DNA from: Saprospira sp. CCB-QB6
Lineage (GTDB): Bacteria; Bacteroidota; Bacteroidia; Chitinophagales; Saprospiraceae
Direction of reading: 5' to 3'
NCBI RefSeq assembly: GCF_028464065.1
Contig: NZ_CP116808.1
Coordinates: 1,135,886-1,199,885, forward strand
Length of the DNA: 64,000 bases
Position numbers and translations under genes: made by a program. The notes below the pieces were generated by a model. It did no database searches. It saw nothing but the letters and a program-made list of their open reading frames with translations, and had not been told where the DNA came from. How positions within the stretch are numbered: position 1 is the first letter of the stretch; the number at the start of each line of letters is the position of its first letter. This document shows positions 1 through 64,000 of this stretch, one piece after another.

Positions 1-3000
1 AGCAGTCCCCAGCAACAAGATGTTTATCAAGGTAAGCTCTTTCGCTTAGCCAACTTTAGCCAACTCCCCAATGCCAAAGAACGGGCTGCCATGAATGAAC
101 AAGGCATTGTATTTTTGGAATACCTGCCTAAAAATACCTACCTACTGGCTATTCCTGCTCGCCTGAATATTCAGGACCTACAAAACTTTGGAATTCGTGG
201 GCTCAAACCCTTAGCTCCCAAACATAAAATGGATGCCCGTTTAGACGAGCGTCCATTTCCTATTTGGGCCATGCAGGGACAGAAACTCAAGCTCTTTGTC
301 CAAATTCATCAAAATATTAACTGGGAACAGTCTTTGGCCCAACTCCAAGCAGAAGGCTACCCCCTACTCTTTGTCAACCCAATGAGTAGAACGCTAGTCA
401 CTAGCTTAGCCCCTAGCCAAATTGAAAACTTGGCCAAAAAACCCTTTGTTCGCTACCTAGACCTTCCTTCAGATCCAGGGCAACCCGAATCAGATGATGG
501 ACGTAACCTTCACCGCGCCAACCTTATCGATGGCGATTATTATGGTGCCTACGCCTATAATGGAGAAGGCGTAGCTGTCGCTATTAACGATGATGGATTT
601 GTCGGCCCCCATATCGACTTTAAAGGTCGAGCCAACCAACAAGATGTAGCTGGCGATATGACCGGAACACATGGCGATATGACCGTGGGTATTGTTGGTG
701 GAGCAGGAAACCTCAATCCAATCATGCGAGGAATGGCGCCCAATGCCTACCTACACGTGCGCCAATATAATAGCAGCCTCCCTGCTACGGTTGCCCTTCA
801 CCAAGATAGCTCCGTTATGGTTTTCTCTAGCTCTTACTCCAACGGATGTAATGCTGGTTATACCACACTTACCCGTACCGTAGACCAAGAAATTTATAAT
901 AACCCCAACCTCATCCAAGTTTTCTCTGGCGGAAACAGCAATGGTAGCGACTGTGGCTACGGCGCTGGCAGTCAATGGGGAAACATTACAGGAGGACATA
1001 AAATGGGGAAAAATGTTCTAGCAACAGCTAATCTCCATAATGATGATGACCTAGCGACTAGTAGTAGCCGTGGCCCCGCTTCAGACGGTCGGATCAAACC
1101 AGATATCGCAGCACATGGTCAAGGCCATGTCTCTACCGACCCAGATAATAGCTATGCCGTTGGTGGTGGAACCTCTGCGGCAGCCCCTGGCATCGCAGGA
1201 GTGCTTACTCAACTACATCAAGCTTATCGCAGCATGAATGCAGGCACTGACGCCCCCTCTGCCCTACTCAAAGCAGCTTTGCTCAACTCTGCCAATGATT
1301 TGGGTAATGATGGTCCTGACTTTTCTTTTGGTTGGGGTAAGGTTAATGCTTATCGCGCCCTCAAAACCCTAGAAGATAATCGTTATATCAATGGAGCAGT
1401 TGGACAAGCAGCTAGCGCAACACATACCATCAACATTCCAGCAAATGTGCGCCGTGCTAAAATTATGATCTACTGGCATGATAAAGAAGCCTCTACTTCT
1501 TCTACCTTAGCACTTGTCAATAACCTAGACCTTAGTGTTAATGACCCTAGCAACACGACACACTTCCCTTGGATCCTAGATCCAGCCCCCCTTGCCTCTA
1601 CCCTAGCTCTCCCTGCAACTAAAGGTGTAGATACCCTTAACAATGTGGAACAAGTGGCTATCGACAACCCTAGCGCAGGAACTTACACGATTAACGTAGC
1701 AGGCACAAGCGTTCCTTTTGGTCCTCAAAACTACTATATCGTCTATGAATTCCTAACCGATGAGATTATGCTTACCTATCCCGTTGGTGGCGAAGGCCTT
1801 ATTCCTGGAACTCAAGACCGAATCCATTGGGATGCCTATGGAACAACAAACAGCTTCAATATTGAGTACAGTGCCGACAATGGCAACGCTTGGAGTACTG
1901 TACAAACTAATGTAGCTGGTAGCGCTCGATTTATTGATTGGACCGTTCCCGCTACAGTAACTGGGCAAGGACTTATCCGCATTACAAGAGGAACAAATAC
2001 AGACCTTAGCGATGCCAATTTTTCTATCCTTGAAACACCTCAAAATATTCGCATCGTAGCCGTTTGTACTTCTGCCAATACCGTCCGCATCAATTGGGAT
2101 GCCGTAGCTGGCGCCACCGAATACGATGTCTTTGTTCTTGGTGCAACTCATATGGATTCTATTGGCTCTACAGCAACCCTAAGCTTTGATGTTCCCGTAA
2201 ACAATATCAATGATGATCAGTGGTTCTCTGTTCGGGCTAAAGGTCCCAACGGGCTTAGAGGCCGACGAGCTATTGCCGTGCAAATGCAAGGAGGCAATAG
2301 CGGTAATTCAGCCTGTATGATGGATTGTAGCTTGACAGATGACGCTGGAATCAATCAAGTTTTTAGCCCTCAAGCCCTTCAACAAAGTTGTAATGGAGAT
2401 ACACTAGCCGTAGACGTAGAACTAACCAACATCAGTAACCAAGCACAAAGCAATTTTGAAGTCTACTACCAACTAGACAACCAAACTGTTGTTACTGATA
2501 CCTTTACAGGTACACTAGCCGCCGGTAGCCTCACTAATTTTAGCTTTAGTCAACCTGTAGTCTTAGCCGGCCCCGGCCAATATCAATTTAAGGTATGGAC
2601 CAATATCCCTGGAGATGGCGCCCGCTGTAATGATACCATTAGTATGACCATTGACTTTAATACAACGATTAGCAGCTTCCCTTATATCGAAGACTTTGAA
2701 TCAGGCGTCTTCCCTCCAGCAAATTCTTACCTAGAAAATAATGACGCAAGCCTTAGCTGGCGAGAGGATAATGTGACGGGCAGCAATGGCAGCCCTACTA
2801 CCGCTATTAGAGTCAATAACTTTTCCTATAATGCCGCTGGCGAAGAAGATGTCCTTGGCTTTTTTAGCATGGACCTCACCAATGCCCCCGCTGCCCAACT
2901 GAGCTTTGACGTAGCCTATGCCGCATACAGCAGCTCTCTATACGATGGCCTACGCGTAGAAGTCTCTACCGATTGCGGACAAACTTACAGCCAACTCTAC

Positions 3001-4572
3001 TTTAAGGAAAATCTCAACCTAGCTACAGCAGGTACGCAAACTGGGCAATTTAGCCCCTCTGATGCTAGTGACTGGCGCACAGAAATTATTGATCTTGCCC
3101 CTTATGTTGGCAATAATGTAGCTTTCCGCTTTGTCAATATTTGTGGCTTTGGCAACGACCTTTTTCTAGATAATATCAACATTAACACAGTCAACAACGT
3201 CCCTACAACAGCCTTTAATGTAAATAGCACAACTAGCTGTAGCGGCGCTATCTCTTTTACAGACCAATCTACTAATAGCCCCACTTCTTGGAGCTGGGAT
3301 TTTGGCGATGGCAATACCTCTAACCAACAAAACCCCAACCACCAATACGCTAGCAATGGTAGCTATACCGTGCAGCTAATTACTAGCAATCAATTGGGAA
3401 GCGATACACTTACCCAAACCAACTACATAACCGTTAACTTCCCTAGCGCCCCCTCTGCACCAACTACAGCTAATGGCTGTGTTGGACAAGCTATCGCCCT
3501 TAGCGCCTCTAGCACTAACGATATCTGGTGGTCCGACGCAAATGGCAACCTCCTCTTTGAAGGCCAAAATTATAATGCGATCCCCTCAACTACAAGTAGT
3601 AGCTATTTGGTCCAAAGTGTAATTACTTCTCCTTCTCAACAAGTTGGCCCTGCTACCCCCACAACTGTAGGCCCTGGTGGATATTTCACGGGTACTCAAT
3701 ACCTCAATTTCGACGCTTCTGGCCCCATTCGCATCGTCTCTGTTTTGGTCGATGCCAATACTGCTGGAAATAGAACAATCGAGCTCTATGATGCCATCAA
3801 TGGCGGAGGCACCCTCATCCAATCAACTACCGTAAATGTTCCCAGCGGCCAAAGTCGAGTTACACTTAATTTTGTACTACCCGCTGCAGGCACTTACAGC
3901 ATCGGAGGAACGGCCTTTGATTTCTACAGAAATAGTAGTGGAGCCAACTACCCCTATAGTGTCGCCGGCCTAATTAGCATTACTGGCTCTTCTTTTAACT
4001 CCGATTATTACTATTTCTTCTATGATTGGGAGATCCAAGATGCCCCCTGCCGCTCTGCTGCCGTTACGGTAAATGTTTCCGCCGATCAAGCTAACTTTAA
4101 CCATGACGCAAATGCTAGTACCCTTGCCGTTAACTTCACGGACCAATCCGCTGGAGCCAATAACTGGAACTGGGACTTTGGCGATGGCAATAGCGCTAGC
4201 CAACAAAATCCTAGCTATACCTATGCTGCCGCTGGCGTTTATGTCGTTCAACTGACGATTAACGGCAATTGTAGCTTTACCGATACAGTCACTGTCGGAC
4301 CTACCGCTACCCAAAGCTGGAGCAATGGCACAGATGTTCGCCTCCTCCCCAACCCTAGCCTTGGCCAAAGCCAACTGCAACTCTCTAGCGCACTTAGCCA
4401 AAACTTGAGCATCCAACTACTCTCCCTAGATGGCCGCCTCTTGAAAAGCTATGAACTGCCCGCCGGCCAAAACAAACTAGATCTTAATGAAAATCTAGCC
4501 CCCGGCTTCTACTTCTTGCGCCTCCAAAAGGCAGAAGAACAACTTACCCTCAAATGGATTATCCAAGACTAA
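1..4572 (+). CDS. Subtilisin-like serine peptidase (S8) with PKD domains and T9SS C-terminal sorting domain; 5' end probably outside window (frame open to position 1)
   Basis: S8 Asp/His/Ser motifs (AINDDGF, GTHGDMTVG, GTSAAAPGIAGV); two PKD-like WSWDFGDGNTS / WNWDFGDGNSAS modules; C-terminal LLPNPSLGQ...YFLRLQ T9SS tail. No stop between position 1 and the ATG at 91. Confidence 0.85.
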   Translation, partial: SSPQQQDVYQGKLFRLANFSQLPNAKERAAMNEQGIVFLEYLPKNTYLLAIPARLNIQDLQNFGIRGLKPLAPKHKMDARLDERPFPIWAMQGQKLKLFVQIHQNINWEQSLAQLQAEGYPLLFVNPMSRTLVTSLAPSQIENLAKKPFVRYLDLPSDPGQPESDDGRNLHRANLIDGDYYGAYAYNGEGVAVAINDDGFVGPHIDFKGRANQQDVAGDMTGTHGDMTVGIVGGAGNLNPIMRGMAPNAYLHVRQYNSSLPATVALHQDSSVMVFSSSYSNGCNAGYTTLTRTVDQEIYNNPNLIQVFSGGNSNGSDCGYGAGSQWGNITGGHKMGKNVLATANLHNDDDLATSSSRGPASDGRIKPDIAAHGQGHVSTDPDNSYAVGGGTSAAAPGIAGVLTQLHQAYRSMNAGTDAPSALLKAALLNSANDLGNDGPDFSFGWGKVNAYRALKTLEDNRYINGAVGQAASATHTINIPANVRRAKIMIYWHDKEASTSSTLALVNNLDLSVNDPSNTTHFPWILDPAPLASTLALPATKGVDTLNNVEQVAIDNPSAGTYTINVAGTSVPFGPQNYYIVYEFLTDEIMLTYPVGGEGLIPGTQDRIHWDAYGTTNSFNIEYSADNGNAWSTVQTNVAGSARFIDWTVPATVTGQGLIRITRGTNTDLSDANFSILETPQNIRIVAVCTSANTVRINWDAVAGATEYDVFVLGATHMDSIGSTATLSFDVPVNNINDDQWFSVRAKGPNGLRGRRAIAVQMQGGNSGNSACMMDCSLTDDAGINQVFSPQALQQSCNGDTLAVDVELTNISNQAQSNFEVYYQLDNQTVVTDTFTGTLAAGSLTNFSFSQPVVLAGPGQYQFKVWTNIPGDGARCNDTISMTIDFNTTISSFPYIEDFESGVFPPANSYLENNDASLSWREDNVTGSNGSPTTAIRVNNFSYNAAGEEDVLGFFSMDLTNAPAAQLSFDVAYAAYSSSLYDGLRVEVSTDCGQTYSQLYFKENLNLATAGTQTGQFSPSDASDWRTEIIDLAPYVGNNVAFRFVNICGFGNDLFLDNININTVNNVPTTAFNVNSTTSCSGAISFTDQSTNSPTSWSWDFGDGNTSNQQNPNHQYASNGSYTVQLITSNQLGSDTLTQTNYITVNFPSAPSAPTTANGCVGQAIALSASSTNDIWWSDANGNLLFEGQNYNAIPSTTSSSYLVQSVITSPSQQVGPATPTTVGPGGYFTGTQYLNFDASGPIRIVSVLVDANTAGNRTIELYDAINGGGTLIQSTTVNVPSGQSRVTLNFVLPAAGTYSIGGTAFDFYRNSSGANYPYSVAGLISITGSSFNSDYYYFFYDWEIQDAPCRSAAVTVNVSADQANFNHDANASTLAVNFTDQSAGANNWNWDFGDGNSASQQNPSYTYAAAGVYVVQLTINGNCSFTDTVTVGPTATQSWSNGTDVRLLPNPSLGQSQLQLSSALSQNLSIQLLSLDGRLLKSYELPAGQNKLDLNENLAPGFYFLRLQKAEEQLTLKWIIQD

Positions 4573-4603
4573 TCCCTCCCGATTTTTCTTGATATTCAAA
4601 CTT

Positions 4604-4637
4604 AGAGACCTTCTTTTCAGGAGGTCTCTTTTTTTTG
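4604..4637 (+). terminator. Rho-independent terminator of S8 peptidase gene
   Basis: Hairpin agagacc-ttcttttcagg-aggtctct followed by a T8 run that merges into the TTTTGGGG start of element copy 1. Confidence 0.7.
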
Positions 4638-4754
4638 GGGCCTGCCGCCTTTGGCGGCCGGGCCCTTGCAGGGCTCGCAGGTCTGCTCGGCCCTTCAGCC
4701 CTTCGGGCTTCGGTCTGGCCTGCGGCCACCCTTTCAGGCCCCTAGGCCAAATGG
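4633..4754 (+). repeat. GC-rich structured interspersed element, copy 1 (subfamily II, core variant GCTCGCAGGTCTGCTCGGCC)
   Basis: TTTTGGGGCC...gccgcctttggcggc hairpin...GCTCGCAGGTCTGCTCGGCC...GGTCTGGCC...CCTAGGCCAAATGG; shares modules with about 22 other copies in the window. Confidence 0.9.
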
Positions 4755-4811
4755 GAACCCTTCGCTTCTGCCCCCCTTTGATAAAAAAAGGCTACTTTAA
4801 GCTATTCTCTC

Positions 4812-5070
4812 TATAGATATATGCCATCCCTATCTTAGGATAACTAGTTTTTGCGCAGATATATACCTTCCCTGCCTTTTGATGACTAGTTTTTGCGCAG
4901 ATATATGCCTTCCCTGCCTTTTGATCGCTAGTTTTTACGCAGATATATGCCTTCCCTGCCTTTTGATGACTAGTTTTTACGCAGATATATGCCTTCCCTG
5001 CCTTTTGATCGCTAGTTTTTGCACAGATATATGCCTTCCCTGCCTTTTGATCGCTAGTTTTTGCAGAGCA
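4812..5070. repeat. 42-bp tandem repeat array (about 5.5 units; unit ctagtttttgcgcagatatatgccttccctgccttttgatga) plus one degenerate leading unit
   Basis: ctag recurs at 4844, 4886, 4928, 4970, 5012, 5054 (period 42); units differ only at 2-3 positions (ga/cg, g/a). Not a multiple of 3; ORF 4879..5079 is its translation. Confidence 0.9.
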
Positions 5071-5106
5071 AATAGCTAAAAGAAACTTTTCTCTTTAGGC
5101 TAGGAC

Positions 5107-5136
5107 CTAAAAAGGGCCAGCTAAATAGCTGGCCCT
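5107..5136 (-). terminator. Rho-independent terminator (minus strand) downstream of DoxX gene and element copy 2
   Basis: Perfect hairpin agggccagct-aaat-agctggccct, followed on the minus strand by TTTTT. Confidence 0.65.
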
Positions 5137-5152
5137 AAATCTTATGGATCTA

Positions 5153-5297
5153 GCAGGGCGCAAAGCGCCCGCAGGCTGAGGGATGAGAGCAGGGCCGCCC
5201 TAGGCGGCAGCCCCAGGCGCTTTAGCGCCGCAGGGCCGAGCGAACAGCGAGCTGCGGACAGCCCGACCCGCCCGCAGGGCGGGGCAGCCCCAAAAAA
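5153..5297 (-). repeat. GC-rich structured interspersed element, copy 2 (subfamily I)
   Basis: Reverse orientation: ...gctgagggatg...GGCCGAGCGAACAGCGAGC...cccgacccgcccgcagggcggggcagccccAAAA; lies between the DoxX stop and its terminator. Confidence 0.9.
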
Positions 5298-5310
5298 TAA
5301 TCCTCCAATC

Positions 5311-6333
5311 CTAAAGCGATAACTCCCAACTCAAACCCGAAATATCGACTAATCTTAGGGCTTTGGCCTTAGCCGCCAGCCTTTTGCTAAGGGGCAGACT
5401 CAGGCGAGCCTTGGCCCCCAAGGGAACCACTAGGCTATGTGCCCCCGCCTTGATTTTAGCGGGATAAGCATTCTGAATTTGTTGGTCGGGCAGGCTAGAA
5501 AGCACCTTTTGGTCCCAGGTCTTTAGAACTTGCCCTCTCTCATCTAACAATTCAATCTGGATGATAAAGGAGCCATAGACATCTACGCCCTCTATGCGAT
5601 AGAGCTCAAAGCTCAGACTATCGGCCTGAAGAAGCGGGGCTGATAGGGCCAATTTGGGCTTAACAGATTTGTTGTGTAGTTGCCCCCATAGGCCCGAATG
5701 AAAATATTGATTGGTATAAAGGGCGAGGGCCAAGATGAGCAAACTGCTCCATAAAACGGGCTTTTGGAAGCGTTCCCAGCGGATAGGGCCAGAGCTCCAG
5801 AACGACAGGTAACTGCTCCAGCCCCAATGCTCCAAAGCATAATGATCTAGGCTATAGCGGCCTCCGCCCGTCATAAATATACTGGCCCCAGCAGATACCC
5901 CCAAAATGCCAATTTGCCATTCATCTAGGCAGGTCGTGCCCAACCAGCCCGAACCCAGCAAAATGCCTAGGGCAAGGCCCAAAACGGCCAGACTCATCAG
6001 GCGACTTAAAAAGCCAAGCATAAAAAAGAGGCCCACAACACCCTCTACCAAAGTAAAAAAGAGCATGGCCCACCAGAGATAGGCGGGATGTTCGAGCAAA
6101 AACTCGATGATTGGGCCAATGCCTAGGGCCTGCGGCAAAAAATGGTTAAACTTGATGCCGATATAATTAGCCGCATCGGGGTCTAGCTTATTAGAGAGAA
6201 TCAGGCGGCGCCAAAAAGCCGAGAAATAGGTCCACCCCACCACTAGGCGGAGGCCCAAATTAAAGACGCCCAATAATTTATAAGAAAGGAACTGCTGCCC
6301 ATCTTGGGGCAAGGCTGTTGTTTGATTTGACAT
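5311..6333 (-). CDS. DoxX family membrane protein with about 190-aa C-terminal extension
   Basis: N-terminal DoxX-like TM region (LRLVVGWTYFSAFWRRL; several hydrophobic helices); C-terminal part unassigned. Confidence 0.65.
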   Translation of the reverse strand: MSNQTTALPQDGQQFLSYKLLGVFNLGLRLVVGWTYFSAFWRRLILSNKLDPDAANYIGIKFNHFLPQALGIGPIIEFLLEHPAYLWWAMLFFTLVEGVVGLFFMLGFLSRLMSLAVLGLALGILLGSGWLGTTCLDEWQIGILGVSAGASIFMTGGGRYSLDHYALEHWGWSSYLSFWSSGPIRWERFQKPVLWSSLLILALALYTNQYFHSGLWGQLHNKSVKPKLALSAPLLQADSLSFELYRIEGVDVYGSFIIQIELLDERGQVLKTWDQKVLSSLPDQQIQNAYPAKIKAGAHSLVVPLGAKARLSLPLSKRLAAKAKALRLVDISGLSWELSL

Positions 6334-6751
6334 ATAAATGAGTTTTTTTAATGAATGAATTGCTTAATTGCCAAGCATTCATCAACTCATTTTTCCATTG
6401 TTGGTAGAGCAGAAAGTAGGGTCGAGGAGGGCCTCGAGGGCCTTCGGCATCGAGCATAGCTCTATTTTTCCGCTTCATTTGGCTCAAAAAAAATAGCGAA
6501 GCCGAAGAAAGAGGCTTTGGACCTATTTTCTTTAGCTTCACTATCGTTTGGCTCCATTGCAGAAGCCTGTTTTCGCTTTTTTGTTCTGTTTTCGCACAGC
6601 TTAGGCCTTTGGCTTTTGCGGCCACAGCCGTGGGCAATTGGCCCAAACTGCTTTGCAGGGCCCAGCGCATTTTGCAAGGAGCCAGCAAGAGCAAGCTGCC
6701 CAAAAAGAGCAGGCCAATATATCTGCGAAGCCTTTTCATAGGCACAAACAT
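6278..6751 (-). CDS. Doubtful small ORF (signal-peptide-like N-terminus MKRLRRYIGLLFLGSLLLLAPC) overlapping hairpin structures and the DoxX start
   Basis: ORF only; spans a long imperfect hairpin (6336-6392) and a GC hairpin (6420-6456); overlaps the downstream gene by about 55 bp. Confidence 0.2.
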   Translation of the reverse strand: MFVPMKRLRRYIGLLFLGSLLLLAPCKMRWALQSSLGQLPTAVAAKAKGLSCAKTEQKSENRLLQWSQTIVKLKKIGPKPLSSASLFFLSQMKRKNRAMLDAEGPRGPPRPYFLLYQQWKNELMNAWQLSNSFIKKTHLYVKSNNSLAPRWAAVPFL

Positions 6752-6779
6752 AAGGCTTTATTCCTTGCGCTTTTCTTAG

Positions 6780-7463
6780 CTATTTGCTAAAGCTTTCCAA
6801 AAGTCCTTTAGCCCCTTCAAACAAGCTGTCTAGGGCTTTTTCCATTTGCCAGCCGGCTCGATTGCGGGGCTCTACATAATTGGAGATAGACCGCAGGGCC
6901 ACAAAAGGCTGTTTGGCTTGCAGGCAGGCAAAGAAAAAGGCAGCGCCCTCCATACTCTCCAAATCGGCCTCGGGATATTTGGCCCGAATCTGCTCGATAG
7001 AATGGGCAGAACCATGGGCTTTATTGACCGTTAGGCCCGTAGCCAGGGGCAAAAACTCGCTTTCATCGGCCTGGGGATTATAAAGCCGCTTATTGATATA
7101 AGGCGGATTACTTGGTTCTAAGAGGCCCAAATCAAAGAGATCTAATAGGCGACCGTCTTTTTCCTCGGCCCCTAGGTCTCCTAAGATTTCGGCCCGAACG
7201 TGATAGAGCTGGCCCAAAACCAAATCGGGATTCAAGGCTCCAGCTACCCCTAGGTTAATCGCCAAATCGGGGGGATTTAAGAGGAGCTCTTGGCCCAAAG
7301 CATGGGCGGTATGCATACTGCCCACCCCAGTGATTAGGCAATGTAGTTCTAGTTGGCCTTGCTTAAAGCTACCCGCTCTGCGCTGGGGCTCCCAGTTTTT
7401 GTACAGCCATTGCAAAAGGGGCGAAATTTCTAGTTCGGTAGCGGCGACAATCAGGAGTTTCAT
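6780..7463 (-). CDS. MTA/SAH nucleosidase family protein (PNP_UDP_1 fold; futalosine hydrolase MqnB-like)
   Basis: MKLLIVAATELE N-terminus, GVGSMHTAHALGQ, NLGVAGALNPD motifs typical of MtnN/MqnB-type nucleosidases; 4-bp overlap with the upstream NRDE gene. Confidence 0.55.
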   Translation of the reverse strand: MKLLIVAATELEISPLLQWLYKNWEPQRRAGSFKQGQLELHCLITGVGSMHTAHALGQELLLNPPDLAINLGVAGALNPDLVLGQLYHVRAEILGDLGAEEKDGRLLDLFDLGLLEPSNPPYINKRLYNPQADESEFLPLATGLTVNKAHGSAHSIEQIRAKYPEADLESMEGAAFFFACLQAKQPFVALRSISNYVEPRNRAGWQMEKALDSLFEGAKGLLESFSK

Positions 7464-8170
7464 AGTTGAGTGGCTTGTTCGGCGAGATATTCTTCTTGGC
7501 TGAGGCGGTCATAATAGCGCATCTTAAAGCGCTCATTTTCGAGGACCACTTGAGTGTGGCTAACCGTCTGCACAATGCCATTATTGCGGTACATCACTAG
7601 GCCATTTTCGATATCGCCTTGGCCACCTTCCTGATGAAACTGCCAAGCGGATTCTGGGCGGTAGATGCCTTGTTGGCCCTTCCAATCGCTAAACCAGCCC
7701 GCTCTTTGGGCCTGAATCGGAGCGGGATAAAGAGTGGCAGAAGACCAGATATAGGCTTCGGTGGGCATCAATTCTTCTACATGAGCCCTTTCCTCATCCC
7801 AGCGCAATTGGTACAAACTGCCTCGGTCATAAATGACCAAAGTAAAGGGTTCGATCCCTTCAAAATCATAGTGTTCAAAAAAGCTGGGCGCATCTTCATA
7901 ATCAAAGAAATCGAGGACCAGCAGGCCACGGCTGCGCTTATAAGGCGGTTGGTGTTTATGTTTCACAAAGGCGCCATTGAGCAAACAAAGCAGGCGGCCA
8001 TTATCCGAGGCGGCAATCCAAGTTCCCCCTTGGCTCGGCTCTTTGGGGTAAATCAACCCCTTTTCCTCATTCTTAAAAATCCCCTCGGGTTGGCGGCGGG
8101 GGCTCTCATCTCGGTTAGACGTCAGTACAAATTGGTCCTTGCCTAGGGGCAAGTAAGTTACGGTACACAT
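7460..8170 (-). CDS. NRDE family protein (DUF833-like)
   Basis: MCTVTY...TSNRDE motif at N-terminus. The ORF-track start at 8326 is an artefact of read-through into element copy 4; start reassigned to the ATG at 8168-8170. Confidence 0.7.
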   Translation of the reverse strand: MCTVTYLPLGKDQFVLTSNRDESPRRQPEGIFKNEEKGLIYPKEPSQGGTWIAASDNGRLLCLLNGAFVKHKHQPPYKRSRGLLVLDFFDYEDAPSFFEHYDFEGIEPFTLVIYDRGSLYQLRWDEERAHVEELMPTEAYIWSSATLYPAPIQAQRAGWFSDWKGQQGIYRPESAWQFHQEGGQGDIENGLVMYRNNGIVQTVSHTQVVLENERFKMRYYDRLSQEEYLAEQATQL

Positions 8171-8212
8171 AATATTATAAAGTTCTTGTTTTTCGGTTGG
8201 GGGTTGGGGATA

Positions 8213-8360
8213 TTTTGGGGCTGCCCCGGCCAAGGGCCGGGTCGGGCTGTATCGGGGCTCGCTGTTCGCTCGGCCCTGCGCGGGCTTTGCCCGCTGGGTC
8301 TGCGGCTTCGCCGCCCCCCTTTCCATCCCTCAGCCGAGGCGCTTTGCGCCTGCTCGCTGC
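8213..8360 (+). repeat. GC-rich structured interspersed element, copy 4 (subfamily I)
   Basis: TTTTGGGGCTGCCCCggccaagggccgggTCGGGCTGTatcggGGCTCGCTGTTCGCTCGGCCCTGCGcgggctttgcccgc...CCATCCCTCAGCC; preceded by a partial duplicate ggttgggggttgggga. Confidence 0.9.
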
Positions 8361-8363
8361 AAA

Positions 8364-8996
8364 TTATTGGCCCAATAAAATTTGTTGGGGAAAGAGTTTT
8401 TTGAGGCGGGCATCATGGGTTACAATCAGCAGGCTAGCGTTTAGGGCTTCTGATTGTTCGCGGAGGAGTTGGGCCACTTCCTTGGCATTTTTATCGTCTA
8501 GGCTGGCCGTGGGTTCATCGGCGAGGATGAGTTGGGGGCGGCGCAGTAGCACTCTAGCAATAGCGATGCGTTGTTGTTCGCCTTGGCTTAATTGATGGGG
8601 TTTGGCCTTGCCTTTATCGGCTAGGCCTAGGCGGTCTAGCAACTGGGAAATGGCGTTTTTATCTTGTTTGATTTTGGCAAAATACTGAGCGGCTAGAAGG
8701 TTCTCTTCTACATTTAGGGAGCGGACCAGGTGGGCCTGTTGAAAGACGACGCCTACCTTTTGGCCTCTAAACTCATCTAATTGGCCCTTCATATTTTCTA
8801 GGGCTAGCTCTCCTAGGCGGATACTTCCGCTTTGTAATTTTCGGAGGCCAGCGATCAGGTGGAGCAGGGTGGTTTTGCCGCAGCCGGATTGGCCTAAGAG
8901 CAGGCGTTGTTCGCCGGCGGGGCAAGTAAAATTGGGAAAATCGATCTGTTTTCCATCGGGATATTGGTAACTAACATCTTGAACGTGTAGGTCCAT
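8364..8996 (-). CDS. ABC transporter ATP-binding protein (lone ATPase, about 211 aa)
   Basis: Walker A GQSGCGKTT, ABC signature LSQGEQQRIAIARVL, Walker B LILADEPTASLD. Start reassigned to MDLHVQDV (8996) because the longer ORF runs into element copy 5. Confidence 0.85.
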   Translation of the reverse strand: MDLHVQDVSYQYPDGKQIDFPNFTCPAGEQRLLLGQSGCGKTTLLHLIAGLRKLQSGSIRLGELALENMKGQLDEFRGQKVGVVFQQAHLVRSLNVEENLLAAQYFAKIKQDKNAISQLLDRLGLADKGKAKPHQLSQGEQQRIAIARVLLRRPQLILADEPTASLDDKNAKEVAQLLREQSEALNASLLIVTHDARLKKLFPQQILLGQ

Positions 8997-9010
8997 AGGA
9001 AAGAAGTTTC

Positions 9011-9171
9011 TGGTCCAAAAAATGGCGGCTTTGCCGCCTTGGCCGCAGGCCAAACGGCCTAGGGGCGTGAAGGGGTGGCCGAAGGCCAGACCGAAGCGCG
9101 CAGCGCTGAAGGGCCGAGCGAATAGCGAGCCCCGGAACGTAGCGCCGCAGCTTGCTGCGGAGGCCCCAAAA
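9011..9171 (-). repeat. GC-rich structured interspersed element, copy 5 (subfamily II)
   Basis: ...GGCCGAGCGAATAGCGAGCcccggaacgtagcgccgcagcttgctgcggaggccccAAAA; left end tggtccaaaaaa matches the AATTGGACCAAAA tail seen on other copies. Confidence 0.9.
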
Positions 9172-9174
9172 GGG

Positions 9175-9210
9175 CATAAAAAAGGGGAGAACAGCGAACT
9201 GTCCTCCCCT
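9175..9210 (-). terminator. Rho-independent terminator of the 1885-aa adhesin gene (minus strand)
   Basis: Hairpin aggggag-aacagcgaactgtc-ctcccct followed on the minus strand by T6. Confidence 0.6.
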
Positions 9211-9230
9211 CAAAAGTACAATATTTTGGC

Positions 9231-12200
9231 TTATTTCTGCAAAATAATGCGTTCGGTCAATACTTGCTCACCCACGATAATGCGAGCGAGATAAACGCCA
9301 GCGCTATAATTGGCTAGGTTAATTTGGTAGTTATGGTTACGGCCCAATTGGCTGGGGAAGCGTTGTACTTCTTGGCCATTGAGGTTAAAGATCGTCAATT
9401 GTACTTCTTCTTCCTTGGCTAGTTCAAGTTGAAGCTGAGCAACAGCTTGCGTAGGATTGGGGAAGAGGTTCAATTGGTTAAGGCCTTCAACTCCATTGAT
9501 GTTAGTGGGTTGAGTATAAGCCACAGTGATAATTTGGCTAGTAGAGCAACCTACTCGATCGTAGACAGTAACTTCATACTGGCCAGAAACGAGGTTATTG
9601 ATGCTAGCGGTAGTGTCTCCAGTATTCCAAACGATATAGTAAGGACCAACACCGCCAGAGACAGAAATATCGATAGAGCCAGCGAAGTCGCTGCTTTCGT
9701 TTACGATATTATCTACATTGATTGTCAAAGCGGGGTTAGCGCTAATTGTGTAGCTTTCGTCATAAGTACAGCCGATAGCGTCGGTAACGGTTACGCTATA
9801 AGTTTCGCCATCGAGGACGTTGCTTAGAGCGGCAGTAGTTGCGCCATTGCTCCAGTTGTAAGTATAGGGAGCTGTACCACCTTGTACGCCTGCTTGGAGG
9901 GTACCAGCATTGCCACAGTCTACACCATTAGCCACAAAGTTAAAGTTGATCGGGGCTGGGCCATTAACGGGATAAGTTTCGGTAAACTCACAGCCGTTAT
10001 CGTCGGTAATTGTTACGGTATAAGTTCCAACATCTAGTCCAGAGATATCTTCAGTAGTAGCGCCAGTGGTCCAATCAAAAGAGAAAGGAGCGGTACCGCC
10101 AGTTAGGCTGATATCAACAGCACCGTTACCGTCCCGTCCGCAGCTAAGTGTGCTCAATTGAGCGCTAACTGTGGGGGCGGGAAAGAAAGAAATTTGGATA
10201 GAGTCGGTCAAAACACAACCATTTCCATCAGTCATGGTCACGGCGTATTGGCCTTCCACGCTAGTAATAATTCCGGGCACAGTTTCGCCAGTACTCCAGA
10301 GATAGCTTTGAGCGCCAGGTGCTGCGGCCAATCCAATAGGACTGCTTTCACAGATAGTTGCATCGGGGCCAAGGTCTAGGTTAGCGGTAGCGACAACTGT
10401 AGCCGTAACGGGGGTACGTGTTGTACCACCAGCACAAGAAGTGATCTCTGCATAATAAGTAGTAGATACTTGAAGAGCAGGAGTAGTAAATACGGGATCG
10501 GTAGACAAGAGTGTACCGCCAGTAGCTTGATCGTACCAGCTAATTCCGCCAGCGGGCATAGAGGTCAAGCTAGCGCTATTTCCTACACAAGTAGTGTCTC
10601 CCATGAAAGTGGGGTTAGGATTAGCGATGCTCACACAAACGTTTGCGGTATCGTTGCTTGCGTTAGCGTCGGCAGCTAGCTGTGTAATAATTTCGAAGCA
10701 ATAGTTTCCGCCACCAGTAGTGTTAAAGGTACCTACAGTGAGAGTATCTTGAGCGGCAGAGGCTAGTGGACCTGCGTAAGTAGCGTTAAAGGTTTGCGTA
10801 CCGTTGGGGCCGTTCAAATTTACGGTTACGGGTACATTGCTGATGCTGTTGCTCCCATTATTAGATAGCGTAATCACTAAAACTTCATTGGCGTTTTCGC
10901 AGGTTCCTACGCTAGGTGCGTCAACACCAACGGCTACGGCATCATCCGTAAAGATAGTAATCTCATCGGCTCCGATATCGGGCAAGCTTGTCCCTGCAGA
11001 GGGGCGAGTTTCTCCATCGATATCAGTGGCAACACCTACAAGGGCTCCAGCGGCGTTGAGTTGGATGTTTTGAACGTGTAGGTCAGTGTAGTTAGCGACA
11101 AACTGAGGGTCGATATCCAAAGAGTTGGCATCATAGCCATAGGGGCCAGAGGCCTGCCAAGTAGCCAAGTCATAAGTAGTTGTACCATAATCGATATGGT
11201 TAGTTCCGCTAGCCTTATAGAATACGTTATTATCCATAGCGGCCAAGGGCAGGGCATCTGCAGATTCGAAAGCGTAGGCAGAAGCATTATCGGCCACAAA
11301 GATATTATTACGAATATCTAGGTCGGTGGGGTCATTCATATAAAGACCAGAAGCGGAAGAGCTTCCAGAACCTACTAGTGTATTGTGCCAGATATCTACA
11401 TATTGGATATCATCCATATAGAGTGCATCATCACTCTTAGAGAAGACAGTATTGTTGATAATCTGTCCACGGCGAGTGATAGCGCCATCGAAGTTACCAT
11501 CAGAGATATAGATACCGTAATCTTCTGTCACTACACGGTTGTAGTTAATCGTAAAGTCCATAATATCGAAGCAATAGATTGCATCACTGAAAGTAGAGCC
11601 CACAGTTGTTTCAATCGTATTGTAGTTAATCTCGATAGAATCTTGGTCGTCGAGATAGATACCATAGTCATCAAAATCTACAATTGTATTGTTGATGATA
11701 CGGTTGTATTTGTTGCGAGCGGCGCTAGCGCCTTCGATGTGAATTCCCATTTCACCACCAGTGATATAGTTATTCTCAATAAGAGTATAATTAGCATTAT
11801 TACCCTCTGTATAGTCATTGGTATATTCTCCTGAAATAACCACAGGAATCACATCAAAGACAGAAGTTTGGAAAGTCGCTGAGATGTAGTTATTTCGGAT
11901 GCTATTATGATCTGCACCATTGGTAAAATGTACAGCCCAACCATCATCTCCAGAAGCGGCAGTAGTCGCAATATTGAAGTTTTGTACCGTTACATAATCG
12001 ACTTCATCAAACAACACAGTAGCATATTGGCTATTAGAAGCGTCATGTGTAAGGAAAGTAGTTGCGGTATCGCCACCATCAAAAGTAATAGTATTCGTCA
12101 TACTTGCGCCAGTGATTTCTCCGACTAGGGCTAGTTGTTGCCCAGCATAGACGCCTGGAGCGACTTGGAAAGTGACGGCACCAGCCACACCACATTGGTA

Positions 12201-14888
12201 AAGGCGAGCAACGGCATCAGTAATAGCGGGAAAGTCAGAAGTGGGTGTACCCACAGTATAAGTACCAACTAGACCTTGGCAAAGCTCGGCATAGAGCGTA
12301 TCATTGCTCATACGGTCATCGATTTGGCCGTTGGGCATGCTGGTCCAGAAAACAAAATCTACATTTTGTCCAGCGGGGAAGTTGATATTACTTAGGGTAA
12401 CGTCTACTTCTTGCTGAGGTCCAACAGGAGCTCCAGTGTAGCCAATTGTTCCTTGAGTGGCACCGTTATAGGTCCAATCAATATTAAAAGTCGTTAAATC
12501 TTGTACACCAAAATTGCGTACACGTACAGTGACGGCTTGAAAGCCTGAAGTTAAAGGAGAGGTAGGGTTCACTAAAGCGACAACACCTGCGTCATTATCT
12601 TTAGGACGATATTCATCTGCTCCAATGTCTACAGTTGTTGCGCCTGTAAATGGACGAGATTCTCCGTCAATATCCACAGTAACGCCTAAGGTATTATCTC
12701 CTGCATCATTGGCAAAGGCTCCATCTACGTGTAGATCAGTTGGACCAAAAAATACAGGATCAGCTTCCACAGAGTTAGTACCATGGCCGAAAGTGTTACT
12801 ATTTTGCCAAGTCACTACATCTACATAGTTAGATGTGCCGAACTGAATAAAGTTTGTTCCAGCGTTAAAGCGGAAGAACAAGTTGTGATCCATATCGGTT
12901 AGGGCCAAAGCATCAGCATGGCGGAAAACATAACCGAAGTCTGCAGTAAAGATATTGTTCACTACATTTACATCTAGCAAGTCATTACCATAGAATGAAG
13001 CACTAGTAGTACTCGTGCTTTTGTTCCAGGTACTATTATGGAAAACATCAGTCTCATTCACATCATCTAGATAAATGGCATAAGTACCTTCAGCGATAGA
13101 CATGTTATTGATAATTTCTCCACGACGAGTAGGCGTAGCATCAAAGTTTCCGTCAGAAACATAGATACCATAATCTGGGGCATACACATTATTGCTATTG
13201 ATACGGAAGTTCATCAAGTCAAAGCAATAAATTGCATCAGCATAGGTATAGCGAAGGTCATTCACGCTGTTTCCAATAATGTCTACAGAATCTTGGTCAT
13301 CCATATAAATACCATAGTCATCTACACCTGAGATCGTATTATTCACAAAGCGGTTACCTATGTTGGGGGTTGCGCTAGCCCCCTCAAAGCGGATTCCATA
13401 GTCTCCTCCAGAAATAGCGTTACCTTGAATAAGGTTATAGTTTGCATTATCGCCTTCTGTATAGTTATTGATATAGCTTCCTGAAGCTAAAATCCCAATT
13501 ACATCAAAAATACCTGATGTATAAGGCATTGTAATTTGGTTATTGAGGATTTGGTTATTATTGGCCGAATTAGTCAAGAATACCCCCCAAATATCTGTAG
13601 ATCCAGTACTTTGAATACCTAAGTTTTGGATGCGTATCCACTCTACTCCATCAAGAGCAACGGTAGCATTACCATCTGTGCCAGAACCATCATGAGTTAC
13701 AATAGTAGTGGCAGGGTTTCCACCATCAAAGGTTACCGTATTAGTTGCAGAAGCTCCTACAATAGGGCCAACCAAAGCAATGTTTTCTGTATAAGTACCA
13801 GGCTGAATATTAAACGTAACTGGACCACTAATTCCGCAGCTATACATCACAGCTACAGCATCTCCAATTGTGGCAAAATCGGCAGCAGCACCTCCTATAG
13901 TGTAGCTACCATTTAGGCTAGTACAAAATGTCAGCGTCAAAGTATCATTGCCAGGAAAGTTATCTGTATTGCCGTTGGGCAAAGAAGTCCAAGCTCTAAT
14001 TGTCGTTGAACCAGTAGCAAAGTTGTAGTTACCTAAGTTCACATTTACGCTAGCCTGAGGTGCTACTAAAGTGCTATAATTTACCTGCGTTTGCATCACC
14101 CCATTCATTTCCCAGTCAATATTTACTGAGTTTAGGGCATTAGTTCCAAAGTTAGTCAACGTCACATCTACTGCTTGGTTACCAGCGATACCCGGTACTG
14201 TTGGTGCGACCAAAGCTGTAATTCCAGCATTATCTGGAACTGGAGCTGTTCCTGTAATACTGAAATCATCTAGGGTGAATCCGTCAGAACCTGTAGTACT
14301 AGTTGCTTCAAAGTTGTCGGACCAACCAAAACGCACTTGAAAAGTACTACTGACCAATTGACTATTGGCGGCTAAAATCGCATCAATATCAAATCCTGTT
14401 TCATTGAAGTAAGTCCCTAAAGTAGTATTTGCAGTCCAATCATAGATCTCAATCCAAGCATCAGTATTGCTACCACGGATCCAAACGCGATCTTCAGGGT
14501 GCACCTCATCACCATGATCCATCCACCAGAAGCTAAGTTCTAGATCATTAGATCCAAGGTAGGGGGATAAATCCCCTGTAAAGGTTAAATAAGAAATTCC
14601 TAAGGTACCACTTACTTCTGCATCTAATGTCATTGCTCGGCTACCTCCATGATAAAAGGCAGAGCCAGCATCTGTCCGAAGACGACAGTTCGTGGTATTT
14701 TCCTCAAATTCCCATTGGTATCCTGTACCTGTAAGGCCAGGAACAGGGTTGGTCGTGGCTACATAAGTACCCGCTGTGGCGCCCTCAAAATCCTCATTAT
14801 AAGGGAGGCTTAGCTGAGCCTGCGAAGAGGTCCAACTAGCCAAAAACAGCGCTACACAGTAACCTAATTGTGTTAACGTTTTTCGCAT
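9231..14888 (-). CDS. Giant T9SS-secreted surface protein: signal peptide, two about 540-aa internally duplicated parallel beta-helix modules, SprB-type repeats, T9SS C-terminal sorting domain
   Basis: N-terminal MRKTLTQLGYCVALFLASWTSSQAQ; duplicated blocks (IRAWTSLPNGNTDNF...TVTFDGG vs FVFWTSMPNGQIDDR...TITFDGG); PbH1-like NNxI repeats; SprB-like CGxxGxG...GGTAPYxYxWSNG repeats; C-terminal LFPNPTQAV...VYLARI tail. Confidence 0.85.
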   Translation of the reverse strand: MRKTLTQLGYCVALFLASWTSSQAQLSLPYNEDFEGATAGTYVATTNPVPGLTGTGYQWEFEENTTNCRLRTDAGSAFYHGGSRAMTLDAEVSGTLGISYLTFTGDLSPYLGSNDLELSFWWMDHGDEVHPEDRVWIRGSNTDAWIEIYDWTANTTLGTYFNETGFDIDAILAANSQLVSSTFQVRFGWSDNFEATSTTGSDGFTLDDFSITGTAPVPDNAGITALVAPTVPGIAGNQAVDVTLTNFGTNALNSVNIDWEMNGVMQTQVNYSTLVAPQASVNVNLGNYNFATGSTTIRAWTSLPNGNTDNFPGNDTLTLTFCTSLNGSYTIGGAAADFATIGDAVAVMYSCGISGPVTFNIQPGTYTENIALVGPIVGASATNTVTFDGGNPATTIVTHDGSGTDGNATVALDGVEWIRIQNLGIQSTGSTDIWGVFLTNSANNNQILNNQITMPYTSGIFDVIGILASGSYINNYTEGDNANYNLIQGNAISGGDYGIRFEGASATPNIGNRFVNNTISGVDDYGIYMDDQDSVDIIGNSVNDLRYTYADAIYCFDLMNFRINSNNVYAPDYGIYVSDGNFDATPTRRGEIINNMSIAEGTYAIYLDDVNETDVFHNSTWNKSTSTTSASFYGNDLLDVNVVNNIFTADFGYVFRHADALALTDMDHNLFFRFNAGTNFIQFGTSNYVDVVTWQNSNTFGHGTNSVEADPVFFGPTDLHVDGAFANDAGDNTLGVTVDIDGESRPFTGATTVDIGADEYRPKDNDAGVVALVNPTSPLTSGFQAVTVRVRNFGVQDLTTFNIDWTYNGATQGTIGYTGAPVGPQQEVDVTLSNINFPAGQNVDFVFWTSMPNGQIDDRMSNDTLYAELCQGLVGTYTVGTPTSDFPAITDAVARLYQCGVAGAVTFQVAPGVYAGQQLALVGEITGASMTNTITFDGGDTATTFLTHDASNSQYATVLFDEVDYVTVQNFNIATTAASGDDGWAVHFTNGADHNSIRNNYISATFQTSVFDVIPVVISGEYTNDYTEGNNANYTLIENNYITGGEMGIHIEGASAARNKYNRIINNTIVDFDDYGIYLDDQDSIEINYNTIETTVGSTFSDAIYCFDIMDFTINYNRVVTEDYGIYISDGNFDGAITRRGQIINNTVFSKSDDALYMDDIQYVDIWHNTLVGSGSSSASGLYMNDPTDLDIRNNIFVADNASAYAFESADALPLAAMDNNVFYKASGTNHIDYGTTTYDLATWQASGPYGYDANSLDIDPQFVANYTDLHVQNIQLNAAGALVGVATDIDGETRPSAGTSLPDIGADEITIFTDDAVAVGVDAPSVGTCENANEVLVITLSNNGSNSISNVPVTVNLNGPNGTQTFNATYAGPLASAAQDTLTVGTFNTTGGGNYCFEIITQLAADANASNDTANVCVSIANPNPTFMGDTTCVGNSASLTSMPAGGISWYDQATGGTLLSTDPVFTTPALQVSTTYYAEITSCAGGTTRTPVTATVVATANLDLGPDATICESSPIGLAAAPGAQSYLWSTGETVPGIITSVEGQYAVTMTDGNGCVLTDSIQISFFPAPTVSAQLSTLSCGRDGNGAVDISLTGGTAPFSFDWTTGATTEDISGLDVGTYTVTITDDNGCEFTETYPVNGPAPINFNFVANGVDCGNAGTLQAGVQGGTAPYTYNWSNGATTAALSNVLDGETYSVTVTDAIGCTYDESYTISANPALTINVDNIVNESSDFAGSIDISVSGGVGPYYIVWNTGDTTASINNLVSGQYEVTVYDRVGCSTSQIITVAYTQPTNINGVEGLNQLNLFPNPTQAVAQLQLELAKEEEVQLTIFNLNGQEVQRFPSQLGRNHNYQINLANYSAGVYLARIIVGEQVLTERIILQK

Positions 14889-15039
14889 CGTTTAAATTTA
14901 AGTTTGATGAAGAGTTATAAATTAGTGAAATCTTCCTAGGTAAAGTTAAGGATTTTTCAATTGAAAACAAACCCTCTTTAACGCCTATCCCTGTTACATA
15001 ACATATCTTCATATTTTGTTTTTATTCTCTCCGCTAACT

Positions 15040-15282
15040 AGACCAATAAAGCCCTACTTTAGGAGCGAAGCGACTAGCTGAGGGATGGATAAAGGGGGGC
15101 GTAGGCCAGACCGAGCCGCTGTAAGCGGCGACAAAAAGGCTGAAGGCCGCAGTTCGATGACCGAAGGGAATAACGGCCGAGCGAGCAGCGATCCCTGACA
15201 ACCAGCCCCTAAAGGGGCGCCAGTTCGACGACCAACGGGAGTACCCCGCCCGACCCGCCCTTCGGGCGGGGCAGCCCCAAAA
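15040..15282 (-). repeat. GC-rich structured interspersed element, copy 6 (subfamily I, long variant about 230 bp)
   Basis: Reverse orientation, ends ...cccgacccgcccttcgggcggggcagccccAAAA; carries an extra about 90-bp internal module. About 93% identical to the inverted copy at 16841-17066. Confidence 0.9.
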
Positions 15283-15341
15283 CAAACCCATATTCAAACA
15301 ATAATATATTTCACTACACATCCTCAAAGACAAAAAAGCAG

Positions 15342-15354
15342 AAAAAAAAAAAAA
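15342..15354. repeat. A13 homopolymer tract about 55 bp upstream of the cry-DASH start
   Basis: cagaAAAAAAAAAAAAAgaaaag seen directly. Confidence 0.9.
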
Positions 15355-15409
15355 GAAAAGCCTAGATATTGTTAGCTTAACAGCTAGAATTTAAAATAAG
15401 TCTTAATAT

Positions 15410-16804
15410 ATGTCTGCTCCGCCCAAAAAAGCGAAAAGAGTTATCGCTTGGTTTCGCCTAGATTTGCGACTACATGATAATGAAATGCTCACCGAAGCCC
15501 TGAAGGCTGGCGAGGAGGTGTACCCCGTCTATGTCTTTGATGAACGGACATTTAAGGGCAAAACGGAAGCAGGCTTTGCCAAAACGGGCCCCAGACGCTG
15601 CCAATTTATTATTGAGGCTGTGGCCGACCTGCGCCAACAACTGCAAGCCCTTGGCATTGATCTCATTATCCGTACAGGAAAGGCCGAAGAAGAGATTTTT
15701 CAGCTGGCCCAAGAACTCAAAACAGGCTGGGTGTTTTGCAACCGAGAAAAGACTTATGAGGAAGAAGTTCAACAAAATCGCTTAGAAGAAAAACTTTGGA
15801 CGATTGGGCAAGAAATTCGGTTTTTTAGAGGCAAAATGCTCTACTACACCCAAGATCTCCCCTTCCCTATTGCCCATACACCCGATGTTTTTACTCAGTT
15901 TCGCAAGGAAGTTGAAAAGCTAACGCCTGTTCGAGAACCGCTCCCCAAACCCCAAAGTTTTGTTGCCTGGAGCCACCGATTAGCCCTGGGAGAACTTCCA
16001 CAATTAAGCGATTTTGGCTGGGAAACGCCCCCCAAGGACGAACGTAGCGTGTTGCATTTTAAAGGCGGAGAAACTCAAGGTCTCAAACGCCTACATTATT
16101 ACCTCTGGGAATCCGATGCGATCGCTAAATATAAAGAGACCCGCAACGGCCTGCTGGGCCCCGATTACTCTAGCAAATTCTCCCCCTGGCTCGCCCAAGG
16201 CTGCCTCTCCCCCAAACAAATTTATGCCGAGCTGAAACGCTACGAAAACGAACGGAAAAAGAATAAATCAACCTATTGGCTCTATTTTGAACTGCTCTGG
16301 CGCGATTTCTTCCGCCTTATGGGCAAAAAATATGGCCACCAAATTTTCTTATACACCGGACTCCGTGGCAAGAAGAAAAAATCACTCTCCAATAATATGC
16401 AGGCTTTTGAAAATTGGATGCTTGGCCAAACTGGGCAACCTTTTATCGATGCAAACATGAGAGAATTAGCCAAAACTGGCTTTATGTCCAACCGCGGCCG
16501 CCAAAATGTCGCTAGCTACCTGATCAACGACCTCAAAGTCAATTGGCAACTAGGTGCCGAATATTTCGAATCGACCCTAATTGACTATGATGTGACCAGC
16601 AACTGGGTCAATTGGCTCTACATCGCTGGCGTTGGCAACGACCCCAGAGAAGATCGCTATTTCAACCCCATCAGCCAAAGTAAACGCTACGATCCCGAAG
16701 GCGAATATATCAAATATTGGCTGCCCGAACTCCAAGAGGTGGATAGCCGCGATATCCACGAGCTGGATAGCCGCCAATTTATAACCAAAGAACCAAAGCA
16801 ATAA
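15410..16804 (+). CDS. Cryptochrome DASH / photolyase family protein
   Basis: VIAWFRLDLRLHDNEML N-terminal photolyase motif, FAD-binding C-terminal region (WREFF-like, NWxWxAG motifs); 464 aa. Confidence 0.9.
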   Translation: MSAPPKKAKRVIAWFRLDLRLHDNEMLTEALKAGEEVYPVYVFDERTFKGKTEAGFAKTGPRRCQFIIEAVADLRQQLQALGIDLIIRTGKAEEEIFQLAQELKTGWVFCNREKTYEEEVQQNRLEEKLWTIGQEIRFFRGKMLYYTQDLPFPIAHTPDVFTQFRKEVEKLTPVREPLPKPQSFVAWSHRLALGELPQLSDFGWETPPKDERSVLHFKGGETQGLKRLHYYLWESDAIAKYKETRNGLLGPDYSSKFSPWLAQGCLSPKQIYAELKRYENERKKNKSTYWLYFELLWRDFFRLMGKKYGHQIFLYTGLRGKKKKSLSNNMQAFENWMLGQTGQPFIDANMRELAKTGFMSNRGRQNVASYLINDLKVNWQLGAEYFESTLIDYDVTSNWVNWLYIAGVGNDPREDRYFNPISQSKRYDPEGEYIKYWLPELQEVDSRDIHELDSRQFITKEPKQ

Positions 16805-16812
16805 TATTCAAG

Positions 16813-16840
16813 GTCCAGCGCTTCTGCTGGACTTTTTTTA
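16813..16840 (+). terminator. Rho-independent terminator of cry-DASH
   Basis: gtccagc-gcttct-gctggac hairpin plus T7, running into the TTTTCTGGGG start of the next element. Confidence 0.7.
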
Positions 16841-17066
16841 TTTTCTGGGGCTGCCCCGCCCTGCAGGCGGGTCGGGCGGGGTACTCCCGTTGGTCGTCGA
16901 ACTGGCGCCCCTTTAGGGGCTGGTTGTCAGGGCTCGCTATTCGCTCGGCCGTTACTCCCTTCGGTCATCGAACTGCGGCCTTCAGCCTTGTTGCCACCGC
17001 TTACAGCGGCTCGGTCTGGCCTACGCCCCCCCTTTTCCATCCCTCAGCCAAGGCGCTGCGCGCCTT
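16841..17066 (+). repeat. GC-rich structured interspersed element, copy 7 (subfamily I, long variant)
   Basis: TTTTCTGGGGCTGCCCCgccctgcaggcgggTCGGGCggggtactcccgttggtcgtcgaactggcgcccctttaggggc...GCTCGCTATTCGCTCGGCC...CCATCCCTCAGCC; inverted partner of copy 6 across the cry gene. Confidence 0.9.
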
Positions 17067-17296
17067 TCTATACGCAACATTAAGCAAGCACAACAATGCC
17101 CTAAAACATTAAGAGAGATTTAAAAGTAAAAAAAGAGGCCTAAAGCCTTTCTAAAATGATTTAATTTTGGCCCAAGTTAGTAGAGCCTAAAAAAATGCCT
17201 ATTTTAGGGCCCTTAAACACTAAAAAATAAAGGGAAAGCCCAACTCCCTTATATAATTAACATCCAAGCCCTTAAAAGGCTAAAAAAATAATACAG

Positions 17297-18292
17297 ATGC
17301 AATCTTCGGCAGATATTCAAGCCCTGAACGAACGCATTTATGCAGAAAGCCATGTGATCGAACGCCTTTTGGCCGAAACCTCTAAGGTGATTATTGGCCA
17401 AGAATACATGATTGAGCGCCTCCTTATGGGCCTACTCACCAAAGGACACGTTCTTTTGGAAGGACTCCCCGGCTTGGCTAAAACCCTAGCGATCAACACC
17501 CTATCTAAGGCCATTGATGCAGAGTTTAAACGGATTCAATTTACCCCCGATTTGCTGCCTGCAGATATTTTGGGGACCATGATTTACAATCCCGCCAACA
17601 ACAGCTTTTCTGTCCGTAAAGGCCCCATTTTCGCCAATTTCATCCTCGCCGATGAGATTAACCGTGCCCCCGCTAAGGTCCAATCCGCCCTGCTAGAAGC
17701 CATGCAAGAGCGACAAGTCACAATTGGCGAAAAAACCTATAAACTGCAAGAGCCCTTTTTGGTCCTCGCTACCCAAAACCCCATCGAGCAAGAAGGAACT
17801 TATCCCTTGCCCGAAGCCCAAACCGACCGCTTTATGCTCAAGGCCAAAATTGGCTATCCCAAAAAGAGCGAGGAACGCCAAATTATCCGCCTGAATATGA
17901 GCGGAGAATTTAGCCAGGTCCAAAAAGTAGCCAGCATTGAAGATATTTTGCGCGCCCGCAAAACCGTCCGAGAAGTCTATATGGACGAACGCATCGAGCA
18001 ATATATTCTGGACCTCGTTTTTGCTAGCCGATTCCCCAAAGAACACGGCCTCGCCCATCTAGAAGATCTCATTACTTATGGCGGTTCGCCTCGAGCAAGT
18101 ATCAACCTGGCCCTAGCGGCCAAAGCACAAGCCTATATGCGCCGCAGAGGCTATGTGATTCCAGAAGATGTACAAGCCATCGCACCCGATGTGCTCCGCC
18201 ACCGTATCGGTCTAAGCTATGAAGCCCAAGCCGAAAATATTAGCCAAGAAGATATTATTGAACAACTCCTCAACACGGTAAAGGTCCCTTAA
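17297..18292 (+). CDS. MoxR-like AAA+ ATPase
   Basis: Walker A LLEGLPGLAKT, ILADEINRAPAKVQSALLEAMQERQVTI sensor region; first gene of the Bat-type operon. Confidence 0.9.
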   Translation: MQSSADIQALNERIYAESHVIERLLAETSKVIIGQEYMIERLLMGLLTKGHVLLEGLPGLAKTLAINTLSKAIDAEFKRIQFTPDLLPADILGTMIYNPANNSFSVRKGPIFANFILADEINRAPAKVQSALLEAMQERQVTIGEKTYKLQEPFLVLATQNPIEQEGTYPLPEAQTDRFMLKAKIGYPKKSEERQIIRLNMSGEFSQVQKVASIEDILRARKTVREVYMDERIEQYILDLVFASRFPKEHGLAHLEDLITYGGSPRASINLALAAKAQAYMRRRGYVIPEDVQAIAPDVLRHRIGLSYEAQAENISQEDIIEQLLNTVKVP

Positions 18293-18294
18293 AC

Positions 18295-19173
18295 ATGAGC
18301 CAGCAAGTTCGAGATTTAATCAAGAAAGTGCGCAAAATTGAGTTAAGGACCAGAGGCCTTTCTGCTATGGCCTTTTCGGGCAGCTACAAAACCCATTTCA
18401 AGGGTCGAGGGATGTCCTTTAGCGAGCTGCGCAGCTACCAATATGGAGATGATATCCGAAACATTGATTGGAATGTGACGGCCCGCACGGGCACGCCCTA
18501 TATCAAGGTTTTTGAGGAAGAGAGAGAGCAAAATTTTATGCTTTTGGTCGATGTCAGTGCCTCGACCAATTTTGGTAGCCACGATATCAATAAACGGGAG
18601 TTTATGGCTGAGCTGGGCGCCACTTTGGCCCTAGCCGCTATCCGAAATAACGATAAGGTGGGCGTCATCTTTTTTTCCGATAAGATTGAGCAATATTTGC
18701 CCCCCAAAAAAGGGCAAAATCACGGCCTGCGCATTATCCGCGAGCTGTTGCAATGCCAATCAGAAAGTCCACATACCGATATTGACCAAGCCCTCCGCTA
18801 CCTGACGGGCCTAGTGCGCAAGCGCTGCACGGCCTTCCTCTTGTCCGATTTTTTGGACCCCAATTATGGGCGCTACCTCAAGGTGGCCGCTAGCCGACAC
18901 GATTTGGTGGGCCTGCAGGTCTATGATCCCCGAGAAGTAGAACTTCCCAATTTGGGCCTTTTGCCCATTCGAGATGCCGAAACAGGCAATTGGCGCTGGA
19001 TAGATAGCGCCTCACCCAACGTTCGCCAAGCTTATAAAGAGCGCTTTGAGCAACAAACGCAAACTTTTAAAGAGCAGTTTGGCAAATTGGGCATCGATTC
19101 GCTCAGTTTGTGCACCGACCAACCCTTTGTGGGGGCGCTACGGCAGTTTTTCCAAGAACGCCCCGCCTTATAA
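18295..19173 (+). CDS. DUF58 domain protein (vWA-like, MoxR partner)
   Basis: 3 bp after moxR; RGMSFSELRSYQYGDDIRNIDWNVTAR and LLVDVSASTNFGS are typical DUF58. Confidence 0.85.
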   Translation: MSQQVRDLIKKVRKIELRTRGLSAMAFSGSYKTHFKGRGMSFSELRSYQYGDDIRNIDWNVTARTGTPYIKVFEEEREQNFMLLVDVSASTNFGSHDINKREFMAELGATLALAAIRNNDKVGVIFFSDKIEQYLPPKKGQNHGLRIIRELLQCQSESPHTDIDQALRYLTGLVRKRCTAFLLSDFLDPNYGRYLKVAASRHDLVGLQVYDPREVELPNLGLLPIRDAETGNWRWIDSASPNVRQAYKERFEQQTQTFKEQFGKLGIDSLSLCTDQPFVGALRQFFQERPAL

Positions 19174-19253
19174 ATGACCAGAAAATACCATGATGCACCG
19201 CCCTTTGTGGATACGCTATATATATTATTGTTTTTATCCTATGATGAGTAGGA

Positions 19254-19369
19254 TTTGGGGCCTCCTGCCTGCGGCAGGCGCTACCTTCGGCAGCTCGCAG
19301 GTCTGCTCGGCCCTGCGGCCCAAGGGCCTTGGTCTGCGGCTGCGCCGCACTGCCTACGATCGCTAGGCC
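19254..19369 (+). repeat. GC-rich structured interspersed element, copy 8 (subfamily II, core variant)
   Basis: TTTGGGGCCTCCtgcctgcggcagg...GCTCGCAGGTCTGCTCGGCCCTGCGgcccaagggcc...GGTCTGCGG...CGATCGCTAGGCC. Confidence 0.85.
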
Positions 19370-19437
19370 AGGCCAGCCCTTGGCCTATTAGCGAGCTACA
19401 AACCGCAAAAACCAAGGATAGCCAAAGCGAAGAACTT

Positions 19438-19568
19438 CATTGGCTGAGGGATGGAAAGCAGTGGCCGCAGGCCAGACCGAGGCGCTTTGCGCCGAAGGGC
19501 CGAGCGAATAGCGAGCTGCGACAACCAGCCCGCCGCAAGGGCCAAAGGCCCGCAGCGGAGGCCCCAAA
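19438..19568 (-). repeat. GC-rich structured interspersed element, copy 9 (hybrid: subfamily-II 5' part, subfamily-I 3' part)
   Basis: cattGGCTGAGGGATGGaaagcagtggccgcaggccagacc...GGCCGAGCGAATAGCGAGC...gcagcggaggccccAAA; head-to-head with copy 8. Confidence 0.85.
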
Positions 19569-20512
19569 TTATCGCCTTTATTATTGCCTTATTGCTGCCT
19601 GTATTGGGCTATGCCCAGCCCGTCGTCACCTTTTCTGCCGATAGCACCGAGCTTTTGATTGGAGACCAATTGACGGCCAAAATGCGCTTGGAGAGTCGAG
19701 AAGAATTGCTGGTGCGCTTGCCCAATCCCACGGAATATTGGGATAATAAATCGGTGGAAATCATTCGGCTTTCGGAGCAATTGGAGGAAACTAGCCCTGA
19801 GGGCCTCAATAGTTTTGAGAAAAAAATTACGCTGACTTTTTGGGATACGGGCCATTATCAGTTGCCTGATTTACCTTTTGTCTATCAAAAAGATGGAAAA
19901 GTAGACAGCATTTGGGTACAGGTTCCGATGATTCTGGTGAAATTTCCGGCAGGTATTCGGGGCGATTCTACTTATATGGCCCCCATTAAGGATATTATGG
20001 AGGAACCTCAGAGTTTTATGGAAAAACTGCTCGAATGGTTCTTTACTTATTTGCCCATTATTGCGGTGATTCTGCTGATCTTCTTTTTGGGTGGTTTGGG
20101 CTTTTTGGCTTATCTGCTGTACAAAAAGGCGCAGGAGCGCAAGGGACGAAAATCCCCAGAGCAACTGGCTCGTATGGAATTAGAGCGGCTTTTGGCCAAG
20201 GAGCATTTGGAGCGAAACGAGTGGGCGGACTATCACACGGGCATAAGTTGGATTATTCGCACTTATTTGCATCGTCGATTTAAAATTAAGGCATTAGAGG
20301 CGACGACCAATCAGCTTTTGGCTCAGGTGAGTTACGATCAGTTGGAGCAAACCTTAATTTTGGACCTTCGAGAAGTTTTGGAGACGGCGGATTTGGTCAA
20401 ATATGCCAAAGCCTCTCCCTTGGCCGCAGCTAATGATTTTGCCTTAAAATTTATTCATAAAATGTTGGAATATGTAGAGCAGCAGGAAGCGCTCCGCAAT
20501 AGTTCAAATTAA
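19451..20512 (+). CDS. Bat-operon membrane protein (signal peptide, central TM helix; BatX/DUF4381-like); true start uncertain
   Basis: Mature-like signal IIAFIIALLLPVLGYAQP begins at about 19569 immediately after element copy 9 with no in-frame ATG/GTG; the only upstream ATG (19451) lies inside the element. Confidence 0.55.
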   Translation: MESSGRRPDRGALRRRAERIASCDNQPAARAKGPQRRPQIIAFIIALLLPVLGYAQPVVTFSADSTELLIGDQLTAKMRLESREELLVRLPNPTEYWDNKSVEIIRLSEQLEETSPEGLNSFEKKITLTFWDTGHYQLPDLPFVYQKDGKVDSIWVQVPMILVKFPAGIRGDSTYMAPIKDIMEEPQSFMEKLLEWFFTYLPIIAVILLIFFLGGLGFLAYLLYKKAQERKGRKSPEQLARMELERLLAKEHLERNEWADYHTGISWIIRTYLHRRFKIKALEATTNQLLAQVSYDQLEQTLILDLREVLETADLVKYAKASPLAAANDFALKFIHKMLEYVEQQEALRNSSN

Positions 20513-20520
20513 GCTAGAGC

Positions 20521-21522
20521 ATGTCCGATCTTTCATCTATTATTTTTGCACAAGCTTGGGTCTTGCTTCTTTTGCCCTTATTGCCTTTCCTTTGGTATTG
20601 GCGAAAACGGACCCATTATTATGCAGATCTAGAGTTATCTTCTACGGCAGGTTTGGGCCAAACCCAGAGCTGGCGCAGTCGTTTGCGTCCGTTATTGCCT
20701 TGGTTACAAATTTTGGTCTTAGCCCTGTTAGTTTTGGCCCTAGCTCGTCCCCAAAAAGTATTGGTCAAAGAGAGCATCAAGGCTGATGGGATAGATATTG
20801 TTGTCGCCTTAGATGTATCGAGTAGTATGTTGGCTCGTGACTTCAAGGAAGATCGTTTGGATGCTTCAAAGCGGGTTGTTCAAAGTTTTGTTGATCAGCG
20901 GCCTTATGATCGTTTGGGGCTTGTTCTTTTTGCGGGTCGCAGTTATACACAATGTCCATTAACCACAGATCATGGCATGCTCAAGCAGTTGATTAGTCGG
21001 GTAGAATGCGGCTTAATTGAAGAGGGCACGGCCATTGGGATGGGCTTGGCCAATGCGGTGCGTCGTTTACAAAAAAGCCAAGTTAAAAGTAAAGTCATTA
21101 TCTTATTGACAGATGGCGTTAATAATGCGGGACGGATTCCGCCTTTACAAGCGGTAGAAGCCGCCAAAAAGCTGGGCATTAAAGTCTATACGATTGGCGT
21201 AGGGACCAGAGGGCGGGCCTTGGCGCCCATTTACCGCAAAGCCAATGGCAGCTTTGTCTTTAGTCCAACAGAAGTAGAAATTGACGAACAGCTCTTGCAG
21301 CAGATTGCGCAGAGCACCAACGGCCTTTACTTTCGGGCCACAGATGAAAAAAGCTTAGAGAAAATTTACGCTCAGATTGACAAATTGGAGCGTTCAAAAA
21401 TTGAGAAAGAGACCTTTACTCGTCATAAAGAGCTTTATCATTATTTTCTATTTTTAGCGGTTCTTATGCTGCTGCTTCATCTTATTCTTCAACAAACCGT
21501 ATTGCGTAGCATCGTCCAATAG
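20521..21522 (+). CDS. batA: BatA aerotolerance protein (vWA domain, N-terminal TM)
   Basis: vWA MIDAS VALDVSSSM; TDGVNNAG; C-terminal TM; operon position after the MoxR/DUF58 genes. Confidence 0.85.
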   Translation: MSDLSSIIFAQAWVLLLLPLLPFLWYWRKRTHYYADLELSSTAGLGQTQSWRSRLRPLLPWLQILVLALLVLALARPQKVLVKESIKADGIDIVVALDVSSSMLARDFKEDRLDASKRVVQSFVDQRPYDRLGLVLFAGRSYTQCPLTTDHGMLKQLISRVECGLIEEGTAIGMGLANAVRRLQKSQVKSKVIILLTDGVNNAGRIPPLQAVEAAKKLGIKVYTIGVGTRGRALAPIYRKANGSFVFSPTEVEIDEQLLQQIAQSTNGLYFRATDEKSLEKIYAQIDKLERSKIEKETFTRHKELYHYFLFLAVLMLLLHLILQQTVLRSIVQ

Positions 21523-21529
21523 TTTTATT

Positions 21530-22540
21530 ATGCAGTTTGAATCTCCCAGTTTGCTGGCCCTACTAGTCTGCATTCCCCTAATTATCATTCTTTTTATTAG
21601 GGCGCAGCGGGTCAATGCCCAAATTCGGGCGCGTTTTGGCAGTTGGGCTGCTTTTCAGCGGATGATCCCTGCTTTTGCTCCTGGGCGAAACAGGCTCAAG
21701 TTTGCTTTGGCTAGCTTGGCCCTCAGTCTTATGATTTTGGCTTGGGCCAACCCAAGAATGGGAAGTCGGAGCCGTAAAGTAGAGCGGGCTGGCGTAGATG
21801 TTTATTTGGCGCTGGACCTTTCTCGGAGTATGTGGGCCAAGGATGTACAACCTAAGGGATTGGACCGTTTAGAAAAGGCTCGTTTGTTTAGCTTAGAGCT
21901 CTTGCAAGGGTTAGCCAATAATCGAGTGGGACTCATCTTCTTTGCAGGAGAAGCCTTTTTGCAAATGCCTTTGACCTTAGATCATAGTTCGGCTCAGGTT
22001 TTCCTTTATAATGGTTTGGAAGAGGTTGAATTGGTACAGGGAAGTACGCCTGAAAAAGTATTAGAATTGGTCCAGAAATCGGAAATTCAACCAGATGGCA
22101 AACAGCATCAGAAAGCAGTTGTTTTTGTTACTGATGGAGAAGAGCATAACCCCAAAGCCTTGGAAGCGGCCAAACAGGCCCGCCAAAATGGCATTTTTAC
22201 TTATACGATTAGTGTAGGCTCTAGTCAAGGGGCCAAAATTCCTTTGCAAAGAGAAAATGAGTTAGGTTTTCACCAAGATAAGCGAGGAGAGGAAGTGGTA
22301 ACCGCCACCAATAAAAAGATGTTGGCCGAATTGGCCCAAGTGGGCGGCGGCAGAGCCTTTGATATTGACCAAGGGAAAAATATTTTGCCCGCCTTGCTCC
22401 AAGATTTTAAAAAGCTGGAGCAGCAGGAATTTGATGAACTACAATATGATGATTTTGATAGCTATTATCAATATTTGTTGGCTCCTGCCCTACTCTTCCT
22501 CTTCTTTGAGTTTTTTCTGGCCTACCGTAAAAAATCATAA
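21530..22540 (+). CDS. batB: BatB aerotolerance protein (vWA domain)
   Basis: LALDLSRSMWAKD MIDAS; VFVTDGEEHN; terminal TM helix. Confidence 0.85.
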   Translation: MQFESPSLLALLVCIPLIIILFIRAQRVNAQIRARFGSWAAFQRMIPAFAPGRNRLKFALASLALSLMILAWANPRMGSRSRKVERAGVDVYLALDLSRSMWAKDVQPKGLDRLEKARLFSLELLQGLANNRVGLIFFAGEAFLQMPLTLDHSSAQVFLYNGLEEVELVQGSTPEKVLELVQKSEIQPDGKQHQKAVVFVTDGEEHNPKALEAAKQARQNGIFTYTISVGSSQGAKIPLQRENELGFHQDKRGEEVVTATNKKMLAELAQVGGGRAFDIDQGKNILPALLQDFKKLEQQEFDELQYDDFDSYYQYLLAPALLFLFFEFFLAYRKKS

Positions 22541-22543
22541 GCG

Positions 22544-23161
22544 ATGAGAATAATTATTTTTTTTCTGCTAGCGCTGCCCTTTGGGCTATTGGCCCAAGAA
22601 TCTTCTCGTAAGAATCTAATTGAGGGGAATAAATACTATCGCTCTGGAGAGCAAGAAAAGGCGGGACAAAGTTATCAGAAGGCGCTGCAAACGGACCAAA
22701 ACAATAGTAAGGCTTGGTATAATCTGGGCAATGTATTATATAATGCTCAAAATTATGAAGAAGCCGTAGAGCATTATAAACAAGCCATTCAGCAGGCAGA
22801 AAACCCTGAGATTGAAGCTAGGGCCTACCACAATTTAGGCAATGTTTACGCTAAAGAACAAAAGCTAAAAGAAGCGGTAGAATCCTATAAAAATGCGCTG
22901 CGCATTCGGCCCAAAGATGTAGAGACCAAACACAACTTGGCCCAGGTACTGCGGACCATCAAGCAGCAGCAGCCCCCTCCCCCCAAGCCCAAAGATGACG
23001 AAAAGAAAGAACAAGAAGAACAAGAATCTCCCCCTCCAGATGAAATGTCGAAAGATGAGGTGGAACGCATGATGGAGATGATTGAGAAAGAAGATAAAGA
23101 CACCCAAAAGGAAAAGAAAAAGCAACCTAAAAATCGCCAAAATCCAGAAAAAGACTGGTAA
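22544..23161 (+). CDS. batC: BatC aerotolerance protein (TPR repeats plus acidic/lysine-rich tail)
   Basis: TPR-like AWYNLGNVLYNAQNYEEAVEHYKQAIQ repeats; low-complexity KE-rich C-terminus. Confidence 0.8.
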   Translation: MRIIIFFLLALPFGLLAQESSRKNLIEGNKYYRSGEQEKAGQSYQKALQTDQNNSKAWYNLGNVLYNAQNYEEAVEHYKQAIQQAENPEIEARAYHNLGNVYAKEQKLKEAVESYKNALRIRPKDVETKHNLAQVLRTIKQQQPPPPKPKDDEKKEQEEQESPPPDEMSKDEVERMMEMIEKEDKDTQKEKKKQPKNRQNPEKDW

Positions 23162-23243
23162 GCAAATTGTATTTATAATGAGCTGGAGGCCTAGACAGGC
23201 GGCTCCAAGATGTTATTCTTCATTTTTAAATTCAACTGCATAA

Positions 23244-24007
23244 TGAAAACGCTTTTTAGTACTTTGATGGGGCTATTTTTGGCCCTTGGGCTGCAGGCCC
23301 AAATGCCCAGCATTTCTTTGGAAATTCCTTATGATACGGTAGGAACCGAAGATGTTTTTCAATTGCACTACCATATTCAAAATGGGGGGCAAGTAGATTT
23401 CCAACAACCCAACTTTATTGATTTTGAGGTAATTGGCACATCTAGTAGTAGCCAAACTTCTATTATCAATGGGCAGAAAAGCAGCAAAACGACCTATAGT
23501 TTTAGCCTAAAGGCCCGTTATGCGGGTTATTTGGCCCTACCTGCGGCTACGGCCCTTATTGATGGACAGAGCTATAGCAGTCCCAATGGTTCTGTATTCG
23601 TGGTAGAGGGTCCATTGAGAGGAAATGGCCAAAAAGGCAATTTCTTTGGCTTCTCGCCTTTCTCTGAAGAGTCTCCTTTTGGTCAGGGGTTTAATATGCA
23701 GCCCGATGATTTCAATTTGGACAACTTCAACCTAGATCAATTTAATTTTGACAATTTTGATATGCAGGGTTTTGGCAACTTGAGTGATGCCAAAATGCAA
23801 GAATTGATGCAGCGGCAGCAAGAGCTCATGCAGCGTTATCTGCAAAATCCCGACTCCTTGCTCAAGCAACTCGATCCGCAACTTAGAAATATGGACCAAG
23901 AATTTGAGCAGCTTTTCCGCCAAATGGAGGATCAGTTTCCAGGTTTGTTGGGGCCCGACAGCCAACCCCAAAAACAACCCAAAGAGCAGAAAACTTATCG
24001 GCTTTAG
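23244..24007 (+). CDS. BatD N-terminal-domain paralog (secreted; low-complexity FNLDNF/QELMQ tail)
   Basis: Signal MKTLFSTLMGLFLALGLQAQ; the first about 130 aa resemble the N-terminal beta-rich region of the downstream BatD; no TM or C-terminal BatD part. Confidence 0.55.
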
Positions 24008-24020
24008 GGAAAAGGGCTTG

Positions 24021-24154
24021 GCCAAGCGCAGGCTGGCCTAGCGATGTGGAAGGGTGGCCCGAAGGGCCAGACCCAGCCGCCGAAGGCGGCGCAGGGCCGA
24101 GCAGAACTGCGAGCCCTGAAACGTAGCGCCGCAGCTTGCTGCGGAGGCCCCAAA
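24021..24154 (-). repeat. GC-rich structured interspersed element, copy 10 (subfamily II)
   Basis: ggcctagcgatgtgg...ggccagacc...GGCCGAGCAGAACTGCGAGCcctgaaacgtagcgccgcagcttgctgcggaggccccAAA. Confidence 0.9.
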
Positions 24155-24195
24155 TCAATATCTAAGTCAACAACTACCAGATTAAATCAGACGTT

Positions 24196-25947
24196 TTGAA
24201 AAGCTACCAACTCAGTTTACTCCTCCTTAGTTTTTGGGCCATGAGCAGCAGCTTATTGGCCCAAAAAATCGCTTTTGTAGCCGACTGCAATGCTTCTAAG
24301 GTCGTGCTGGGCAATGCCTTTAGAGTCTCTTTTCGGCTAGAAAATGCAGAAATTAAAAAGATTCGATTTCCCGATTTTGAAGGCTTGGGATTTCAGATTG
24401 TGGAAGGGCCTGTGAATGAAAGCCGCTACACGAATATCAACGGCAACCGCTATACTTTTGAGGCTTATACCTTTAGTTTGGCCCCCAATGCGGAGGGAAA
24501 TTATACGATTGGGCCAGCGGAAGTGACCACTTACAATGGGAAAGTGTTGAAAACCATGCCTGTTAAGATTAAATGTGTGGCTCCAAGTAGTAGCAATGTC
24601 CAAAGCCTCAATGACCACAATTTGCCTAAAGAATTAGCGGGCAAGGTGCTTTTTCGGCTAGAATGTGAACATGATTCGGCTGTTGTAGGCGAGCAAATTC
24701 GCCTCAACTACAAGGTGTATACTCAAATTGACATCTCCAATATTGAGTTGGTCAAGGAGCCAGAATTTCCCTCTATGTACACCAAAGAATATCGGTTCTT
24801 TGATAAAGAAGCAAGAGTGGAGGTCATCAATGGGCAGCAATATGCCACAAAAATCATCTACTCGATGGGGGTTTTTCCCTCCAAAAATGGCGAGCTAAGC
24901 ATTCCTCCTGCAGAAATTCTAATCAGTGTGGGCCGCCAAGATCCTCGCAACCCTTTTGCCAGCCGAAAGCTCAAGCAATACCCCTTACTCAGTCTGCCCA
25001 AAACGATCCCCGTTCGCTCACTTTCGGGCCAAGATAAAGATTATACGGGAGCTGTGGGCGAGTATGATTTAGAGCTTTATCTGGAAAAGGATAAAATTAC
25101 GACCGATGAAGCCCTAGAGCTCGTCATGCGCATTCGGGGTTTAGGCGATATTAAACCCATCACGGCTCCGCCCGTCCATTTTGAAGATGGACAATTTAAT
25201 ATTTTAGAGGTCACTCAAAAAGAAGATATTCGGGAAGGTGGCCGTGGCCTTGGTGGAGAAAAAACCTTCACCTATAAAATTGATCCGCAGGAAGTGGGCA
25301 ATTTGAGCTTGCGCCCCAGTTTTGTTTACTTTGATGTGCGCGACCGAAAACTGATTCACATAGATACCAACATAAATATTCAGGTGAGTCAAGGGAAACG
25401 CATTCTCAACAAGGAAGTGGCCGAAAAAGCCATAGATAGCAGTCAGGTCTTAAGTATGCAAGCCCCTTTGAAAACGGCTAGTTGGCGAGCTTATCCCCGT
25501 CCGTTTTTTGGTAGTTATAGCTTTTATTTACTCAGTTTACTGCCCCTTTTGGCCTTTGCAGGAGCCTATGTTTTCATTTTGGGCCGTCAAAAAAGTCAAG
25601 AAATTAAAGAAAAACAAGCCCTCAAACGCGCCCCTTACCAACATGCTCAAGAGCAGCTAGATTTGGCCAAAACTGCGTTGAAAACAGATACCGTAGGCGA
25701 TTTCTACCGCGCCATTGAAGAAGCCCTCAAAGGCTATTTGGGGATGCAACTAGAAGTTCCCTTAGGCGAACGCAGTAAAGAACGCTTGCAATCATTATTG
25801 CCCGAAAAAGAAGCCCGTGAACTAGGCGAAATCCTTGAACATTGCGAGCAAGCTCTTTTTGCGGGACAATCCCCCCATAAAACAATGGAAGAGCAGCTCA
25901 AGCATAGCCAAAAACTCATTAAACAACTCGAAAAACGCCTTGCCTAA
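24196..25947 (+). CDS. batD: BatD aerotolerance protein
   Basis: 583 aa, signal peptide, beta-rich N-terminal half, TM helix (FYLLSLLPLLAFAGAYVFIL), C-terminal helical domain; operon context. Confidence 0.8.
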   Translation: MKSYQLSLLLLSFWAMSSSLLAQKIAFVADCNASKVVLGNAFRVSFRLENAEIKKIRFPDFEGLGFQIVEGPVNESRYTNINGNRYTFEAYTFSLAPNAEGNYTIGPAEVTTYNGKVLKTMPVKIKCVAPSSSNVQSLNDHNLPKELAGKVLFRLECEHDSAVVGEQIRLNYKVYTQIDISNIELVKEPEFPSMYTKEYRFFDKEARVEVINGQQYATKIIYSMGVFPSKNGELSIPPAEILISVGRQDPRNPFASRKLKQYPLLSLPKTIPVRSLSGQDKDYTGAVGEYDLELYLEKDKITTDEALELVMRIRGLGDIKPITAPPVHFEDGQFNILEVTQKEDIREGGRGLGGEKTFTYKIDPQEVGNLSLRPSFVYFDVRDRKLIHIDTNINIQVSQGKRILNKEVAEKAIDSSQVLSMQAPLKTASWRAYPRPFFGSYSFYLLSLLPLLAFAGAYVFILGRQKSQEIKEKQALKRAPYQHAQEQLDLAKTALKTDTVGDFYRAIEEALKGYLGMQLEVPLGERSKERLQSLLPEKEARELGEILEHCEQALFAGQSPHKTMEEQLKHSQKLIKQLEKRLA

Positions 25948-26711
25948 TGCTACGCCTTTTTAGCCTCATTTTGCTCCTTGCCGTAGCCAGCCCAAGCTGG
26001 GCCCAACTGCCCGATAGCTTGGCCAAACAGTTTGCCATTGGCTATGCCCATTACGAAAAAGGAGAGTATGAAAAAGCCCTTTCAGCCTATCAAAAGGCCG
26101 TTTTACCTGGCTATTGCTCGGCCGAATTGCAAAATAACTTGGGCCTAACCTACGAGAAATTAGGCCAATATGGCCCAGCCGTGCTCGCCTTTGAACGCGC
26201 CCTTTTTTGCCAACCCCAATTTGCCGCCGCTCAAGCTAATTTGACCGCTATTTCAGGCAAATTAAGCCGCCCCAAACAAGCCGAAAAAGCAGCTTTTGTC
26301 TTTCGGACCTGGGATAATCTAGCCGCTGGACTCGGCAGTCATTTTTGGGCCTATAGCTTTCTATTTTTTCTCTTTTTGGCCGCAGGCAGCCTCGCTTATT
26401 TCCTTTTTGGTCAAAAAAAACAAGGCAAAAGCTGGTTGATCGTTCTCTTCAGCCTGCTGCTCGCCTTTTTCAGCTTTCTCCTTAGCCGCCGCGCCAATTA
26501 TCTACAATTTGGCCGCCAATGGGCCGTCGTCCTAAGCGAAGAAGCCGCTATTTTAGACAGCCCTTCCATAAAAGGCCAAGAAGTAGAACTGCTCGGCAGC
26601 GGAAATAAAGCCCTCATCTTAGAAGAAAAAGAAGATTGGTATTATGTTCGCTTGCCCAATGCCGTACAAGGCTGGATTTCGGCCAAATTACTAGAAAAAG
26701 TAGCTTCCTAA
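25947..26711 (+). CDS. batE: BatE-like protein (TPR repeat plus TM plus C-terminal SH3b domain)
   Basis: TPR (YEKGEYEKALSAYQKAV, NLGLTYEKLGQYGPAVLAFERAL), TM helices, SH3b-like EDWYYVRLPNAVQGWISAKLLE. Confidence 0.75.
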   Translation: MLRLFSLILLLAVASPSWAQLPDSLAKQFAIGYAHYEKGEYEKALSAYQKAVLPGYCSAELQNNLGLTYEKLGQYGPAVLAFERALFCQPQFAAAQANLTAISGKLSRPKQAEKAAFVFRTWDNLAAGLGSHFWAYSFLFFLFLAAGSLAYFLFGQKKQGKSWLIVLFSLLLAFFSFLLSRRANYLQFGRQWAVVLSEEAAILDSPSIKGQEVELLGSGNKALILEEKEDWYYVRLPNAVQGWISAKLLEKVAS

Positions 26712-26716
26712 TTTTA

Positions 26717-26850
26717 TTTTGGGGCCTCCGCAGCAAAGCTGCGGCGCTACGTTCCGGGGCTCGCTATTCGCTCGGCCCTTCGCAAAAAACAAGTTTTTGC
26801 TCGGTCTGGCCTACGGCCACCCCTACACATCGCTAGGCCAATTGGACCAA
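26717..26850 (+). repeat. GC-rich structured interspersed element, copy 11 (subfamily II)
   Basis: TTTTGGGGCCTCCGCagcaaagctgcgGCGCTACGTTCCGGGGCTCGCTATTCGCTCGGCC...GGTCTGGCCtacggccaCCCCTACACATCGCTAGGCCAATTGGACCAA. Confidence 0.9.
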
Positions 26851-26898
26851 CTGCGCTTTCACCAAAAAGAAACAAGACCTCTTAAAATACTTATCATC

Positions 26899-27627
26899 AT
26901 GAAAAATATCTTCTCTTTGAGCCTCCTGGCTCTAGTCATGCTTTTTAGCTTTAGCAGCTGCGACAGCCTACAATCGGCCCTAGACGAGGCCTCAAAACTA
27001 AATGGCGGAACAGCGGCACTCACGCAGGCCCAAATTGGCGAAGGCCTCAAACAAGCCCTAAAACAGGGCGCTAGCAAAGGCGCTAGCCAACTGGCCGCCA
27101 AAGACGGCTTTTTCAAAAATCCTTCGGTTAAAATTCTATTTCCAGATGAGGCCAAACAAGTAGAAAGCCGCCTCCGTGCCCTAGGCGCTGGCAGCCTAGT
27201 CGATGACGCCATCGAAAAGCTCAACCGCTCAGCCGAAGATGCTTCTAAATCAGCCAAAGACATTTTTGTTAAAGCCATTACACAAATGACTATTCAAGAT
27301 GCCACTAATATCTTGATGGGCGACAAAGATGCTTGTACCAGCTACCTCAAAAAAACAACCTCTACCCAATTGTATCAAAGCTTCCAACCTGTAATTAAAA
27401 ACTCATTGAATAAAACAGGTGCATTGAATGCTTGGACCAATGTAATGACTCGCTACAATAAAATTCCCTTGGTCCAGAAAGTAAACCCTGATTTAGATGA
27501 CCATGTGACCAATAAAGCCATGGAAGGCCTATTCAAAATGGTAGAAAAAGAAGAAGCAAACATCCGCGCCAATCCAGTAGCTCGCGCTACAGACCTTATG
27601 AAAAAGGTTTTTGCCAAACAAGATTAG
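26899..27627 (+). CDS. DUF4197-like lipoprotein
   Basis: MKNIFSLSLLALVMLFSFSSC lipobox; the ORF-track start (26719) is an extension through element copy 11. Confidence 0.65.
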   Translation: MKNIFSLSLLALVMLFSFSSCDSLQSALDEASKLNGGTAALTQAQIGEGLKQALKQGASKGASQLAAKDGFFKNPSVKILFPDEAKQVESRLRALGAGSLVDDAIEKLNRSAEDASKSAKDIFVKAITQMTIQDATNILMGDKDACTSYLKKTTSTQLYQSFQPVIKNSLNKTGALNAWTNVMTRYNKIPLVQKVNPDLDDHVTNKAMEGLFKMVEKEEANIRANPVARATDLMKKVFAKQD

Positions 27628-27663
27628 TAGCCTTTTTAGCGGCTCCTTACGTTAGTAAAAAGA

Positions 27664-27696
27664 GAAGTCAGTTGATCCTCAGCTGACTTCTTTTTT
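27664..27696 (+). terminator. Rho-independent terminator
   Basis: gaagtcag-ttgatcctc-agctgacttc plus T6. Confidence 0.7.
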
Positions 27697-27751
27697 GTTA
27701 CTTTTGAGCCTGTTGGACCAAAATGGTCGACCCTAGCCTAAAAATATAATT

Positions 27752-29653
27752 ATGTTCCATCGCACAATTTTATGCTTTTTAATTAGCTGTCTAGGCAGCC
27801 ACTTCCTTATCGCCCAAGGCGTACAATTACTCCCCTTAGAACAAAATCCCGCACTACAAGAACGGGCCCAACTAAAAAATAATCAGGTTTGCCCCAACCT
27901 TCAACTTAACCTCCCTTTCTTTGAAGATTTTGCCAATAATCCCAATGGCATTTATCCCGATTGTAGCCGCTGGCAAGACAATCAAGCCTATATCAATGAT
28001 CAATTTGGCTATTTGCCCCCTAGTTTGGGCGTTGCCACGCTAGACGGTTTGGACCAAAATGGCCTCCCTTATAATGCTAGCGCTAGTGTCTCTGTCCCTG
28101 AAGCAGCAGATACCCTTACGTCTCAAGCTATAGATTTAAGCAACCGCAACCTAGCCGACCAAATTGTATTTAGCTATTTCTACCAGCCCCAAGGTTGGGG
28201 CGATCGGCCCGAAGAGGGGGATTCTCTCCTTTTAGAGTTTTTGGACCAAAATGGCGACTGGCAGGCAGTACGTGCGCATGCTGGAGTTCCTAGTTCTGTT
28301 TCTACGACTTCCCTCATTGAGTTTGAAGAAGAACTTGTAGTTGTTGATACGGCCTTTTTTCACGCCAATTTTCAATTTAGATTTAGAAACTTGGCCACTA
28401 TTACAGGCAGTAACGATCATTGGAATATTGACTACATTTATTTGGATGAAAACCGAGATACCAGCCAAGCTAGCAATTATGCTGACGTAAGCTTTCGCAT
28501 GCGACCTAAATCTCCTTTGGCCCCTTATACCGCTGTTCCTTGGCGCCATTTTGACAATACGCTTTGGTCCGACTCTGTAGTTATGCAATGCTTTAACCAT
28601 AATGCTAACTCTGGAACCTTAGACCGCCGATATCAAGTATATGATAGCGCACAAGCGAGCTTTTTCTTACTCAATAGCCAAGTGCCCGCTACTACTTATG
28701 CAGCAAGTCCCAATATTGACGATGATTATCGAGACCTAAGCATAAATGCCTTTTCTCCCTTTTTAGCTAGCCAAACAACACAACTCATCAGCCGCTATAT
28801 TATTGAAAATCCCAGCGATTTTCAATCTGCCCCCCGCTATCAAGCCAATGATACGGCCTACCTAAAAACAGAGCTCTCCAATTATTTTGCTTATGATGAT
28901 GCCTCTGCAGAAATGCGTATTATTGTACAGGGAATTGGAACTCAACTCGCCGTAGAATTTCAGGCCCAAATAGATGATACCCTTAGAGGTATTTATTTTC
29001 ATCTGCCTTATTTTAGTAATCGCGATGCAGAACTTGACTTCATCAACGTCAAAGTTTGGGAAGATTCTGCAGGAGTGCCCGGCCAAGAGCTTTTCTCTAA
29101 AGATATTTATAAACTGCGCTATGTAGCTGGCTTTAATGGCTTTCATTATATGCCACTTAGCGATTTCACAGACAGTCTGACGCCGATTGCCCTAGCTGCG
29201 GGCAGCCGCTTTCACATTGGTTGGCAACAAGCCTCTAGCACAGCCGTTCCTGTAGGTTTTGACCGTAATAACACCGATGCAGAAGCCTTTACCCGTGTAA
29301 AAATTGGGGGAAATGCCTGGCAGGATTTAGCCTTGGGCGGTGCTGTAATGATTCGGCCAGTGCTTAGTCCATCGGCTAATCCCGTAATTGTTTCTAGTAC
29401 AAAGCCCTTGGTCCAAAAAACAGGAATTGATTGGACCGTTTACCCCAACCCAATCCAAAGTACTTTAACTATTCAGGGCTTGGAGGAGCATCCCAAAGCC
29501 CAACTTCAACTCTATAACAGTTTGGGCCAATTGATGGCCCATAGCCCCGCCCAAACTACTTGGAACTTGCCCGAATTACCCAGCGGAATCTATTATCTAT
29601 CGGTTTGGGAAAATGGCCAATGCCTAGGCAGCAAAAAATTGTTAAAACCCTAA
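27752..29653 (+). CDS. Hypothetical secreted protein with T9SS C-terminal sorting domain
   Basis: Signal MFHRTILCFLISCLGSHFLIAQG; C-terminal VYPNPIQSTLTI...GIYYLSV tail typical of Por secretion CTD. Confidence 0.75.
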   Translation: MFHRTILCFLISCLGSHFLIAQGVQLLPLEQNPALQERAQLKNNQVCPNLQLNLPFFEDFANNPNGIYPDCSRWQDNQAYINDQFGYLPPSLGVATLDGLDQNGLPYNASASVSVPEAADTLTSQAIDLSNRNLADQIVFSYFYQPQGWGDRPEEGDSLLLEFLDQNGDWQAVRAHAGVPSSVSTTSLIEFEEELVVVDTAFFHANFQFRFRNLATITGSNDHWNIDYIYLDENRDTSQASNYADVSFRMRPKSPLAPYTAVPWRHFDNTLWSDSVVMQCFNHNANSGTLDRRYQVYDSAQASFFLLNSQVPATTYAASPNIDDDYRDLSINAFSPFLASQTTQLISRYIIENPSDFQSAPRYQANDTAYLKTELSNYFAYDDASAEMRIIVQGIGTQLAVEFQAQIDDTLRGIYFHLPYFSNRDAELDFINVKVWEDSAGVPGQELFSKDIYKLRYVAGFNGFHYMPLSDFTDSLTPIALAAGSRFHIGWQQASSTAVPVGFDRNNTDAEAFTRVKIGGNAWQDLALGGAVMIRPVLSPSANPVIVSSTKPLVQKTGIDWTVYPNPIQSTLTIQGLEEHPKAQLQLYNSLGQLMAHSPAQTTWNLPELPSGIYYLSVWENGQCLGSKKLLKP

Positions 29654-29680
29654 GCCTGCTCTTTTGTTTTAGCAAAGAAC

Positions 29681-29822
29681 GGCCATTTGGCCTAGCGATG
29701 TGTAGGGGTGGCCGAAGGCCAGACCAAAGCCGCCAAAGGCGGCTGCAGGGCCGAGCGAATAGCGAGCCCCGCAGCATAGCGGCGGCCGCCCGCCCTTTAA
29801 GGGGCGGCCGCGGGCCCCAAAA
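29681..29822 (-). repeat. GC-rich structured interspersed element, copy 12 (subfamily II)
   Basis: ggccatttGGCCTAGCGATGTGtaggggtggccgaaggccagacc...GGCCGAGCGAATAGCGAGCcccgcagcatagc...gggccccAAAA. Confidence 0.9.
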
Positions 29823-29855
29823 TATCCCAAAAAGAGCTAAATAAAACATCTAAAA

Positions 29856-30572
29856 ATGAAAGTTGATATTCTTGCCATTGGCGCACATCCCGACGATATT
29901 GAAATTTCCTGTTCTGGTACGCTGTTGCACCATATTTCATTGGGGCATAAAGTCGGCCTTTTGGACCTAACCGCTGGAGAATTGGGTAGCCGAGGTAGCG
30001 CCGAAATTCGCTTGCAAGAAGCACATGCAGCCTCTCAACTGATGGGCGCGAGTTTTAGAGCTAACCTAGGCTTGGCCGATGGCTTTTTTGAGCACAATCA
30101 AGCTAGTATCTTGGAAATTGTGCAGATGATTCGACTGGTACAACCCCGAATCGTTTTGGCCAACTCTATCAGTGATCGGCATCCCGATCATGGGCGCGCA
30201 GGTAAACTCATTGCCGATGCCTGTTTTTATGCGGGTTTGCGCCGAATTGAAACCCAATGGGAGGGCCAAGCCCAAGAAGCTTGGCGACCAGAAGTGGTCT
30301 ATCACTATATTCAAGATCATAATCTGGTCCCTGATTTTGTTTTTGATATTAGCCTCTATATGGACAAAAAAATGGAGCTCATTCAAGCCTTTAAGTCGCA
30401 GTTCTACGATCCCAATTCTACCGAGCCTAAAACGCCCATTTCTTCCGCAGAGTTTTTGGAGTTCGTTCGGGCAAAAAATGCTACTTATGGCCGGCCCGCT
30501 GGCTTCCATTATGCAGAAGCCTTTAATGTGAACCGCAGCATTGGAGTAGATAATCTATTTTCGATTAAATAA
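29856..30572 (+). CDS. bshB1: PIG-L/LmbE family deacetylase, bacillithiol biosynthesis BshB1-like
   Basis: ILAIGAHPDDIEISCSGTL N-terminal motif; HPDH motif; about 238 aa. Confidence 0.75.
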   Translation: MKVDILAIGAHPDDIEISCSGTLLHHISLGHKVGLLDLTAGELGSRGSAEIRLQEAHAASQLMGASFRANLGLADGFFEHNQASILEIVQMIRLVQPRIVLANSISDRHPDHGRAGKLIADACFYAGLRRIETQWEGQAQEAWRPEVVYHYIQDHNLVPDFVFDISLYMDKKMELIQAFKSQFYDPNSTEPKTPISSAEFLEFVRAKNATYGRPAGFHYAEAFNVNRSIGVDNLFSIK

Positions 30573-30586
30573 ATTTTAATCTAGCA

Positions 30587-30622
30587 AAAGCCGCCAGCCT
30601 AATCCGCTTGCGGCTTTTTTTT
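30587..30622 (+). terminator. Rho-independent terminator
   Basis: aagccgc-cagcctaatccgctt-gcggctt plus T8. Confidence 0.65.
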
Positions 30623-30682
30623 GCCCTTTTTTATCTGCTTTGGAACTTATCCAGAGGAGGCAGAGTTCTGCTTGCGCTCACA

Positions 30683-30705
30683 CTTAGTTTAAAATCTAAA
30701 CTAAG
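30683..30705. promoter_or_regulatory. Perfect 9-bp inverted repeat (cttagttta-aaatc-taaactaag) 30 bp upstream of MVP start; candidate operator
   Basis: Seen directly; lies in the promoter/5'UTR region of the MVP-like gene. Confidence 0.4.
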
Positions 30706-30734
30706 TCCATATTTAACCTCAAAATCATCCTATT

Positions 30735-33266
30735 ATGGGAGACAGCCGCGAACGTGATTTAGTCCTCGCCCCCAACGAGTACGCCTTTATTTCTGACCAA
30801 ACCAAGGGAAATGTCATTACTTATGTAGGGCCTTATAAAACCAGTATGGCTAATACGGACAAGCCCGTTTTTTTCAATAAAAAGACGAAAGCCTTTGACA
30901 TTTGCGATTTGGATGGCTCTATTCAGACCTTTTGCACGGCCCCAGAAGGCTGGTATATTATCCTGAAAAATCCTGCGATTGATAATAAACCGCCCCAAAT
31001 TGGGACCTCCAACCAGCTTTCTTCTTTGCAGATTGGGCGCAAGGTCAATTTACCTGGTCCCAACTTTTTTGCGCTTTGGCCGGGCCAGATGGCAGAAGTT
31101 TTAGAGGGCCATCATTTGCGCTCCAATGAGTATTTATTGGTCCGTGTGTATGAAGAGGAACAAGCACGAGCCAATTGGGATAATGCCGTAATTACGCCCC
31201 AACATACTCAACCCGAAGGGCTAGAAGACGAGCAGCAACCCAAAGATAGCATTGATGCCAACCGCCTAAGTATGGGCCAATTGCATGTGATAAAAGGAAC
31301 CAATGTTTCCTTTTATATTCCGCCCACAGGGGTTGAAGTGGTTCGAGACAAAAAAGGGAATTATGTCCGCTCTGCAGTGACTTTAGAGCGCCTAGAGTAT
31401 TGCATTTTGCTCGATGAAGATGGCAATAAACGCTATATACAAGGACCCGATGTGGTCTTTCCTCGCCCCACCGAACGCTTTATTGAGAAAAGTGGCAGCC
31501 GAAAATTTAAGGCGATTGAACTAGATGAAAATAGCGGGATTTATGTCAAAATCATTGCCCCCTATACCGAAAATGGCCAAAGCTATAAGGTAGGCGATGA
31601 GCTCTTTATTACGGGCCGAGAACAAATGATTTATTTTCCCCGCCCAGAGCAAGCCCTAATCAAATATGGCGAACAAGAGATCTATCAAGCGGTCGCTATT
31701 CCCCCCGGCGAGGGCCGCTATGTCTTGAATAGAAAGAGCGGAAAAATCAGCCTGCAAAAAGGGCCTGCCATGTTTTTGGCCGACCCCAGAGAGGAAATGA
31801 TTTTGCGCCGCATCCTTAGCCCCAAACAGGTAGAGCTTTGGTTCCCAGGCAATCAAGAAGCCTTGCAATACAACCTCCAACTCCAAGAACTCTCTAAACA
31901 ACAGCAGGTCCGCCTGCGAAAAGCCTCAAAGAAGCGGAATAAACTCAATTTGCCGCCTATGGCCCAACAACAACAGGCCCTTATTGATATGGATTTCTCG
32001 GAGGAGAATGAAGAAGAAGGCGAAAGCGTCTATGAAGGCATCGTCAGCAATTCCTTTTCTCGAAGCCGACAACCCCAAAACAATAATAGTCTGGTCCTCG
32101 ATAGCAAATATGAAGGTGCAGTTACCATCGATGCCTGGACCGGCTATGCTGTTTTGGTCACTAGCAAATTAGGCGACCGCAAAGTGGTGGTGGGCCCAAG
32201 CACTTACCTGCTCGATTATGACGAGGTTCTACAAGGCATTGAGCTCTCTACAGGCACCCCAAAATCTGATAATCAACTGATGCGCACCGTCTATCTCCGC
32301 ATCCTCAATAATAAGGTTTCTGATTTGGTGAGAGTGGAAACTGCCGACTTCTGCGAGCTGGATATCCACCTTTCTTATCGGGTCAATTTTACTGGCGATC
32401 CCGAAAAATGGTTTAATGTAGAGAATTATGTCAAGTTCCTGACCGACCACCTCCGCTCAGTCCTCCGCAATGCCATTAAGCAATATAAATTGGCCGATTT
32501 TTATGCCGAGGGAATTGCCGAATTGCGCAATATCGTCCTCGGTCCCCGAGCCGAAGGCGAGGAACATGACAGCCGCCGCCCTGGCCGACTATTTACCGAA
32601 AATGGTATGCATATCTATGAATTGGAGGTCCTTGATATAGAGATTCTAGACGAGGAAATCCAAGAGTTGCTCTTTGCCAGTAAACACCAAGATATTCGCA
32701 GCCAACTAGAGCTAGACAATAAGCGAAAAGAACTACTCTATAGCCAAGAGACGGAAGAAATGGCCCAGAAAATCGCCGCTAGCCGCTCCAAAACCAAACA
32801 GTTCGCCCTAGAACTCCAAGAAGCCGAAGAAAAACAGGCCCAAATGCTCAAACTGGCTAGCCAAGCCGCCCGCATTGACCTAGAACGCCTAGAACTCACG
32901 GCCCAAATGGAAATGCAAGAAAAAGCCCTAGCCGTTGCTCGCCTACAACGCCAAGATGAGGAAGAAGCTGGCCTACTCCAACTCGAGCTCAAAAAAGGTG
33001 CCCTCGAACAACGCCTCAAAGAATTGGAGGGAGAAGTACTGGCTGTGGTCCAAAAAGCAGAAGCTGTCAGCCCCGATCTGATTGCTGCCCTACAAGCTTT
33101 TGGCGACAAAGCCCTGGCCGAAAAAATGGCCGAAAGCATGGCTCCACTCTCTATTATCGGCGGCAAAAGTATTGTCGAGGTCTTTGGCAATCTGCTGGCC
33201 GGCAGTCCCCTCTCCTATCTACTAGATAAAAAAGGAGAAACTAAAGATCCTGGTTTAGAAGAGTAA
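30735..33266 (+). CDS. Major vault protein (MVP) homolog
   Basis: N-terminal MVP-type repeats (LVLAPNEYAFISDQTKGNVITYVGP); LDENSGIYVKI matches the MVP LDENEGIYVQD segment; ETAD shoulder motif; long C-terminal coiled-coil cap-helix region; 843 aa. Confidence 0.85.
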   Translation: MGDSRERDLVLAPNEYAFISDQTKGNVITYVGPYKTSMANTDKPVFFNKKTKAFDICDLDGSIQTFCTAPEGWYIILKNPAIDNKPPQIGTSNQLSSLQIGRKVNLPGPNFFALWPGQMAEVLEGHHLRSNEYLLVRVYEEEQARANWDNAVITPQHTQPEGLEDEQQPKDSIDANRLSMGQLHVIKGTNVSFYIPPTGVEVVRDKKGNYVRSAVTLERLEYCILLDEDGNKRYIQGPDVVFPRPTERFIEKSGSRKFKAIELDENSGIYVKIIAPYTENGQSYKVGDELFITGREQMIYFPRPEQALIKYGEQEIYQAVAIPPGEGRYVLNRKSGKISLQKGPAMFLADPREEMILRRILSPKQVELWFPGNQEALQYNLQLQELSKQQQVRLRKASKKRNKLNLPPMAQQQQALIDMDFSEENEEEGESVYEGIVSNSFSRSRQPQNNNSLVLDSKYEGAVTIDAWTGYAVLVTSKLGDRKVVVGPSTYLLDYDEVLQGIELSTGTPKSDNQLMRTVYLRILNNKVSDLVRVETADFCELDIHLSYRVNFTGDPEKWFNVENYVKFLTDHLRSVLRNAIKQYKLADFYAEGIAELRNIVLGPRAEGEEHDSRRPGRLFTENGMHIYELEVLDIEILDEEIQELLFASKHQDIRSQLELDNKRKELLYSQETEEMAQKIAASRSKTKQFALELQEAEEKQAQMLKLASQAARIDLERLELTAQMEMQEKALAVARLQRQDEEEAGLLQLELKKGALEQRLKELEGEVLAVVQKAEAVSPDLIAALQAFGDKALAEKMAESMAPLSIIGGKSIVEVFGNLLAGSPLSYLLDKKGETKDPGLEE

Positions 33267-33415
33267 TTTTTGGGGCCTCCCGCCTTCGGGGCGCTATGCT
33301 GCGGGGCTCGCTATTCGCTCGGCCCTGCAGCCGCCTTTGGCGGCTTTGGTCTGGCCTTCGGCCACCCCTTCACATCGCTAGGCCAGTTCTGCGGCCCAAA
33401 GCCGCAGTTGGGCCG
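33267..33415 (+). repeat. GC-rich structured interspersed element, copy 13 (subfamily II, extra 3' hairpin)
   Basis: TTTTTGGGGCCTCCcgccttcggggcgCTATGCTGCGGGGCTCGCTATTCGCTCGGCC...CCCCTTCACATCGCTAGGCCagttctgcggcccaaagccgcag. Confidence 0.9.
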
Positions 33416-33457
33416 ATCCCCCTAAGCAAAACCCTTTTATTGGCCCTATAATAAGCA

Positions 33458-33496
33458 AAGCGCCCCGCTGCCAATGGCAGCGGGGCGCTCTTTTTG
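33458..33496. terminator. Bidirectional Rho-independent terminator between MVP gene (+) and S9 peptidase (-)
   Basis: Perfect 13-bp stem gcgccccgctgcc-aat-ggcagcggggcgc with a T-run on the + side and a T-rich stretch on the - side. Confidence 0.7.
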
Positions 33497-33512
33497 GCCC
33501 AAATGAAAGGGC

Positions 33513-35450
33513 TTAGTCTTTGGCTTGTAGGTGCTTGGCCAAAAAGCTCTGCATTCGGCCATAAAACTCAAAGCGGTTTTCTTCATTTCTGAAGCCATGC
33601 CCCTCATTTTCTTTAAGAATGTACTCTACTTCTACCGAACGAGCCTGCAAAGCCGCTACCATCTGGTCCGATTCGGCCTGATTGACCCGTGGATCTTTGG
33701 CTCCCTGCGCAATCAATAAAGGTACCTTAATTTTATCGACATGGAAAACGGGAGAGGTCGCCCGCATCCGAATACTATCCACCTCATTGCTAGGGTCGCC
33801 CACCATTTCATGTAGCATTTTGCGGTAGGGCTCCCAATAAGGGGGAATGGTTTCCATAAAAGTAAAGAGATTGGATACCCCCACATAATCAATGGCGCAA
33901 GCATATTTGTCTGGACTAAAAGTGACTCCAGCCAAACTACAATAGCCCCCATAGCTTCCACCATAAATGGCCACTCGTTCAGGGTCAGCTATGCCTTCCC
34001 GAATCAACCAATCTACTCCATCACTTACATCGTCTTGCATTTTGAGGCCCCACTCCTTAAAGGAGGCTTCCCAAAATTTGCGGCCATAGCCCGTACTTCC
34101 TCTAAAGTTGACTTGCAAAACCGCATAACCTCTATTGGCCAAAAACTGTACTTCTGGGTTAAAGGTCCAGACATCTCTGGCCCAAGGGCCTCCATGTGGA
34201 TTAACCACCACAGGTAAGTTTTTGGCCTCCTTGCCCTTAGGTAAAGTAAGATAACCATGAATTTGCCAGCCATCTCGGCTACGGTAACTGATCGGCTGCA
34301 TTTCTGCCAATTGCTCGGCGGGGAGCCAGGGACTAACCTCTGCTATTTTGCGCAGCTCTTTTTGGTCCAAATCATAGAAGTAATAAGCCCCCAAAGAACG
34401 ATCACTATAAGTGCGAACGATAAACTTGTTTTCTTCTTCATTGGTACTGCTCAAGACAATCTCCAAATTGGGCAAAAGACTTTCTAAATGCTTATAAATG
34501 GCTGCAACCTGAGGGTCTAGAAAATGATATTCCCTTTTCCAACTAATGTAAGAAATGGTACTAAGCGCCTTGCGCTTACGGGAGTAGGACATATAAGAGA
34601 CATTGACCTCTGGATGCTCAAAAATGAGTTGAGTTTCCTTAGCCGTATTGAGGTCAAACTTAACCACAGCCATTTTGTCTCGGCCCAAATCAGAAAGGGC
34701 GTAAATCTCTTCCTTATCATCAAAGTCAAAGTAGAGCGGGTAAAGCGTCTCCTTAAAAGAAGTATTGAGGACCAAACGGAAGCTATCTTTTTCCTCTTTA
34801 CGATACAAGAGGCTACTATTTACGCCATCGGTAGCAATGGCTAGGCGGAGCCGCCCTTGATGGTCCGTTTTCCAACTCGTAATATTTCCTGGGTTTTCGG
34901 CCAAGAGTTCTAGTGCAGCAGTTTGGATATTGAGGCGATAGGGATCAAATACTTGGGGGTTGCGCTTATTCATCCCAATAATGAGATGTTGTTCATCGCT
35001 GCGGAGGTCGTCAATAATTTCTACCCGAACATTTTCGTAGGGAGTGAGGTCAACTTCCTTTTGGCCCGCTCGATCTATAGAAAAGAGATGAAAGTTTTCA
35101 TCTCCGCCTTGATCGCGCACATAAACCAAACGTTCATCATTGGCCCAAAAGAAACCAGAGAGATCCCGATCAGTAACATTGGTTAGGCGTCTAGGGGCTT
35201 GCTTTTGTTCAACATCTTGAACAAAGATATTTTTGCGCTTTTGGTAAGGCGCCAAATAGGCCATCCATTTTCCGTTAGGCGATAATTTATAGGCATTACT
35301 AGCCGGGTTGCGGAAAAAGTCTTCTAGGGGAATGAGGTTCTCTTTTGTTTGCATATCAACTTCCGTTTCGGGTGCTGGATTTTTAAATAGACAACTACTA
35401 CTAATGAGCAACATTAGCAGGCTAAGTATTTTTAGGAAATAGCTATTCAT
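33513..35450 (-). CDS. S9 family serine peptidase (prolyl oligopeptidase/dipeptidyl aminopeptidase-like), secreted
   Basis: Signal peptide; beta-propeller N-terminal region; catalytic GGSYGGY, AQGAKDPRV (Asp), GHGF (His). Confidence 0.85.
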   Translation of the reverse strand: MNSYFLKILSLLMLLISSSCLFKNPAPETEVDMQTKENLIPLEDFFRNPASNAYKLSPNGKWMAYLAPYQKRKNIFVQDVEQKQAPRRLTNVTDRDLSGFFWANDERLVYVRDQGGDENFHLFSIDRAGQKEVDLTPYENVRVEIIDDLRSDEQHLIIGMNKRNPQVFDPYRLNIQTAALELLAENPGNITSWKTDHQGRLRLAIATDGVNSSLLYRKEEKDSFRLVLNTSFKETLYPLYFDFDDKEEIYALSDLGRDKMAVVKFDLNTAKETQLIFEHPEVNVSYMSYSRKRKALSTISYISWKREYHFLDPQVAAIYKHLESLLPNLEIVLSSTNEEENKFIVRTYSDRSLGAYYFYDLDQKELRKIAEVSPWLPAEQLAEMQPISYRSRDGWQIHGYLTLPKGKEAKNLPVVVNPHGGPWARDVWTFNPEVQFLANRGYAVLQVNFRGSTGYGRKFWEASFKEWGLKMQDDVSDGVDWLIREGIADPERVAIYGGSYGGYCSLAGVTFSPDKYACAIDYVGVSNLFTFMETIPPYWEPYRKMLHEMVGDPSNEVDSIRMRATSPVFHVDKIKVPLLIAQGAKDPRVNQAESDQMVAALQARSVEVEYILKENEGHGFRNEENRFEFYGRMQSFLAKHLQAKD

Positions 35451-35574
35451 TAATCTTCATTGAGTGAACCAGTTAGTTTTGCTAGGCTTAGCTATTCTAA
35501 TGTAGACTTTAGTATTGGTATATTGCAGTTCTTTAGACTAAAAAAAGATTTCTCTAGACTTAGGCCGCTCCTTT

Positions 35575-35726
35575 TCTGCAGTGTACAGGCCCCGAAGGGG
35601 CCGCAGGCTGACTGGCTTGTAGGGGTGGCCCGAAGGGCCAGACCAAGGGGCGGGACGCCCCGCAGGGCCGAGCAGACTTGCGAGCCCCGAAAAGGCAGGA
35701 CCCGAAGCGCAGCGGAGGGGCAGCCC
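35575..35726 (-). repeat. GC-rich structured interspersed element, copy 14 (degenerate; in divergent promoter region)
   Basis: ...ggccagacc...GGCCGAGCAGACTTGCGAGCcccgaaaaggc...gaggggcagcccc; lacks the terminal AAAA. Confidence 0.75.
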
Positions 35727-35765
35727 CTACATATTAGAGCGGACCTTTTCATAACAACAACTATC

Positions 35766-38700
35766 ATGATGCGCTATTTACTATTGTTGCTTTTACTTTG
35801 GAGTAGTAGGGGGCTTTGGGCCCAGGAAGAAATTGAATTGGTGGTCAGTCAAGGCCACCACAGTCTGGTCCGCTGCCTTGCCTTTTCGCCTGATGGGCGT
35901 TTTTTGGCTACAGCTGGAGATGATCGTAGTCTACGAATTTGGTCCATGCGACTACAACAAGAGTACAAGGTCCTTTGGGGGCATAAAACGGCCATTATGG
36001 ATGTTGGTTTTTCTATAGATGGGCAATTTTTGGTTTCTGTGGGCAGTCGTTTCCTCTGCATTTGGTCTGTCCCTGAAGGGAAATTGTTGCATCAAATTGG
36101 TGTAGATGCAGCTGCTAAACGCTTGCAATTTTCGGCGGCCAAGACAGGATCTGTCATGGTAGAATTACCTGATGGCCCAGCCTGGATCGAACTCGAAAGC
36201 GGGCAGATTGATCTCGCTTCCCTAAAGTTTATGCACAACTGGAGCAACTGGATATTGGGACAAAAAAGCGCCCGTATTATTTTACCTGAACAGCTAGATA
36301 GCATTTGGTCCTATGATTGGACGGGCCAAAGAAAGCAGGCCTTTGTGGGAAAAGGAAGCTATTATAAGATGGTCCTCTCGCCCAATGAACACTATATTGC
36401 TGCCTATTCTGCCAGTAATTCATCGCTTGATTTATGGGACTACCCAACTGGTAAATTGCTGGGCAGTGTAAAGAATCAGCCCATGATTCAAAGCCTCTGC
36501 TTTGATGTTAATGGAAAACAACTTTGGGTCATGGATATGCATGCCGAATGCAAGGTTTATAGCTGCCCCAGCTTAGAAGAAGAAATGACGGTCAATAAAA
36601 AGAGTTGGGACCCTCAAACGATGAGCAAGGCCAACTTTATCCAAATTAACATAGGCCATCAGATTCGCCCTAGCCCTAATGGCCAATTTATGGGCCTAGC
36701 CCTTACCCGAACAGAGGTCAATCGAAAGACCAATAAGATGAATGATCTTCGTGGAGTACAGCTGATTGATGCCCAAACAGGCCAAGAACGTGGCCTGTTT
36801 AAAGGACATTTTAAGTGGATTACACAACTGGGACTTTCTCCTAAGGGCAAAAAATTGCTTTCTATCAATCTGGGCAAAACTAGAGGGCTACGCTCTTGGG
36901 CCCTCAACAAAGGAGAAATCGAGCGCTATATCCATAGCTCCCAAAGCTTTAGTCAAAGTCAAGATAAAGAGCATTTGGCCCTGCTAGAATATCCCGAAAA
37001 AGCCAATCCTGAACTCACAGTTTACCAACTGCCCAACTTTAGAAAAGTGGCCCAAAAGGAGCTGGATAATTGCAGTGCCTTTGCCCTTAGTGGCGATGGC
37101 AAAAAAATCGCCGCTCTTAGGGTAGACCCCAACCTCAAAAATCCGCTCAACAACCGCTTTTATTACTCGATTTGGAGCCTACCTAAGTATAAATTGGAGC
37201 AAGAAATCGAGATCAGTAGTAAGGAGTCCGCTATCCCCATGTTTGAAAGTATGCTACTCGATTCTGCAGGCGATTACCTCATTGCTGCCGCCCAAAATCA
37301 AGCCTATAGCATCGAGCTGAAAAGCCAAAAACGCATTCCCTTTGTTCTCCCTGAAGAGACAACTTATTGGGAAATGCTTTGCCTACACCCCCATTTACCT
37401 CAAGTCCTTTTTGCCATTTCTGATGTCAAATATAATAGCCAAACAAAACAGCCTGAGGTCCTCTGCCACATACTTGTCTATAATTACAAAACAGGAGAAC
37501 TCTTGGCCGATATCCCCACCAAAGAGGAAGGCATCTTTAAAACGGCCGACTTTAGCCCCGATGGTAAATATCTACTCACTGGACAAACCGCCTATCAATC
37601 TGTAATCAATTTTGATGTGCTGCTCTGGGATTGGTCCAGCAAACAACTCCTCTGCCGATTCCCTGGCCACAATGGCGGTATTCATGATGTAGCCTTTGAC
37701 CCTCTAGGCAAAAAGGCCTATAGCTGCTCCGAAGATGGACTTATTAAGGCTTGGGATATTGAAAAATGCGCTCTAGCCGCCTCTTTTATTGGCTACAATG
37801 AGCTCGATTATCTAATCATCTCTCCCGAAAATTATTATAAAACTAGCCAAAGTAATACCGCTGGTCTCGGCTTTAGATATGATGGAGACCTCTACACCTA
37901 TGACCAATTTGATCTGCGCTTTAACCGCCCAGATAAGGTCCTTGCCGCCTTTACCGATGCCCAACGCAAACTCAATATCTATAATAAGGCCTGGAAGAAA
38001 CGAGTCCGCCGCCTTGGCTTTACAGAAGAACAACTGGAACAAGAGCTAGACCTCCCCCAACTCCAAATTGTCGATCAACTAAAGCTGCCTATTTATATTG
38101 AAGATAGCCTCATCCAACTACAAATTACAGCCTTCGATGCCCAACACCCCCTAAAAAAACTCCGCATCTTTGTCAATGGCGTGCCCTACCCCAATGCCGA
38201 AGGCCTAAAACTGAAGACGGCCGCAGGCGATAGCCTCCAACAACAGCTAAGCATTCCACTAGGTCAAGGCCCCAATAAAATCCAGATTTCGGTCCTCAAT
38301 GCCGCGGGGCTAGAAAGTGCCCGACAAAGCTTCCAACTCGCCTATCAACCCAAGGTCAAACAAACTAGCCAACTCTATTTTCTAGGCCTAGGGGTTAGCC
38401 AGTTTAAAGATAGTAGCCGCAATCTTCAATATCCCCAAAAGGATGCACAGGACCTAGCCCAAGCCTTGGCCAAATCGCGTACCCCAAACAACTTCCACCA
38501 ACTTTTACTCGACCCCAATACGGATATGGCCGACCTCCTAAAAACCGCCAAGACCTTTCTGCAAAAGGCCAAGATCAATGACCAAATTGTCTTTTATATC
38601 TCCTCTCATGGCCTGCTAGACGATAGCCTAAACTATTACCTAGCCCTGCCCCAAAGCCAATTTGACCAACCCCAAAACGGTAGCTGGGCCTATGAAGATG

Positions 38701-39194
38701 TGGAGCAACTACTGGATGGTCTCCCCTGCCGCAATCGCCTGTTGCTACTCGATGCCTGCCACTCTGGAGAAGTCGATAAGGAGGTGGAAACCGAAAAGAA
38801 ATCGGTCAGTAGCTTTGCCCAAAATATCCTCAAACGAAGCAAGTCAGGTAGCACACAAATACGCCCCAAAACGGGACTCAACAATTCTTTTGCCTATATG
38901 AAGGCCCTCTTTTCGGACCTAGAACAGCAGACGGGCGTAACTGTCATCTCGGCCGCAGGCGGCTTTGAGCTGGCCTACGAGTCCGATGAATGGGGCAATG
39001 GCCTCTTTACCTACGCCCTCTTAGAAGGCCTCAAGAGCAAGCAGGCCGACCTCAATGGCAATGGCGAAATCCCCATCCTCGAGCTGCGAGATTTCCTCAG
39101 CCAAAGGGTTTTAGAACTCAGCCAAGGCCAACAACAACCTACCGCCCGCCAATCCAATGTCTTTAATAACTTTATCCTTTACCGTTATGATTAG
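35766..39194 (+). CDS. Secreted WD40-repeat protein fused to a C-terminal caspase-like (peptidase C14) domain
   Basis: Signal [20 protein letters not shown]; WD40 repeats ([31 protein letters not shown] etc.); caspase catalytic dyad YISSHG (His) and [10 protein letters not shown] (Cys). The ORF-track start 35460 is an extension through element copy 14. Confidence 0.8.
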   Translation: [1142 protein letters not shown]

Positions 39195-39203
39195 TTTTTT
39201 TTC

Positions 39204-39331
39204 TTTTGGGGCCTCCGCTGCGGCCAAAGGCCTTGCGGCGCTACGTTTCGGGGCTCGCAAGTCTGCTCGGCCCTGCGCCGCTAAAGCGGCTGGGTCTGGC
39301 CCTACGGGCCACCCCTACACATCGCTAGGCC
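39204..39331 (+). repeat. GC-rich structured interspersed element, copy 15 (subfamily II, core variant)
   Basis: TTTTGGGGCCTCCGCtgcggccaaaggccttgcgGCGCTACGTTTCGGGGCTCGCAAGTCTGCTCGGCC...GGTCTGGCC...CCCCTACACATCGCTAGGCC. Confidence 0.9.
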
Positions 39332-39342
39332 GCCCCCAAGGC

Positions 39343-40284
39343 TTGGCCAAATTATCCTCCTTTGGCTGCAGTTTTCTGTTGCTCTCTTCCTTTGTAGGGA
39401 GCTTAACGGCCTGCCAGCCTGCCCAATCTGCAGAAGACAACCAAAGCAATGCTCCCGCAATTATTGTTGTAGATAGTGTTCCCGCTAAAGCCCCCACAGA
39501 AATGCCACCCAGCCCGCTTCTCCCCAAGCTCCATAAACTAAAGGATAGCCTAAGCACAATTAAAGTAGCGGGCCATGAAGTAGATATTCGACTCCCCCAA
39601 GCCCCTTTTAAAGGCAGCCTATTTATTTTGCCTGGCTACAATTTCCCTAAAGAGGATGCCTGCCAAAAGGCGCCCCAACTCTGCCAAACGTTTTTAGCAG
39701 CAGGCTATCTACTCATCATGCCCGAAATGGGCCGCTCCTTATACAGTAGTCAGTATTTTCCCCAAACGCAGGCACGCTACAAACAATATCCCGATCAAAA
39801 CTGGTTTATTGATAGCCTAATTCCTCATCTGCAATTGGAGTATGACCTCGCCCTTGAAGAACAGCGCAATTTTATTGTAGGGATTTCTACTGGGGGTAGA
39901 GGAGCAGCCCTTTTGGCCTTGGCTCAGCCTCAGCTTTGGACCGCAGTGGCCAGCCTTTCGGGTGATTTTGACCAAAGCCAGATGCCTAATGATGGACTGA
40001 TGCGCAATTTTTATGGCCCTTATGCTCAGTTCAGTCAGCGCTGGAAAACCGTAGATAATGTAATCGTCCGCATAGACGATTGGCAAACCCCTATTTTTAT
40101 TGGGCATGGCGGAGCCGATAAGGTGGTCCCTCCCGCCCAGTCTCAACAACTTTTTGACAGCTTGCAAAGCCGTTTAAATCAGGAGCTACTCTATTACTCT
40201 GCTCCCCCAAAGGCCGAGCACAACTATGCTTATTGGGGTGCTGAGGCCAAAAACATACTGGCCTTTTTTCAGTCATTGCCTTAG
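39343..40284 (+). CDS. Alpha/beta-hydrolase esterase lipoprotein (start uncertain: TTG 39343 proposed)
   Basis: Lipoprotein signal (M/L)AKLSSFGCSFLLLSSFVGSLTAC; GISTGG nucleophile motif; IGHGGADKVVPP. The ORF-track ATG at 39157 lies before and reads through element copy 15. Confidence 0.6.
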   Translation: MAKLSSFGCSFLLLSSFVGSLTACQPAQSAEDNQSNAPAIIVVDSVPAKAPTEMPPSPLLPKLHKLKDSLSTIKVAGHEVDIRLPQAPFKGSLFILPGYNFPKEDACQKAPQLCQTFLAAGYLLIMPEMGRSLYSSQYFPQTQARYKQYPDQNWFIDSLIPHLQLEYDLALEEQRNFIVGISTGGRGAALLALAQPQLWTAVASLSGDFDQSQMPNDGLMRNFYGPYAQFSQRWKTVDNVIVRIDDWQTPIFIGHGGADKVVPPAQSQQLFDSLQSRLNQELLYYSAPPKAEHNYAYWGAEAKNILAFFQSLP

Positions 40285-40315
40285 CGGGCTGTTTTTTGTC
40301 CTGCTTTGCGCTTTG

Positions 40316-40355
40316 CCCCCTAGTTGCTTGTAGCAGCTAGGGGGCTTTGTTGTTT
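40316..40355 (+). terminator. Rho-independent terminator of esterase gene
   Basis: ccccctag-ttgcttgtagcag-ctaggggg followed by a T-rich ctttgttgttt. Confidence 0.55.
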
Positions 40356-40440
40356 GGGCTAATCCCCAGCAGTTTACGCTAACTCATTCAGCCGCTATTT
40401 AGCGAGAGTACTCTTAGCCTATTGGCCAGCTCTCTGCTCC

Positions 40441-40545
40441 AATTATTATAGCAAATAAAGAGGGGGCATGCTAGTCCTCTAGAGGGGGTCCCCGACCCCT
40501 CTGCAGGGGGTACTCTACCCCTCAGGGGGATTCTTTTACCTCCAA
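40441..40545. other. Cluster of four G5/C4-5 tract mini-hairpins (cctcTAGAgggggtcccc, cccctCTGCAggggg, cccctcaggggg)
   Basis: Seen directly; four GGGGG runs each paired with a nearby CCCC(T) run around palindromic cores (TCTAGA, CTGCAG). Confidence 0.7.
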
Positions 40546-40559
40546 GCGAGGACCTATAG

Positions 40560-40775
40560 AAATCATCAGGAGGACCTCATGAAATCCTCGGGAGGATGTC
40601 AATAAATCCTCTTGACCATTTTACAAGATCCTCGGGAGGACGTTAATAGATCCTCTTGAGCATCTTGCAAGCTCCTCGGGAGGACGTCAATAAATCCTCT
40701 TGACCATTTTACAAGCTCCTCAGGAGGACCTCCTTAAATCATCTTGATGAGGTATAGAGGTCCTCTTGAGGAGGT
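40560..40775. repeat. Tandem array of four about 44-bp units centred on the palindrome TCCTC-G/A-GGAGGA, plus flanking degenerate copies
   Basis: tcctcgggagga at 40585, 40629, 40674; tcctcaggagga at 40717 (period 43-45); unit = tcctcgggaggaCGTcaataaatcctcttgaccattttacaag; flanking degenerate tcatcaggaggacctc (40565) and ggtcctcttgaggagg (40757). Confidence 0.85.
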
Positions 40776-40947
40776 AGTGCCCCCCTAAAGGGAAATTAGC
40801 CTTTACCCAAGGTTCAACAGCTAGCAAAATGGCTAAATTTTATCGTCTAATGCGAACAATTTAGCCTAAAAACCTGAAAAATACTAAAAAATAGTAGCTA
40901 AAACGTATTTTTTATTGGTTATAACTTGCATTATTAAATTGTTTACC

Positions 40948-40964
40948 CTACGTTTATAACGTAG
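40948..40964. promoter_or_regulatory. Palindrome ctacgtt-TAT-aacgtag about 85 bp upstream of the orphan gene start
   Basis: Perfect 7-bp inverted repeat in the AT-rich promoter-like region. Confidence 0.35.
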
Positions 40965-41045
40965 ACAACGAAAAGGACTATAACTTTGTAGTTGTCGAAC
41001 AAGTTCTTGACTAATAAATTTTCAATCAATTAAACATTTTGACCT

Positions 41046-41555
41046 ATGTCTAGAAGAAATGTAATTAGCATTGATTTGCTTGCTAGTGATTTGCAGCAAA
41101 TTATGTCTGCCTTTGAGAGCATTGAGCAATTACTGCAGGGCAAATTGACCAACATCAGCCCGGAGGACCGTCAGCGTTATGGGAGTGTAAATGAGCAGGC
41201 CAAACTATTTGTGTTTAAGGCGCATGATTTTTATCGGGCCAAGGGGCAGTTGCTTCCGAGCTACTTTGATGCTGTGGAGTATGAAAAAGACTTTGAGGGG
41301 CGTAAAGCCTTTGAGCAGATGGAAAGCAGAATTAGCGAGCTATATGAAAAGGTTCGCGACACTCGGACGCTTTTGGATTATGATACCCTTCAGTATTCTT
41401 ACAGTCTATATCGGCATCTGAAGAACATGAGCCAGGAAGACATTCCAGGCATTGATTTTTGGCTAGAGGAGATGTCTCAGTTTTTCAAGCGTAGCACTAA
41501 CAATGGTTTGGAGGAGCAGAGCAATGATGAGGCGGAGCCTCCTATTGTTGAGTAA
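41046..41555 (+). CDS. Hypothetical protein (169 aa, acidic C-terminus), no recognisable domain
   Basis: ORF only; preceded by the 760-bp repeat-rich gene-free region. Confidence 0.5.
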   Translation: MSRRNVISIDLLASDLQQIMSAFESIEQLLQGKLTNISPEDRQRYGSVNEQAKLFVFKAHDFYRAKGQLLPSYFDAVEYEKDFEGRKAFEQMESRISELYEKVRDTRTLLDYDTLQYSYSLYRHLKNMSQEDIPGIDFWLEEMSQFFKRSTNNGLEEQSNDEAEPPIVE

Positions 41556-41647
41556 TTACTTTTAGGTGTTTAACTTGGGGGGTTACTAAAGTGTAATTAC
41601 AGCCAAGCTCTACTTTTGTGGGGCTTGTTTTTTTTGTGGGCGTGGAT

Positions 41648-41765
41648 GGCCTAGCGATGCGACGGGGTGGCCGTCAGGCCAGACCAAGGCGGCTTCGCCG
41701 CCGCAGGGCCGAGCAGACCTGCGAGCCCCAAAGCGTAGCGCCTGCCGCAGGCAGGAGGCCCCAAA
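41648..41765 (-). repeat. GC-rich structured interspersed element, copy 16 (subfamily II, core variant)
   Basis: GGCCTAGCGATGcgacggggtggccgtcaggccagacc...GGCCGAGCAGACCTGCGAGCcccaaagcgtagcgcctgccgcaggcaggaggccccAAA. Confidence 0.9.
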
Positions 41766-41882
41766 TAAAAAGGCTGAAGTAAATTCTTGTTATCTTGCTG
41801 AAGCTTTGTTAAATTTGGGGCTTGTTTTTGGGGCTTAGGGTCCTGAGCAGATATTAACAAACCGTATTACGAATAATATATC

Positions 41883-42596
41883 ATGGGAAGAGCATTTGAA
41901 TATCGCAAAGAGCGCAAGATGAAGCGCTGGGGCCAGATGGCCAAGGTATTTACAAAAATTGGTAGAGAGATCGCATTGGCGGTAAAAGAGGGGGGCCCTG
42001 ATCCGGAGAACAACCCTAAGTTGCGGATGGCGATACAGAATGCCAAGGTGGCCAATATGCCCAAAAAGAACGTAGAGGCGGCTATTCAGCGAGCGACCTC
42101 TAAGGATGCCGAAGATTTGCAGGAGGTGATCTATGAGGGGTATGGTCCCCATGGTATAGCCTTTATTATTGAGACCTTGACGGATAATCCCACGCGTACG
42201 GTGGCCAATATTCGTTTTTATTTTAGTCGTTCTAATGGCTCATTGGGTACCTCAGGTTCTGTCTCTTTTATGTTTGACCGTCAGGGCGAGTTCATTGTGG
42301 ATGCTGAAGGTTTGGATATGGAAGAGTTGGAGTTGGAATTGATTGATGGAGGAGCGGAAGAAATTGAGGTGAATGAGGATCAGATTTATATCTACACGGC
42401 CTTTGAGGACTTTGGGAATATGCAAGCCAAGTTGGAAGAGTTGGGGATAGAGGTAAAAGAGGCTAGTTTGCAGCGTTTTGCCAATGCGAGCAAGCAATTG
42501 GATGATCCCGATCAAATTGCTGAGATAGAGAACCTTATTGATAAGTTTGAGGATGATGACGATGTGCAGAAGGTTTTCCACTCTATGGAAATATAA
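41883..42596 (+). CDS. YebC/PmpR family DNA-binding transcriptional regulator
   Basis: MGRAFEYRKERKMKRWGQMAKVFTKIGREIALAVKEGGPDPENNPKLRMAIQNAKVANMPKKNVEAAIQRA is highly characteristic. Confidence 0.9.
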   Translation: MGRAFEYRKERKMKRWGQMAKVFTKIGREIALAVKEGGPDPENNPKLRMAIQNAKVANMPKKNVEAAIQRATSKDAEDLQEVIYEGYGPHGIAFIIETLTDNPTRTVANIRFYFSRSNGSLGTSGSVSFMFDRQGEFIVDAEGLDMEELELELIDGGAEEIEVNEDQIYIYTAFEDFGNMQAKLEELGIEVKEASLQRFANASKQLDDPDQIAEIENLIDKFEDDDDVQKVFHSMEI

Positions 42597-42693
42597 AAAA
42601 TAAGCAAAAAAATAGGCGCTTTATTTGGACAAATCAATTGGAGCGCCTATATTTGCATCGCACTTGAGGAAACGATAGTGCATTACTACTCTT

Positions 42694-42779
42694 GCCCAGG
42701 TGGTGGAATTGGTAGACACGCTACTTTGAGGGGGTAGTGCCTAATTACAGGCGTGCAAGTTCGACTCTTGTCCTGGGCA
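42694..42779 (+). tRNA. tRNA-Leu (anticodon GAG), long variable arm
   Basis: Manual fold: acceptor GCCCAGG/CCTGGGC, D-arm GTGG-AATTGGTAGA-CACG, anticodon stem CTACT/GGTAG with loop TTGAGGG (GAG), 17-nt variable arm, T-arm GCAAG-TTCGACT-CTTGT, discriminator A. Confidence 0.85.
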
Positions 42780-42786
42780 CACAAAA

Positions 42787-42826
42787 ATCTCGATATCGGA
42801 AGATGTCGGGATTTTTTTTTGACCTA
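42787..42826 (+). terminator. Rho-independent terminator after tRNA-Leu
   Basis: atctcgata-tcggaaga-tgtcgggat (9-bp stem with 2 G-U pairs) plus T9. Confidence 0.6.
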
Positions 42827-42835
42827 AGACTAGGA

Positions 42836-42870
42836 AATAAAAAAGCCACAAGTCATACAACTTGCGGCTT
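42836..42870 (-). terminator. Rho-independent terminator of ADH gene (minus strand)
   Basis: aagccacaagt-cataca-acttgcggctt hairpin preceded on the + strand by an A-run (T-run on minus). Confidence 0.6.
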
Positions 42871-42892
42871 TAGTTTTCTCTAGTGCTACAAT

Positions 42893-43945
42893 CTAAGCCT
42901 CCAAAGAAGCCATATCAATAACGAAGCGGTATCTCACATCGCCTTTTTCGAGTCGGTCAAAGGCTTCATTGACCTCTTGGATATTGATCCGTTCTACGTC
43001 GGCAACAATTTGGTGCTCGGCACAGAAGTCTAGCATTTCTTGGGTTTCTGCAATACCACCGATATTAGAGCCTGAAAAGCTTTTGCGTCCTTTTACCAAT
43101 TGGAAGGCGCCTACTTCTAGAGGTTGAGCAGGTAGGCCCACAATAACGAGGCTACCATCTACGGCTAAGGCATTCAAATAACTGTTCACATCATGTTTGG
43201 CAGAAACTGTATCAATGATGAGATCAAAGCCTTTGGCTTGAGCCATGGCTTTGGGATCAGTAGATAAGATCGCTTGATCAGCCCCTAAGCGTTTAGCATC
43301 TTCGGCCTTAGCTACCGAGCGAGTGAATACGGCTACTTCTGCCCCCATGGCGTTAGCGATACGAACGGCCAAATGGCCCAGTCCACCAATACCAATAACA
43401 CCTACTTTTTTACCTGGCCCAGCCTTCCAATGTTTAAGGGGAGAATAAACCGTGATGCCTGCACAAAGTAAGGGAGCCGCAGCGGCTAGGTCCTCAAAGT
43501 TGGGCATTTTCAAGACATAGGCCTCATCACAGACATAGAATTTGGAGAAGCCACCATAGGTTCGTCCACCAGAAACCTTATCAAGAGAGTTGAAGGAGAA
43601 GGTCACCCCTTCTTCGCAAAACTGTTCTTCCCCAGACTCACAATGTTGGCAATGCTGACAAGAATCGACAATACAGCCAACAGCAGCTAGATCGCCTACT
43701 TTAAAGTTTTTTACTTCGGGCCCAACTTGGGTCACTCGGCCTAAGATTTCGTGGCCGGGGACAATAGGGAAAGTTGTTCCGCCCCAGTCGTTGCGAACCG
43801 AGTGTAGATCTGAATGGCAAATACCACAAAACAGAACTTCCATCTCTATATCTGTGGCCAAAAGAGTTCTTCTTTTGATTTGCATACTTTCTAAAGGCTG
43901 AGTAGCGGCCTCTGTGCCATAAGCTTTTACGCTAGTCGTGTTCAT
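42893..43945 (-). CDS. Zn-dependent NAD(P)-alcohol dehydrogenase (cinnamyl-ADH/YahK-like, MDR family)
   Basis: CGICHSDLH zinc motif, GHEILGRVTQVG, GIGGLGHLAV Rossmann motif. Confidence 0.9.
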   Translation of the reverse strand: MNTTSVKAYGTEAATQPLESMQIKRRTLLATDIEMEVLFCGICHSDLHSVRNDWGGTTFPIVPGHEILGRVTQVGPEVKNFKVGDLAAVGCIVDSCQHCQHCESGEEQFCEEGVTFSFNSLDKVSGGRTYGGFSKFYVCDEAYVLKMPNFEDLAAAAPLLCAGITVYSPLKHWKAGPGKKVGVIGIGGLGHLAVRIANAMGAEVAVFTRSVAKAEDAKRLGADQAILSTDPKAMAQAKGFDLIIDTVSAKHDVNSYLNALAVDGSLVIVGLPAQPLEVGAFQLVKGRKSFSGSNIGGIAETQEMLDFCAEHQIVADVERINIQEVNEAFDRLEKGDVRYRFVIDMASLEA

Positions 43946-44064
43946 TTACTAATTTTTTTAATGGTTCTGATTGTTTGTGGAGAAACAGACAGAGACTTGT
44001 TTTGTTTGTGGAGGGAATAAAGCAAAGCCGCCAACTTATGGAGATAAGTTGGCGGCTACATCCT

Positions 44065-44604
44065 CTATCCTTCTGTTCTCAATAAGGCGTAATGATATTC
44101 ATCCCAAAATTGGCCTGACTTATAGACGGCTTCCAAGGCCTTGCCCTCTAAACGAAAGCCTGTAGCCTCCAATACCTTGGCCGAACCCATATTAAAGCTG
44201 AATACTTTGCCCTCTACCCGATGCAAATCGGGATAAAGACCCCAAGCTCGCTCCAAAAATAAGGGCAAGATCTTTTTCATTAGCCCCCGCCCCCAAAAGG
44301 CTGGCGTTAACCAATAGCCTATTTCCATATTGTAGCGCCAAACATCCTGATGCCCATGCAAACCAATCCCCCCTATCAATTGCTCTTGGGCAAAGATGGC
44401 TAAAATCCCCCCTTGGGATGGAATGGCCACATTATTTACAAATCCTTCCGCATCCGCAAAAGTGTAAGGCGAAGCAAAACGATCACTCATGCCTTTGGCT
44501 ACTTCTGGATAATCCGCCGCCTGCTGTAAGGCCTCCGCATCCGCTGGCTGAAAAAGGCGCAGGGAATAGGCCTCGCCATTTAGTTCAAATTCTATCTCTT
44601 TCAT
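44065..44604 (-). CDS. GNAT family N-acetyltransferase (RimJ/RimL-like)
   Basis: WRYNMEIGYWLTPAFWGRGLMKKILPLF acetyl-CoA binding region. Confidence 0.8.
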   Translation of the reverse strand: MKEIEFELNGEAYSLRLFQPADAEALQQAADYPEVAKGMSDRFASPYTFADAEGFVNNVAIPSQGGILAIFAQEQLIGGIGLHGHQDVWRYNMEIGYWLTPAFWGRGLMKKILPLFLERAWGLYPDLHRVEGKVFSFNMGSAKVLEATGFRLEGKALEAVYKSGQFWDEYHYALLRTEG

Positions 44605-44637
44605 TTTTTATCTTTGAGTTCACTCAGAATAATTAAC

Positions 44638-45834
44638 ATGATCAAGATAGATAAAATAAAACAACTGGCCCAAGAACAACTGGACCAATGGATCAGCATT
44701 CGCCGACATCTCCACCAATATCCCGAACTCTCTTTTGAAGAATGGGAAACCGCTAATTATATCGCCTCTTGCCTAGATCGCTGGGGCATTAGCTACCAAA
44801 GAGGAATGGTCAAAACAGGGATTTTTGCCCAAATTGAAGGCAAAAATCCCGATGCGGCCTGCATTACGCTCCGTGCCGATATAGACGCGCTCCCTATCCA
44901 AGAACAAACAGGCCTGCCCTTTAGCTCTAAAAATGAGGGCTGTATGCACGCCTGCGGTCATGATGTGCATACGACTTCCCTACTCGCTACCGCCTTTATC
45001 CTTAATGAACTTAAGGAGGAGTTTGAGGGCCGCGTTCAACTGATTTTCCAACCCGGCGAAGAACTGCTACCCGGCGGCGCTAGCCAAGTTCTGGCCGAAG
45101 GCTGGCTGGACCAAAGCCTAGCTTTCCCGATTCTGGGCCAACATGTAGAACCTAGCCTACCCGCTGGACAGGTTGGCTTTCATCCCGGCCCTTTCATGGC
45201 CTCCGCCGATGAGCTCTATCTCTCTGTTTATGGTAAGGGCGGACATGCCGCCCGCCCCCAAGACTGTAATGATGTGGTCCTGATTGCCTCTCATCTAGTG
45301 GTCGCCCTCCAACAGTTGATTAGCCGATTTAGAGACCCCCTCCAACCCTCGGTCCTTAGTTTTGGCAAGATGAATACCGCAGGCGGCGCCACTAATGTCC
45401 TGCCCGAACGCATTGACCTTGAAGGCACATTCAGAGCCTTCAATGAGGAATGGCGAGCCGAAGCCCACCAAAAAATGCAACAACTCTGTCAGCAAATGGC
45501 CAAAAGTATGGGCGGCCGTGCCGAGCTGGAAATCAGAAAGGGCTACCCCTATTTGCACAATGATGAAGCCCTCACGCATAGCCTCATACAAGCCGCCCGC
45601 GACTATGTCGGAACCGATAATTTGGTCCTCTTGCCCCAACGCATGGGGGCCGAAGATTTTGGCTTTTATGCCCAACAACTGCCCGCCTGCTTCTATCGCT
45701 TGGGCACGGGCATTGGCCCAGGGCTGCACCACCCCAAATTTTCTCCCGATGAAGCAACCGCCCTCCCCTTAGGGGCTGGACTCATGGCCCATCTGGCCCT
45801 TTTTCAGCTAAATCAACAGATCAAAAAGGCCTAG
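44638..45834 (+). CDS. M20D family amidohydrolase (N-acyl-L-amino acid amidohydrolase-like)
   Basis: MHACGHDVHTT metal-binding motif, GGHAARPQD. The ATG at 44638 is preferred over the TTG at 44614, which is only 10 bp from the divergent GNAT start. Confidence 0.8.
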   Translation: MIKIDKIKQLAQEQLDQWISIRRHLHQYPELSFEEWETANYIASCLDRWGISYQRGMVKTGIFAQIEGKNPDAACITLRADIDALPIQEQTGLPFSSKNEGCMHACGHDVHTTSLLATAFILNELKEEFEGRVQLIFQPGEELLPGGASQVLAEGWLDQSLAFPILGQHVEPSLPAGQVGFHPGPFMASADELYLSVYGKGGHAARPQDCNDVVLIASHLVVALQQLISRFRDPLQPSVLSFGKMNTAGGATNVLPERIDLEGTFRAFNEEWRAEAHQKMQQLCQQMAKSMGGRAELEIRKGYPYLHNDEALTHSLIQAARDYVGTDNLVLLPQRMGAEDFGFYAQQLPACFYRLGTGIGPGLHHPKFSPDEATALPLGAGLMAHLALFQLNQQIKKA

Positions 45835-45929
45835 TTGTTTGCCTCCTAGCTTTTGCTTAACTTGCAGCCAATTCGCGTTGAACTCATTTGAAAACATAGA
45901 GGCTCGACCTCTTCAAAGCTTTTTTTTCT

Positions 45930-46586
45930 ATGAAATTTTTTGTGGATACGGCCAATCTGGCCCAAATTCAAGAAGCCGCCGACCTTGGCGTTTTGGATGG
46001 TGTAACGACCAACCCCTCTCTAATGGCCAAAGAAGGCATCAAAGGCGAGGAAGCCGTGCGCCAACACTACCTAGACATCTGCAATATTGTGGACGGTCCC
46101 GTAAGTGCCGAAGTGATTGCCACTGACTTTGAGGGCATGATCAAAGAAGGCGAAGCCCTAGCCGCCCTACATCCCAATATCGTCGTGAAGGTCCCTATGA
46201 TTGAGGATGGCGTGAAAGCCCTTCGCTACTTTAGCGATAAAGGCATCAAAACTAACTGTACGCTCGTCTTTTCGGCTGGACAAGCAATTTTGGCCGCCAA
46301 AGCAGGCGCTACCTACGTTTCTCCCTTTATTGGCCGCATTGATGACATTAACTGGAATGGCGTGGAATTGATCGAACAGATTGTCCATATCTACCAAAAC
46401 TTTGCTTTCCGCACTCAGGTTTTGGCCGCTTCTATCCGCAACCCCTTGCATATTGTACAATGTGCAGAGCTCGGCGCAGATGTGGTCACTTGCCCCCTTT
46501 CTGCCATGAAAGGTATGCTCAAGCACCCCCTTACAGATATCGGTTTGCAAAAGTTTTTGGCCGATCACGCTAAAAATAATGGCTAG
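45930..46586 (+). CDS. Fructose-6-phosphate aldolase / transaldolase family (TalC/MipB type 3B)
   Basis: [31 protein letters not shown], catalytic-Lys region VVKVP; 218 aa. Confidence 0.85.
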
Positions 46587-46604
46587 TTAAAGTCCATGAA
46601 GATA

Positions 46605-46633
46605 AAGGCTACTTTTCAGTAGCCTTTTTTTTT
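46605..46633 (+). terminator. Rho-independent terminator of tal/fsa gene
   Basis: aaggctact-tttc-agtagcctt plus T9 that merges into the TTTTGGGG of element copy 17. Confidence 0.75.
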
Positions 46634-46794
46634 GGGGCCTCCGCTGCGGCTTCGCCTTGCGGCGCTACGTTCCGCAGCTCGCTATTACTTGCTTCGCTGC
46701 GTCGGCTCCCGTTGGTCGGGTCGCTCGGCCCTGCGCCGCCTAAGGCGGCTTGGTCTGGCCTAACGGCCACTGCTGCACATCGCTAGGCCAATTG
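46629..46794 (+). repeat. GC-rich structured interspersed element, copy 17 (subfamily II, with about 30-bp insertion)
   Basis: TTTTGGGGCCTCCGCtgcggcttcgccttgcgGCGCTACGTTCCGCAGCTCGCTATTActtgcttcgctgcgtcggctcccgttggtcgggtCGCTCGGCC...CTGCTGCACATCGCTAGGCCAATTG. Confidence 0.9.
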
Positions 46795-46835
46795 CTTCTC
46801 CTCCGCTCTAATACTCTGGGGGAATTTCCCCCAGC

Positions 46836-47065
46836 TAATCTGCAGATTACAATTGACGTGGGCGCGGCGCCCAACCTAATCTGCAAATTACAATTGGCGT
46901 GGGCGTGACGCCCAGCCTAATCTGCAGATTACAATTGACGTGGGCGTGGCGCCCAGCCTAATCTGCAAATTACAATTGACGTGGGCGTGGCGCCCAGCCT
47001 AATCTGCAAATTACAATTGACGTGGGCGTGGCGCCCAGCCTAATCTGCAAATTACAATTAGCTTG
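46836..47065. repeat. 41-bp tandem repeat array (5.6 units; unit taatctgcaaattacaattgacgtgggcgtggcgcccagcc)
   Basis: taat recurs at 46836, 46877, 46918, 46959, 47000, 47041 (period 41); units differ at a few positions (cag/caa, gac/ggc, cgcgg/cgtgg/cgtga); each unit has CAATTG and a gggcg-tgg-cgccc hairpin. Confidence 0.9.
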
Positions 47066-47228
47066 GGGAGGGTCTCTAAGGCCCTATCTTTTTTTTCTGG
47101 ACCGACCCTACTACAAATTAGCTAGGCTTGCTTAGCTCAGCGATTTTAAAATTAGTTGTATTTTGCCTGAAGAGGCTTGAGGGGGGGAGCTCCTGTTCAT
47201 TATATTAAATATGGATTGCATCTAGAAG

Positions 47229-47362
47229 GAGCGAAGCGACTGGCCTAGCGATGCGAAAGGGGGCGGCGAAGCCGCAGACCAAGGCCGTCAGGCCGCAGGG
47301 CCGAGCAGACCTGCGAGCCCTGAAGCGTAGCGCCTGCAGCTTTGCTGCAGGAGGCCCCAAAA
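47229..47362 (-). repeat. GC-rich structured interspersed element, copy 18 (subfamily II, core variant)
   Basis: gagcgaagcgactGGCCTAGCGATGcgaaagggggcggcgaagccgcagacc...GGCCGAGCAGACCTGCGAGCcctgaagcgtagcgcctgcagctttgctgcaggaggccccAAAA. Confidence 0.9.
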
Positions 47363-47398
47363 CAACAGCAGCAAGAGCATAAAAAACAGCAAACTAAA

Positions 47399-48574
47399 AT
47401 GGGAAGAACAGAAGATTGGGCATTTATTGCGGAGCATCAGGCGGGGGATTTGGTGCAATTGGCTTTGCAATTGGCCAAGCGGCCGGACTTAGATCGTTCC
47501 TTTATTTTGGAGCAGATCAATGGGCGGCAAAAGGCCAAAGAAAAGCTGCCAGATTGGGTAGCGCGGGAAGGTTTAGTTTTTCCTTCTCGTTTGTCGATGC
47601 AGCAGTCTTCTAGCCAGATGACCGCCCAAAAAAAGGCCGAGTATTTAGCGGGGGGCACTCTAGTTGATTTGACGGGAGGTTTTGGGGTAGATAGTTATTA
47701 TTTGGGGCAGCAATTTGAGCGGGTTTATCATGTGGAGCCGCAAAAAGAGTTGCAAGAGATTGTGCGGGCCAACTTTGCGCTTTTGGGATTTGATCGGGCG
47801 GAGTTTTTTTTGGGCAAGGCAGAGGAATTTTTGGCGCAGGCTGATTTGCCAGCGATAGATTGCTTTTACATAGATCCTAGTCGAAGATCGGAAGGGCAAA
47901 AAGTCTTTCGTTTAGATGATTGTCAGCCGCAGTTATTGGAAATATTGCCTCGTTTATTGGAGCTTGCGCCTCGGGTTTGGCTCAAGGCGGCCAGTATGTT
48001 GGATATACAGCAGGCTTTGCAGCAATTGGGGGGGCGAGTTCGGCAAGTTTATATTTTGGCTTGGCGCAATGAGTGCAAAGAGTTGCTGTTTGAAATTGGG
48101 CGGGAGTTGCAAGCTTCTCCTCAGCTACAGATTGAAGAAATTTATCCTCAGCGGGCTTTTTCCTTTCATTTTGAGTTGATAGAAGAAGAGCGGGCTCAAG
48201 TGAATTATGGGCCATTGGGCAGCTATGTATATTTGCCGCATACGGCCTTGCTCAAGGCGGGGGCCTTCAAGCTTTTGGCGGAGCGTTATGGTTTGCAAAA
48301 ATTGGCGCCCAACAGTCATGTTTATAGTAGTGAGGAGGAGGTCAAGGACTTTCCGGGTCGGAGTTTTCGGCTTTTGCGCAGCATCCCCTACCCCAGCAAG
48401 GCGAGTAAAAAGTTGGGCTTGGCCAAGGCGCAGATCATTAGTAAAAACTTTGGTTTAACGGTAGAGCAATTGCGAAAAAAGCTCAAGATCAAGCAGAGTG
48501 GCGGGCCGTATTTATTGGCTAGTCGAGATCAGGAGGGCAAGACCTGCTTGTATGAATTGGCGCCTTTGTTTTAA
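47399..48574 (+). CDS. Class I SAM-dependent methyltransferase, THUMP-like domain family (tentative)
   Basis: LVDLTGGFGVDSYYLG SAM-binding-like motif. Start reassigned to MGRTEDWAF because the ORF-track start (47342) lies in element copy 18. Confidence 0.5.
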   Translation: MGRTEDWAFIAEHQAGDLVQLALQLAKRPDLDRSFILEQINGRQKAKEKLPDWVAREGLVFPSRLSMQQSSSQMTAQKKAEYLAGGTLVDLTGGFGVDSYYLGQQFERVYHVEPQKELQEIVRANFALLGFDRAEFFLGKAEEFLAQADLPAIDCFYIDPSRRSEGQKVFRLDDCQPQLLEILPRLLELAPRVWLKAASMLDIQQALQQLGGRVRQVYILAWRNECKELLFEIGRELQASPQLQIEEIYPQRAFSFHFELIEEERAQVNYGPLGSYVYLPHTALLKAGAFKLLAERYGLQKLAPNSHVYSSEEEVKDFPGRSFRLLRSIPYPSKASKKLGLAKAQIISKNFGLTVEQLRKKLKIKQSGGPYLLASRDQEGKTCLYELAPLF

Positions 48575-48723
48575 ATAGAATTCTTCCTCCCTAAAATTTT
48601 TATTAAATTGTAGATACTTTAAACCCAAGCAGAAGGATTTTTGGGGAGGATGCTCCCTTAATATCCTTTTTTTGTCCCCCAATCCCTACTACAGCCTTCG
48701 GGCAACAGACCTAGAACTTAATT

Positions 48724-50772
48724 ATGCGTGCTCCCCGTTTTCTGTTTTTTTTTCCAGAGGCCAAACGTCAAGCGAAATTAGAAGAAACGCTTTTGTGTTT
48801 GGGTAGCTTTTGGAGTATGATCGTTTGTTTTACGTTCTGGCTGCTTAGTTTTTTCTATGATTATCAGTCGGCTACCCCTTTAGGGGCATTTTTAGGGGGG
48901 CTAGGTTTTTTGGGTTTATTTTCTTGGGTCAAGTTCAAGGCATTTTCGCCTTGGTTATCCTTTCTCTACATTTTACTTGCGCTTTGTCTTTTGGATGGCT
49001 TGTGGGTCATGGTGGGGGGCATTTATAGTGATTTGCCTATTTTGCTCTTATTGGCCTTTTTCATCTCCTTGATGATATCGAACAAAGGCTGGTTGTGGGT
49101 GGCCATGTTATTAAATTTCTCCAATTTTGCATTTTTGCTCTTGCTGCATTTTTATTATCCAGAGAGCATCAACCATCATCCTTCTGCGGCGGAGGTGGCC
49201 TTCACTAGTTTTACAAGTTTAGGGATTTCCTTAATCTCTATTTGGGTTTTGATGGGCATCTTAAAAGAGCGTTATCAGTTGAGTCAGGAGCAATTGGAGA
49301 ATAGGAATCTGGCCCTATTGGATGCGAGTGAGGCCAAATCGCAGTTTTTGGCGCAGATGAGTCATGAAATTCGCACGCCCATGAATGGAATGTTGGGCAT
49401 GGCCGAGCTCCTAGTGAATAGTCCATTGAGTGAGGAGCAACAAGAGTATGCACAGACCTTAAAGCAGAGTGGCGAGCAACTCTTACAGATCGTCAATGAG
49501 ATTTTGGATTATTCTAAGCTAGAGGCTGGGGGCTGGCATTTGCAGGAGCAAGAATTTGAGTTGGAGCGTTGTTTAGAAGAGGCCATCAACATTGCCGTTT
49601 CTAGGGCGGTGGCCAAAGGGCTAAGTCTTCGTTATTTTCCAGATGCGCATTTACCTGAACAACTGATCGGGGATGCCACTAAGATTCGGCAGATGCTATT
49701 AAATCTCTTGGATAATGCCATTAAGTATAGCAATCAGGGCTGTATCTCCATATATATGTCCAAATTACGGGAAGAAGAAGATCGAGTTTGGGTAGAGTTT
49801 CGCTTAACAGATCAGGGTATAGGAATCCCCAAGGCCAAACAGGCCGATTTATTTAAGGAATTTTCGCAGCTCTCTAATCAGCAATCCGATAGTAATTTGG
49901 GAACAGGTTTGGGCTTGGCTATTGTGCGGCAATTGGCCGAACAAATGGGGGGAAATGTAGGCGTAGAAAGTGAAGAGGGACAAGGAGCCAGCTTTTACTT
50001 CCGCCTCCCCTTACTCTTAGCCGCACAAAAATCGGCCAGTTTATTTAAGGGCAAACGGCTCTTTTTATTGAGCAAGAATAAAGATGTTGCTTGCTTTTTC
50101 GAAGCTATTTGTCAGCGCTGGGAGATGGAATACTTCCAGTTTTGGGAACCCGACGCAAGTTACGAAGCTGTGGAGCTTGGCGTCATTCCCTCACCTGATT
50201 TTGTCTTTTTTGATAGTCAATTGCAAGACCCTGAGGAAGTATTGAGTTGGCCTTGTCCACAGTTTTTGATTTTAGCATTAGGGGAAGAACGCAAGCTCAG
50301 TCGCAACTTTCAGGCTGAAGTTGCAGCCCCTTTGCGCCCCTTGCGAATTAAAAAGCTGTTGATCAATCAGATGTCGGTAATTCAAAATAACAAAGAAGAG
50401 CTTACAGCCATGCCGTGGAGCAATAAAAAAGTACTTTTAGCAGAAGATAATCGAATCAATCAGCGGCTCATGCAGCAGGTTTTAGTGCGTTTAGGACTAG
50501 AGGTACAGCTGGTCCAAAATGGTCAAGAGGCCCTAGATTTTTTAGCCCAAGAAGAAGTGGATCTCATTTTTATGGACCTACAAATGCCTGTTTTAGATGG
50601 TCGGGCGGCCAGCAAACAAATACGGGCGGCACAAATTAATACGCCTATTATTGCGCTTAGTGGAGAAGAGGAAGCAGAGATAGAAGGAATAAATGGCTTT
50701 CTACAAAAGCCCATTGCATTAGAAAAACTGCAAGCTTGCTTAAGCTTGTTTTTTTCTCCCCAAGATGTATAA
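48724..50772 (+). CDS. Hybrid sensor histidine kinase/response regulator with multi-TM N-terminal sensor
   Basis: HisKA H-box LAQMSHEIRTPMNGMLG, HATPase GTGLGLAIVRQLAEQMGG, receiver LLAEDNRINQ...DLIFMDLQMPVLDG; 5-6 N-terminal TM helices. Confidence 0.85.
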   Translation: MRAPRFLFFFPEAKRQAKLEETLLCLGSFWSMIVCFTFWLLSFFYDYQSATPLGAFLGGLGFLGLFSWVKFKAFSPWLSFLYILLALCLLDGLWVMVGGIYSDLPILLLLAFFISLMISNKGWLWVAMLLNFSNFAFLLLLHFYYPESINHHPSAAEVAFTSFTSLGISLISIWVLMGILKERYQLSQEQLENRNLALLDASEAKSQFLAQMSHEIRTPMNGMLGMAELLVNSPLSEEQQEYAQTLKQSGEQLLQIVNEILDYSKLEAGGWHLQEQEFELERCLEEAINIAVSRAVAKGLSLRYFPDAHLPEQLIGDATKIRQMLLNLLDNAIKYSNQGCISIYMSKLREEEDRVWVEFRLTDQGIGIPKAKQADLFKEFSQLSNQQSDSNLGTGLGLAIVRQLAEQMGGNVGVESEEGQGASFYFRLPLLLAAQKSASLFKGKRLFLLSKNKDVACFFEAICQRWEMEYFQFWEPDASYEAVELGVIPSPDFVFFDSQLQDPEEVLSWPCPQFLILALGEERKLSRNFQAEVAAPLRPLRIKKLLINQMSVIQNNKEELTAMPWSNKKVLLAEDNRINQRLMQQVLVRLGLEVQLVQNGQEALDFLAQEEVDLIFMDLQMPVLDGRAASKQIRAAQINTPIIALSGEEEAEIEGINGFLQKPIALEKLQACLSLFFSPQDV

Positions 50773-50794
50773 ATAGTAACTAGTTAATAAGCTT

Positions 50795-50956
50795 TTTTGG
50801 GGCTGCCCCGCCCTACGGGCGGGTCGGGCTGTCTCGCAGCTCGCTATTCGCTCGGCCCTGCGCGCGCAAAGCGCCTTGGTCTGGCCTGACGGCCACTGCT
50901 GCCCATCCCTCAGCCTGCGGCCCTTCGGGCCTGCTCTACGCAATTGGACCAGAAAA
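50795..50956 (+). repeat. GC-rich structured interspersed element, copy 19 (subfamily I with AATTGGACCA tail)
   Basis: TTTTGGGGCTGCCCCgccctacgggcgggTCGGGCTGTctcgcaGCTCGCTATTCGCTCGGCCCTGCGcgcgcaaagcgcc...CCCATCCCTCAGCCtgcggcccttcgggcctgctctacgCAATTGGACCAGAAAA. Confidence 0.9.
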
Positions 50957-50958
50957 TC

Positions 50959-52737
50959 CTAGCGCTTTTTGGGCGGAAAAAGCTCAAAACGCTTCTGAAA
51001 ATCCTTCAACAAAGCATTCTGCTTCAAAAAGTGAACATATTTCTCCCGATCTGTCGTCGGACGAAACTTAGGTTTGGGAATATCCTCTTCTTTGGGCTCT
51101 TCTATCTCAAAACGATATTGCAATTGAGGCAACCCAAATTCTTCCCGCAACTGATTGAGCAAAGCTTGCTCATCACCTATCGCATCTTTTACTCTTTGGC
51201 TACTCACCACTAAGCCCAAAGCCTGCTCCTCCTTCGGAAAAACCGTCAATTTTGCCGAGCGCAAAAGCGCCTGCATAGAAGGCGATTCCATTTGTTGTGC
51301 ATAAGCCTCCCAAAGGGCCAAAACCGCCTTTTCTTCCCATGTTTTATGGACCAATTGCTTTTTGCGCTCTTCTTCTGCCTGAATTTCCGCTTTGAGTTCA
51401 TCTATTGCCGTAGCCTTCTTTTTCAAACGCTCTTTTAAACTCTTTTTAGGCGTTTTTTCGCCCTTGGGCATTTCTTCTTTGGGAACTTCAGCCTGCTCTA
51501 CAACTTTAGGGGCCTGCTTTTCTTGGGGCACTTCCTTTTTGGCTATGGGGTGCTCAAGCTCTTGACGTTCTTCGGTTTTTGTTTCTGTTGGCACTTGTAC
51601 ATATTGGACCAACTGCTGAGGGGCCAAAGTTTGTGGTTGTATTGCTCTGCGAATATGGGCCATTTTAATCAGGGCCATTTCTACATGTAGGCGTTTGTTT
51701 CTCGCCATCTTATAATTTACATCGCAGGCAGCACTTAAACTCAAAGCCGAAACCAAAATATCTTTAGGCGCCAATTGGGCCTGCTGCTGATAACGCTGGC
51801 GCAACTTTTCACTTAGGTCCAATAAACCTAAAGTACTGGCTTCTTGGGCCATCAATAAATTGCGCAAATGCAGAGAAAGGCCATCTAAGAAAATGTCTCC
51901 ATCAAATCCCTTTCGCTGAATTTGGTCAAAGATGAGCAGCAATTGCTGCATATCTTCGCTCAAAATGGCATCTATAATCTTAAAGTAGTAATCATAATCT
52001 AAGATATTCAGGTTTTCAATCACATCCTCATAGCGGATATGACTACCTGAAAAACTGACCATGCGGTCAAAAATAGAAAGGGCATCCCGCAAAGCACCAT
52101 CTGCTTTTTGGGCAATCATGTTGAGTGCCTCTTCTTCGGCCTCAATCCCCTCCTCTTGGCAAATCTTGGCCAAATGAGCACGCATATCCGCCACCTGAAT
52201 CCGATTAAAATCAAAGATTTGACAGCGAGACAAAATAGTAGGAATAATTTTATGCTTCTCGGTAGTTGCCAAAATGAAAATGGCATAAGAAGGCGGCTCC
52301 TCTAAGGTTTTCAGAAAAGCATTAAAGGCCGCTTGAGAAAGCATGTGCACCTCATCAATAATATAGATTTTATAGCGTCCTTTTTGAGGAGCAAAGCGCA
52401 CCTGCTCAATCAAAGAGCGAATATGTTCTACGGAGTTATTGGAGGCCGCATCCAACTCATGAATATTGAGCGAGGCATTTTCTCTAAAAGCTGCACAAGA
52501 GGGGCATTCATCGCAAGGCTCGGTATCCGAAGTTGGATTTTCACAATTGAGTAATTTGGCCAAAATACGAGCACAGGTCGTTTTGCCCACCCCTCTTGGT
52601 CCACAAAACAAAAACGCTTGGGCCAAATGGTCCGAGCGGATGGCATTTTTGAGGGTATTAGAAACATGCTGTTGGCCCACAACCGAATCAAAGCGGATGG
52701 GACGATATTTGCGGGCGGAAACGACGAAATTACTCAT
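50959..52737 (-). CDS. dnaX: DNA polymerase III subunits gamma/tau
   Basis: Walker A FLFCGPRGVGKTTCARILAK, zinc Cys cluster CDECPSC, box VII region; 592 aa. Confidence 0.9.
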   Translation of the reverse strand: MSNFVVSARKYRPIRFDSVVGQQHVSNTLKNAIRSDHLAQAFLFCGPRGVGKTTCARILAKLLNCENPTSDTEPCDECPSCAAFRENASLNIHELDAASNNSVEHIRSLIEQVRFAPQKGRYKIYIIDEVHMLSQAAFNAFLKTLEEPPSYAIFILATTEKHKIIPTILSRCQIFDFNRIQVADMRAHLAKICQEEGIEAEEEALNMIAQKADGALRDALSIFDRMVSFSGSHIRYEDVIENLNILDYDYYFKIIDAILSEDMQQLLLIFDQIQRKGFDGDIFLDGLSLHLRNLLMAQEASTLGLLDLSEKLRQRYQQQAQLAPKDILVSALSLSAACDVNYKMARNKRLHVEMALIKMAHIRRAIQPQTLAPQQLVQYVQVPTETKTEERQELEHPIAKKEVPQEKQAPKVVEQAEVPKEEMPKGEKTPKKSLKERLKKKATAIDELKAEIQAEEERKKQLVHKTWEEKAVLALWEAYAQQMESPSMQALLRSAKLTVFPKEEQALGLVVSSQRVKDAIGDEQALLNQLREEFGLPQLQYRFEIEEPKEEDIPKPKFRPTTDREKYVHFLKQNALLKDFQKRFELFPPKKR

Positions 52738-52825
52738 AATAATTTAACTTGTAGGGCAAAGATAGGCTTTCTAAATGAACTTAGAAGCCGTTCTGAATAG
52801 AAGACTGCAAAAACTTCTGCGGTCC

Positions 52826-52955
52826 CTTGGCCTAGCGATGTGCAGCAGTGGCCGTCAGGCCAGACCAAGGCGCTGCAAGCGCCGCAGGGCCGAGCGAATA
52901 GCGAGCTGCGAAACGTAGCGCCGCAAGGCAAAGCCGCAGCGGAGGCCCCAAAAAA
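52826..52955 (-). repeat. GC-rich structured interspersed element, copy 20 (subfamily II; in divergent promoter region dnaX / DUF1573)
   Basis: cttGGCCTAGCGATGTGcagcagtggccgtcaggccagacc...GGCCGAGCGAATAGCGAGCtgcgaaacgtagcgccgcaaggcaaagccgcagcggaggccccAAAAAA. Confidence 0.9.
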
Positions 52956-52975
52956 TAAAACAAATCCCCTTAAAT

Positions 52976-53494
52976 ATGCGTATACTTACAGTTATTATTT
53001 TATTCTTTTTTTTAGTGCGTTGTTCAGCTCCTCCAGAAGCAGTAGAAGAGCAGCCAGCCCCTGTAGTTGTAGAAAAAGTGGTGCCTGCGGCTCCTATTCC
53101 GCCGCCGCCATCGCCTGTAGTAGAAGTAGATAGCAGTGCGCCCAAGCGGGGCAAAAAGCCCAATTTGCAGCCCGCTTTTCCTCAATTTGATAGTTTGGCT
53201 CATGATTTTGGGGCTATTTTGCAAGATTCGGTGGTCCAGTACCGCTTTCATTTTGAGAATACGGGTGGTCGCCCTTTAGAGATAGAGTCGGTGCAGGGCA
53301 GTTGTGGTTGTATACAGGGCAGCCAGCCGTTTTTGCCTATTGGGCCGGGAGAAAAAAGTTATATAGATGTTCGTTTTGACAGCCGTGGGCGGCAGGGGGC
53401 CGAGTACAAATATCTGCTTGTAAATTGGAAGGGAAATGAGGAGCCATTGAAGCTAGAGGTCCGCGCAAAAGTCTTGTTAAAAGATAAAAAATAG
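52976..53494 (+). CDS. DUF1573 domain lipoprotein
   Basis: Signal/lipobox MRILTVIILFFFLVRC; DUF1573-type segment DFGAILQDSVVQYRFHFENTGGRPLEIESVQGSCGC. Confidence 0.7.
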   Translation: MRILTVIILFFFLVRCSAPPEAVEEQPAPVVVEKVVPAAPIPPPPSPVVEVDSSAPKRGKKPNLQPAFPQFDSLAHDFGAILQDSVVQYRFHFENTGGRPLEIESVQGSCGCIQGSQPFLPIGPGEKSYIDVRFDSRGRQGAEYKYLLVNWKGNEEPLKLEVRAKVLLKDKK

Positions 53495-53531
53495 TGGTAT
53501 ATTCGAGAGTATAACCAAAAAACTATTTGCA

Positions 53532-54245
53532 ATGAAAAACTTTATCTTTTTGGCCTTTTTAGGGGCCTTACTTTTGGGCCAAACGGCCTGTAAGCGCAGT
53601 GTAGAAGGCGAGACACAGAGTTGGGAGGCCAACAAAGGCAACATTCAAAAACTATCGGCCAAGTACAGCAATTTCAAGCCAGCTTTTGAAGAAATCCTCA
53701 AAAAGGCCGAGGCCAAAATGAGTGAAGCCCAAGGCTTGAGCGATGAGAAGGCCAAGATTTCGGCCATGTCAGAAGCCAACAGCATCATTCGCCCCAAGTT
53801 TGTGCGTGGATTAGAAGGCATGGATCGTAAAATCTCCACTTTAGAGGATCTGATGGCCAAGGCTGCACAACAGTCTAAAGACCATAGCGATCGCGATGCA
53901 GCTTGGGCGGCCAAAAGTAGTGGCGATCGGGCAATCCGAGAAGCTCGCGAGCTTATTCGCAGCGCAAAAGTTAGCTCGGCTGCAGTAGCAGATGGCATTG
54001 TTAGCGATGCAGAGCGTCAGCTTGCTTCGGCCCAAAAACGTCTGCAAGAGGTGGTTAAAGTCGCTAAAGAAAAAGCGGAAGCCGACAAGCAGGCCCAAGC
54101 CGATGAAAAAGCAGCAGAAACGGCCAAGGAAGAAGCAGAAGAGAAAAAGGCTTCTCCCATCAAATGTGCGCATTGTGGAAACATGAACAAGCCAGGCAGC
54201 TTAAAATGTAGCTCTTGTACCGCTCCCTTAGAGCAAAATAAATAA
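53532..54245 (+). CDS. Hypothetical lipoprotein, alpha-helical/charged, C-terminal zinc-ribbon (CAHCGN...CSSC)
   Basis: Signal plus lipobox LLGQTAC; C-terminal CxxC...CxxC. Antisense ORFs on the minus strand were judged spurious. Confidence 0.55.
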   Translation: MKNFIFLAFLGALLLGQTACKRSVEGETQSWEANKGNIQKLSAKYSNFKPAFEEILKKAEAKMSEAQGLSDEKAKISAMSEANSIIRPKFVRGLEGMDRKISTLEDLMAKAAQQSKDHSDRDAAWAAKSSGDRAIREARELIRSAKVSSAAVADGIVSDAERQLASAQKRLQEVVKVAKEKAEADKQAQADEKAAETAKEEAEEKKASPIKCAHCGNMNKPGSLKCSSCTAPLEQNK

Positions 54246-54261
54246 GCCCTATAAATAGGGA

Positions 54262-54303
54262 TAAAAAAAGCCGCAAAGGAAAATTCCTTTGCGGCTTTGT
54301 CAT
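54262..54303. terminator. Bidirectional Rho-independent terminator
   Basis: Perfect hairpin agccgcaaagg-aaaatt-cctttgcggct flanked by A-run and T-run, between convergent genes. Confidence 0.75.
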
Positions 54304-54834
54304 TTATTGGCCAAAAATCTGTGCCCAATAATAGCCCCATTCGCTATCTTCTTCGGCGACTAGGCCGGCGCCCATAAAGCGGGCATCGGGATCTAGCATA
54401 TTTTGGAGATGCCCCGGACTATTATACCAGAGGTCAAAAACGGCTGTTGCAGTGGCCGTTCCAACGGCAATATTTTCGGCTAGCGGGAACAGCTCCTCTT
54501 GACAAAAGGGTTTAATCTTCTCAAAGGTATCGGCCACTTTTTTTAGTTTTCGGCCTTTGCGGTCATAGAGCCCATGTTCAAAATATCCGTCTATTATCAT
54601 ATCTTTGGCATGATATCTTGCTGCCCAACTGAGTTCTTTGGACCAACTAAGGGCTGCTAATCCCCTACTTTGTCGAAGTTCATTAACGAGTTCTAGCAAC
54701 TTTTGCTCCTCAAGCTCATTAGAAGAAGCGATGCGTTCATTGCCTTGCGGCAGGCCCTTAAAACTTTGCGCCTCTAGGCGAAGGGCGGCCACAGAAAGCA
54801 AAGTCAAAATGATAAAGAAAATCTGAAATTGCAT
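54304..54834 (-). CDS. CAP/SCP/PR-1 domain secreted protein
   Basis: Signal peptide; CAP motifs HYAKDMI...GYFEHG, GENIAVG, WYNSPGHLQNML. Confidence 0.75.
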   Translation of the reverse strand: MQFQIFFIILTLLSVAALRLEAQSFKGLPQGNERIASSNELEEQKLLELVNELRQSRGLAALSWSKELSWAARYHAKDMIIDGYFEHGLYDRKGRKLKKVADTFEKIKPFCQEELFPLAENIAVGTATATAVFDLWYNSPGHLQNMLDPDARFMGAGLVAEEDSEWGYYWAQIFGQ

Positions 54835-54859
54835 TGCGCTAAAAGTTAAAATTGAAATA

Positions 54860-56326
54860 ATGAAACAGCTATTTTGTCTGCTCGTTTTTTTTGGAGCCAG
54901 CCTTTTTGCTGAAAGTTGGGCCCAATCGAACCCTTGTCAAACCGTAGAACTCTATCTTTATGCCAAAGATAACAGCGGCTTTATTGCAGATGCAAATATT
55001 CGCTTTTGGCGAGCAGCCGACAGCCTGAGCTATCGGCTGAAAACAGATTCTTTGGGCCGCTGCAGAGCCTGTTTACCCTTGGCCCAAAAGAAGTATCAGG
55101 TCCAAATCCAACACAAAATTTTCTCTACTCAAAATTTTTCGCTCCAACTCGATGGTAGCGATAGTACAATCTATAAAAAAGTAGGCCTAGACCGCCTTCC
55201 AGGCTATTTACTGGAATTGAGTATTACCGAGTTTTTGAATAGCAAAGATAGCCTAAGCTCTGGAGAGTATAGCCTGGCAGGAGTGACCATCGAGATTTAT
55301 AACAAAACCCAATATAAACAAGAACTTCGCTTGGTTGAACACCCTCATCACGAGATTTCCTTTTTGATGGAGCAGGGCAATGAGTATATTTTCATGCTCC
55401 GCAAACAAGGCTATTATAGCAAGCGAATGCGGGCCAATGTGAATGTCAATGACTGCATTTTGTGCATGGAAGGTTTTGGAGAACTAACCCCCGGCGTCGC
55501 CGAATCCCTTACGCAGGATAATAGCATGGGAACCTTGGTCAGCAATGTGAATTTGCGCCCCTTGGCAGTAGGCGAAAAAATGAAATTGGACAATATTTAC
55601 TATGATTACGGCAGCTCTCAAATTCGGCCCGAAAGCTATGCTACCCTAGACCAATTGGCCGAAATGATGCGCGACAACCCCAATGTTTATATGGAGCTTT
55701 CGGCCCATACCGATGCTCGAGGGAGTAAGGCCTTTAATTTAGAACTTTCGCAAACTCGGGCCAATAATGTGGTCCAATACATCAAACAACGCCTACCCAA
55801 TGGAGCCGATCGGGTCAAGGCTCAAGGTTATGGAGAATCCAAGCCCCTCAATTCTTGCATAGATGGCATCAATTGTAGCGAGGAACTCCACCAGCAAAAC
55901 CGCCGAACCGAACTCTTGGTCCTTGATGTTCTAGATGATGAGGATTATATCAACCGCCCGCTGGCCTCTATTATGCAAGAAGAACTGGAATCCGAGATTT
56001 TAGCGGCCAACAATAGCTCCTACTTTAAAGAGAAGGACCCTAGCCAACAAAAAGCACAACAAACGCCCACGATTCCAGAACCAATTCCAGCCAATTATAG
56101 CGGCTACAAAATTGAATTGAGCCGCAGCCAAGAGAGTCCCGCCCTCGACCACCCTATTTTCATGGCCTTTTCAGAGGTTTTCCTTGACATTGACGATCAA
56201 GGAGTTATTAGCTTCATGGTCGGCGATTATCCCTCTCAAGCAGAGGTAAATAAGGCCTTAGACAAATTTCGTTCACGCTTTTCTAAAGCAAGGGCAGTTT
56301 ATTATAAAATGGGCGTTCGTCAATAG
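54860..56326 (+). CDS. OmpA family protein (N-terminal beta-rich domain plus OmpA-like peptidoglycan-binding domain)
   Basis: OmpA-C motif NIYYDYGSSQIRPESYATLDQLAEMM...ELSAHTDARGS...LSQTRANNVVQYI...GYGESKP. Confidence 0.85.
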   Translation: MKQLFCLLVFFGASLFAESWAQSNPCQTVELYLYAKDNSGFIADANIRFWRAADSLSYRLKTDSLGRCRACLPLAQKKYQVQIQHKIFSTQNFSLQLDGSDSTIYKKVGLDRLPGYLLELSITEFLNSKDSLSSGEYSLAGVTIEIYNKTQYKQELRLVEHPHHEISFLMEQGNEYIFMLRKQGYYSKRMRANVNVNDCILCMEGFGELTPGVAESLTQDNSMGTLVSNVNLRPLAVGEKMKLDNIYYDYGSSQIRPESYATLDQLAEMMRDNPNVYMELSAHTDARGSKAFNLELSQTRANNVVQYIKQRLPNGADRVKAQGYGESKPLNSCIDGINCSEELHQQNRRTELLVLDVLDDEDYINRPLASIMQEELESEILAANNSSYFKEKDPSQQKAQQTPTIPEPIPANYSGYKIELSRSQESPALDHPIFMAFSEVFLDIDDQGVISFMVGDYPSQAEVNKALDKFRSRFSKARAVYYKMGVRQ

Positions 56327-56489
56327 TTTTGGGGCTGCCCCTCGCTTCGCTCAGGTCGGGCTGTGTCAGGGCTCGCTATTCGCTCGGCCCTGCGGCGGCT
56401 TTGCCGCCTTGGTCTGGCCTGCGGCCCCCCTTTTCCATCCCTCAGCCTGCGGCCCTTTGGGCCTGCTAGACCCAATTGGACCAAAAAAA
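56327..56489 (+). repeat. GC-rich structured interspersed element, copy 21 (subfamily I with AATTGGACCAAAAAAA tail)
   Basis: TTTTGGGGCTGCCCCtcgcttcgctcaggTCGGGCTGTgtcagGGCTCGCTATTCGCTCGGCCCTGCGgcggctttgccgcc...CCATCCCTCAGCCtgcggccctttgggcctgctagaccCAATTGGACCAAAAAAA. Confidence 0.9.
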
Positions 56490-56496
56490 GCCGAGC

Positions 56497-56530
56497 CTGC
56501 TCAAAGCAGACTCGACTTCACTTAATAACC
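56497..56530 (-). terminator. Probable terminator of hsp20 (minus strand); its T-run is the complement of the element's terminal A-run
   Basis: gagcctgct-caa-agcagactc hairpin; on the minus strand it is followed by GGCTTTTTTTGG. Confidence 0.4.
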
Positions 56531-56586
56531 CTAAAACCTTAACCTTTGGCTTAATTCACTTAAGCCTCTGGAAAACCAAAAAACGC

Positions 56587-57033
56587 TTACTTAACTCGAA
56601 TGCTGATCTTCTCCTTTTTGGGCTCCACTTTTTTAGGAACCTCTAATTGGAGAATACCATTTTCATAGCTAGCAGTGATATTTTCTAAGTCGTATTTATT
56701 GGATAAACGGAGCTTGCGCTCAAAGGTTGTGAAAGCGAACTCTCTTTGTCTAACTTTAACATTTTCAGGCAGTTCCTTAACATTTTTTTGCGCAGAGATA
56801 TGGAGGAGGTCCTTATCTAGCTCCAATTTAAAATCTTCTTTTTGGAAGCCAGGTGCGGCCAATTCTAGCAAAAGGCCAGTTTCCGTTTCAAAGACATTGA
56901 GCATAGGTTGTTGATGCGCTTGGTCTTGACCAAAAAATTGTTGTAGAGGTTCTTGCTTGAGCAGCTGTTCTAGCTCTTTGCCTAATTCATTAAAGGGAAA
57001 ACCGAAGAAGTGATTTGCTTTTGCGTTTTTCAT
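56587..57033 (-). CDS. Hsp20/alpha-crystallin family small heat-shock protein
   Basis: ACD motifs LLELAAPGFQKEDFKLELDKDLLHISAQK ... YENGILQLEVPKK. Confidence 0.9.
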   Translation of the reverse strand: MKNAKANHFFGFPFNELGKELEQLLKQEPLQQFFGQDQAHQQPMLNVFETETGLLLELAAPGFQKEDFKLELDKDLLHISAQKNVKELPENVKVRQREFAFTTFERKLRLSNKYDLENITASYENGILQLEVPKKVEPKKEKISIRVK

Positions 57034-57218
57034 AGCTGTATTATTTTCTTACTCTTTTAATATTTAAGCTGGCCTTGGGCCAGTATGTCTATCGAAGCTT
57101 CAACCTCTATTAGACAAGTTTGAGACCAAGGGCCAAAAAGAAGAAAATAAGTGCCATTTTGGCAGCTCACTTTAAAAAACACTGCCAAAATGGCAAAAAC
57201 GGTTTTAAATGGCTGTCA

Positions 57219-57404
57219 TTTTGGTCCAATTGCGGTTTTGCAGGGCGCGAAGCCGCCGCAAAGGAGCGCAGCGACGCGGCTGAGGGATGGAAAGTGGGGC
57301 GGCGCAGCCGCAGACCGAGCGGGCTTTGCCCGCGAAGGGCCGAGCGAATAGCGAGCCACGACACAGCCCGACCCGAGCGAAGCGAGGGGCAGCCCCAAAA
57401 AAAA
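57219..57404 (-). repeat. GC-rich structured interspersed element, copy 22 (subfamily I, long variant)
   Basis: TTTTGGTCCAATTGcgg...gagcgcagcgacgcGGCTGAGGGATGGaaagtggggcggcgcagccgcagaccgagcgggctttgcccgcgaaGGGCCGAGCGAATAGCGAGCcacgACACAGCCCGAcccgagcgaagcgaGGGGCAGCCCCAAAAAAAA. Confidence 0.9.
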
Positions 57405-57435
57405 TCCCCTCTCAAAATGAAAGGGGATCTTGATT

Positions 57436-59568
57436 TTATTTATTCAGCTTGATATAATCCTTTAGGATAAAGGCGACTTCTTCTAGATAGGCATCTTTTG
57501 CTAAGTTTTCGTGCCATTTCTTAAAGCTATTGGCCTTTGTGCTATCGCTAGCAATTTGGTCCTTATCGGCATTGAGGTTATAAATATTAAAGTCCTCAAT
57601 TTTGGGCATCATATCTTTGTAATGTTCGGCCTCTTTATCCGTTTGGGCCTGATGTGCCTCATAATCTTCAAGTTGAAGAGGATAAACAGTTTCTTCTTGT
57701 TGTTTTTCCAGCCATTTTCCGTGTTCTTCTAGCAGCTGAAAAGTTTTGCTTTTTTCTTGGCGTTTCTCGCTTTTGCTCAAGATTTTGGGCAAAGTCTTTA
57801 TCTTCTTTTTGTGATAGTTGGCGGGGTCAATTTCGGACCAAGCCATAGGATAATCCTCATCTTTTTCGCCCACTTTGAGGTAGCTATAGCTACCAGGCAA
57901 CACGATATCGGGTTCAACGCCTTTGAGCTGTGTAGAGCCGCCATTGATGCGATAAAACTTTTGAATAGTAATTTTGAGGCTACCTAGTGCGCCCAAATCT
58001 TTGTAGCGGGGCGGAACCACGGCATCGAGGTCCATAAAGCGTTGCACCGTTCCCTTACCAAAAGTAGAGGGGCTTGTGCCTACGATAATGGCGCGGCCAT
58101 AATCTTGCAAAGCGGCGGCCATAATTTCGGAAGCAGAAGCCGAGTACGCATTAACGAGGATAATCAATGGCCCTGTGTAGAGCGCTCCAGCATTCTGATC
58201 TTCTAATACGTACGGTCGATTATCTCGGCTTTTAACTTGAACCACAGGCCCTCGATCAATAAAAAGCCCCGTCATTTTAACTACATCGGAGAGTGATCCT
58301 CCACCATTAAAACGAAGGTCGATTACAATCCCATCAATATCTTCTTTAAGTAATTTTCGGACCTCTTCCTCTACATCAACAGCGCAGCGGCGACCTTTTG
58401 GATCTTGGAAATCGGCATAAAAGCTACGCAAATCGATCAAACCCATTTTTACATCGGCTGCTTTATGTTCGATAATTGCAGACTTAGCATAACTCTCTTC
58501 AAGGACGACTACATCTCGGATGATAGGAATAATTTTGGTTTCGCCGCTTGTTTTCTTCACCGTCAGGCGCACCTCGGTTCCTTTTTTTCCGCGAATCATA
58601 GGAAGTACATCATCAATGCGCATATCAACTACATTGACCGCCTCTTCGTTGCCCTGGGCTACCTTAATAATTTTGTCATTGACTTCTAGTTCACCTTGTT
58701 TCCAAGAAGCAGAACCTGGAACAATATTCACTACCTTAATATAGCCATCTTCTTGGCGCAGTTGGGCCCCTATTCCCTCCAATTTACCCGACATACGGAT
58801 ATTAAAATTCTCCTTTTCGAGTGGGGGAAAATAGCCAGAATGGGGTTCATGTGCATTCGCAAAAGCATTTACATAATTGGCAATGCGGTCATCTCGGCCA
58901 TCTTTTTTGATATTTTCGGACCATTCCCGATAGCTTTTGAGCAACTTTTCCCGCTCTTCTTTTTCAATCACTTCAAAGCTTTTAATACTATCTAGCTCTT
59001 CCCCCTTTTCTTGAGCCTTTTCTTGGCGCTCTAAGCGATCGTGTACCCGACCAAGCACTTGCAATTTAAGGTAATCGTGCCAACGAGCTTTAAGGGCTTC
59101 AGGACTATCTAAAAACTCTAATTTTTCGCCATCCATCTGAAACTCTCCTTTTTCAGCAAAGCTAAAAGGCTTCGCCAGAATTTCTTCATAATAGCCTTCT
59201 ACTTGCTTAATTCGTTGATCAAAGGTATTATTGACCAGATTAAAAAAGCTAAAATCGCCAGCTTGAGCTGCATCATCTAATTTGAATTTAAAATCTTCAA
59301 ACTTTTTGACATCATCGGCCAAGAAAAAACGCTTATTCAGGTCCATTCGCTTCAAATAAAGCGCATAAACTTTTTCCGAAAACTCATCATTGATGGCTTC
59401 AGGCGCATAATGATTGTAGCGCATGCTTTGCAGCACCACTTCAAGCAGCAGTTCTTCTCTATTCGAGAGATCCCCACTAATTTGGGGTTGGTTATTTTGC
59501 CCTTGCTGCCAACGGAAGGCAATCAGCAGGCTGCAAGCGGCAGTAATTAAGAGGAGTTTACGGATCAT
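57436..59568 (-). CDS. C-terminal processing peptidase (S41 family, tail-specific protease)
   Basis: PDZ region plus S41 catalytic LVNAYSASASEIMAAALQDYGRAIIVGTSPSTFGKGTVQ; DLRFNGGGS; 710 aa. Confidence 0.9.
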   Translation of the reverse strand: MIRKLLLITAACSLLIAFRWQQGQNNQPQISGDLSNREELLLEVVLQSMRYNHYAPEAINDEFSEKVYALYLKRMDLNKRFFLADDVKKFEDFKFKLDDAAQAGDFSFFNLVNNTFDQRIKQVEGYYEEILAKPFSFAEKGEFQMDGEKLEFLDSPEALKARWHDYLKLQVLGRVHDRLERQEKAQEKGEELDSIKSFEVIEKEEREKLLKSYREWSENIKKDGRDDRIANYVNAFANAHEPHSGYFPPLEKENFNIRMSGKLEGIGAQLRQEDGYIKVVNIVPGSASWKQGELEVNDKIIKVAQGNEEAVNVVDMRIDDVLPMIRGKKGTEVRLTVKKTSGETKIIPIIRDVVVLEESYAKSAIIEHKAADVKMGLIDLRSFYADFQDPKGRRCAVDVEEEVRKLLKEDIDGIVIDLRFNGGGSLSDVVKMTGLFIDRGPVVQVKSRDNRPYVLEDQNAGALYTGPLIILVNAYSASASEIMAAALQDYGRAIIVGTSPSTFGKGTVQRFMDLDAVVPPRYKDLGALGSLKITIQKFYRINGGSTQLKGVEPDIVLPGSYSYLKVGEKDEDYPMAWSEIDPANYHKKKIKTLPKILSKSEKRQEKSKTFQLLEEHGKWLEKQQEETVYPLQLEDYEAHQAQTDKEAEHYKDMMPKIEDFNIYNLNADKDQIASDSTKANSFKKWHENLAKDAYLEEVAFILKDYIKLNK

Positions 59569-59799
59569 AACTTATAGTTCGGTATAATTTATTAAGCCAG
59601 GGGCAAAAAAGAAGATAGCGTATTTTTGTTAAAATTTGCAGGCTACTTCTTCTATTGGGCTATAAAATAGGGCCATTCATTTTGCTTTAACAAATTTTAA
59701 TACGTTAGAACGATATTTTTAGTTGATTTTTTAGAAAAATTTGGGCCAAATCTATGCTGAAGTAGATAAAGCGCAACAATTTTGAGGAAAGGGCGCCTA

Positions 59800-59936
59800 T
59801 TTTGGGGCTGCCCCTCGCTTCGCTCGGGTCGGGCTGTATCGCAGCTCGCTATTCGCTCGGCCCTGCGCGGGCTTCGCCCGCTGGGTCTGGCCTACGGCCA
59901 CTGCTGTCCATCCCTCAGCCTGCGGCCCTTTGGGCC
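59800..59936 (+). repeat. GC-rich structured interspersed element, copy 23 (subfamily I)
   Basis: TTTTGGGGCTGCCCCtcgcttcgctcgggTCGGGCTGTatcgcaGCTCGCTATTCGCTCGGCCCTGCGcgggcttcgcccgc...GTCCATCCCTCAGCCtgcggccctttgggcc. Confidence 0.9.
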
Positions 59937-59998
59937 TATAAAACGCAAAAAGCCCCAATTTGCTTAAGCAAATTGGGGCAAATCAGATCAAACAAGAC

Positions 59999-60613
59999 CT
60001 ATTGTACCGTTTCGTTTAGTACTTGTAGGCGCTGAGAAACTTCTTGGCCAGCCTCATTATAAAGACGGAAAATATAATATCCATCTTCAAAGGTTTTAAG
60101 GTTAACAGCCTTATAATTATTACCTGGGGTTAGGCTCATCTTATTTTGAGCCACCAATTCGAGGCTTTGCGCCTCATAGATTTCAAATTCTAGTTCTTGA
60201 GCATCTTTAGCATTCACTCCAAAAAGAAAATAACCTTCTTGAACAGGTTCTGGAGACATACTCAAAGTTACTGGCAACTCCTTTTGTTTATTATCGGCTC
60301 CCATCAAGCTAGCCAATAAACGTTGGCTAAAAGCGGCATCACCTGCTTTTCGGTCAGCTTCTGCCAAAGCCTCTACTGGTTCTTTAAATACCTCTGCGGG
60401 AATTTGTCCTTCTGCTTGGGCCAAAGGCAAACGATCAAATTTTTCTACCACCAAAGTCTTTACATCTAGTTTGCCTCGTTGAGCAGACTCTGTAATGATT
60501 TTTTCGGTTTTAACTGCTGTAGTTGCACTGCCAGCAGCATTATCACAGTCACATTGACAGCCATAGGCTAGAAAAGCGATGGCAATAGGTAGGTAAATTG
60601 CTTTTTTAAACAT
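59999..60613 (-). CDS. Small lipoprotein-signal protein with T9SS-CTD-like C-terminal beta domain (paralog 1 of 4)
   Basis: Signal MFKKAIYLPIAIAFLAYGC; C-terminal FEIYEAQSLELVAQNKMSLTPGNNYKAVNLKTFEDGYYIFRLYNEAGQEVSQRLQV resembles Por-secretion tail. Confidence 0.6.
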   Translation of the reverse strand: MFKKAIYLPIAIAFLAYGCQCDCDNAAGSATTAVKTEKIITESAQRGKLDVKTLVVEKFDRLPLAQAEGQIPAEVFKEPVEALAEADRKAGDAAFSQRLLASLMGADNKQKELPVTLSMSPEPVQEGYFLFGVNAKDAQELEFEIYEAQSLELVAQNKMSLTPGNNYKAVNLKTFEDGYYIFRLYNEAGQEVSQRLQVLNETVQ

Positions 60614-60733
60614 CCTTCTTAATTTTAGGGCTAACGAACTATTTAAAATAAATTCATTTTAAGGAAAAAAAGAGCGTACTGTTCCACAGCCGCTCTTTTT
60701 AAAAATTGTTCAGACAAAAACAGCGTCTGAATA

Positions 60734-61276
60734 TTAGTCACGCTTGATAACGACTGTATTAGTCATTTCTTTACCAGCTTCATCTTTAAGCTTGAAGAAA
60801 TATTTACCTTCTTCTAGGCTAGATACTTTTAGTGCTTTGTAGTTATGACCTTGGTTGAGGCTAAATTTGTTGTTAGCGGCTAGCTCGAAACCTTCTTCAT
60901 CGTACATTTCGAACATAACATCTTTAGCTTCTTCTGCTTTAAGGCCAAAAACGAACATATCATCTACAGCTTTATCTTCCATAGTAAGTTCGATACCTGC
61001 AAGCTGATCTTCTTTTTCAGCAGACATCAAAGAGCTGTGAATATCATTTACAGCATCCTCGTTTTGTTTTGCACTAGCTTTTTTAGCTTCTACAACAAAA
61101 ACGTCTTCAGCAGTAATAGCAACATCTGCACCTTGAAACTGGACAGTTTGCACACCACGTGTACTGTTTACATTTTGGATATTTACAGCAGTAGCGGCCT
61201 GCTGGCTGTCAGAGCCACAAGAGCCCATAGTAAATAAAACAGCGGCAGCAAGGAGGAAGCTTGACAACTTTTTCAT
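60734..61276 (-). CDS. Small lipoprotein-signal protein with T9SS-CTD-like C-terminal domain (paralog 2)
   Basis: MKKLSSFLLAAAVLFTMGSC; C-terminal FEMYDEEGFELAANNKFSLNQGHNYKALKVSSLEEGKYFFKLKDEAGKEMTNTVVIKRD. Confidence 0.65.
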   Translation of the reverse strand: MKKLSSFLLAAAVLFTMGSCGSDSQQAATAVNIQNVNSTRGVQTVQFQGADVAITAEDVFVVEAKKASAKQNEDAVNDIHSSLMSAEKEDQLAGIELTMEDKAVDDMFVFGLKAEEAKDVMFEMYDEEGFELAANNKFSLNQGHNYKALKVSSLEEGKYFFKLKDEAGKEMTNTVVIKRD

Positions 61277-61442
61277 AAGAAGTGGTTTTAATGTGATAGT
61301 AAATAATAGGCATTGGCTGTTGAAGCCAATTGTTTTGGGGTATAATTGCTATTGAAACAAGGGGTTCAATTAGCGCTATATACCTTTATGACAATAATAC
61401 TGACTTTGTTACCTTTAAAGCCATTTTTTTTCAAAAAAAAGC

Positions 61443-61985
61443 TCAGACCTTCACTAAACCTAAATAGATTATTTCCAAAGAATTAGCCACAGTTAGAATA
61501 TAAGGTCCTTCTTCTAGGCTAGAGGTAGAAATAACTAGGTTTGTTTTTCCATTTTTAATGGGAATAGTTTCTTTGGCTAAGCGGTTAAAGCCATCTTGAT
61601 CAAAGAACTGTAGCTCTATATCGATTTCTTCTTCTGTTTCTAATTGCAAATAAAGACGATCTTGCCCTTCTTTCTTGTACGCCAATTGGATAGGGTTTTC
61701 AGCTAGTTCATTGGCTTTAGTCAATAATTCTCTTAGTTGTGCTTGACTTTTACTGGATAAGCTTCCCTTCCCTCTTAAAAAGAGTTTTACCTCTTTTAAT
61801 TTGGTATCTACCTCATCTAGTTGAGCTAATTGGGGAAAGTCTGAAAAATGGAGTTGATGTCCTCGTACACTACTATCTGCCTGCAAGCCTTCAATATTAA
61901 CTTCTGGGTTAGGCGTGCCCCCTGGTCCACAAGCAGTGACCAAAAAGAGCAGGACAAAATAAATAATACGATACTTTAGAAACAT
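61443..61985 (-). CDS. Small lipoprotein-signal protein, divergent paralog 3 (CTD-like end LEEGPYILTV)
   Basis: Start chosen at MFLKYRIIYFVLLFLVTAC; C-terminal IELQFFDQDGFNRLAKETIPIKNGKTNLVISTSSLEEGPYILTV. Confidence 0.55.
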   Translation of the reverse strand: MFLKYRIIYFVLLFLVTACGPGGTPNPEVNIEGLQADSSVRGHQLHFSDFPQLAQLDEVDTKLKEVKLFLRGKGSLSSKSQAQLRELLTKANELAENPIQLAYKKEGQDRLYLQLETEEEIDIELQFFDQDGFNRLAKETIPIKNGKTNLVISTSSLEEGPYILTVANSLEIIYLGLVKV

Positions 61986-62195
61986 TGGGAGTGGTTTTGT
62001 AGACCAGTTGTCTATGTTAGAAGTGTAGTTTAACAAGCTAGAGATCCCTCTCTTTTTAGACTGTCACTTAATAGCACTTCTAGGAGACTTAAATATAAGC
62101 ATATTTAACGAGCCTTTAAGGTATTTTAGCACAAAAAGGACAGCTTTTTAGTAGGCTGTCCTTTAGGCTCATCATTGGCTTATCTGGATAATAAA

Positions 62196-62738
62196 CTACT
62201 CTCTTTCAATAGAGAACATTTCATTCAATTCGGCTCCAGCTTGATTTTTAAGCTTAAAGTAGTACGTTCCTTCTTTTAGGCTACTGACTTTGATCGCTTT
62301 GTAGTTTTTGCCTTCTGTTACTTCGATGCTATTGTTGGCCGCTAGTTCAAAGCCCTCTTCATCATACATCTCAAAAGTGAGGTTTTCATCAGCATTTGAT
62401 TCTAGAGAAAAGGCAAAAATGTCATTGATAGGACCTTCGGCCATAGTCATTTTAACATCTAGTTTTTGGGCCTCATTTTCAGCTTTAGCTAAGGAACGCA
62501 TGATTCCCGTTACTGCCTCTTCATTTTGCTTATCTTTAGCTTTAAGGATAATCATATCCTCAGCTGCAATACTTACCGCATCGCCAGCAATGCTAAATTT
62601 TTGAGCACCACGAGTTTCTTCTAGATTGATGCTTGCGGCCATACTGCTCCCAGCCTTCTTGGCCAAGTCATCGCCACAACTACTCATTGTAAAAAGAACA
62701 ATTGCGCTGAAGAGGAATAGTAAATTGAGTTTCTTCAT
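62196..62738 (-). CDS. Small lipoprotein-signal protein with T9SS-CTD-like C-terminal domain (paralog 4)
   Basis: MKKLNLLFLFSAIVLFTMSSC; about 50% identical to paralog 2 (FEMYDEEGFELAANNSIEVTEGKNYKAIKVSSLKEGTYYFKLKNQAGAEL). Confidence 0.65.
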   Translation of the reverse strand: MKKLNLLFLFSAIVLFTMSSCGDDLAKKAGSSMAASINLEETRGAQKFSIAGDAVSIAAEDMIILKAKDKQNEEAVTGIMRSLAKAENEAQKLDVKMTMAEGPINDIFAFSLESNADENLTFEMYDEEGFELAANNSIEVTEGKNYKAIKVSSLKEGTYYFKLKNQAGAELNEMFSIERE

Positions 62739-62860
62739 GGTTGGTGTGATTTAAGAGTTGCTTTTTTAAAATTTTCTATTGATTTTACTATATTATATCG
62801 GTTGGGCTACTGCCAAACCGTCTAATATTCTAACATTTTCTCGTCCTAATATCAAAAATA

Positions 62861-63175
62861 ATGCAAAACCAAGATAAACAAGAACTTAATATTCAAATTT
62901 CTGAAGAAGTAGCTGATGGCATCTATTCTAACCTAGCTATTATCAGCCACTCTCCTGATGAGGTAGTTTTAGACTTCATTCGTTTGGTACCGAATATTGA
63001 TCATGCACGAGTGAAATCTCGTATATTAATGAGCCCTCATCATGCCAAGCGTTTGTTGGCCGCTTTGTCTGATAATCTACAGCGTTATGAGCAAGAATTT
63101 GGTCCCATTCAGGATCCAAGAAATCCTAGTCGAAATAGTAGTTTATCTTTTTCTGGCCCTAAAGGCCAAGCTTAA
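62861..63175 (+). CDS. DUF3467 family protein
   Basis: GIYSNLAIISHSPDEVVLDF motif typical of DUF3467; 104 aa. Confidence 0.65.
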   Translation: MQNQDKQELNIQISEEVADGIYSNLAIISHSPDEVVLDFIRLVPNIDHARVKSRILMSPHHAKRLLAALSDNLQRYEQEFGPIQDPRNPSRNSSLSFSGPKGQA

Positions 63176-63198
63176 ATTAATGCGCCCAAAATCAAGCC

Positions 63199-63226
63199 AA
63201 AAGCCCTTTTTAAGGGCTTTTTTTTA
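63199..63226 (+). terminator. Rho-independent terminator
   Basis: aaagccc-ttttta-agggcttt plus T8. Confidence 0.7.
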
Positions 63227-63240
63227 TGAGCTAAATTAGC

Positions 63241-63410
63241 CTTGGCAGGCGGCTTGGCCGCCGCAGAGGAGCGCAGCGACTCGACTGGCTGAGGGATGGA
63301 AAGTGGGGCGGCGAAGCCGCAGACCGAGCCAGCTTGCTGGCGAAGGGCCGAGCGATCAGCGAGCCACGACACAGCCCGACCCGCCCAAAGGGCGGGGCAG
63401 CCCCAAAAAA
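63241..63410 (-). repeat. GC-rich structured interspersed element, copy 24 (subfamily I, long variant; sister of copy 22)
   Basis: ...gagcgcagcgactcgactGGCTGAGGGATGGaaagtggggcggcgaagccgcagaccgagccagcttgctggcgaaGGGCCGAGCGATCAGCGAGCcacgACACAGCCCGAcccgcccaaagggcgGGGCAGCCCCAAAAAA. Confidence 0.9.
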
Positions 63411-63416
63411 TGATTA

Positions 63417-64000
63417 TTAATTGAATAAGCGCCAAGCAATAGAAAGGCGCAGCCAATTATTAGCTTCGGCATAGCGATAAGTGCTAAAGTAATTTTGGTT
63501 CTCCCAGAAATAGCTCAAATTCTGATAGTTGAGGCCAATTCGGAAGCGATAGACCTTGAGGACAAAAAAGGCATCTAACTGAGGATAAAAGCTGAGTTGC
63601 TGCTGATCTTGTAAGTAAAATTGGTTCCAAGTAGGGGCATAAGCTTGTGCATAGAAGGCTGTTTGATAGCGGAGGCGGAAGCCAAATTCCCAGCTTGCAT
63701 TTCGGAAATATTTGCCTTTGAAGTAGAGCTTTTGTTGAATTTGGCCTTGGGGTAAGGGCCAATATTTTTCGTTTCCATTGACCAATTGGCCCACTAAACG
63801 AGTTTCCGCATAAAAGCCTCGATAGTGTAGACTTTGTTTGAGTTCTAATTGAAGTAGTCCTAGGCCCACTTGCAACTGTTCAGGCTGGCCCGAAAGATTG
63901 TAGATAATGGGATTTTGGCGGAGAAAATATTGTGCTTTGAGGCTTCCCTCCTGCCCTTTCCAACTTAGGCCTAGGCCTAAATTTATTTCTTGACTTTGGC
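63417..64000 (-). CDS. Probable outer-membrane beta-barrel protein (N-terminus beyond window end)
   Basis: Frame open to position 64000; alternating aromatic/hydrophilic beta-strand pattern; C-terminal ...AWRLFN aromatic terminus. Confidence 0.45.
   Translation of the reverse strand, partial: QSQEINLGLGLSWKGQEGSLKAQYFLRQNPIIYNLSGQPEQLQVGLGLLQLELKQSLHYRGFYAETRLVGQLVNGNEKYWPLPQGQIQQKLYFKGKYFRNASWEFGFRLRYQTAFYAQAYAPTWNQFYLQDQQQLSFYPQLDAFFVLKVYRFRIGLNYQNLSYFWENQNYFSTYRYAEANNWLRLSIAWRLFN

Follow-up and report, generated by a model that had tools for sequence, protein, structure and literature searches.

Saprospira genomes carry an undescribed family of modular, GC-rich intergenic repeats of ~120 bases, the fold of which has been kept by selection while the sequences of its stems have changed. 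A covariance-model search of the window (the whole stretch of 64,000 nucleotides of Saprospira sp. CCB-QB6 DNA that was analysed) recovered 23 copies of this element of 112–124 nt, three of them at 57219–63410. Their E-values range from 2e-25 to 2.5e-06, with 21 of the 23 at 2e-14 or below. In the Saprospira host the density is ~1 copy per 3 kb, or about 1,500 copies per genome. The core motif GCTCGCTATTCGCTCGGCC occurs 15 times when up to three mismatches are allowed, against 0.02 occurrences expected; the element has no match in Rfam and no likeness to tRNA. There are two subfamilies, one with TCGGGCTGT and the other with GCGCTACGT. All of the strings quoted in the initial annotation were found in the DNA; its copy numbers 22 and 24 do not fit the 23 copies recovered, and TCGGGCTGT, which it took to be a constant single-stranded linker, is instead subfamily-specific and part of a long-range irregular helix.

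In the consensus fold the element is closed by helix P1 and has a 5' hairpin, HP1; an irregular helix, P1b-P2, leads into a three-way junction. The junction carries a conserved, unpaired motif of 20–22 nt (the J motif, GCTCGC..T..GCTCGGCCCT), a helix P3 with the cap HP2, and the hairpin HP3. The element is polar, starting at GGGGC (its head) immediately 3' of a T-run. The window copies, all from the covariance-model search, are given below with the modules and T-run that adjoin those at 57219–63410.

4633–4748, plus strand: copy directly 3' of a terminator T-run; the orthologous site in a third genome is without the element
5174–5295, minus strand: copy; a two-gene block next to the head is present or absent between genomes
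8213–8335, plus strand: copy
9056–9171, minus strand: copy
15076–15282, minus strand: copy, 203-nt core with two inserted modules (GGTTACTCCCTTCGGTCGTCGAACTG type)
16843–17049, plus strand: copy, 203-nt core with two inserted modules as in the preceding copy
19253–19369, plus strand: copy, forming a tail-to-tail doublet with the next copy; DSM 2844 has an orthologue
19442–19569, minus strand: copy, second half of the doublet; chimeric, with a B-type 5' end and an A-type 3' end, which accounts for its two broken P1 pairs
24035–24155, minus strand: copy
26717–26839, plus strand: copy with AT-rich HP2
29689–29822, minus strand: copy, head 34 nt upstream of a start codon
33268–33384, plus strand: copy 2 nt past a stop codon; present or absent jointly with gene 30735–33266
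35606–35731, minus strand: copy
39204–39331, plus strand: copy
41648–41766, minus strand: copy
46630–46789, plus strand: copy with the J motif interrupted by a 36-nt insertion
47242–47362, minus strand: copy
50795–50915, plus strand: copy
52829–52953, minus strand: copy, head 23 nt upstream of a start codon
56327–56447, plus strand: copy, first base directly after a stop codon
57219–57277, minus strand: tail of the next copy, with optional modules GCGTCGCTGCGCTCC, an additional hairpin and a terminal AATTGGACCAAAA (read on the minus strand)
57278–57400, minus strand: copy, core 57278–57396, covariance-model match of 107.5 bits (copy 22 of the initial annotation)
57397–57404, minus strand: A-run on the plus strand, hence T-run on the element strand, adjoining the head of the preceding copy
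59800–59920, plus strand: copy, T-run 59800–59803 and core 59804–59920, match of 115.7 bits
59921–59947, plus strand: tail module of the preceding copy, TGCG-hairpin-CTATAAAA-CGCA, a recurrent tail type
63240–63286, minus strand: tail of the next copy, with a GTCGCTGCGCTCC module and an additional hairpin
63287–63408, minus strand: copy, match of 107.6 bits (copy 24 of the initial annotation)

Folds were computed for the copies at 57278 and 63287. On the plus strand of the former, P1 pairs 57278–57282 with 57390–57394 and P2 pairs 57294–57297 with 57356–57359; HP3 lies at 57299–57311, HP2 at 57319–57333 (gcgggctttgcccgc), the J motif at 57334–57357 and HP1 at 57372–57388 (cccgagcgaagcgaggg), and the minimum-free-energy fold of this strand is the consensus structure. 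In the copy at 63287, again on the plus strand, P1 pairs 63287–63291 with 63398–63402 and P2 pairs 63303–63306 with 63364–63367, with HP3 at 63308–63320, HP2 at 63328–63341 (containing ccagcttgctgg) and HP1 at 63380–63396 (containing ccgcccaaagggcgg). The T-run at 57397–57404 also serves as the terminator T-tract of a peptidase gene (57436–59568, minus strand), toward the start of which the head of the copy at 59800 points; the gene to the right of the copy at 63287 has its stop codon 9 nt from the head of that copy.

Selection on the fold is most clearly seen in its long-range helices. The arms of P1 are ~108 nt apart and those of P2 ~62 nt apart, and over 266 copies they are 94–99% Watson-Crick. 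In a sequence-only HMM alignment of the 266 copies, the P1 pairs occur as CG 141/TA 82 and as TA 126/GC 74/CG 22, and the P2 triplets as GGG/CCC (77), AGG/CCT (63), GCA/TGC (49), GTG/CAC (18), GCG/CGC (8) and GCC/GGC (5). A formal count on 132 copies gave 95.3% paired cells against 71.5% in shuffles, both sides changed in 22 of 30 pairs, and a covariation score of 0.541 against 0.152 for shuffles and 0.04–0.12 for slid controls; none of 500 shuffles reached the observed value, although by the counting tool's own caveat such tests may be inflated by relatedness of the copies. The pairing partner ranks first in mutual information among 73 variable columns for eight of the nine long-range paired columns, and the P2 alleles are complementary yet nearly independent of intervening markers, being mixed with respect to J variant, P1 allele and HP3 type. 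We conclude that the covariation of P1, P1b and P2 is true compensatory change.

One-sided changes of the G-U type number only 0–2 per pair. Tolerance of G-U, which the initial annotation had put forward as a test, is near zero on both strands, which is unusual for an RNA read in a single sense only. The complement strand alone folds to the consensus in four of four copies, and on the TTTTGGGGC strand a G-T in P3 is retained in three lineages.

The short hairpins behave differently from the long-range helices. As the initial annotation had noticed, homologous slots hold different self-complementary hairpins: the number of different sequences is 92 for HP2 (171 copies), 74 for HP1 (167) and 33 for HP3 (180), with ~30 internal mismatches in ~2,665 stem pairs. 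Whole hairpins swap as units, also between orthologous copies, and often for variants that are frequent elsewhere in the family. The differences between copies are therefore mainly whole-hairpin exchange plus nested insertions, and the exchange is probably by ectopic gene conversion via the conserved linkers. Accordingly, the hairpin contrasts that had been quoted as compensatory change are real but carry less weight as evidence than had been assumed: they are mostly swaps with no stepwise compensation, and the accompanying caveat about unrelated insertions or a copying mechanism comes closer to them. The loops are asymmetric, with TTC (122), TGC (96) and TTT (61) on one strand and their complements rare there, and A/C mismatches are commoner than G/T mismatches. 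On the complement strand the loops read GAA, GCA and GTA with a closing C-G; triloops of this kind make extra-stable mini-hairpins in DNA and are not the classic tetraloops of RNA.

Comparison between genomes provides the second line of evidence. Orthologous copies were found in S. grandis DSM 2844 at 10 of 10 positions, with 4-fold sites only 49% identical. Identity in these orthologues is 94% for J plus P3, 100% for the 3' strand of P3 and 94–100% for the linkers, and 61% and 65% for HP1 and HP2, and four orthologous pairs carry a compensatory P2 change. The copy at 59800 has orthologues in DSM 2844 and in a metagenome genome, with HP1 and HP2 swapped, and the GCGTCGCTGCGCTCC tail module of the copy at 57278 is missing in DSM 2844, the remaining tail being conserved. 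A third genome has 11 of 13 positions in common, which brings the conserved positions to 21 of the 23 compared, in genomes with a neutral-site identity of 49–58%. The fold is also retained in a species at 70% protein identity, where P2 is AUAG/CUAU, and in Lewinellaceae genomes, where P1 is GCGTG/CACGC. Conservation of the element where neutral sites are saturated supports selection on structure. The initial annotation's claim of such selection is thus strongly supported, chiefly by the covariation of P1, P1b and P2 and by orthologue conservation, neither of which it had cited. The converse, that hairpins are products of copying or of template switching at quasi-palindromes and that covariation reflects subfamily ancestry, would suit hairpin arms that are ≤15 nt apart and exchanged as units, stems nearly free of mismatches, and the possible inflation of the shuffle tests. 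However, pairs 60–109 nt apart covary like adjacent columns, and more than with intervening markers, the slid controls collapse, and neither the P2 changes in orthologues, the linker identity against the 49% of neutral sites nor a fold written in different letters in distant lineages is expected; this reading is already disfavoured, and we regard it as highly improbable.

We next consider how the copies are arranged relative to genes. Copies are spread over the entire chromosome with no orientation bias along it. Adjacent copies alternate in orientation, 87% being opposite in two further genomes; the counts are 154 of 176 pairs (p = 1e-25) and, in the third genome, 78 of 90. The median interval is 1.2 kb tail to tail (40 intervals are below 1 kb) and 3.25 kb head to head (two below 1 kb). 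Since neighbours are inverted, alternating copies bracket coding blocks of ~3.2 kb with their heads inward. The head adjoins the coding block, following a stop codon in some copies and preceding a start codon by ~10–45 nt in others: 98 of 219 heads are ≤60 nt past a stop codon and 100 of 219 are 8–289 nt ahead of a start codon. The median distance to an ORF boundary is 36 nt from the head and 99 nt from the tail. Element orientation is independent of gene direction.

These features suggest, tentatively, a REP/BIME-like multi-helix repeat at the ends of transcription units that would be read in both senses, transcription being judged only from the geometry. Where the head is 23–36 nt from a start codon, no space remains for a promoter, and the element must therefore be part of a 5' leader. 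The complement strand would form a structured 5' leader ending in ...GCCCCAAAA ~25 nt upstream of the AUG, and the TTTTGGGGC strand a 3' trailer directly following the stop codon; both would be stable end structures protecting or insulating the mRNA, in parallel with REP/BIME elements at 3' ends. All copies would belong to one sequence pool used in both senses, and the near absence of G-U is proposed to follow from the fact that only Watson-Crick pairs fold in either sense. Against this, a preference for insertion at T-runs or A-runs near gene ends could by itself set heads against genes, and this reading offers no mechanism by which a coding block would have elements at 'both ends or neither'. 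Start-codon and stop-codon copies have the same subfamily, P2 allele, J variant and loop type, and loop polarity goes with the element, whichever sense would be transcribed; moreover, the complement-strand loops resemble stable DNA mini-hairpins. Enrichment past the tails is weak, both for promoter boxes (21 of 75 start-codon copies against 15 of 87) and for terminators (16 of 87 stop-codon copies against 6 of 75), and several stop-codon copies directly follow an intrinsic terminator and so may be little transcribed.

Bracketing of this kind could also reflect a role in the DNA itself, in which both strands are extruded, or gyrase, a nucleoid protein or a similar protein is bound over ~120–140 bp, and inverted pairs mark off coding blocks as topological or looped domains. 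Gyrase and IHF bind BIMEs, and REP325/HU is a further precedent. Watson-Crick-only covariation would be required if both DNA strands fold, orientation is unrelated to gene direction, and ~3.2-kb blocks are bracketed at both ends or neither in three genomes. A symmetric cruciform, however, predicts neither the loop asymmetry nor the excess of A/C over G/T mismatches, a 120-bp multi-branched extrusion from duplex would be energetically demanding, and the element is without a known protein partner, making this explanation quite unlikely.

The insertion sites point to a further explanation, which we consider possible though less probable than a role at transcription-unit ends: a selfish element, non-autonomous and mobile as single-stranded DNA, comparable to REP/REPIN with RAYT or to IS200/IS605 derivatives. 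The fold would be recognised by a trans-acting HUH/Y1-type enzyme, its gene lying elsewhere, that inserts 3' of a T-run without target duplication, and conservation would reflect mobility selection plus gene conversion and not host function. The empty site in the third genome (cf. the copy at 4633) shows that the T-run before the head is a pre-existing target sequence, directly after which the element starts; no target duplication was seen, and terminal inverted repeats, where there are any, are weak (about a quarter of copies carry TTTTGG...CCAAAA). The C-G-closed triloops of the complement strand, the scarcity of G-U, the turnover at 2 of 13 positions in the third genome and the exchange of sequence among copies implied by hairpin and subfamily swaps fit as well. 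REPs likewise have inverted neighbours, head-to-head and tail-to-tail dimers predominating and head-to-tail ones being avoided (PMC3733652). Set against these points, an HMM built from IS200/IS605 TnpA proteins detected no Y1 transposase-like ORF in the 1.06 Mb examined (~19% of a genome), and no recurrent ORF, transposase included, lies between copies. The GTAG tag is not conserved (80 of 266 copies), the chromosomal orientation bias expected of lagging-strand template insertion is lacking, and neither the conservation of 21 of 23 positions nor the length difference between head-in and tail-in intervals is predicted.

Two gene-block indels between close genomes adjoin elements: one at 5311–6751 begins ~10 nt from the head of the copy at 5174, and the other, at 30573–33443, consists of one gene plus the copy at 33268. 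With heads so tight on coding blocks, the elements might be recombination sites, loosely integron-like, whose heads are junctions of block gain and loss, and the bracketing would then be explained. We think this very unlikely, as the basis is only two events, ordinary core genes with a conserved gene order are found inside the brackets, same-orientation arrays, a nearby integrase and a recurrent ORF between copies are all absent, and the elements are chromosome-wide.

Among the closest known systems are the REP/BIME elements of Enterobacteria and the REPINs of Pseudomonas, built from GTAG-tagged REPs mobilised by RAYT. These are likewise abundant, GC-rich, hairpin-forming and strictly intergenic mosaics of hairpins and conserved linkers, frequently just 3' of genes, with inverted neighbouring units and avoidance of head-to-tail pairs (PMC3733652), and roles in mRNA stabilisation and DNA topology have been proposed for them. 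However, a REP is a single palindrome of 20–40 nt, whereas the Saprospira unit is a multi-helix structure of 112–124 nt that includes a three-way junction and two long-range helices that covary; neither a GTAG nor a CGTC tag is conserved in it, the 1.06 Mb yielded no RAYT gene, and its copies alternate over kilobases, with gene blocks bracketed between them, where those of REP/BIME alternate within clusters, tens of bases apart. The analogy with REP and RAYT drawn in the initial annotation therefore holds for how the repeats appear to work, as hairpin repeats with inverted neighbours, but membership of that family is not supported. PATEs, the palindrome-associated elements derived from IS200/IS605, share insertion directly 3' of a short specific sequence (here the T-run) without visible target duplication, and hairpins that would form in single-stranded DNA; they have two subterminal hairpins, whereas the Saprospira structure covers the entire element and comes without a detected Y1 transposase or replication-related orientation bias. 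MITEs such as Correia/NEMIS, ERIC and RUP are similar in length (100–200 nt), high copy number, intergenic position and co-transcription with adjacent genes (inferred for the Saprospira element), and some affect mRNA processing, but the Saprospira element differs in its weak or absent terminal inverted repeats, lack of target-site duplication and of a single long hairpin, and positions conserved across species. Integron attC sites (e.g. the Vibrio cholerae repeats) are also ~120 nt, conserved in structure rather than sequence, folded as a single strand and adjoining gene cassettes, yet they lie in one orientation in one array with an adjacent integrase, whereas the Saprospira copies alternate genome-wide and flank core genes. 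Finally, the mobile GC clusters and hairpin elements of organelles are GC-rich hairpins in an AT-richer genome, apparently inserted or exchanged as units and nested in loops too; those are isolated hairpins, whereas the hairpins of the Saprospira element belong to a conserved multi-helix scaffold in which covariation is seen over long range.

Three copies of a GC-rich intergenic repeat lie in the interval (57219–63410) in which the initial annotation had noted hairpin changes between copies:

57278–57400, minus strand, element copy
59800–59920, plus strand, element copy
63287–63408, minus strand, element copy

All of the strings quoted in that annotation were found, and at homologous slots. 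The 64-kb window as a whole contains 23 copies, a number on which three approaches agree (BLAST self-search, regular-expression parsing and a purpose-built covariance model). We designate as O the strand on which the element begins TTTTGGGGC, and as F its complement. Read along O, the head, GGGGC(TG/CT)CC, is followed by hairpin HP1, a linker, the conserved motif GCTCGC..T..GCTCGGCCCT, hairpin HP2, GGTCTG, hairpin HP3 and then ..CATCCCTCAGCC in subfamily A or ..CATCGCTAGGCC in subfamily B; 3' of this core is a variable tail built of further hairpin modules. The core is 112–124 nt long and has seven helices, two of which are long-range. The exceptions, two cores of 203 nt and one of 156 nt, carry inserted modules. 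The two 203-nt copies (15076–15282 and 16843–17049) each hold two insertions of a second recurrent module, which consists of GGTTACTCCCTTCGGTCGTCGAACTG, a hairpin and TTGTTGT. It is also seen in the tails of other copies (loci L071, L081 and L097), and may be a separate small repeat family nested inside the element. A 36-nt insert, TTACTTGCTTCGCTGCGTCGGCTCCCGTTGGTCGGG, is found within the J motif of two non-orthologous copies from two genomes (window 46630–46789 and locus L141, 3456–3612).

A core-motif scan of reference genomes gave matches mostly in Saprospira grandis DSM 2844, which is 81–84% identical to the window at orthologous loci, placing the window in another Saprospira lineage. The covariance model identified 208 copies across the first 100 loci, almost every one of them in loci from DSM 2844 and, taken with the density of one copy per 2.8 kb in the window, this points to approximately 1,500 copies, or 4–5% of the genome. 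Genuine copies were found in only one sample of a metagenome scan, belonging to a third Saprospira genome that is 85–89% identical to the window; viral contigs were without copies, the six pattern matches there not being elements. A diverged relative of the family is present in Lewinellaceae genomes, with one further copy in a species with 70% protein identity. The Lewinellaceae form reads TTTTGGGCGTGCCCC-HP1-GTCGGTCCCTTCCAGGCTCGCAAGTCTGCTCGGCCCTGCGGGCT...CCAGGCACCTCACGC (L013, L018, L021, L041, L066, L076, L078, L083, L084), with GCGTG/CACGC as its closing helix and CCCTTCCAGGC as a direct repeat.

Rfam 15 gave zero matches at gathering score over the whole window, and at E ≤ 5 nothing overlapped the element bodies; a match to PyrR reaches into the final five bases of copy 57278 and no further, and is at chance level (E 3.5; 23.7 bits, where the gathering score is 54). 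A tRNA-derived element was rejected, as ARAGORN finds no cloverleaf in the elements; the window's sole tRNA is a tRNA-Leu (anticodon GAG) at 42694–42780. No description of the family was found in a literature search on Saprospira repeats, REP and RAYT, the coverage of which was incomplete, so that the absence is no proof of novelty. Logan short-read contigs carrying the neighbouring peptidase gene (L122–L124) reach a length of about 2.4 kb and break off at the repeats on either side, indicating that the family fragments Saprospira assemblies.

RNAalifold, applied to 20 window copies, predicted a closing helix P1, a switching pair P1b, and helices P2 and P3. P1 is GGCTG/CAGCC in subfamily A and GGCCT/AGGCC in subfamily B, the P1b pair switches between G-C and C-G from one subfamily to the other, P2 joins the four bases directly 5' of CTCGC to the four directly 3' of HP3, and P3 closes HP2. 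Across 266 copies in a sequence-only HMM alignment, the predicted pairs are 94–99% Watson-Crick, compared with 44–63% under independence. The P2 triplets alone comprise GGG/CCC (77), AGG/CCT (63), GCA/TGC (49), GTG/CAC (18), GCG/CGC (8) and GCC/GGC (5). When mutual information was calculated all-against-all for 74 variable columns, the predicted partner ranked first for eight of the nine long-range columns, which lie 60–109 nt apart. Further signals at columns 37–111, 38–110 and 41–107 indicate that P1b and P2 are a single irregular helix. The P2 alleles are almost independent of the J variant, the P1 allele and the HP3 type, markers that lie between or beside the paired strands, and so their complementarity is not explicable by shared ancestry. 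Among 132 model-aligned copies, 95.3% of cells are paired (71.5% in shuffles), and the covariation score of 0.541 falls to 0.152 on shuffling and to 0.04–0.12 when partners are slid by one to three columns; both-sided changes occur in 22 of the 30 pairs. We conclude that selection acts on the fold of the element, and that the decisive evidence for this is long-range. Two positions that flank HP2, columns 66 and 84 in the 122-position model (window 59865 and 59883, for instance), show non-Watson-Crick covariation (T/C 79, G/T 78, G/G 72) that could reflect a non-canonical pair or a linked subfamily marker.

The element is also conserved in place. Each of the 10 window copies that overlap the compared DSM 2844 DNA has an orthologous copy at the same position, and the 4-fold degenerate sites of the neighbouring peptidase gene are 49% identical between the two. 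The third genome has 11 of 13 positions in common with the window, with 58% identity at 4-fold sites. The parts of the element differ in their identity between orthologues:

Identity of element parts between orthologous copies
J motif and 5' strand of P3: 94%
3' strand of P3 and TCTG: 100%
HP3: 89%
HP1: 61%
HP2: 65%

P2 has diverged in four orthologous pairs with complementarity kept in every one, as in GCAG/CTGC versus GCGG/CCGC and GTGG/CCAC versus GGGG/CCCC. Elsewhere, entire hairpins have been replaced between orthologues while the flanking linkers are identical. The window copy at 57278 has CGGGCAAAGCCCG as its HP2, where its DSM 2844 orthologue has CCAGCAAGCTGG, the HP2 seen most often in the family, and at 59800 the HP1 orthologues differ as CCCTCGCTTCGCTCGGG versus CCCGCCCTTTGGGCGGG, exactly the contrast that the initial annotation had drawn between two copies of the window. 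Copy 57278 belongs to subfamily A in the window and to B in DSM 2844, P1 and P2 switching coherently, and the 36-nt J insert is common to window copy 46630 and the third genome's orthologue of 59800. Whole-hairpin replacement, the subfamily switch and the common insert together demonstrate that copies exchange modules, the simplest route being ectopic gene conversion with the conserved linkers as anchors, plus nested insertions. In distant relatives P3 ends directly in a triloop, and HP2 therefore resembles an insertion into that loop. Since modules are exchanged, contrasts between hairpins say little by themselves about selection. The original argument for selection on structure is therefore weakened where it was drawn from such contrasts, which are mostly whole-hairpin swaps, and stands on the long-range helices and the conservation in place; with these in hand, the alternative that structure is under no selection, with which the swapped hairpins alone would be compatible, is barely credible.

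The evidence on which strand folds is mixed. For F alone, the minimum-free-energy fold is the consensus architecture in four of four copies with both DNA and RNA parameters, whereas O misfolds. A/C mismatches on O, which correspond to G-U on F, outnumber G/T mismatches by 11 to 1 in P2 and again by 11 to 1 in the hairpins, and the commonest O loops, TTC (122), TGC (96) and TTT (61), read on F as GAA, GCA and AAA closed by C-G. O, for its part, has retained a P3 G-T pair in three lineages, which speaks for this strand. One-sided changes are almost absent (0–2 per pair), which suggests that both senses must pair, and we do not assign function to a single strand.

A T-run of 3–9 nt precedes the head in 191 of 217 copies, and in most copies GGGGC starts directly after such a run. 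At one position (window 4572–4640, compared with about 1940–2000 of locus L187) the third genome has an empty site, consisting of a terminator hairpin and eight T followed by unrelated sequence, and the window counterpart is occupied by copy 4633(+). Since the empty site keeps the terminator T-tract, the T-run pre-exists and the element proper starts at GGGGC. No target-site duplication was seen by inspection, and no clean empty site with both flanks was found from which to place the 3' boundary; the only terminal inverted repeats are TTTTGG...CCAAAA in 53 of 217 copies. An all-against-all comparison of 341 ORFs gave no recurrent family between copies and, with partners no more alike than random pairs (0.547 versus 0.557), tail-to-tail pairs were rejected as transposase-carrying transposons. 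An HMM derived from four IS200/IS605 TnpA proteins with solved structures, from which RAYTs are distant, gave no Y1 transposase match at E ≤ 10 in 1.06 Mb (approximately 19% of one Saprospira genome), an underpowered search. A selfish element mobilised as single-stranded DNA by a so far undetected enzyme would be consistent with the site preference and gains nothing from the transposase and ORF searches; we consider it somewhat unlikely.

Relative to the third genome there are gene-block indels at window 5311–6751, starting about 10 nt from the head of copy 5174(-), and at 30573–33443, comprising an 843-codon gene and copy 33268(+). On the minus strand at 59999–62738 are four tandem paralogous genes of approximately 180–205 codons, followed by a DUF3467 gene on the plus strand (62861–63175); in the orthologous region of DSM 2844 a weak Por_Secre_tail match is seen for one of the paralogues.

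Orientation was scored on all 23 window copies, loci L001–L121 (DSM 2844) and loci L132–L211 (metagenome Ga0193958). Opposite orientation is found in about 87% of adjacent pairs: 19 of 22 for the window, 154 of 176 for DSM 2844 (p = 1e-25) and, for the third genome, 78 of 90. All 42 pairs less than 1 kb apart are inverted. Tail-to-tail intervals have a median of 1.2 kb (40 of 102 below 1 kb), compared with 3.25 kb for head-to-head intervals (2 of 71). The third genome repeats the contrast, with medians across the sets of 0.7–1.2 kb and about 3.3–3.5 kb, respectively. Heads lie at most 60 nt past the stop codon of a co-oriented ORF in 98 of 219 cases, 55 of these within about 14 nt, and another 100 lie 8–289 nt ahead of the start of an ORF reading away, half within 43 nt; heads are closer to ORF boundaries than tails are, with median gaps of 36 nt and 99 nt, respectively. 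A coding block thus tends to have heads at its two ends together or not at all, and inverted copies bracket gene blocks. Recombination sites for gene blocks would lie in such positions, although we regard this role as very unlikely.

Neither gene direction nor replichore dictates orientation, as a run of plus-strand genes at 19–33 kb carries + - - + - + and copies of either orientation are present in near-equal numbers in each 0.5-Mb bin along the DSM 2844 chromosome. Separate subfamilies for start-adjoining and stop-adjoining copies were likewise rejected, and promoter and terminator enrichment beyond the tails was in the predicted direction and weak. Pairing between inverted neighbours is unlikely to be the selected feature, because neighbours are no more similar than random pairs and the intramolecular P1 and P2 covary. 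A DNA-level architectural role, which inverted neighbours would suit, appears improbable.

Taken together, the copies form a structured, polar and modular repeat family. Some heads lie 23–36 nt from start codons, leaving no room for a promoter, and on this geometry the 5' leaders of those genes would contain the F sense; others are 0–14 nt from stop codons, which the O sense would follow wherever no terminator intervenes. We tentatively favour, at somewhat below even chances, an element that serves as the end structure of transcription units and is read in both senses, a role that would account for the alternating orientation, for its independence of gene strand and for why G-U is not tolerated. 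It is more doubtful whether the approximately 750 inverted head-in pairs are a genome-wide system delimiting transcription units and acting together at the ends of coding blocks, in which case paired ends would serve as complementary 5' and 3' mRNA end structures or as paired DNA insulators. If true, pairwise delimitation would be a principle of bacterial genome organisation without a described counterpart.

If the overall account holds, one structured element makes up about 5% of a free-living bacterial genome and has been maintained in place by selection across species. Its covariation evidence rivals that of accepted RNA families, yet G-U pairs are almost absent. It would then become testable, in a culturable organism, whether the element acts as RNA, as single-stranded DNA or as both, how hundreds of copies swap modules while retaining the fold, and whether paired elements physically delimit transcription units. 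In practical terms, the elements break short-read assemblies of Saprospira, and the covariance model is ready for annotation.

Among known systems, MITEs have the terminal inverted repeats of a transposase-encoding parent, which are weak or absent here, while integron attC sites share one orientation in a single array beside an integrase, in contrast to the alternating, genome-wide distribution seen here. Like IS200/IS605 derivatives (PATEs), the element inserts 3' of a specific short sequence with no duplication seen, judging from the T-run and one empty site, but it does not have their replication-linked orientation bias. The closest systems are REP, BIME and REPIN, which are likewise intergenic mosaics of GC-rich hairpins with inverted neighbours. 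However, a REP or REPIN unit is one imperfect palindrome of 20–40 nt, against 112–124 nt and seven helices here, and the REP tag GTAG (or CGTC) at the hairpin end has a counterpart, GTAG beside HP1 on the complement strand, in 80 of 266 copies, the remainder having CTAT or CGGGCTGT at this place. The alternation of orientation with heads against coding blocks is undescribed for REPs or MITEs. The likeness to REP and RAYT proposed in the initial annotation therefore does not extend to unit size or to the GTAG tag nor, so far and within the 1.06 Mb searched, to an accompanying RAYT gene flanked by the repeats, but it does hold for the inversion of neighbours, since neighbouring REP units are inverted and head-to-tail dimers avoided (PMC3733652).
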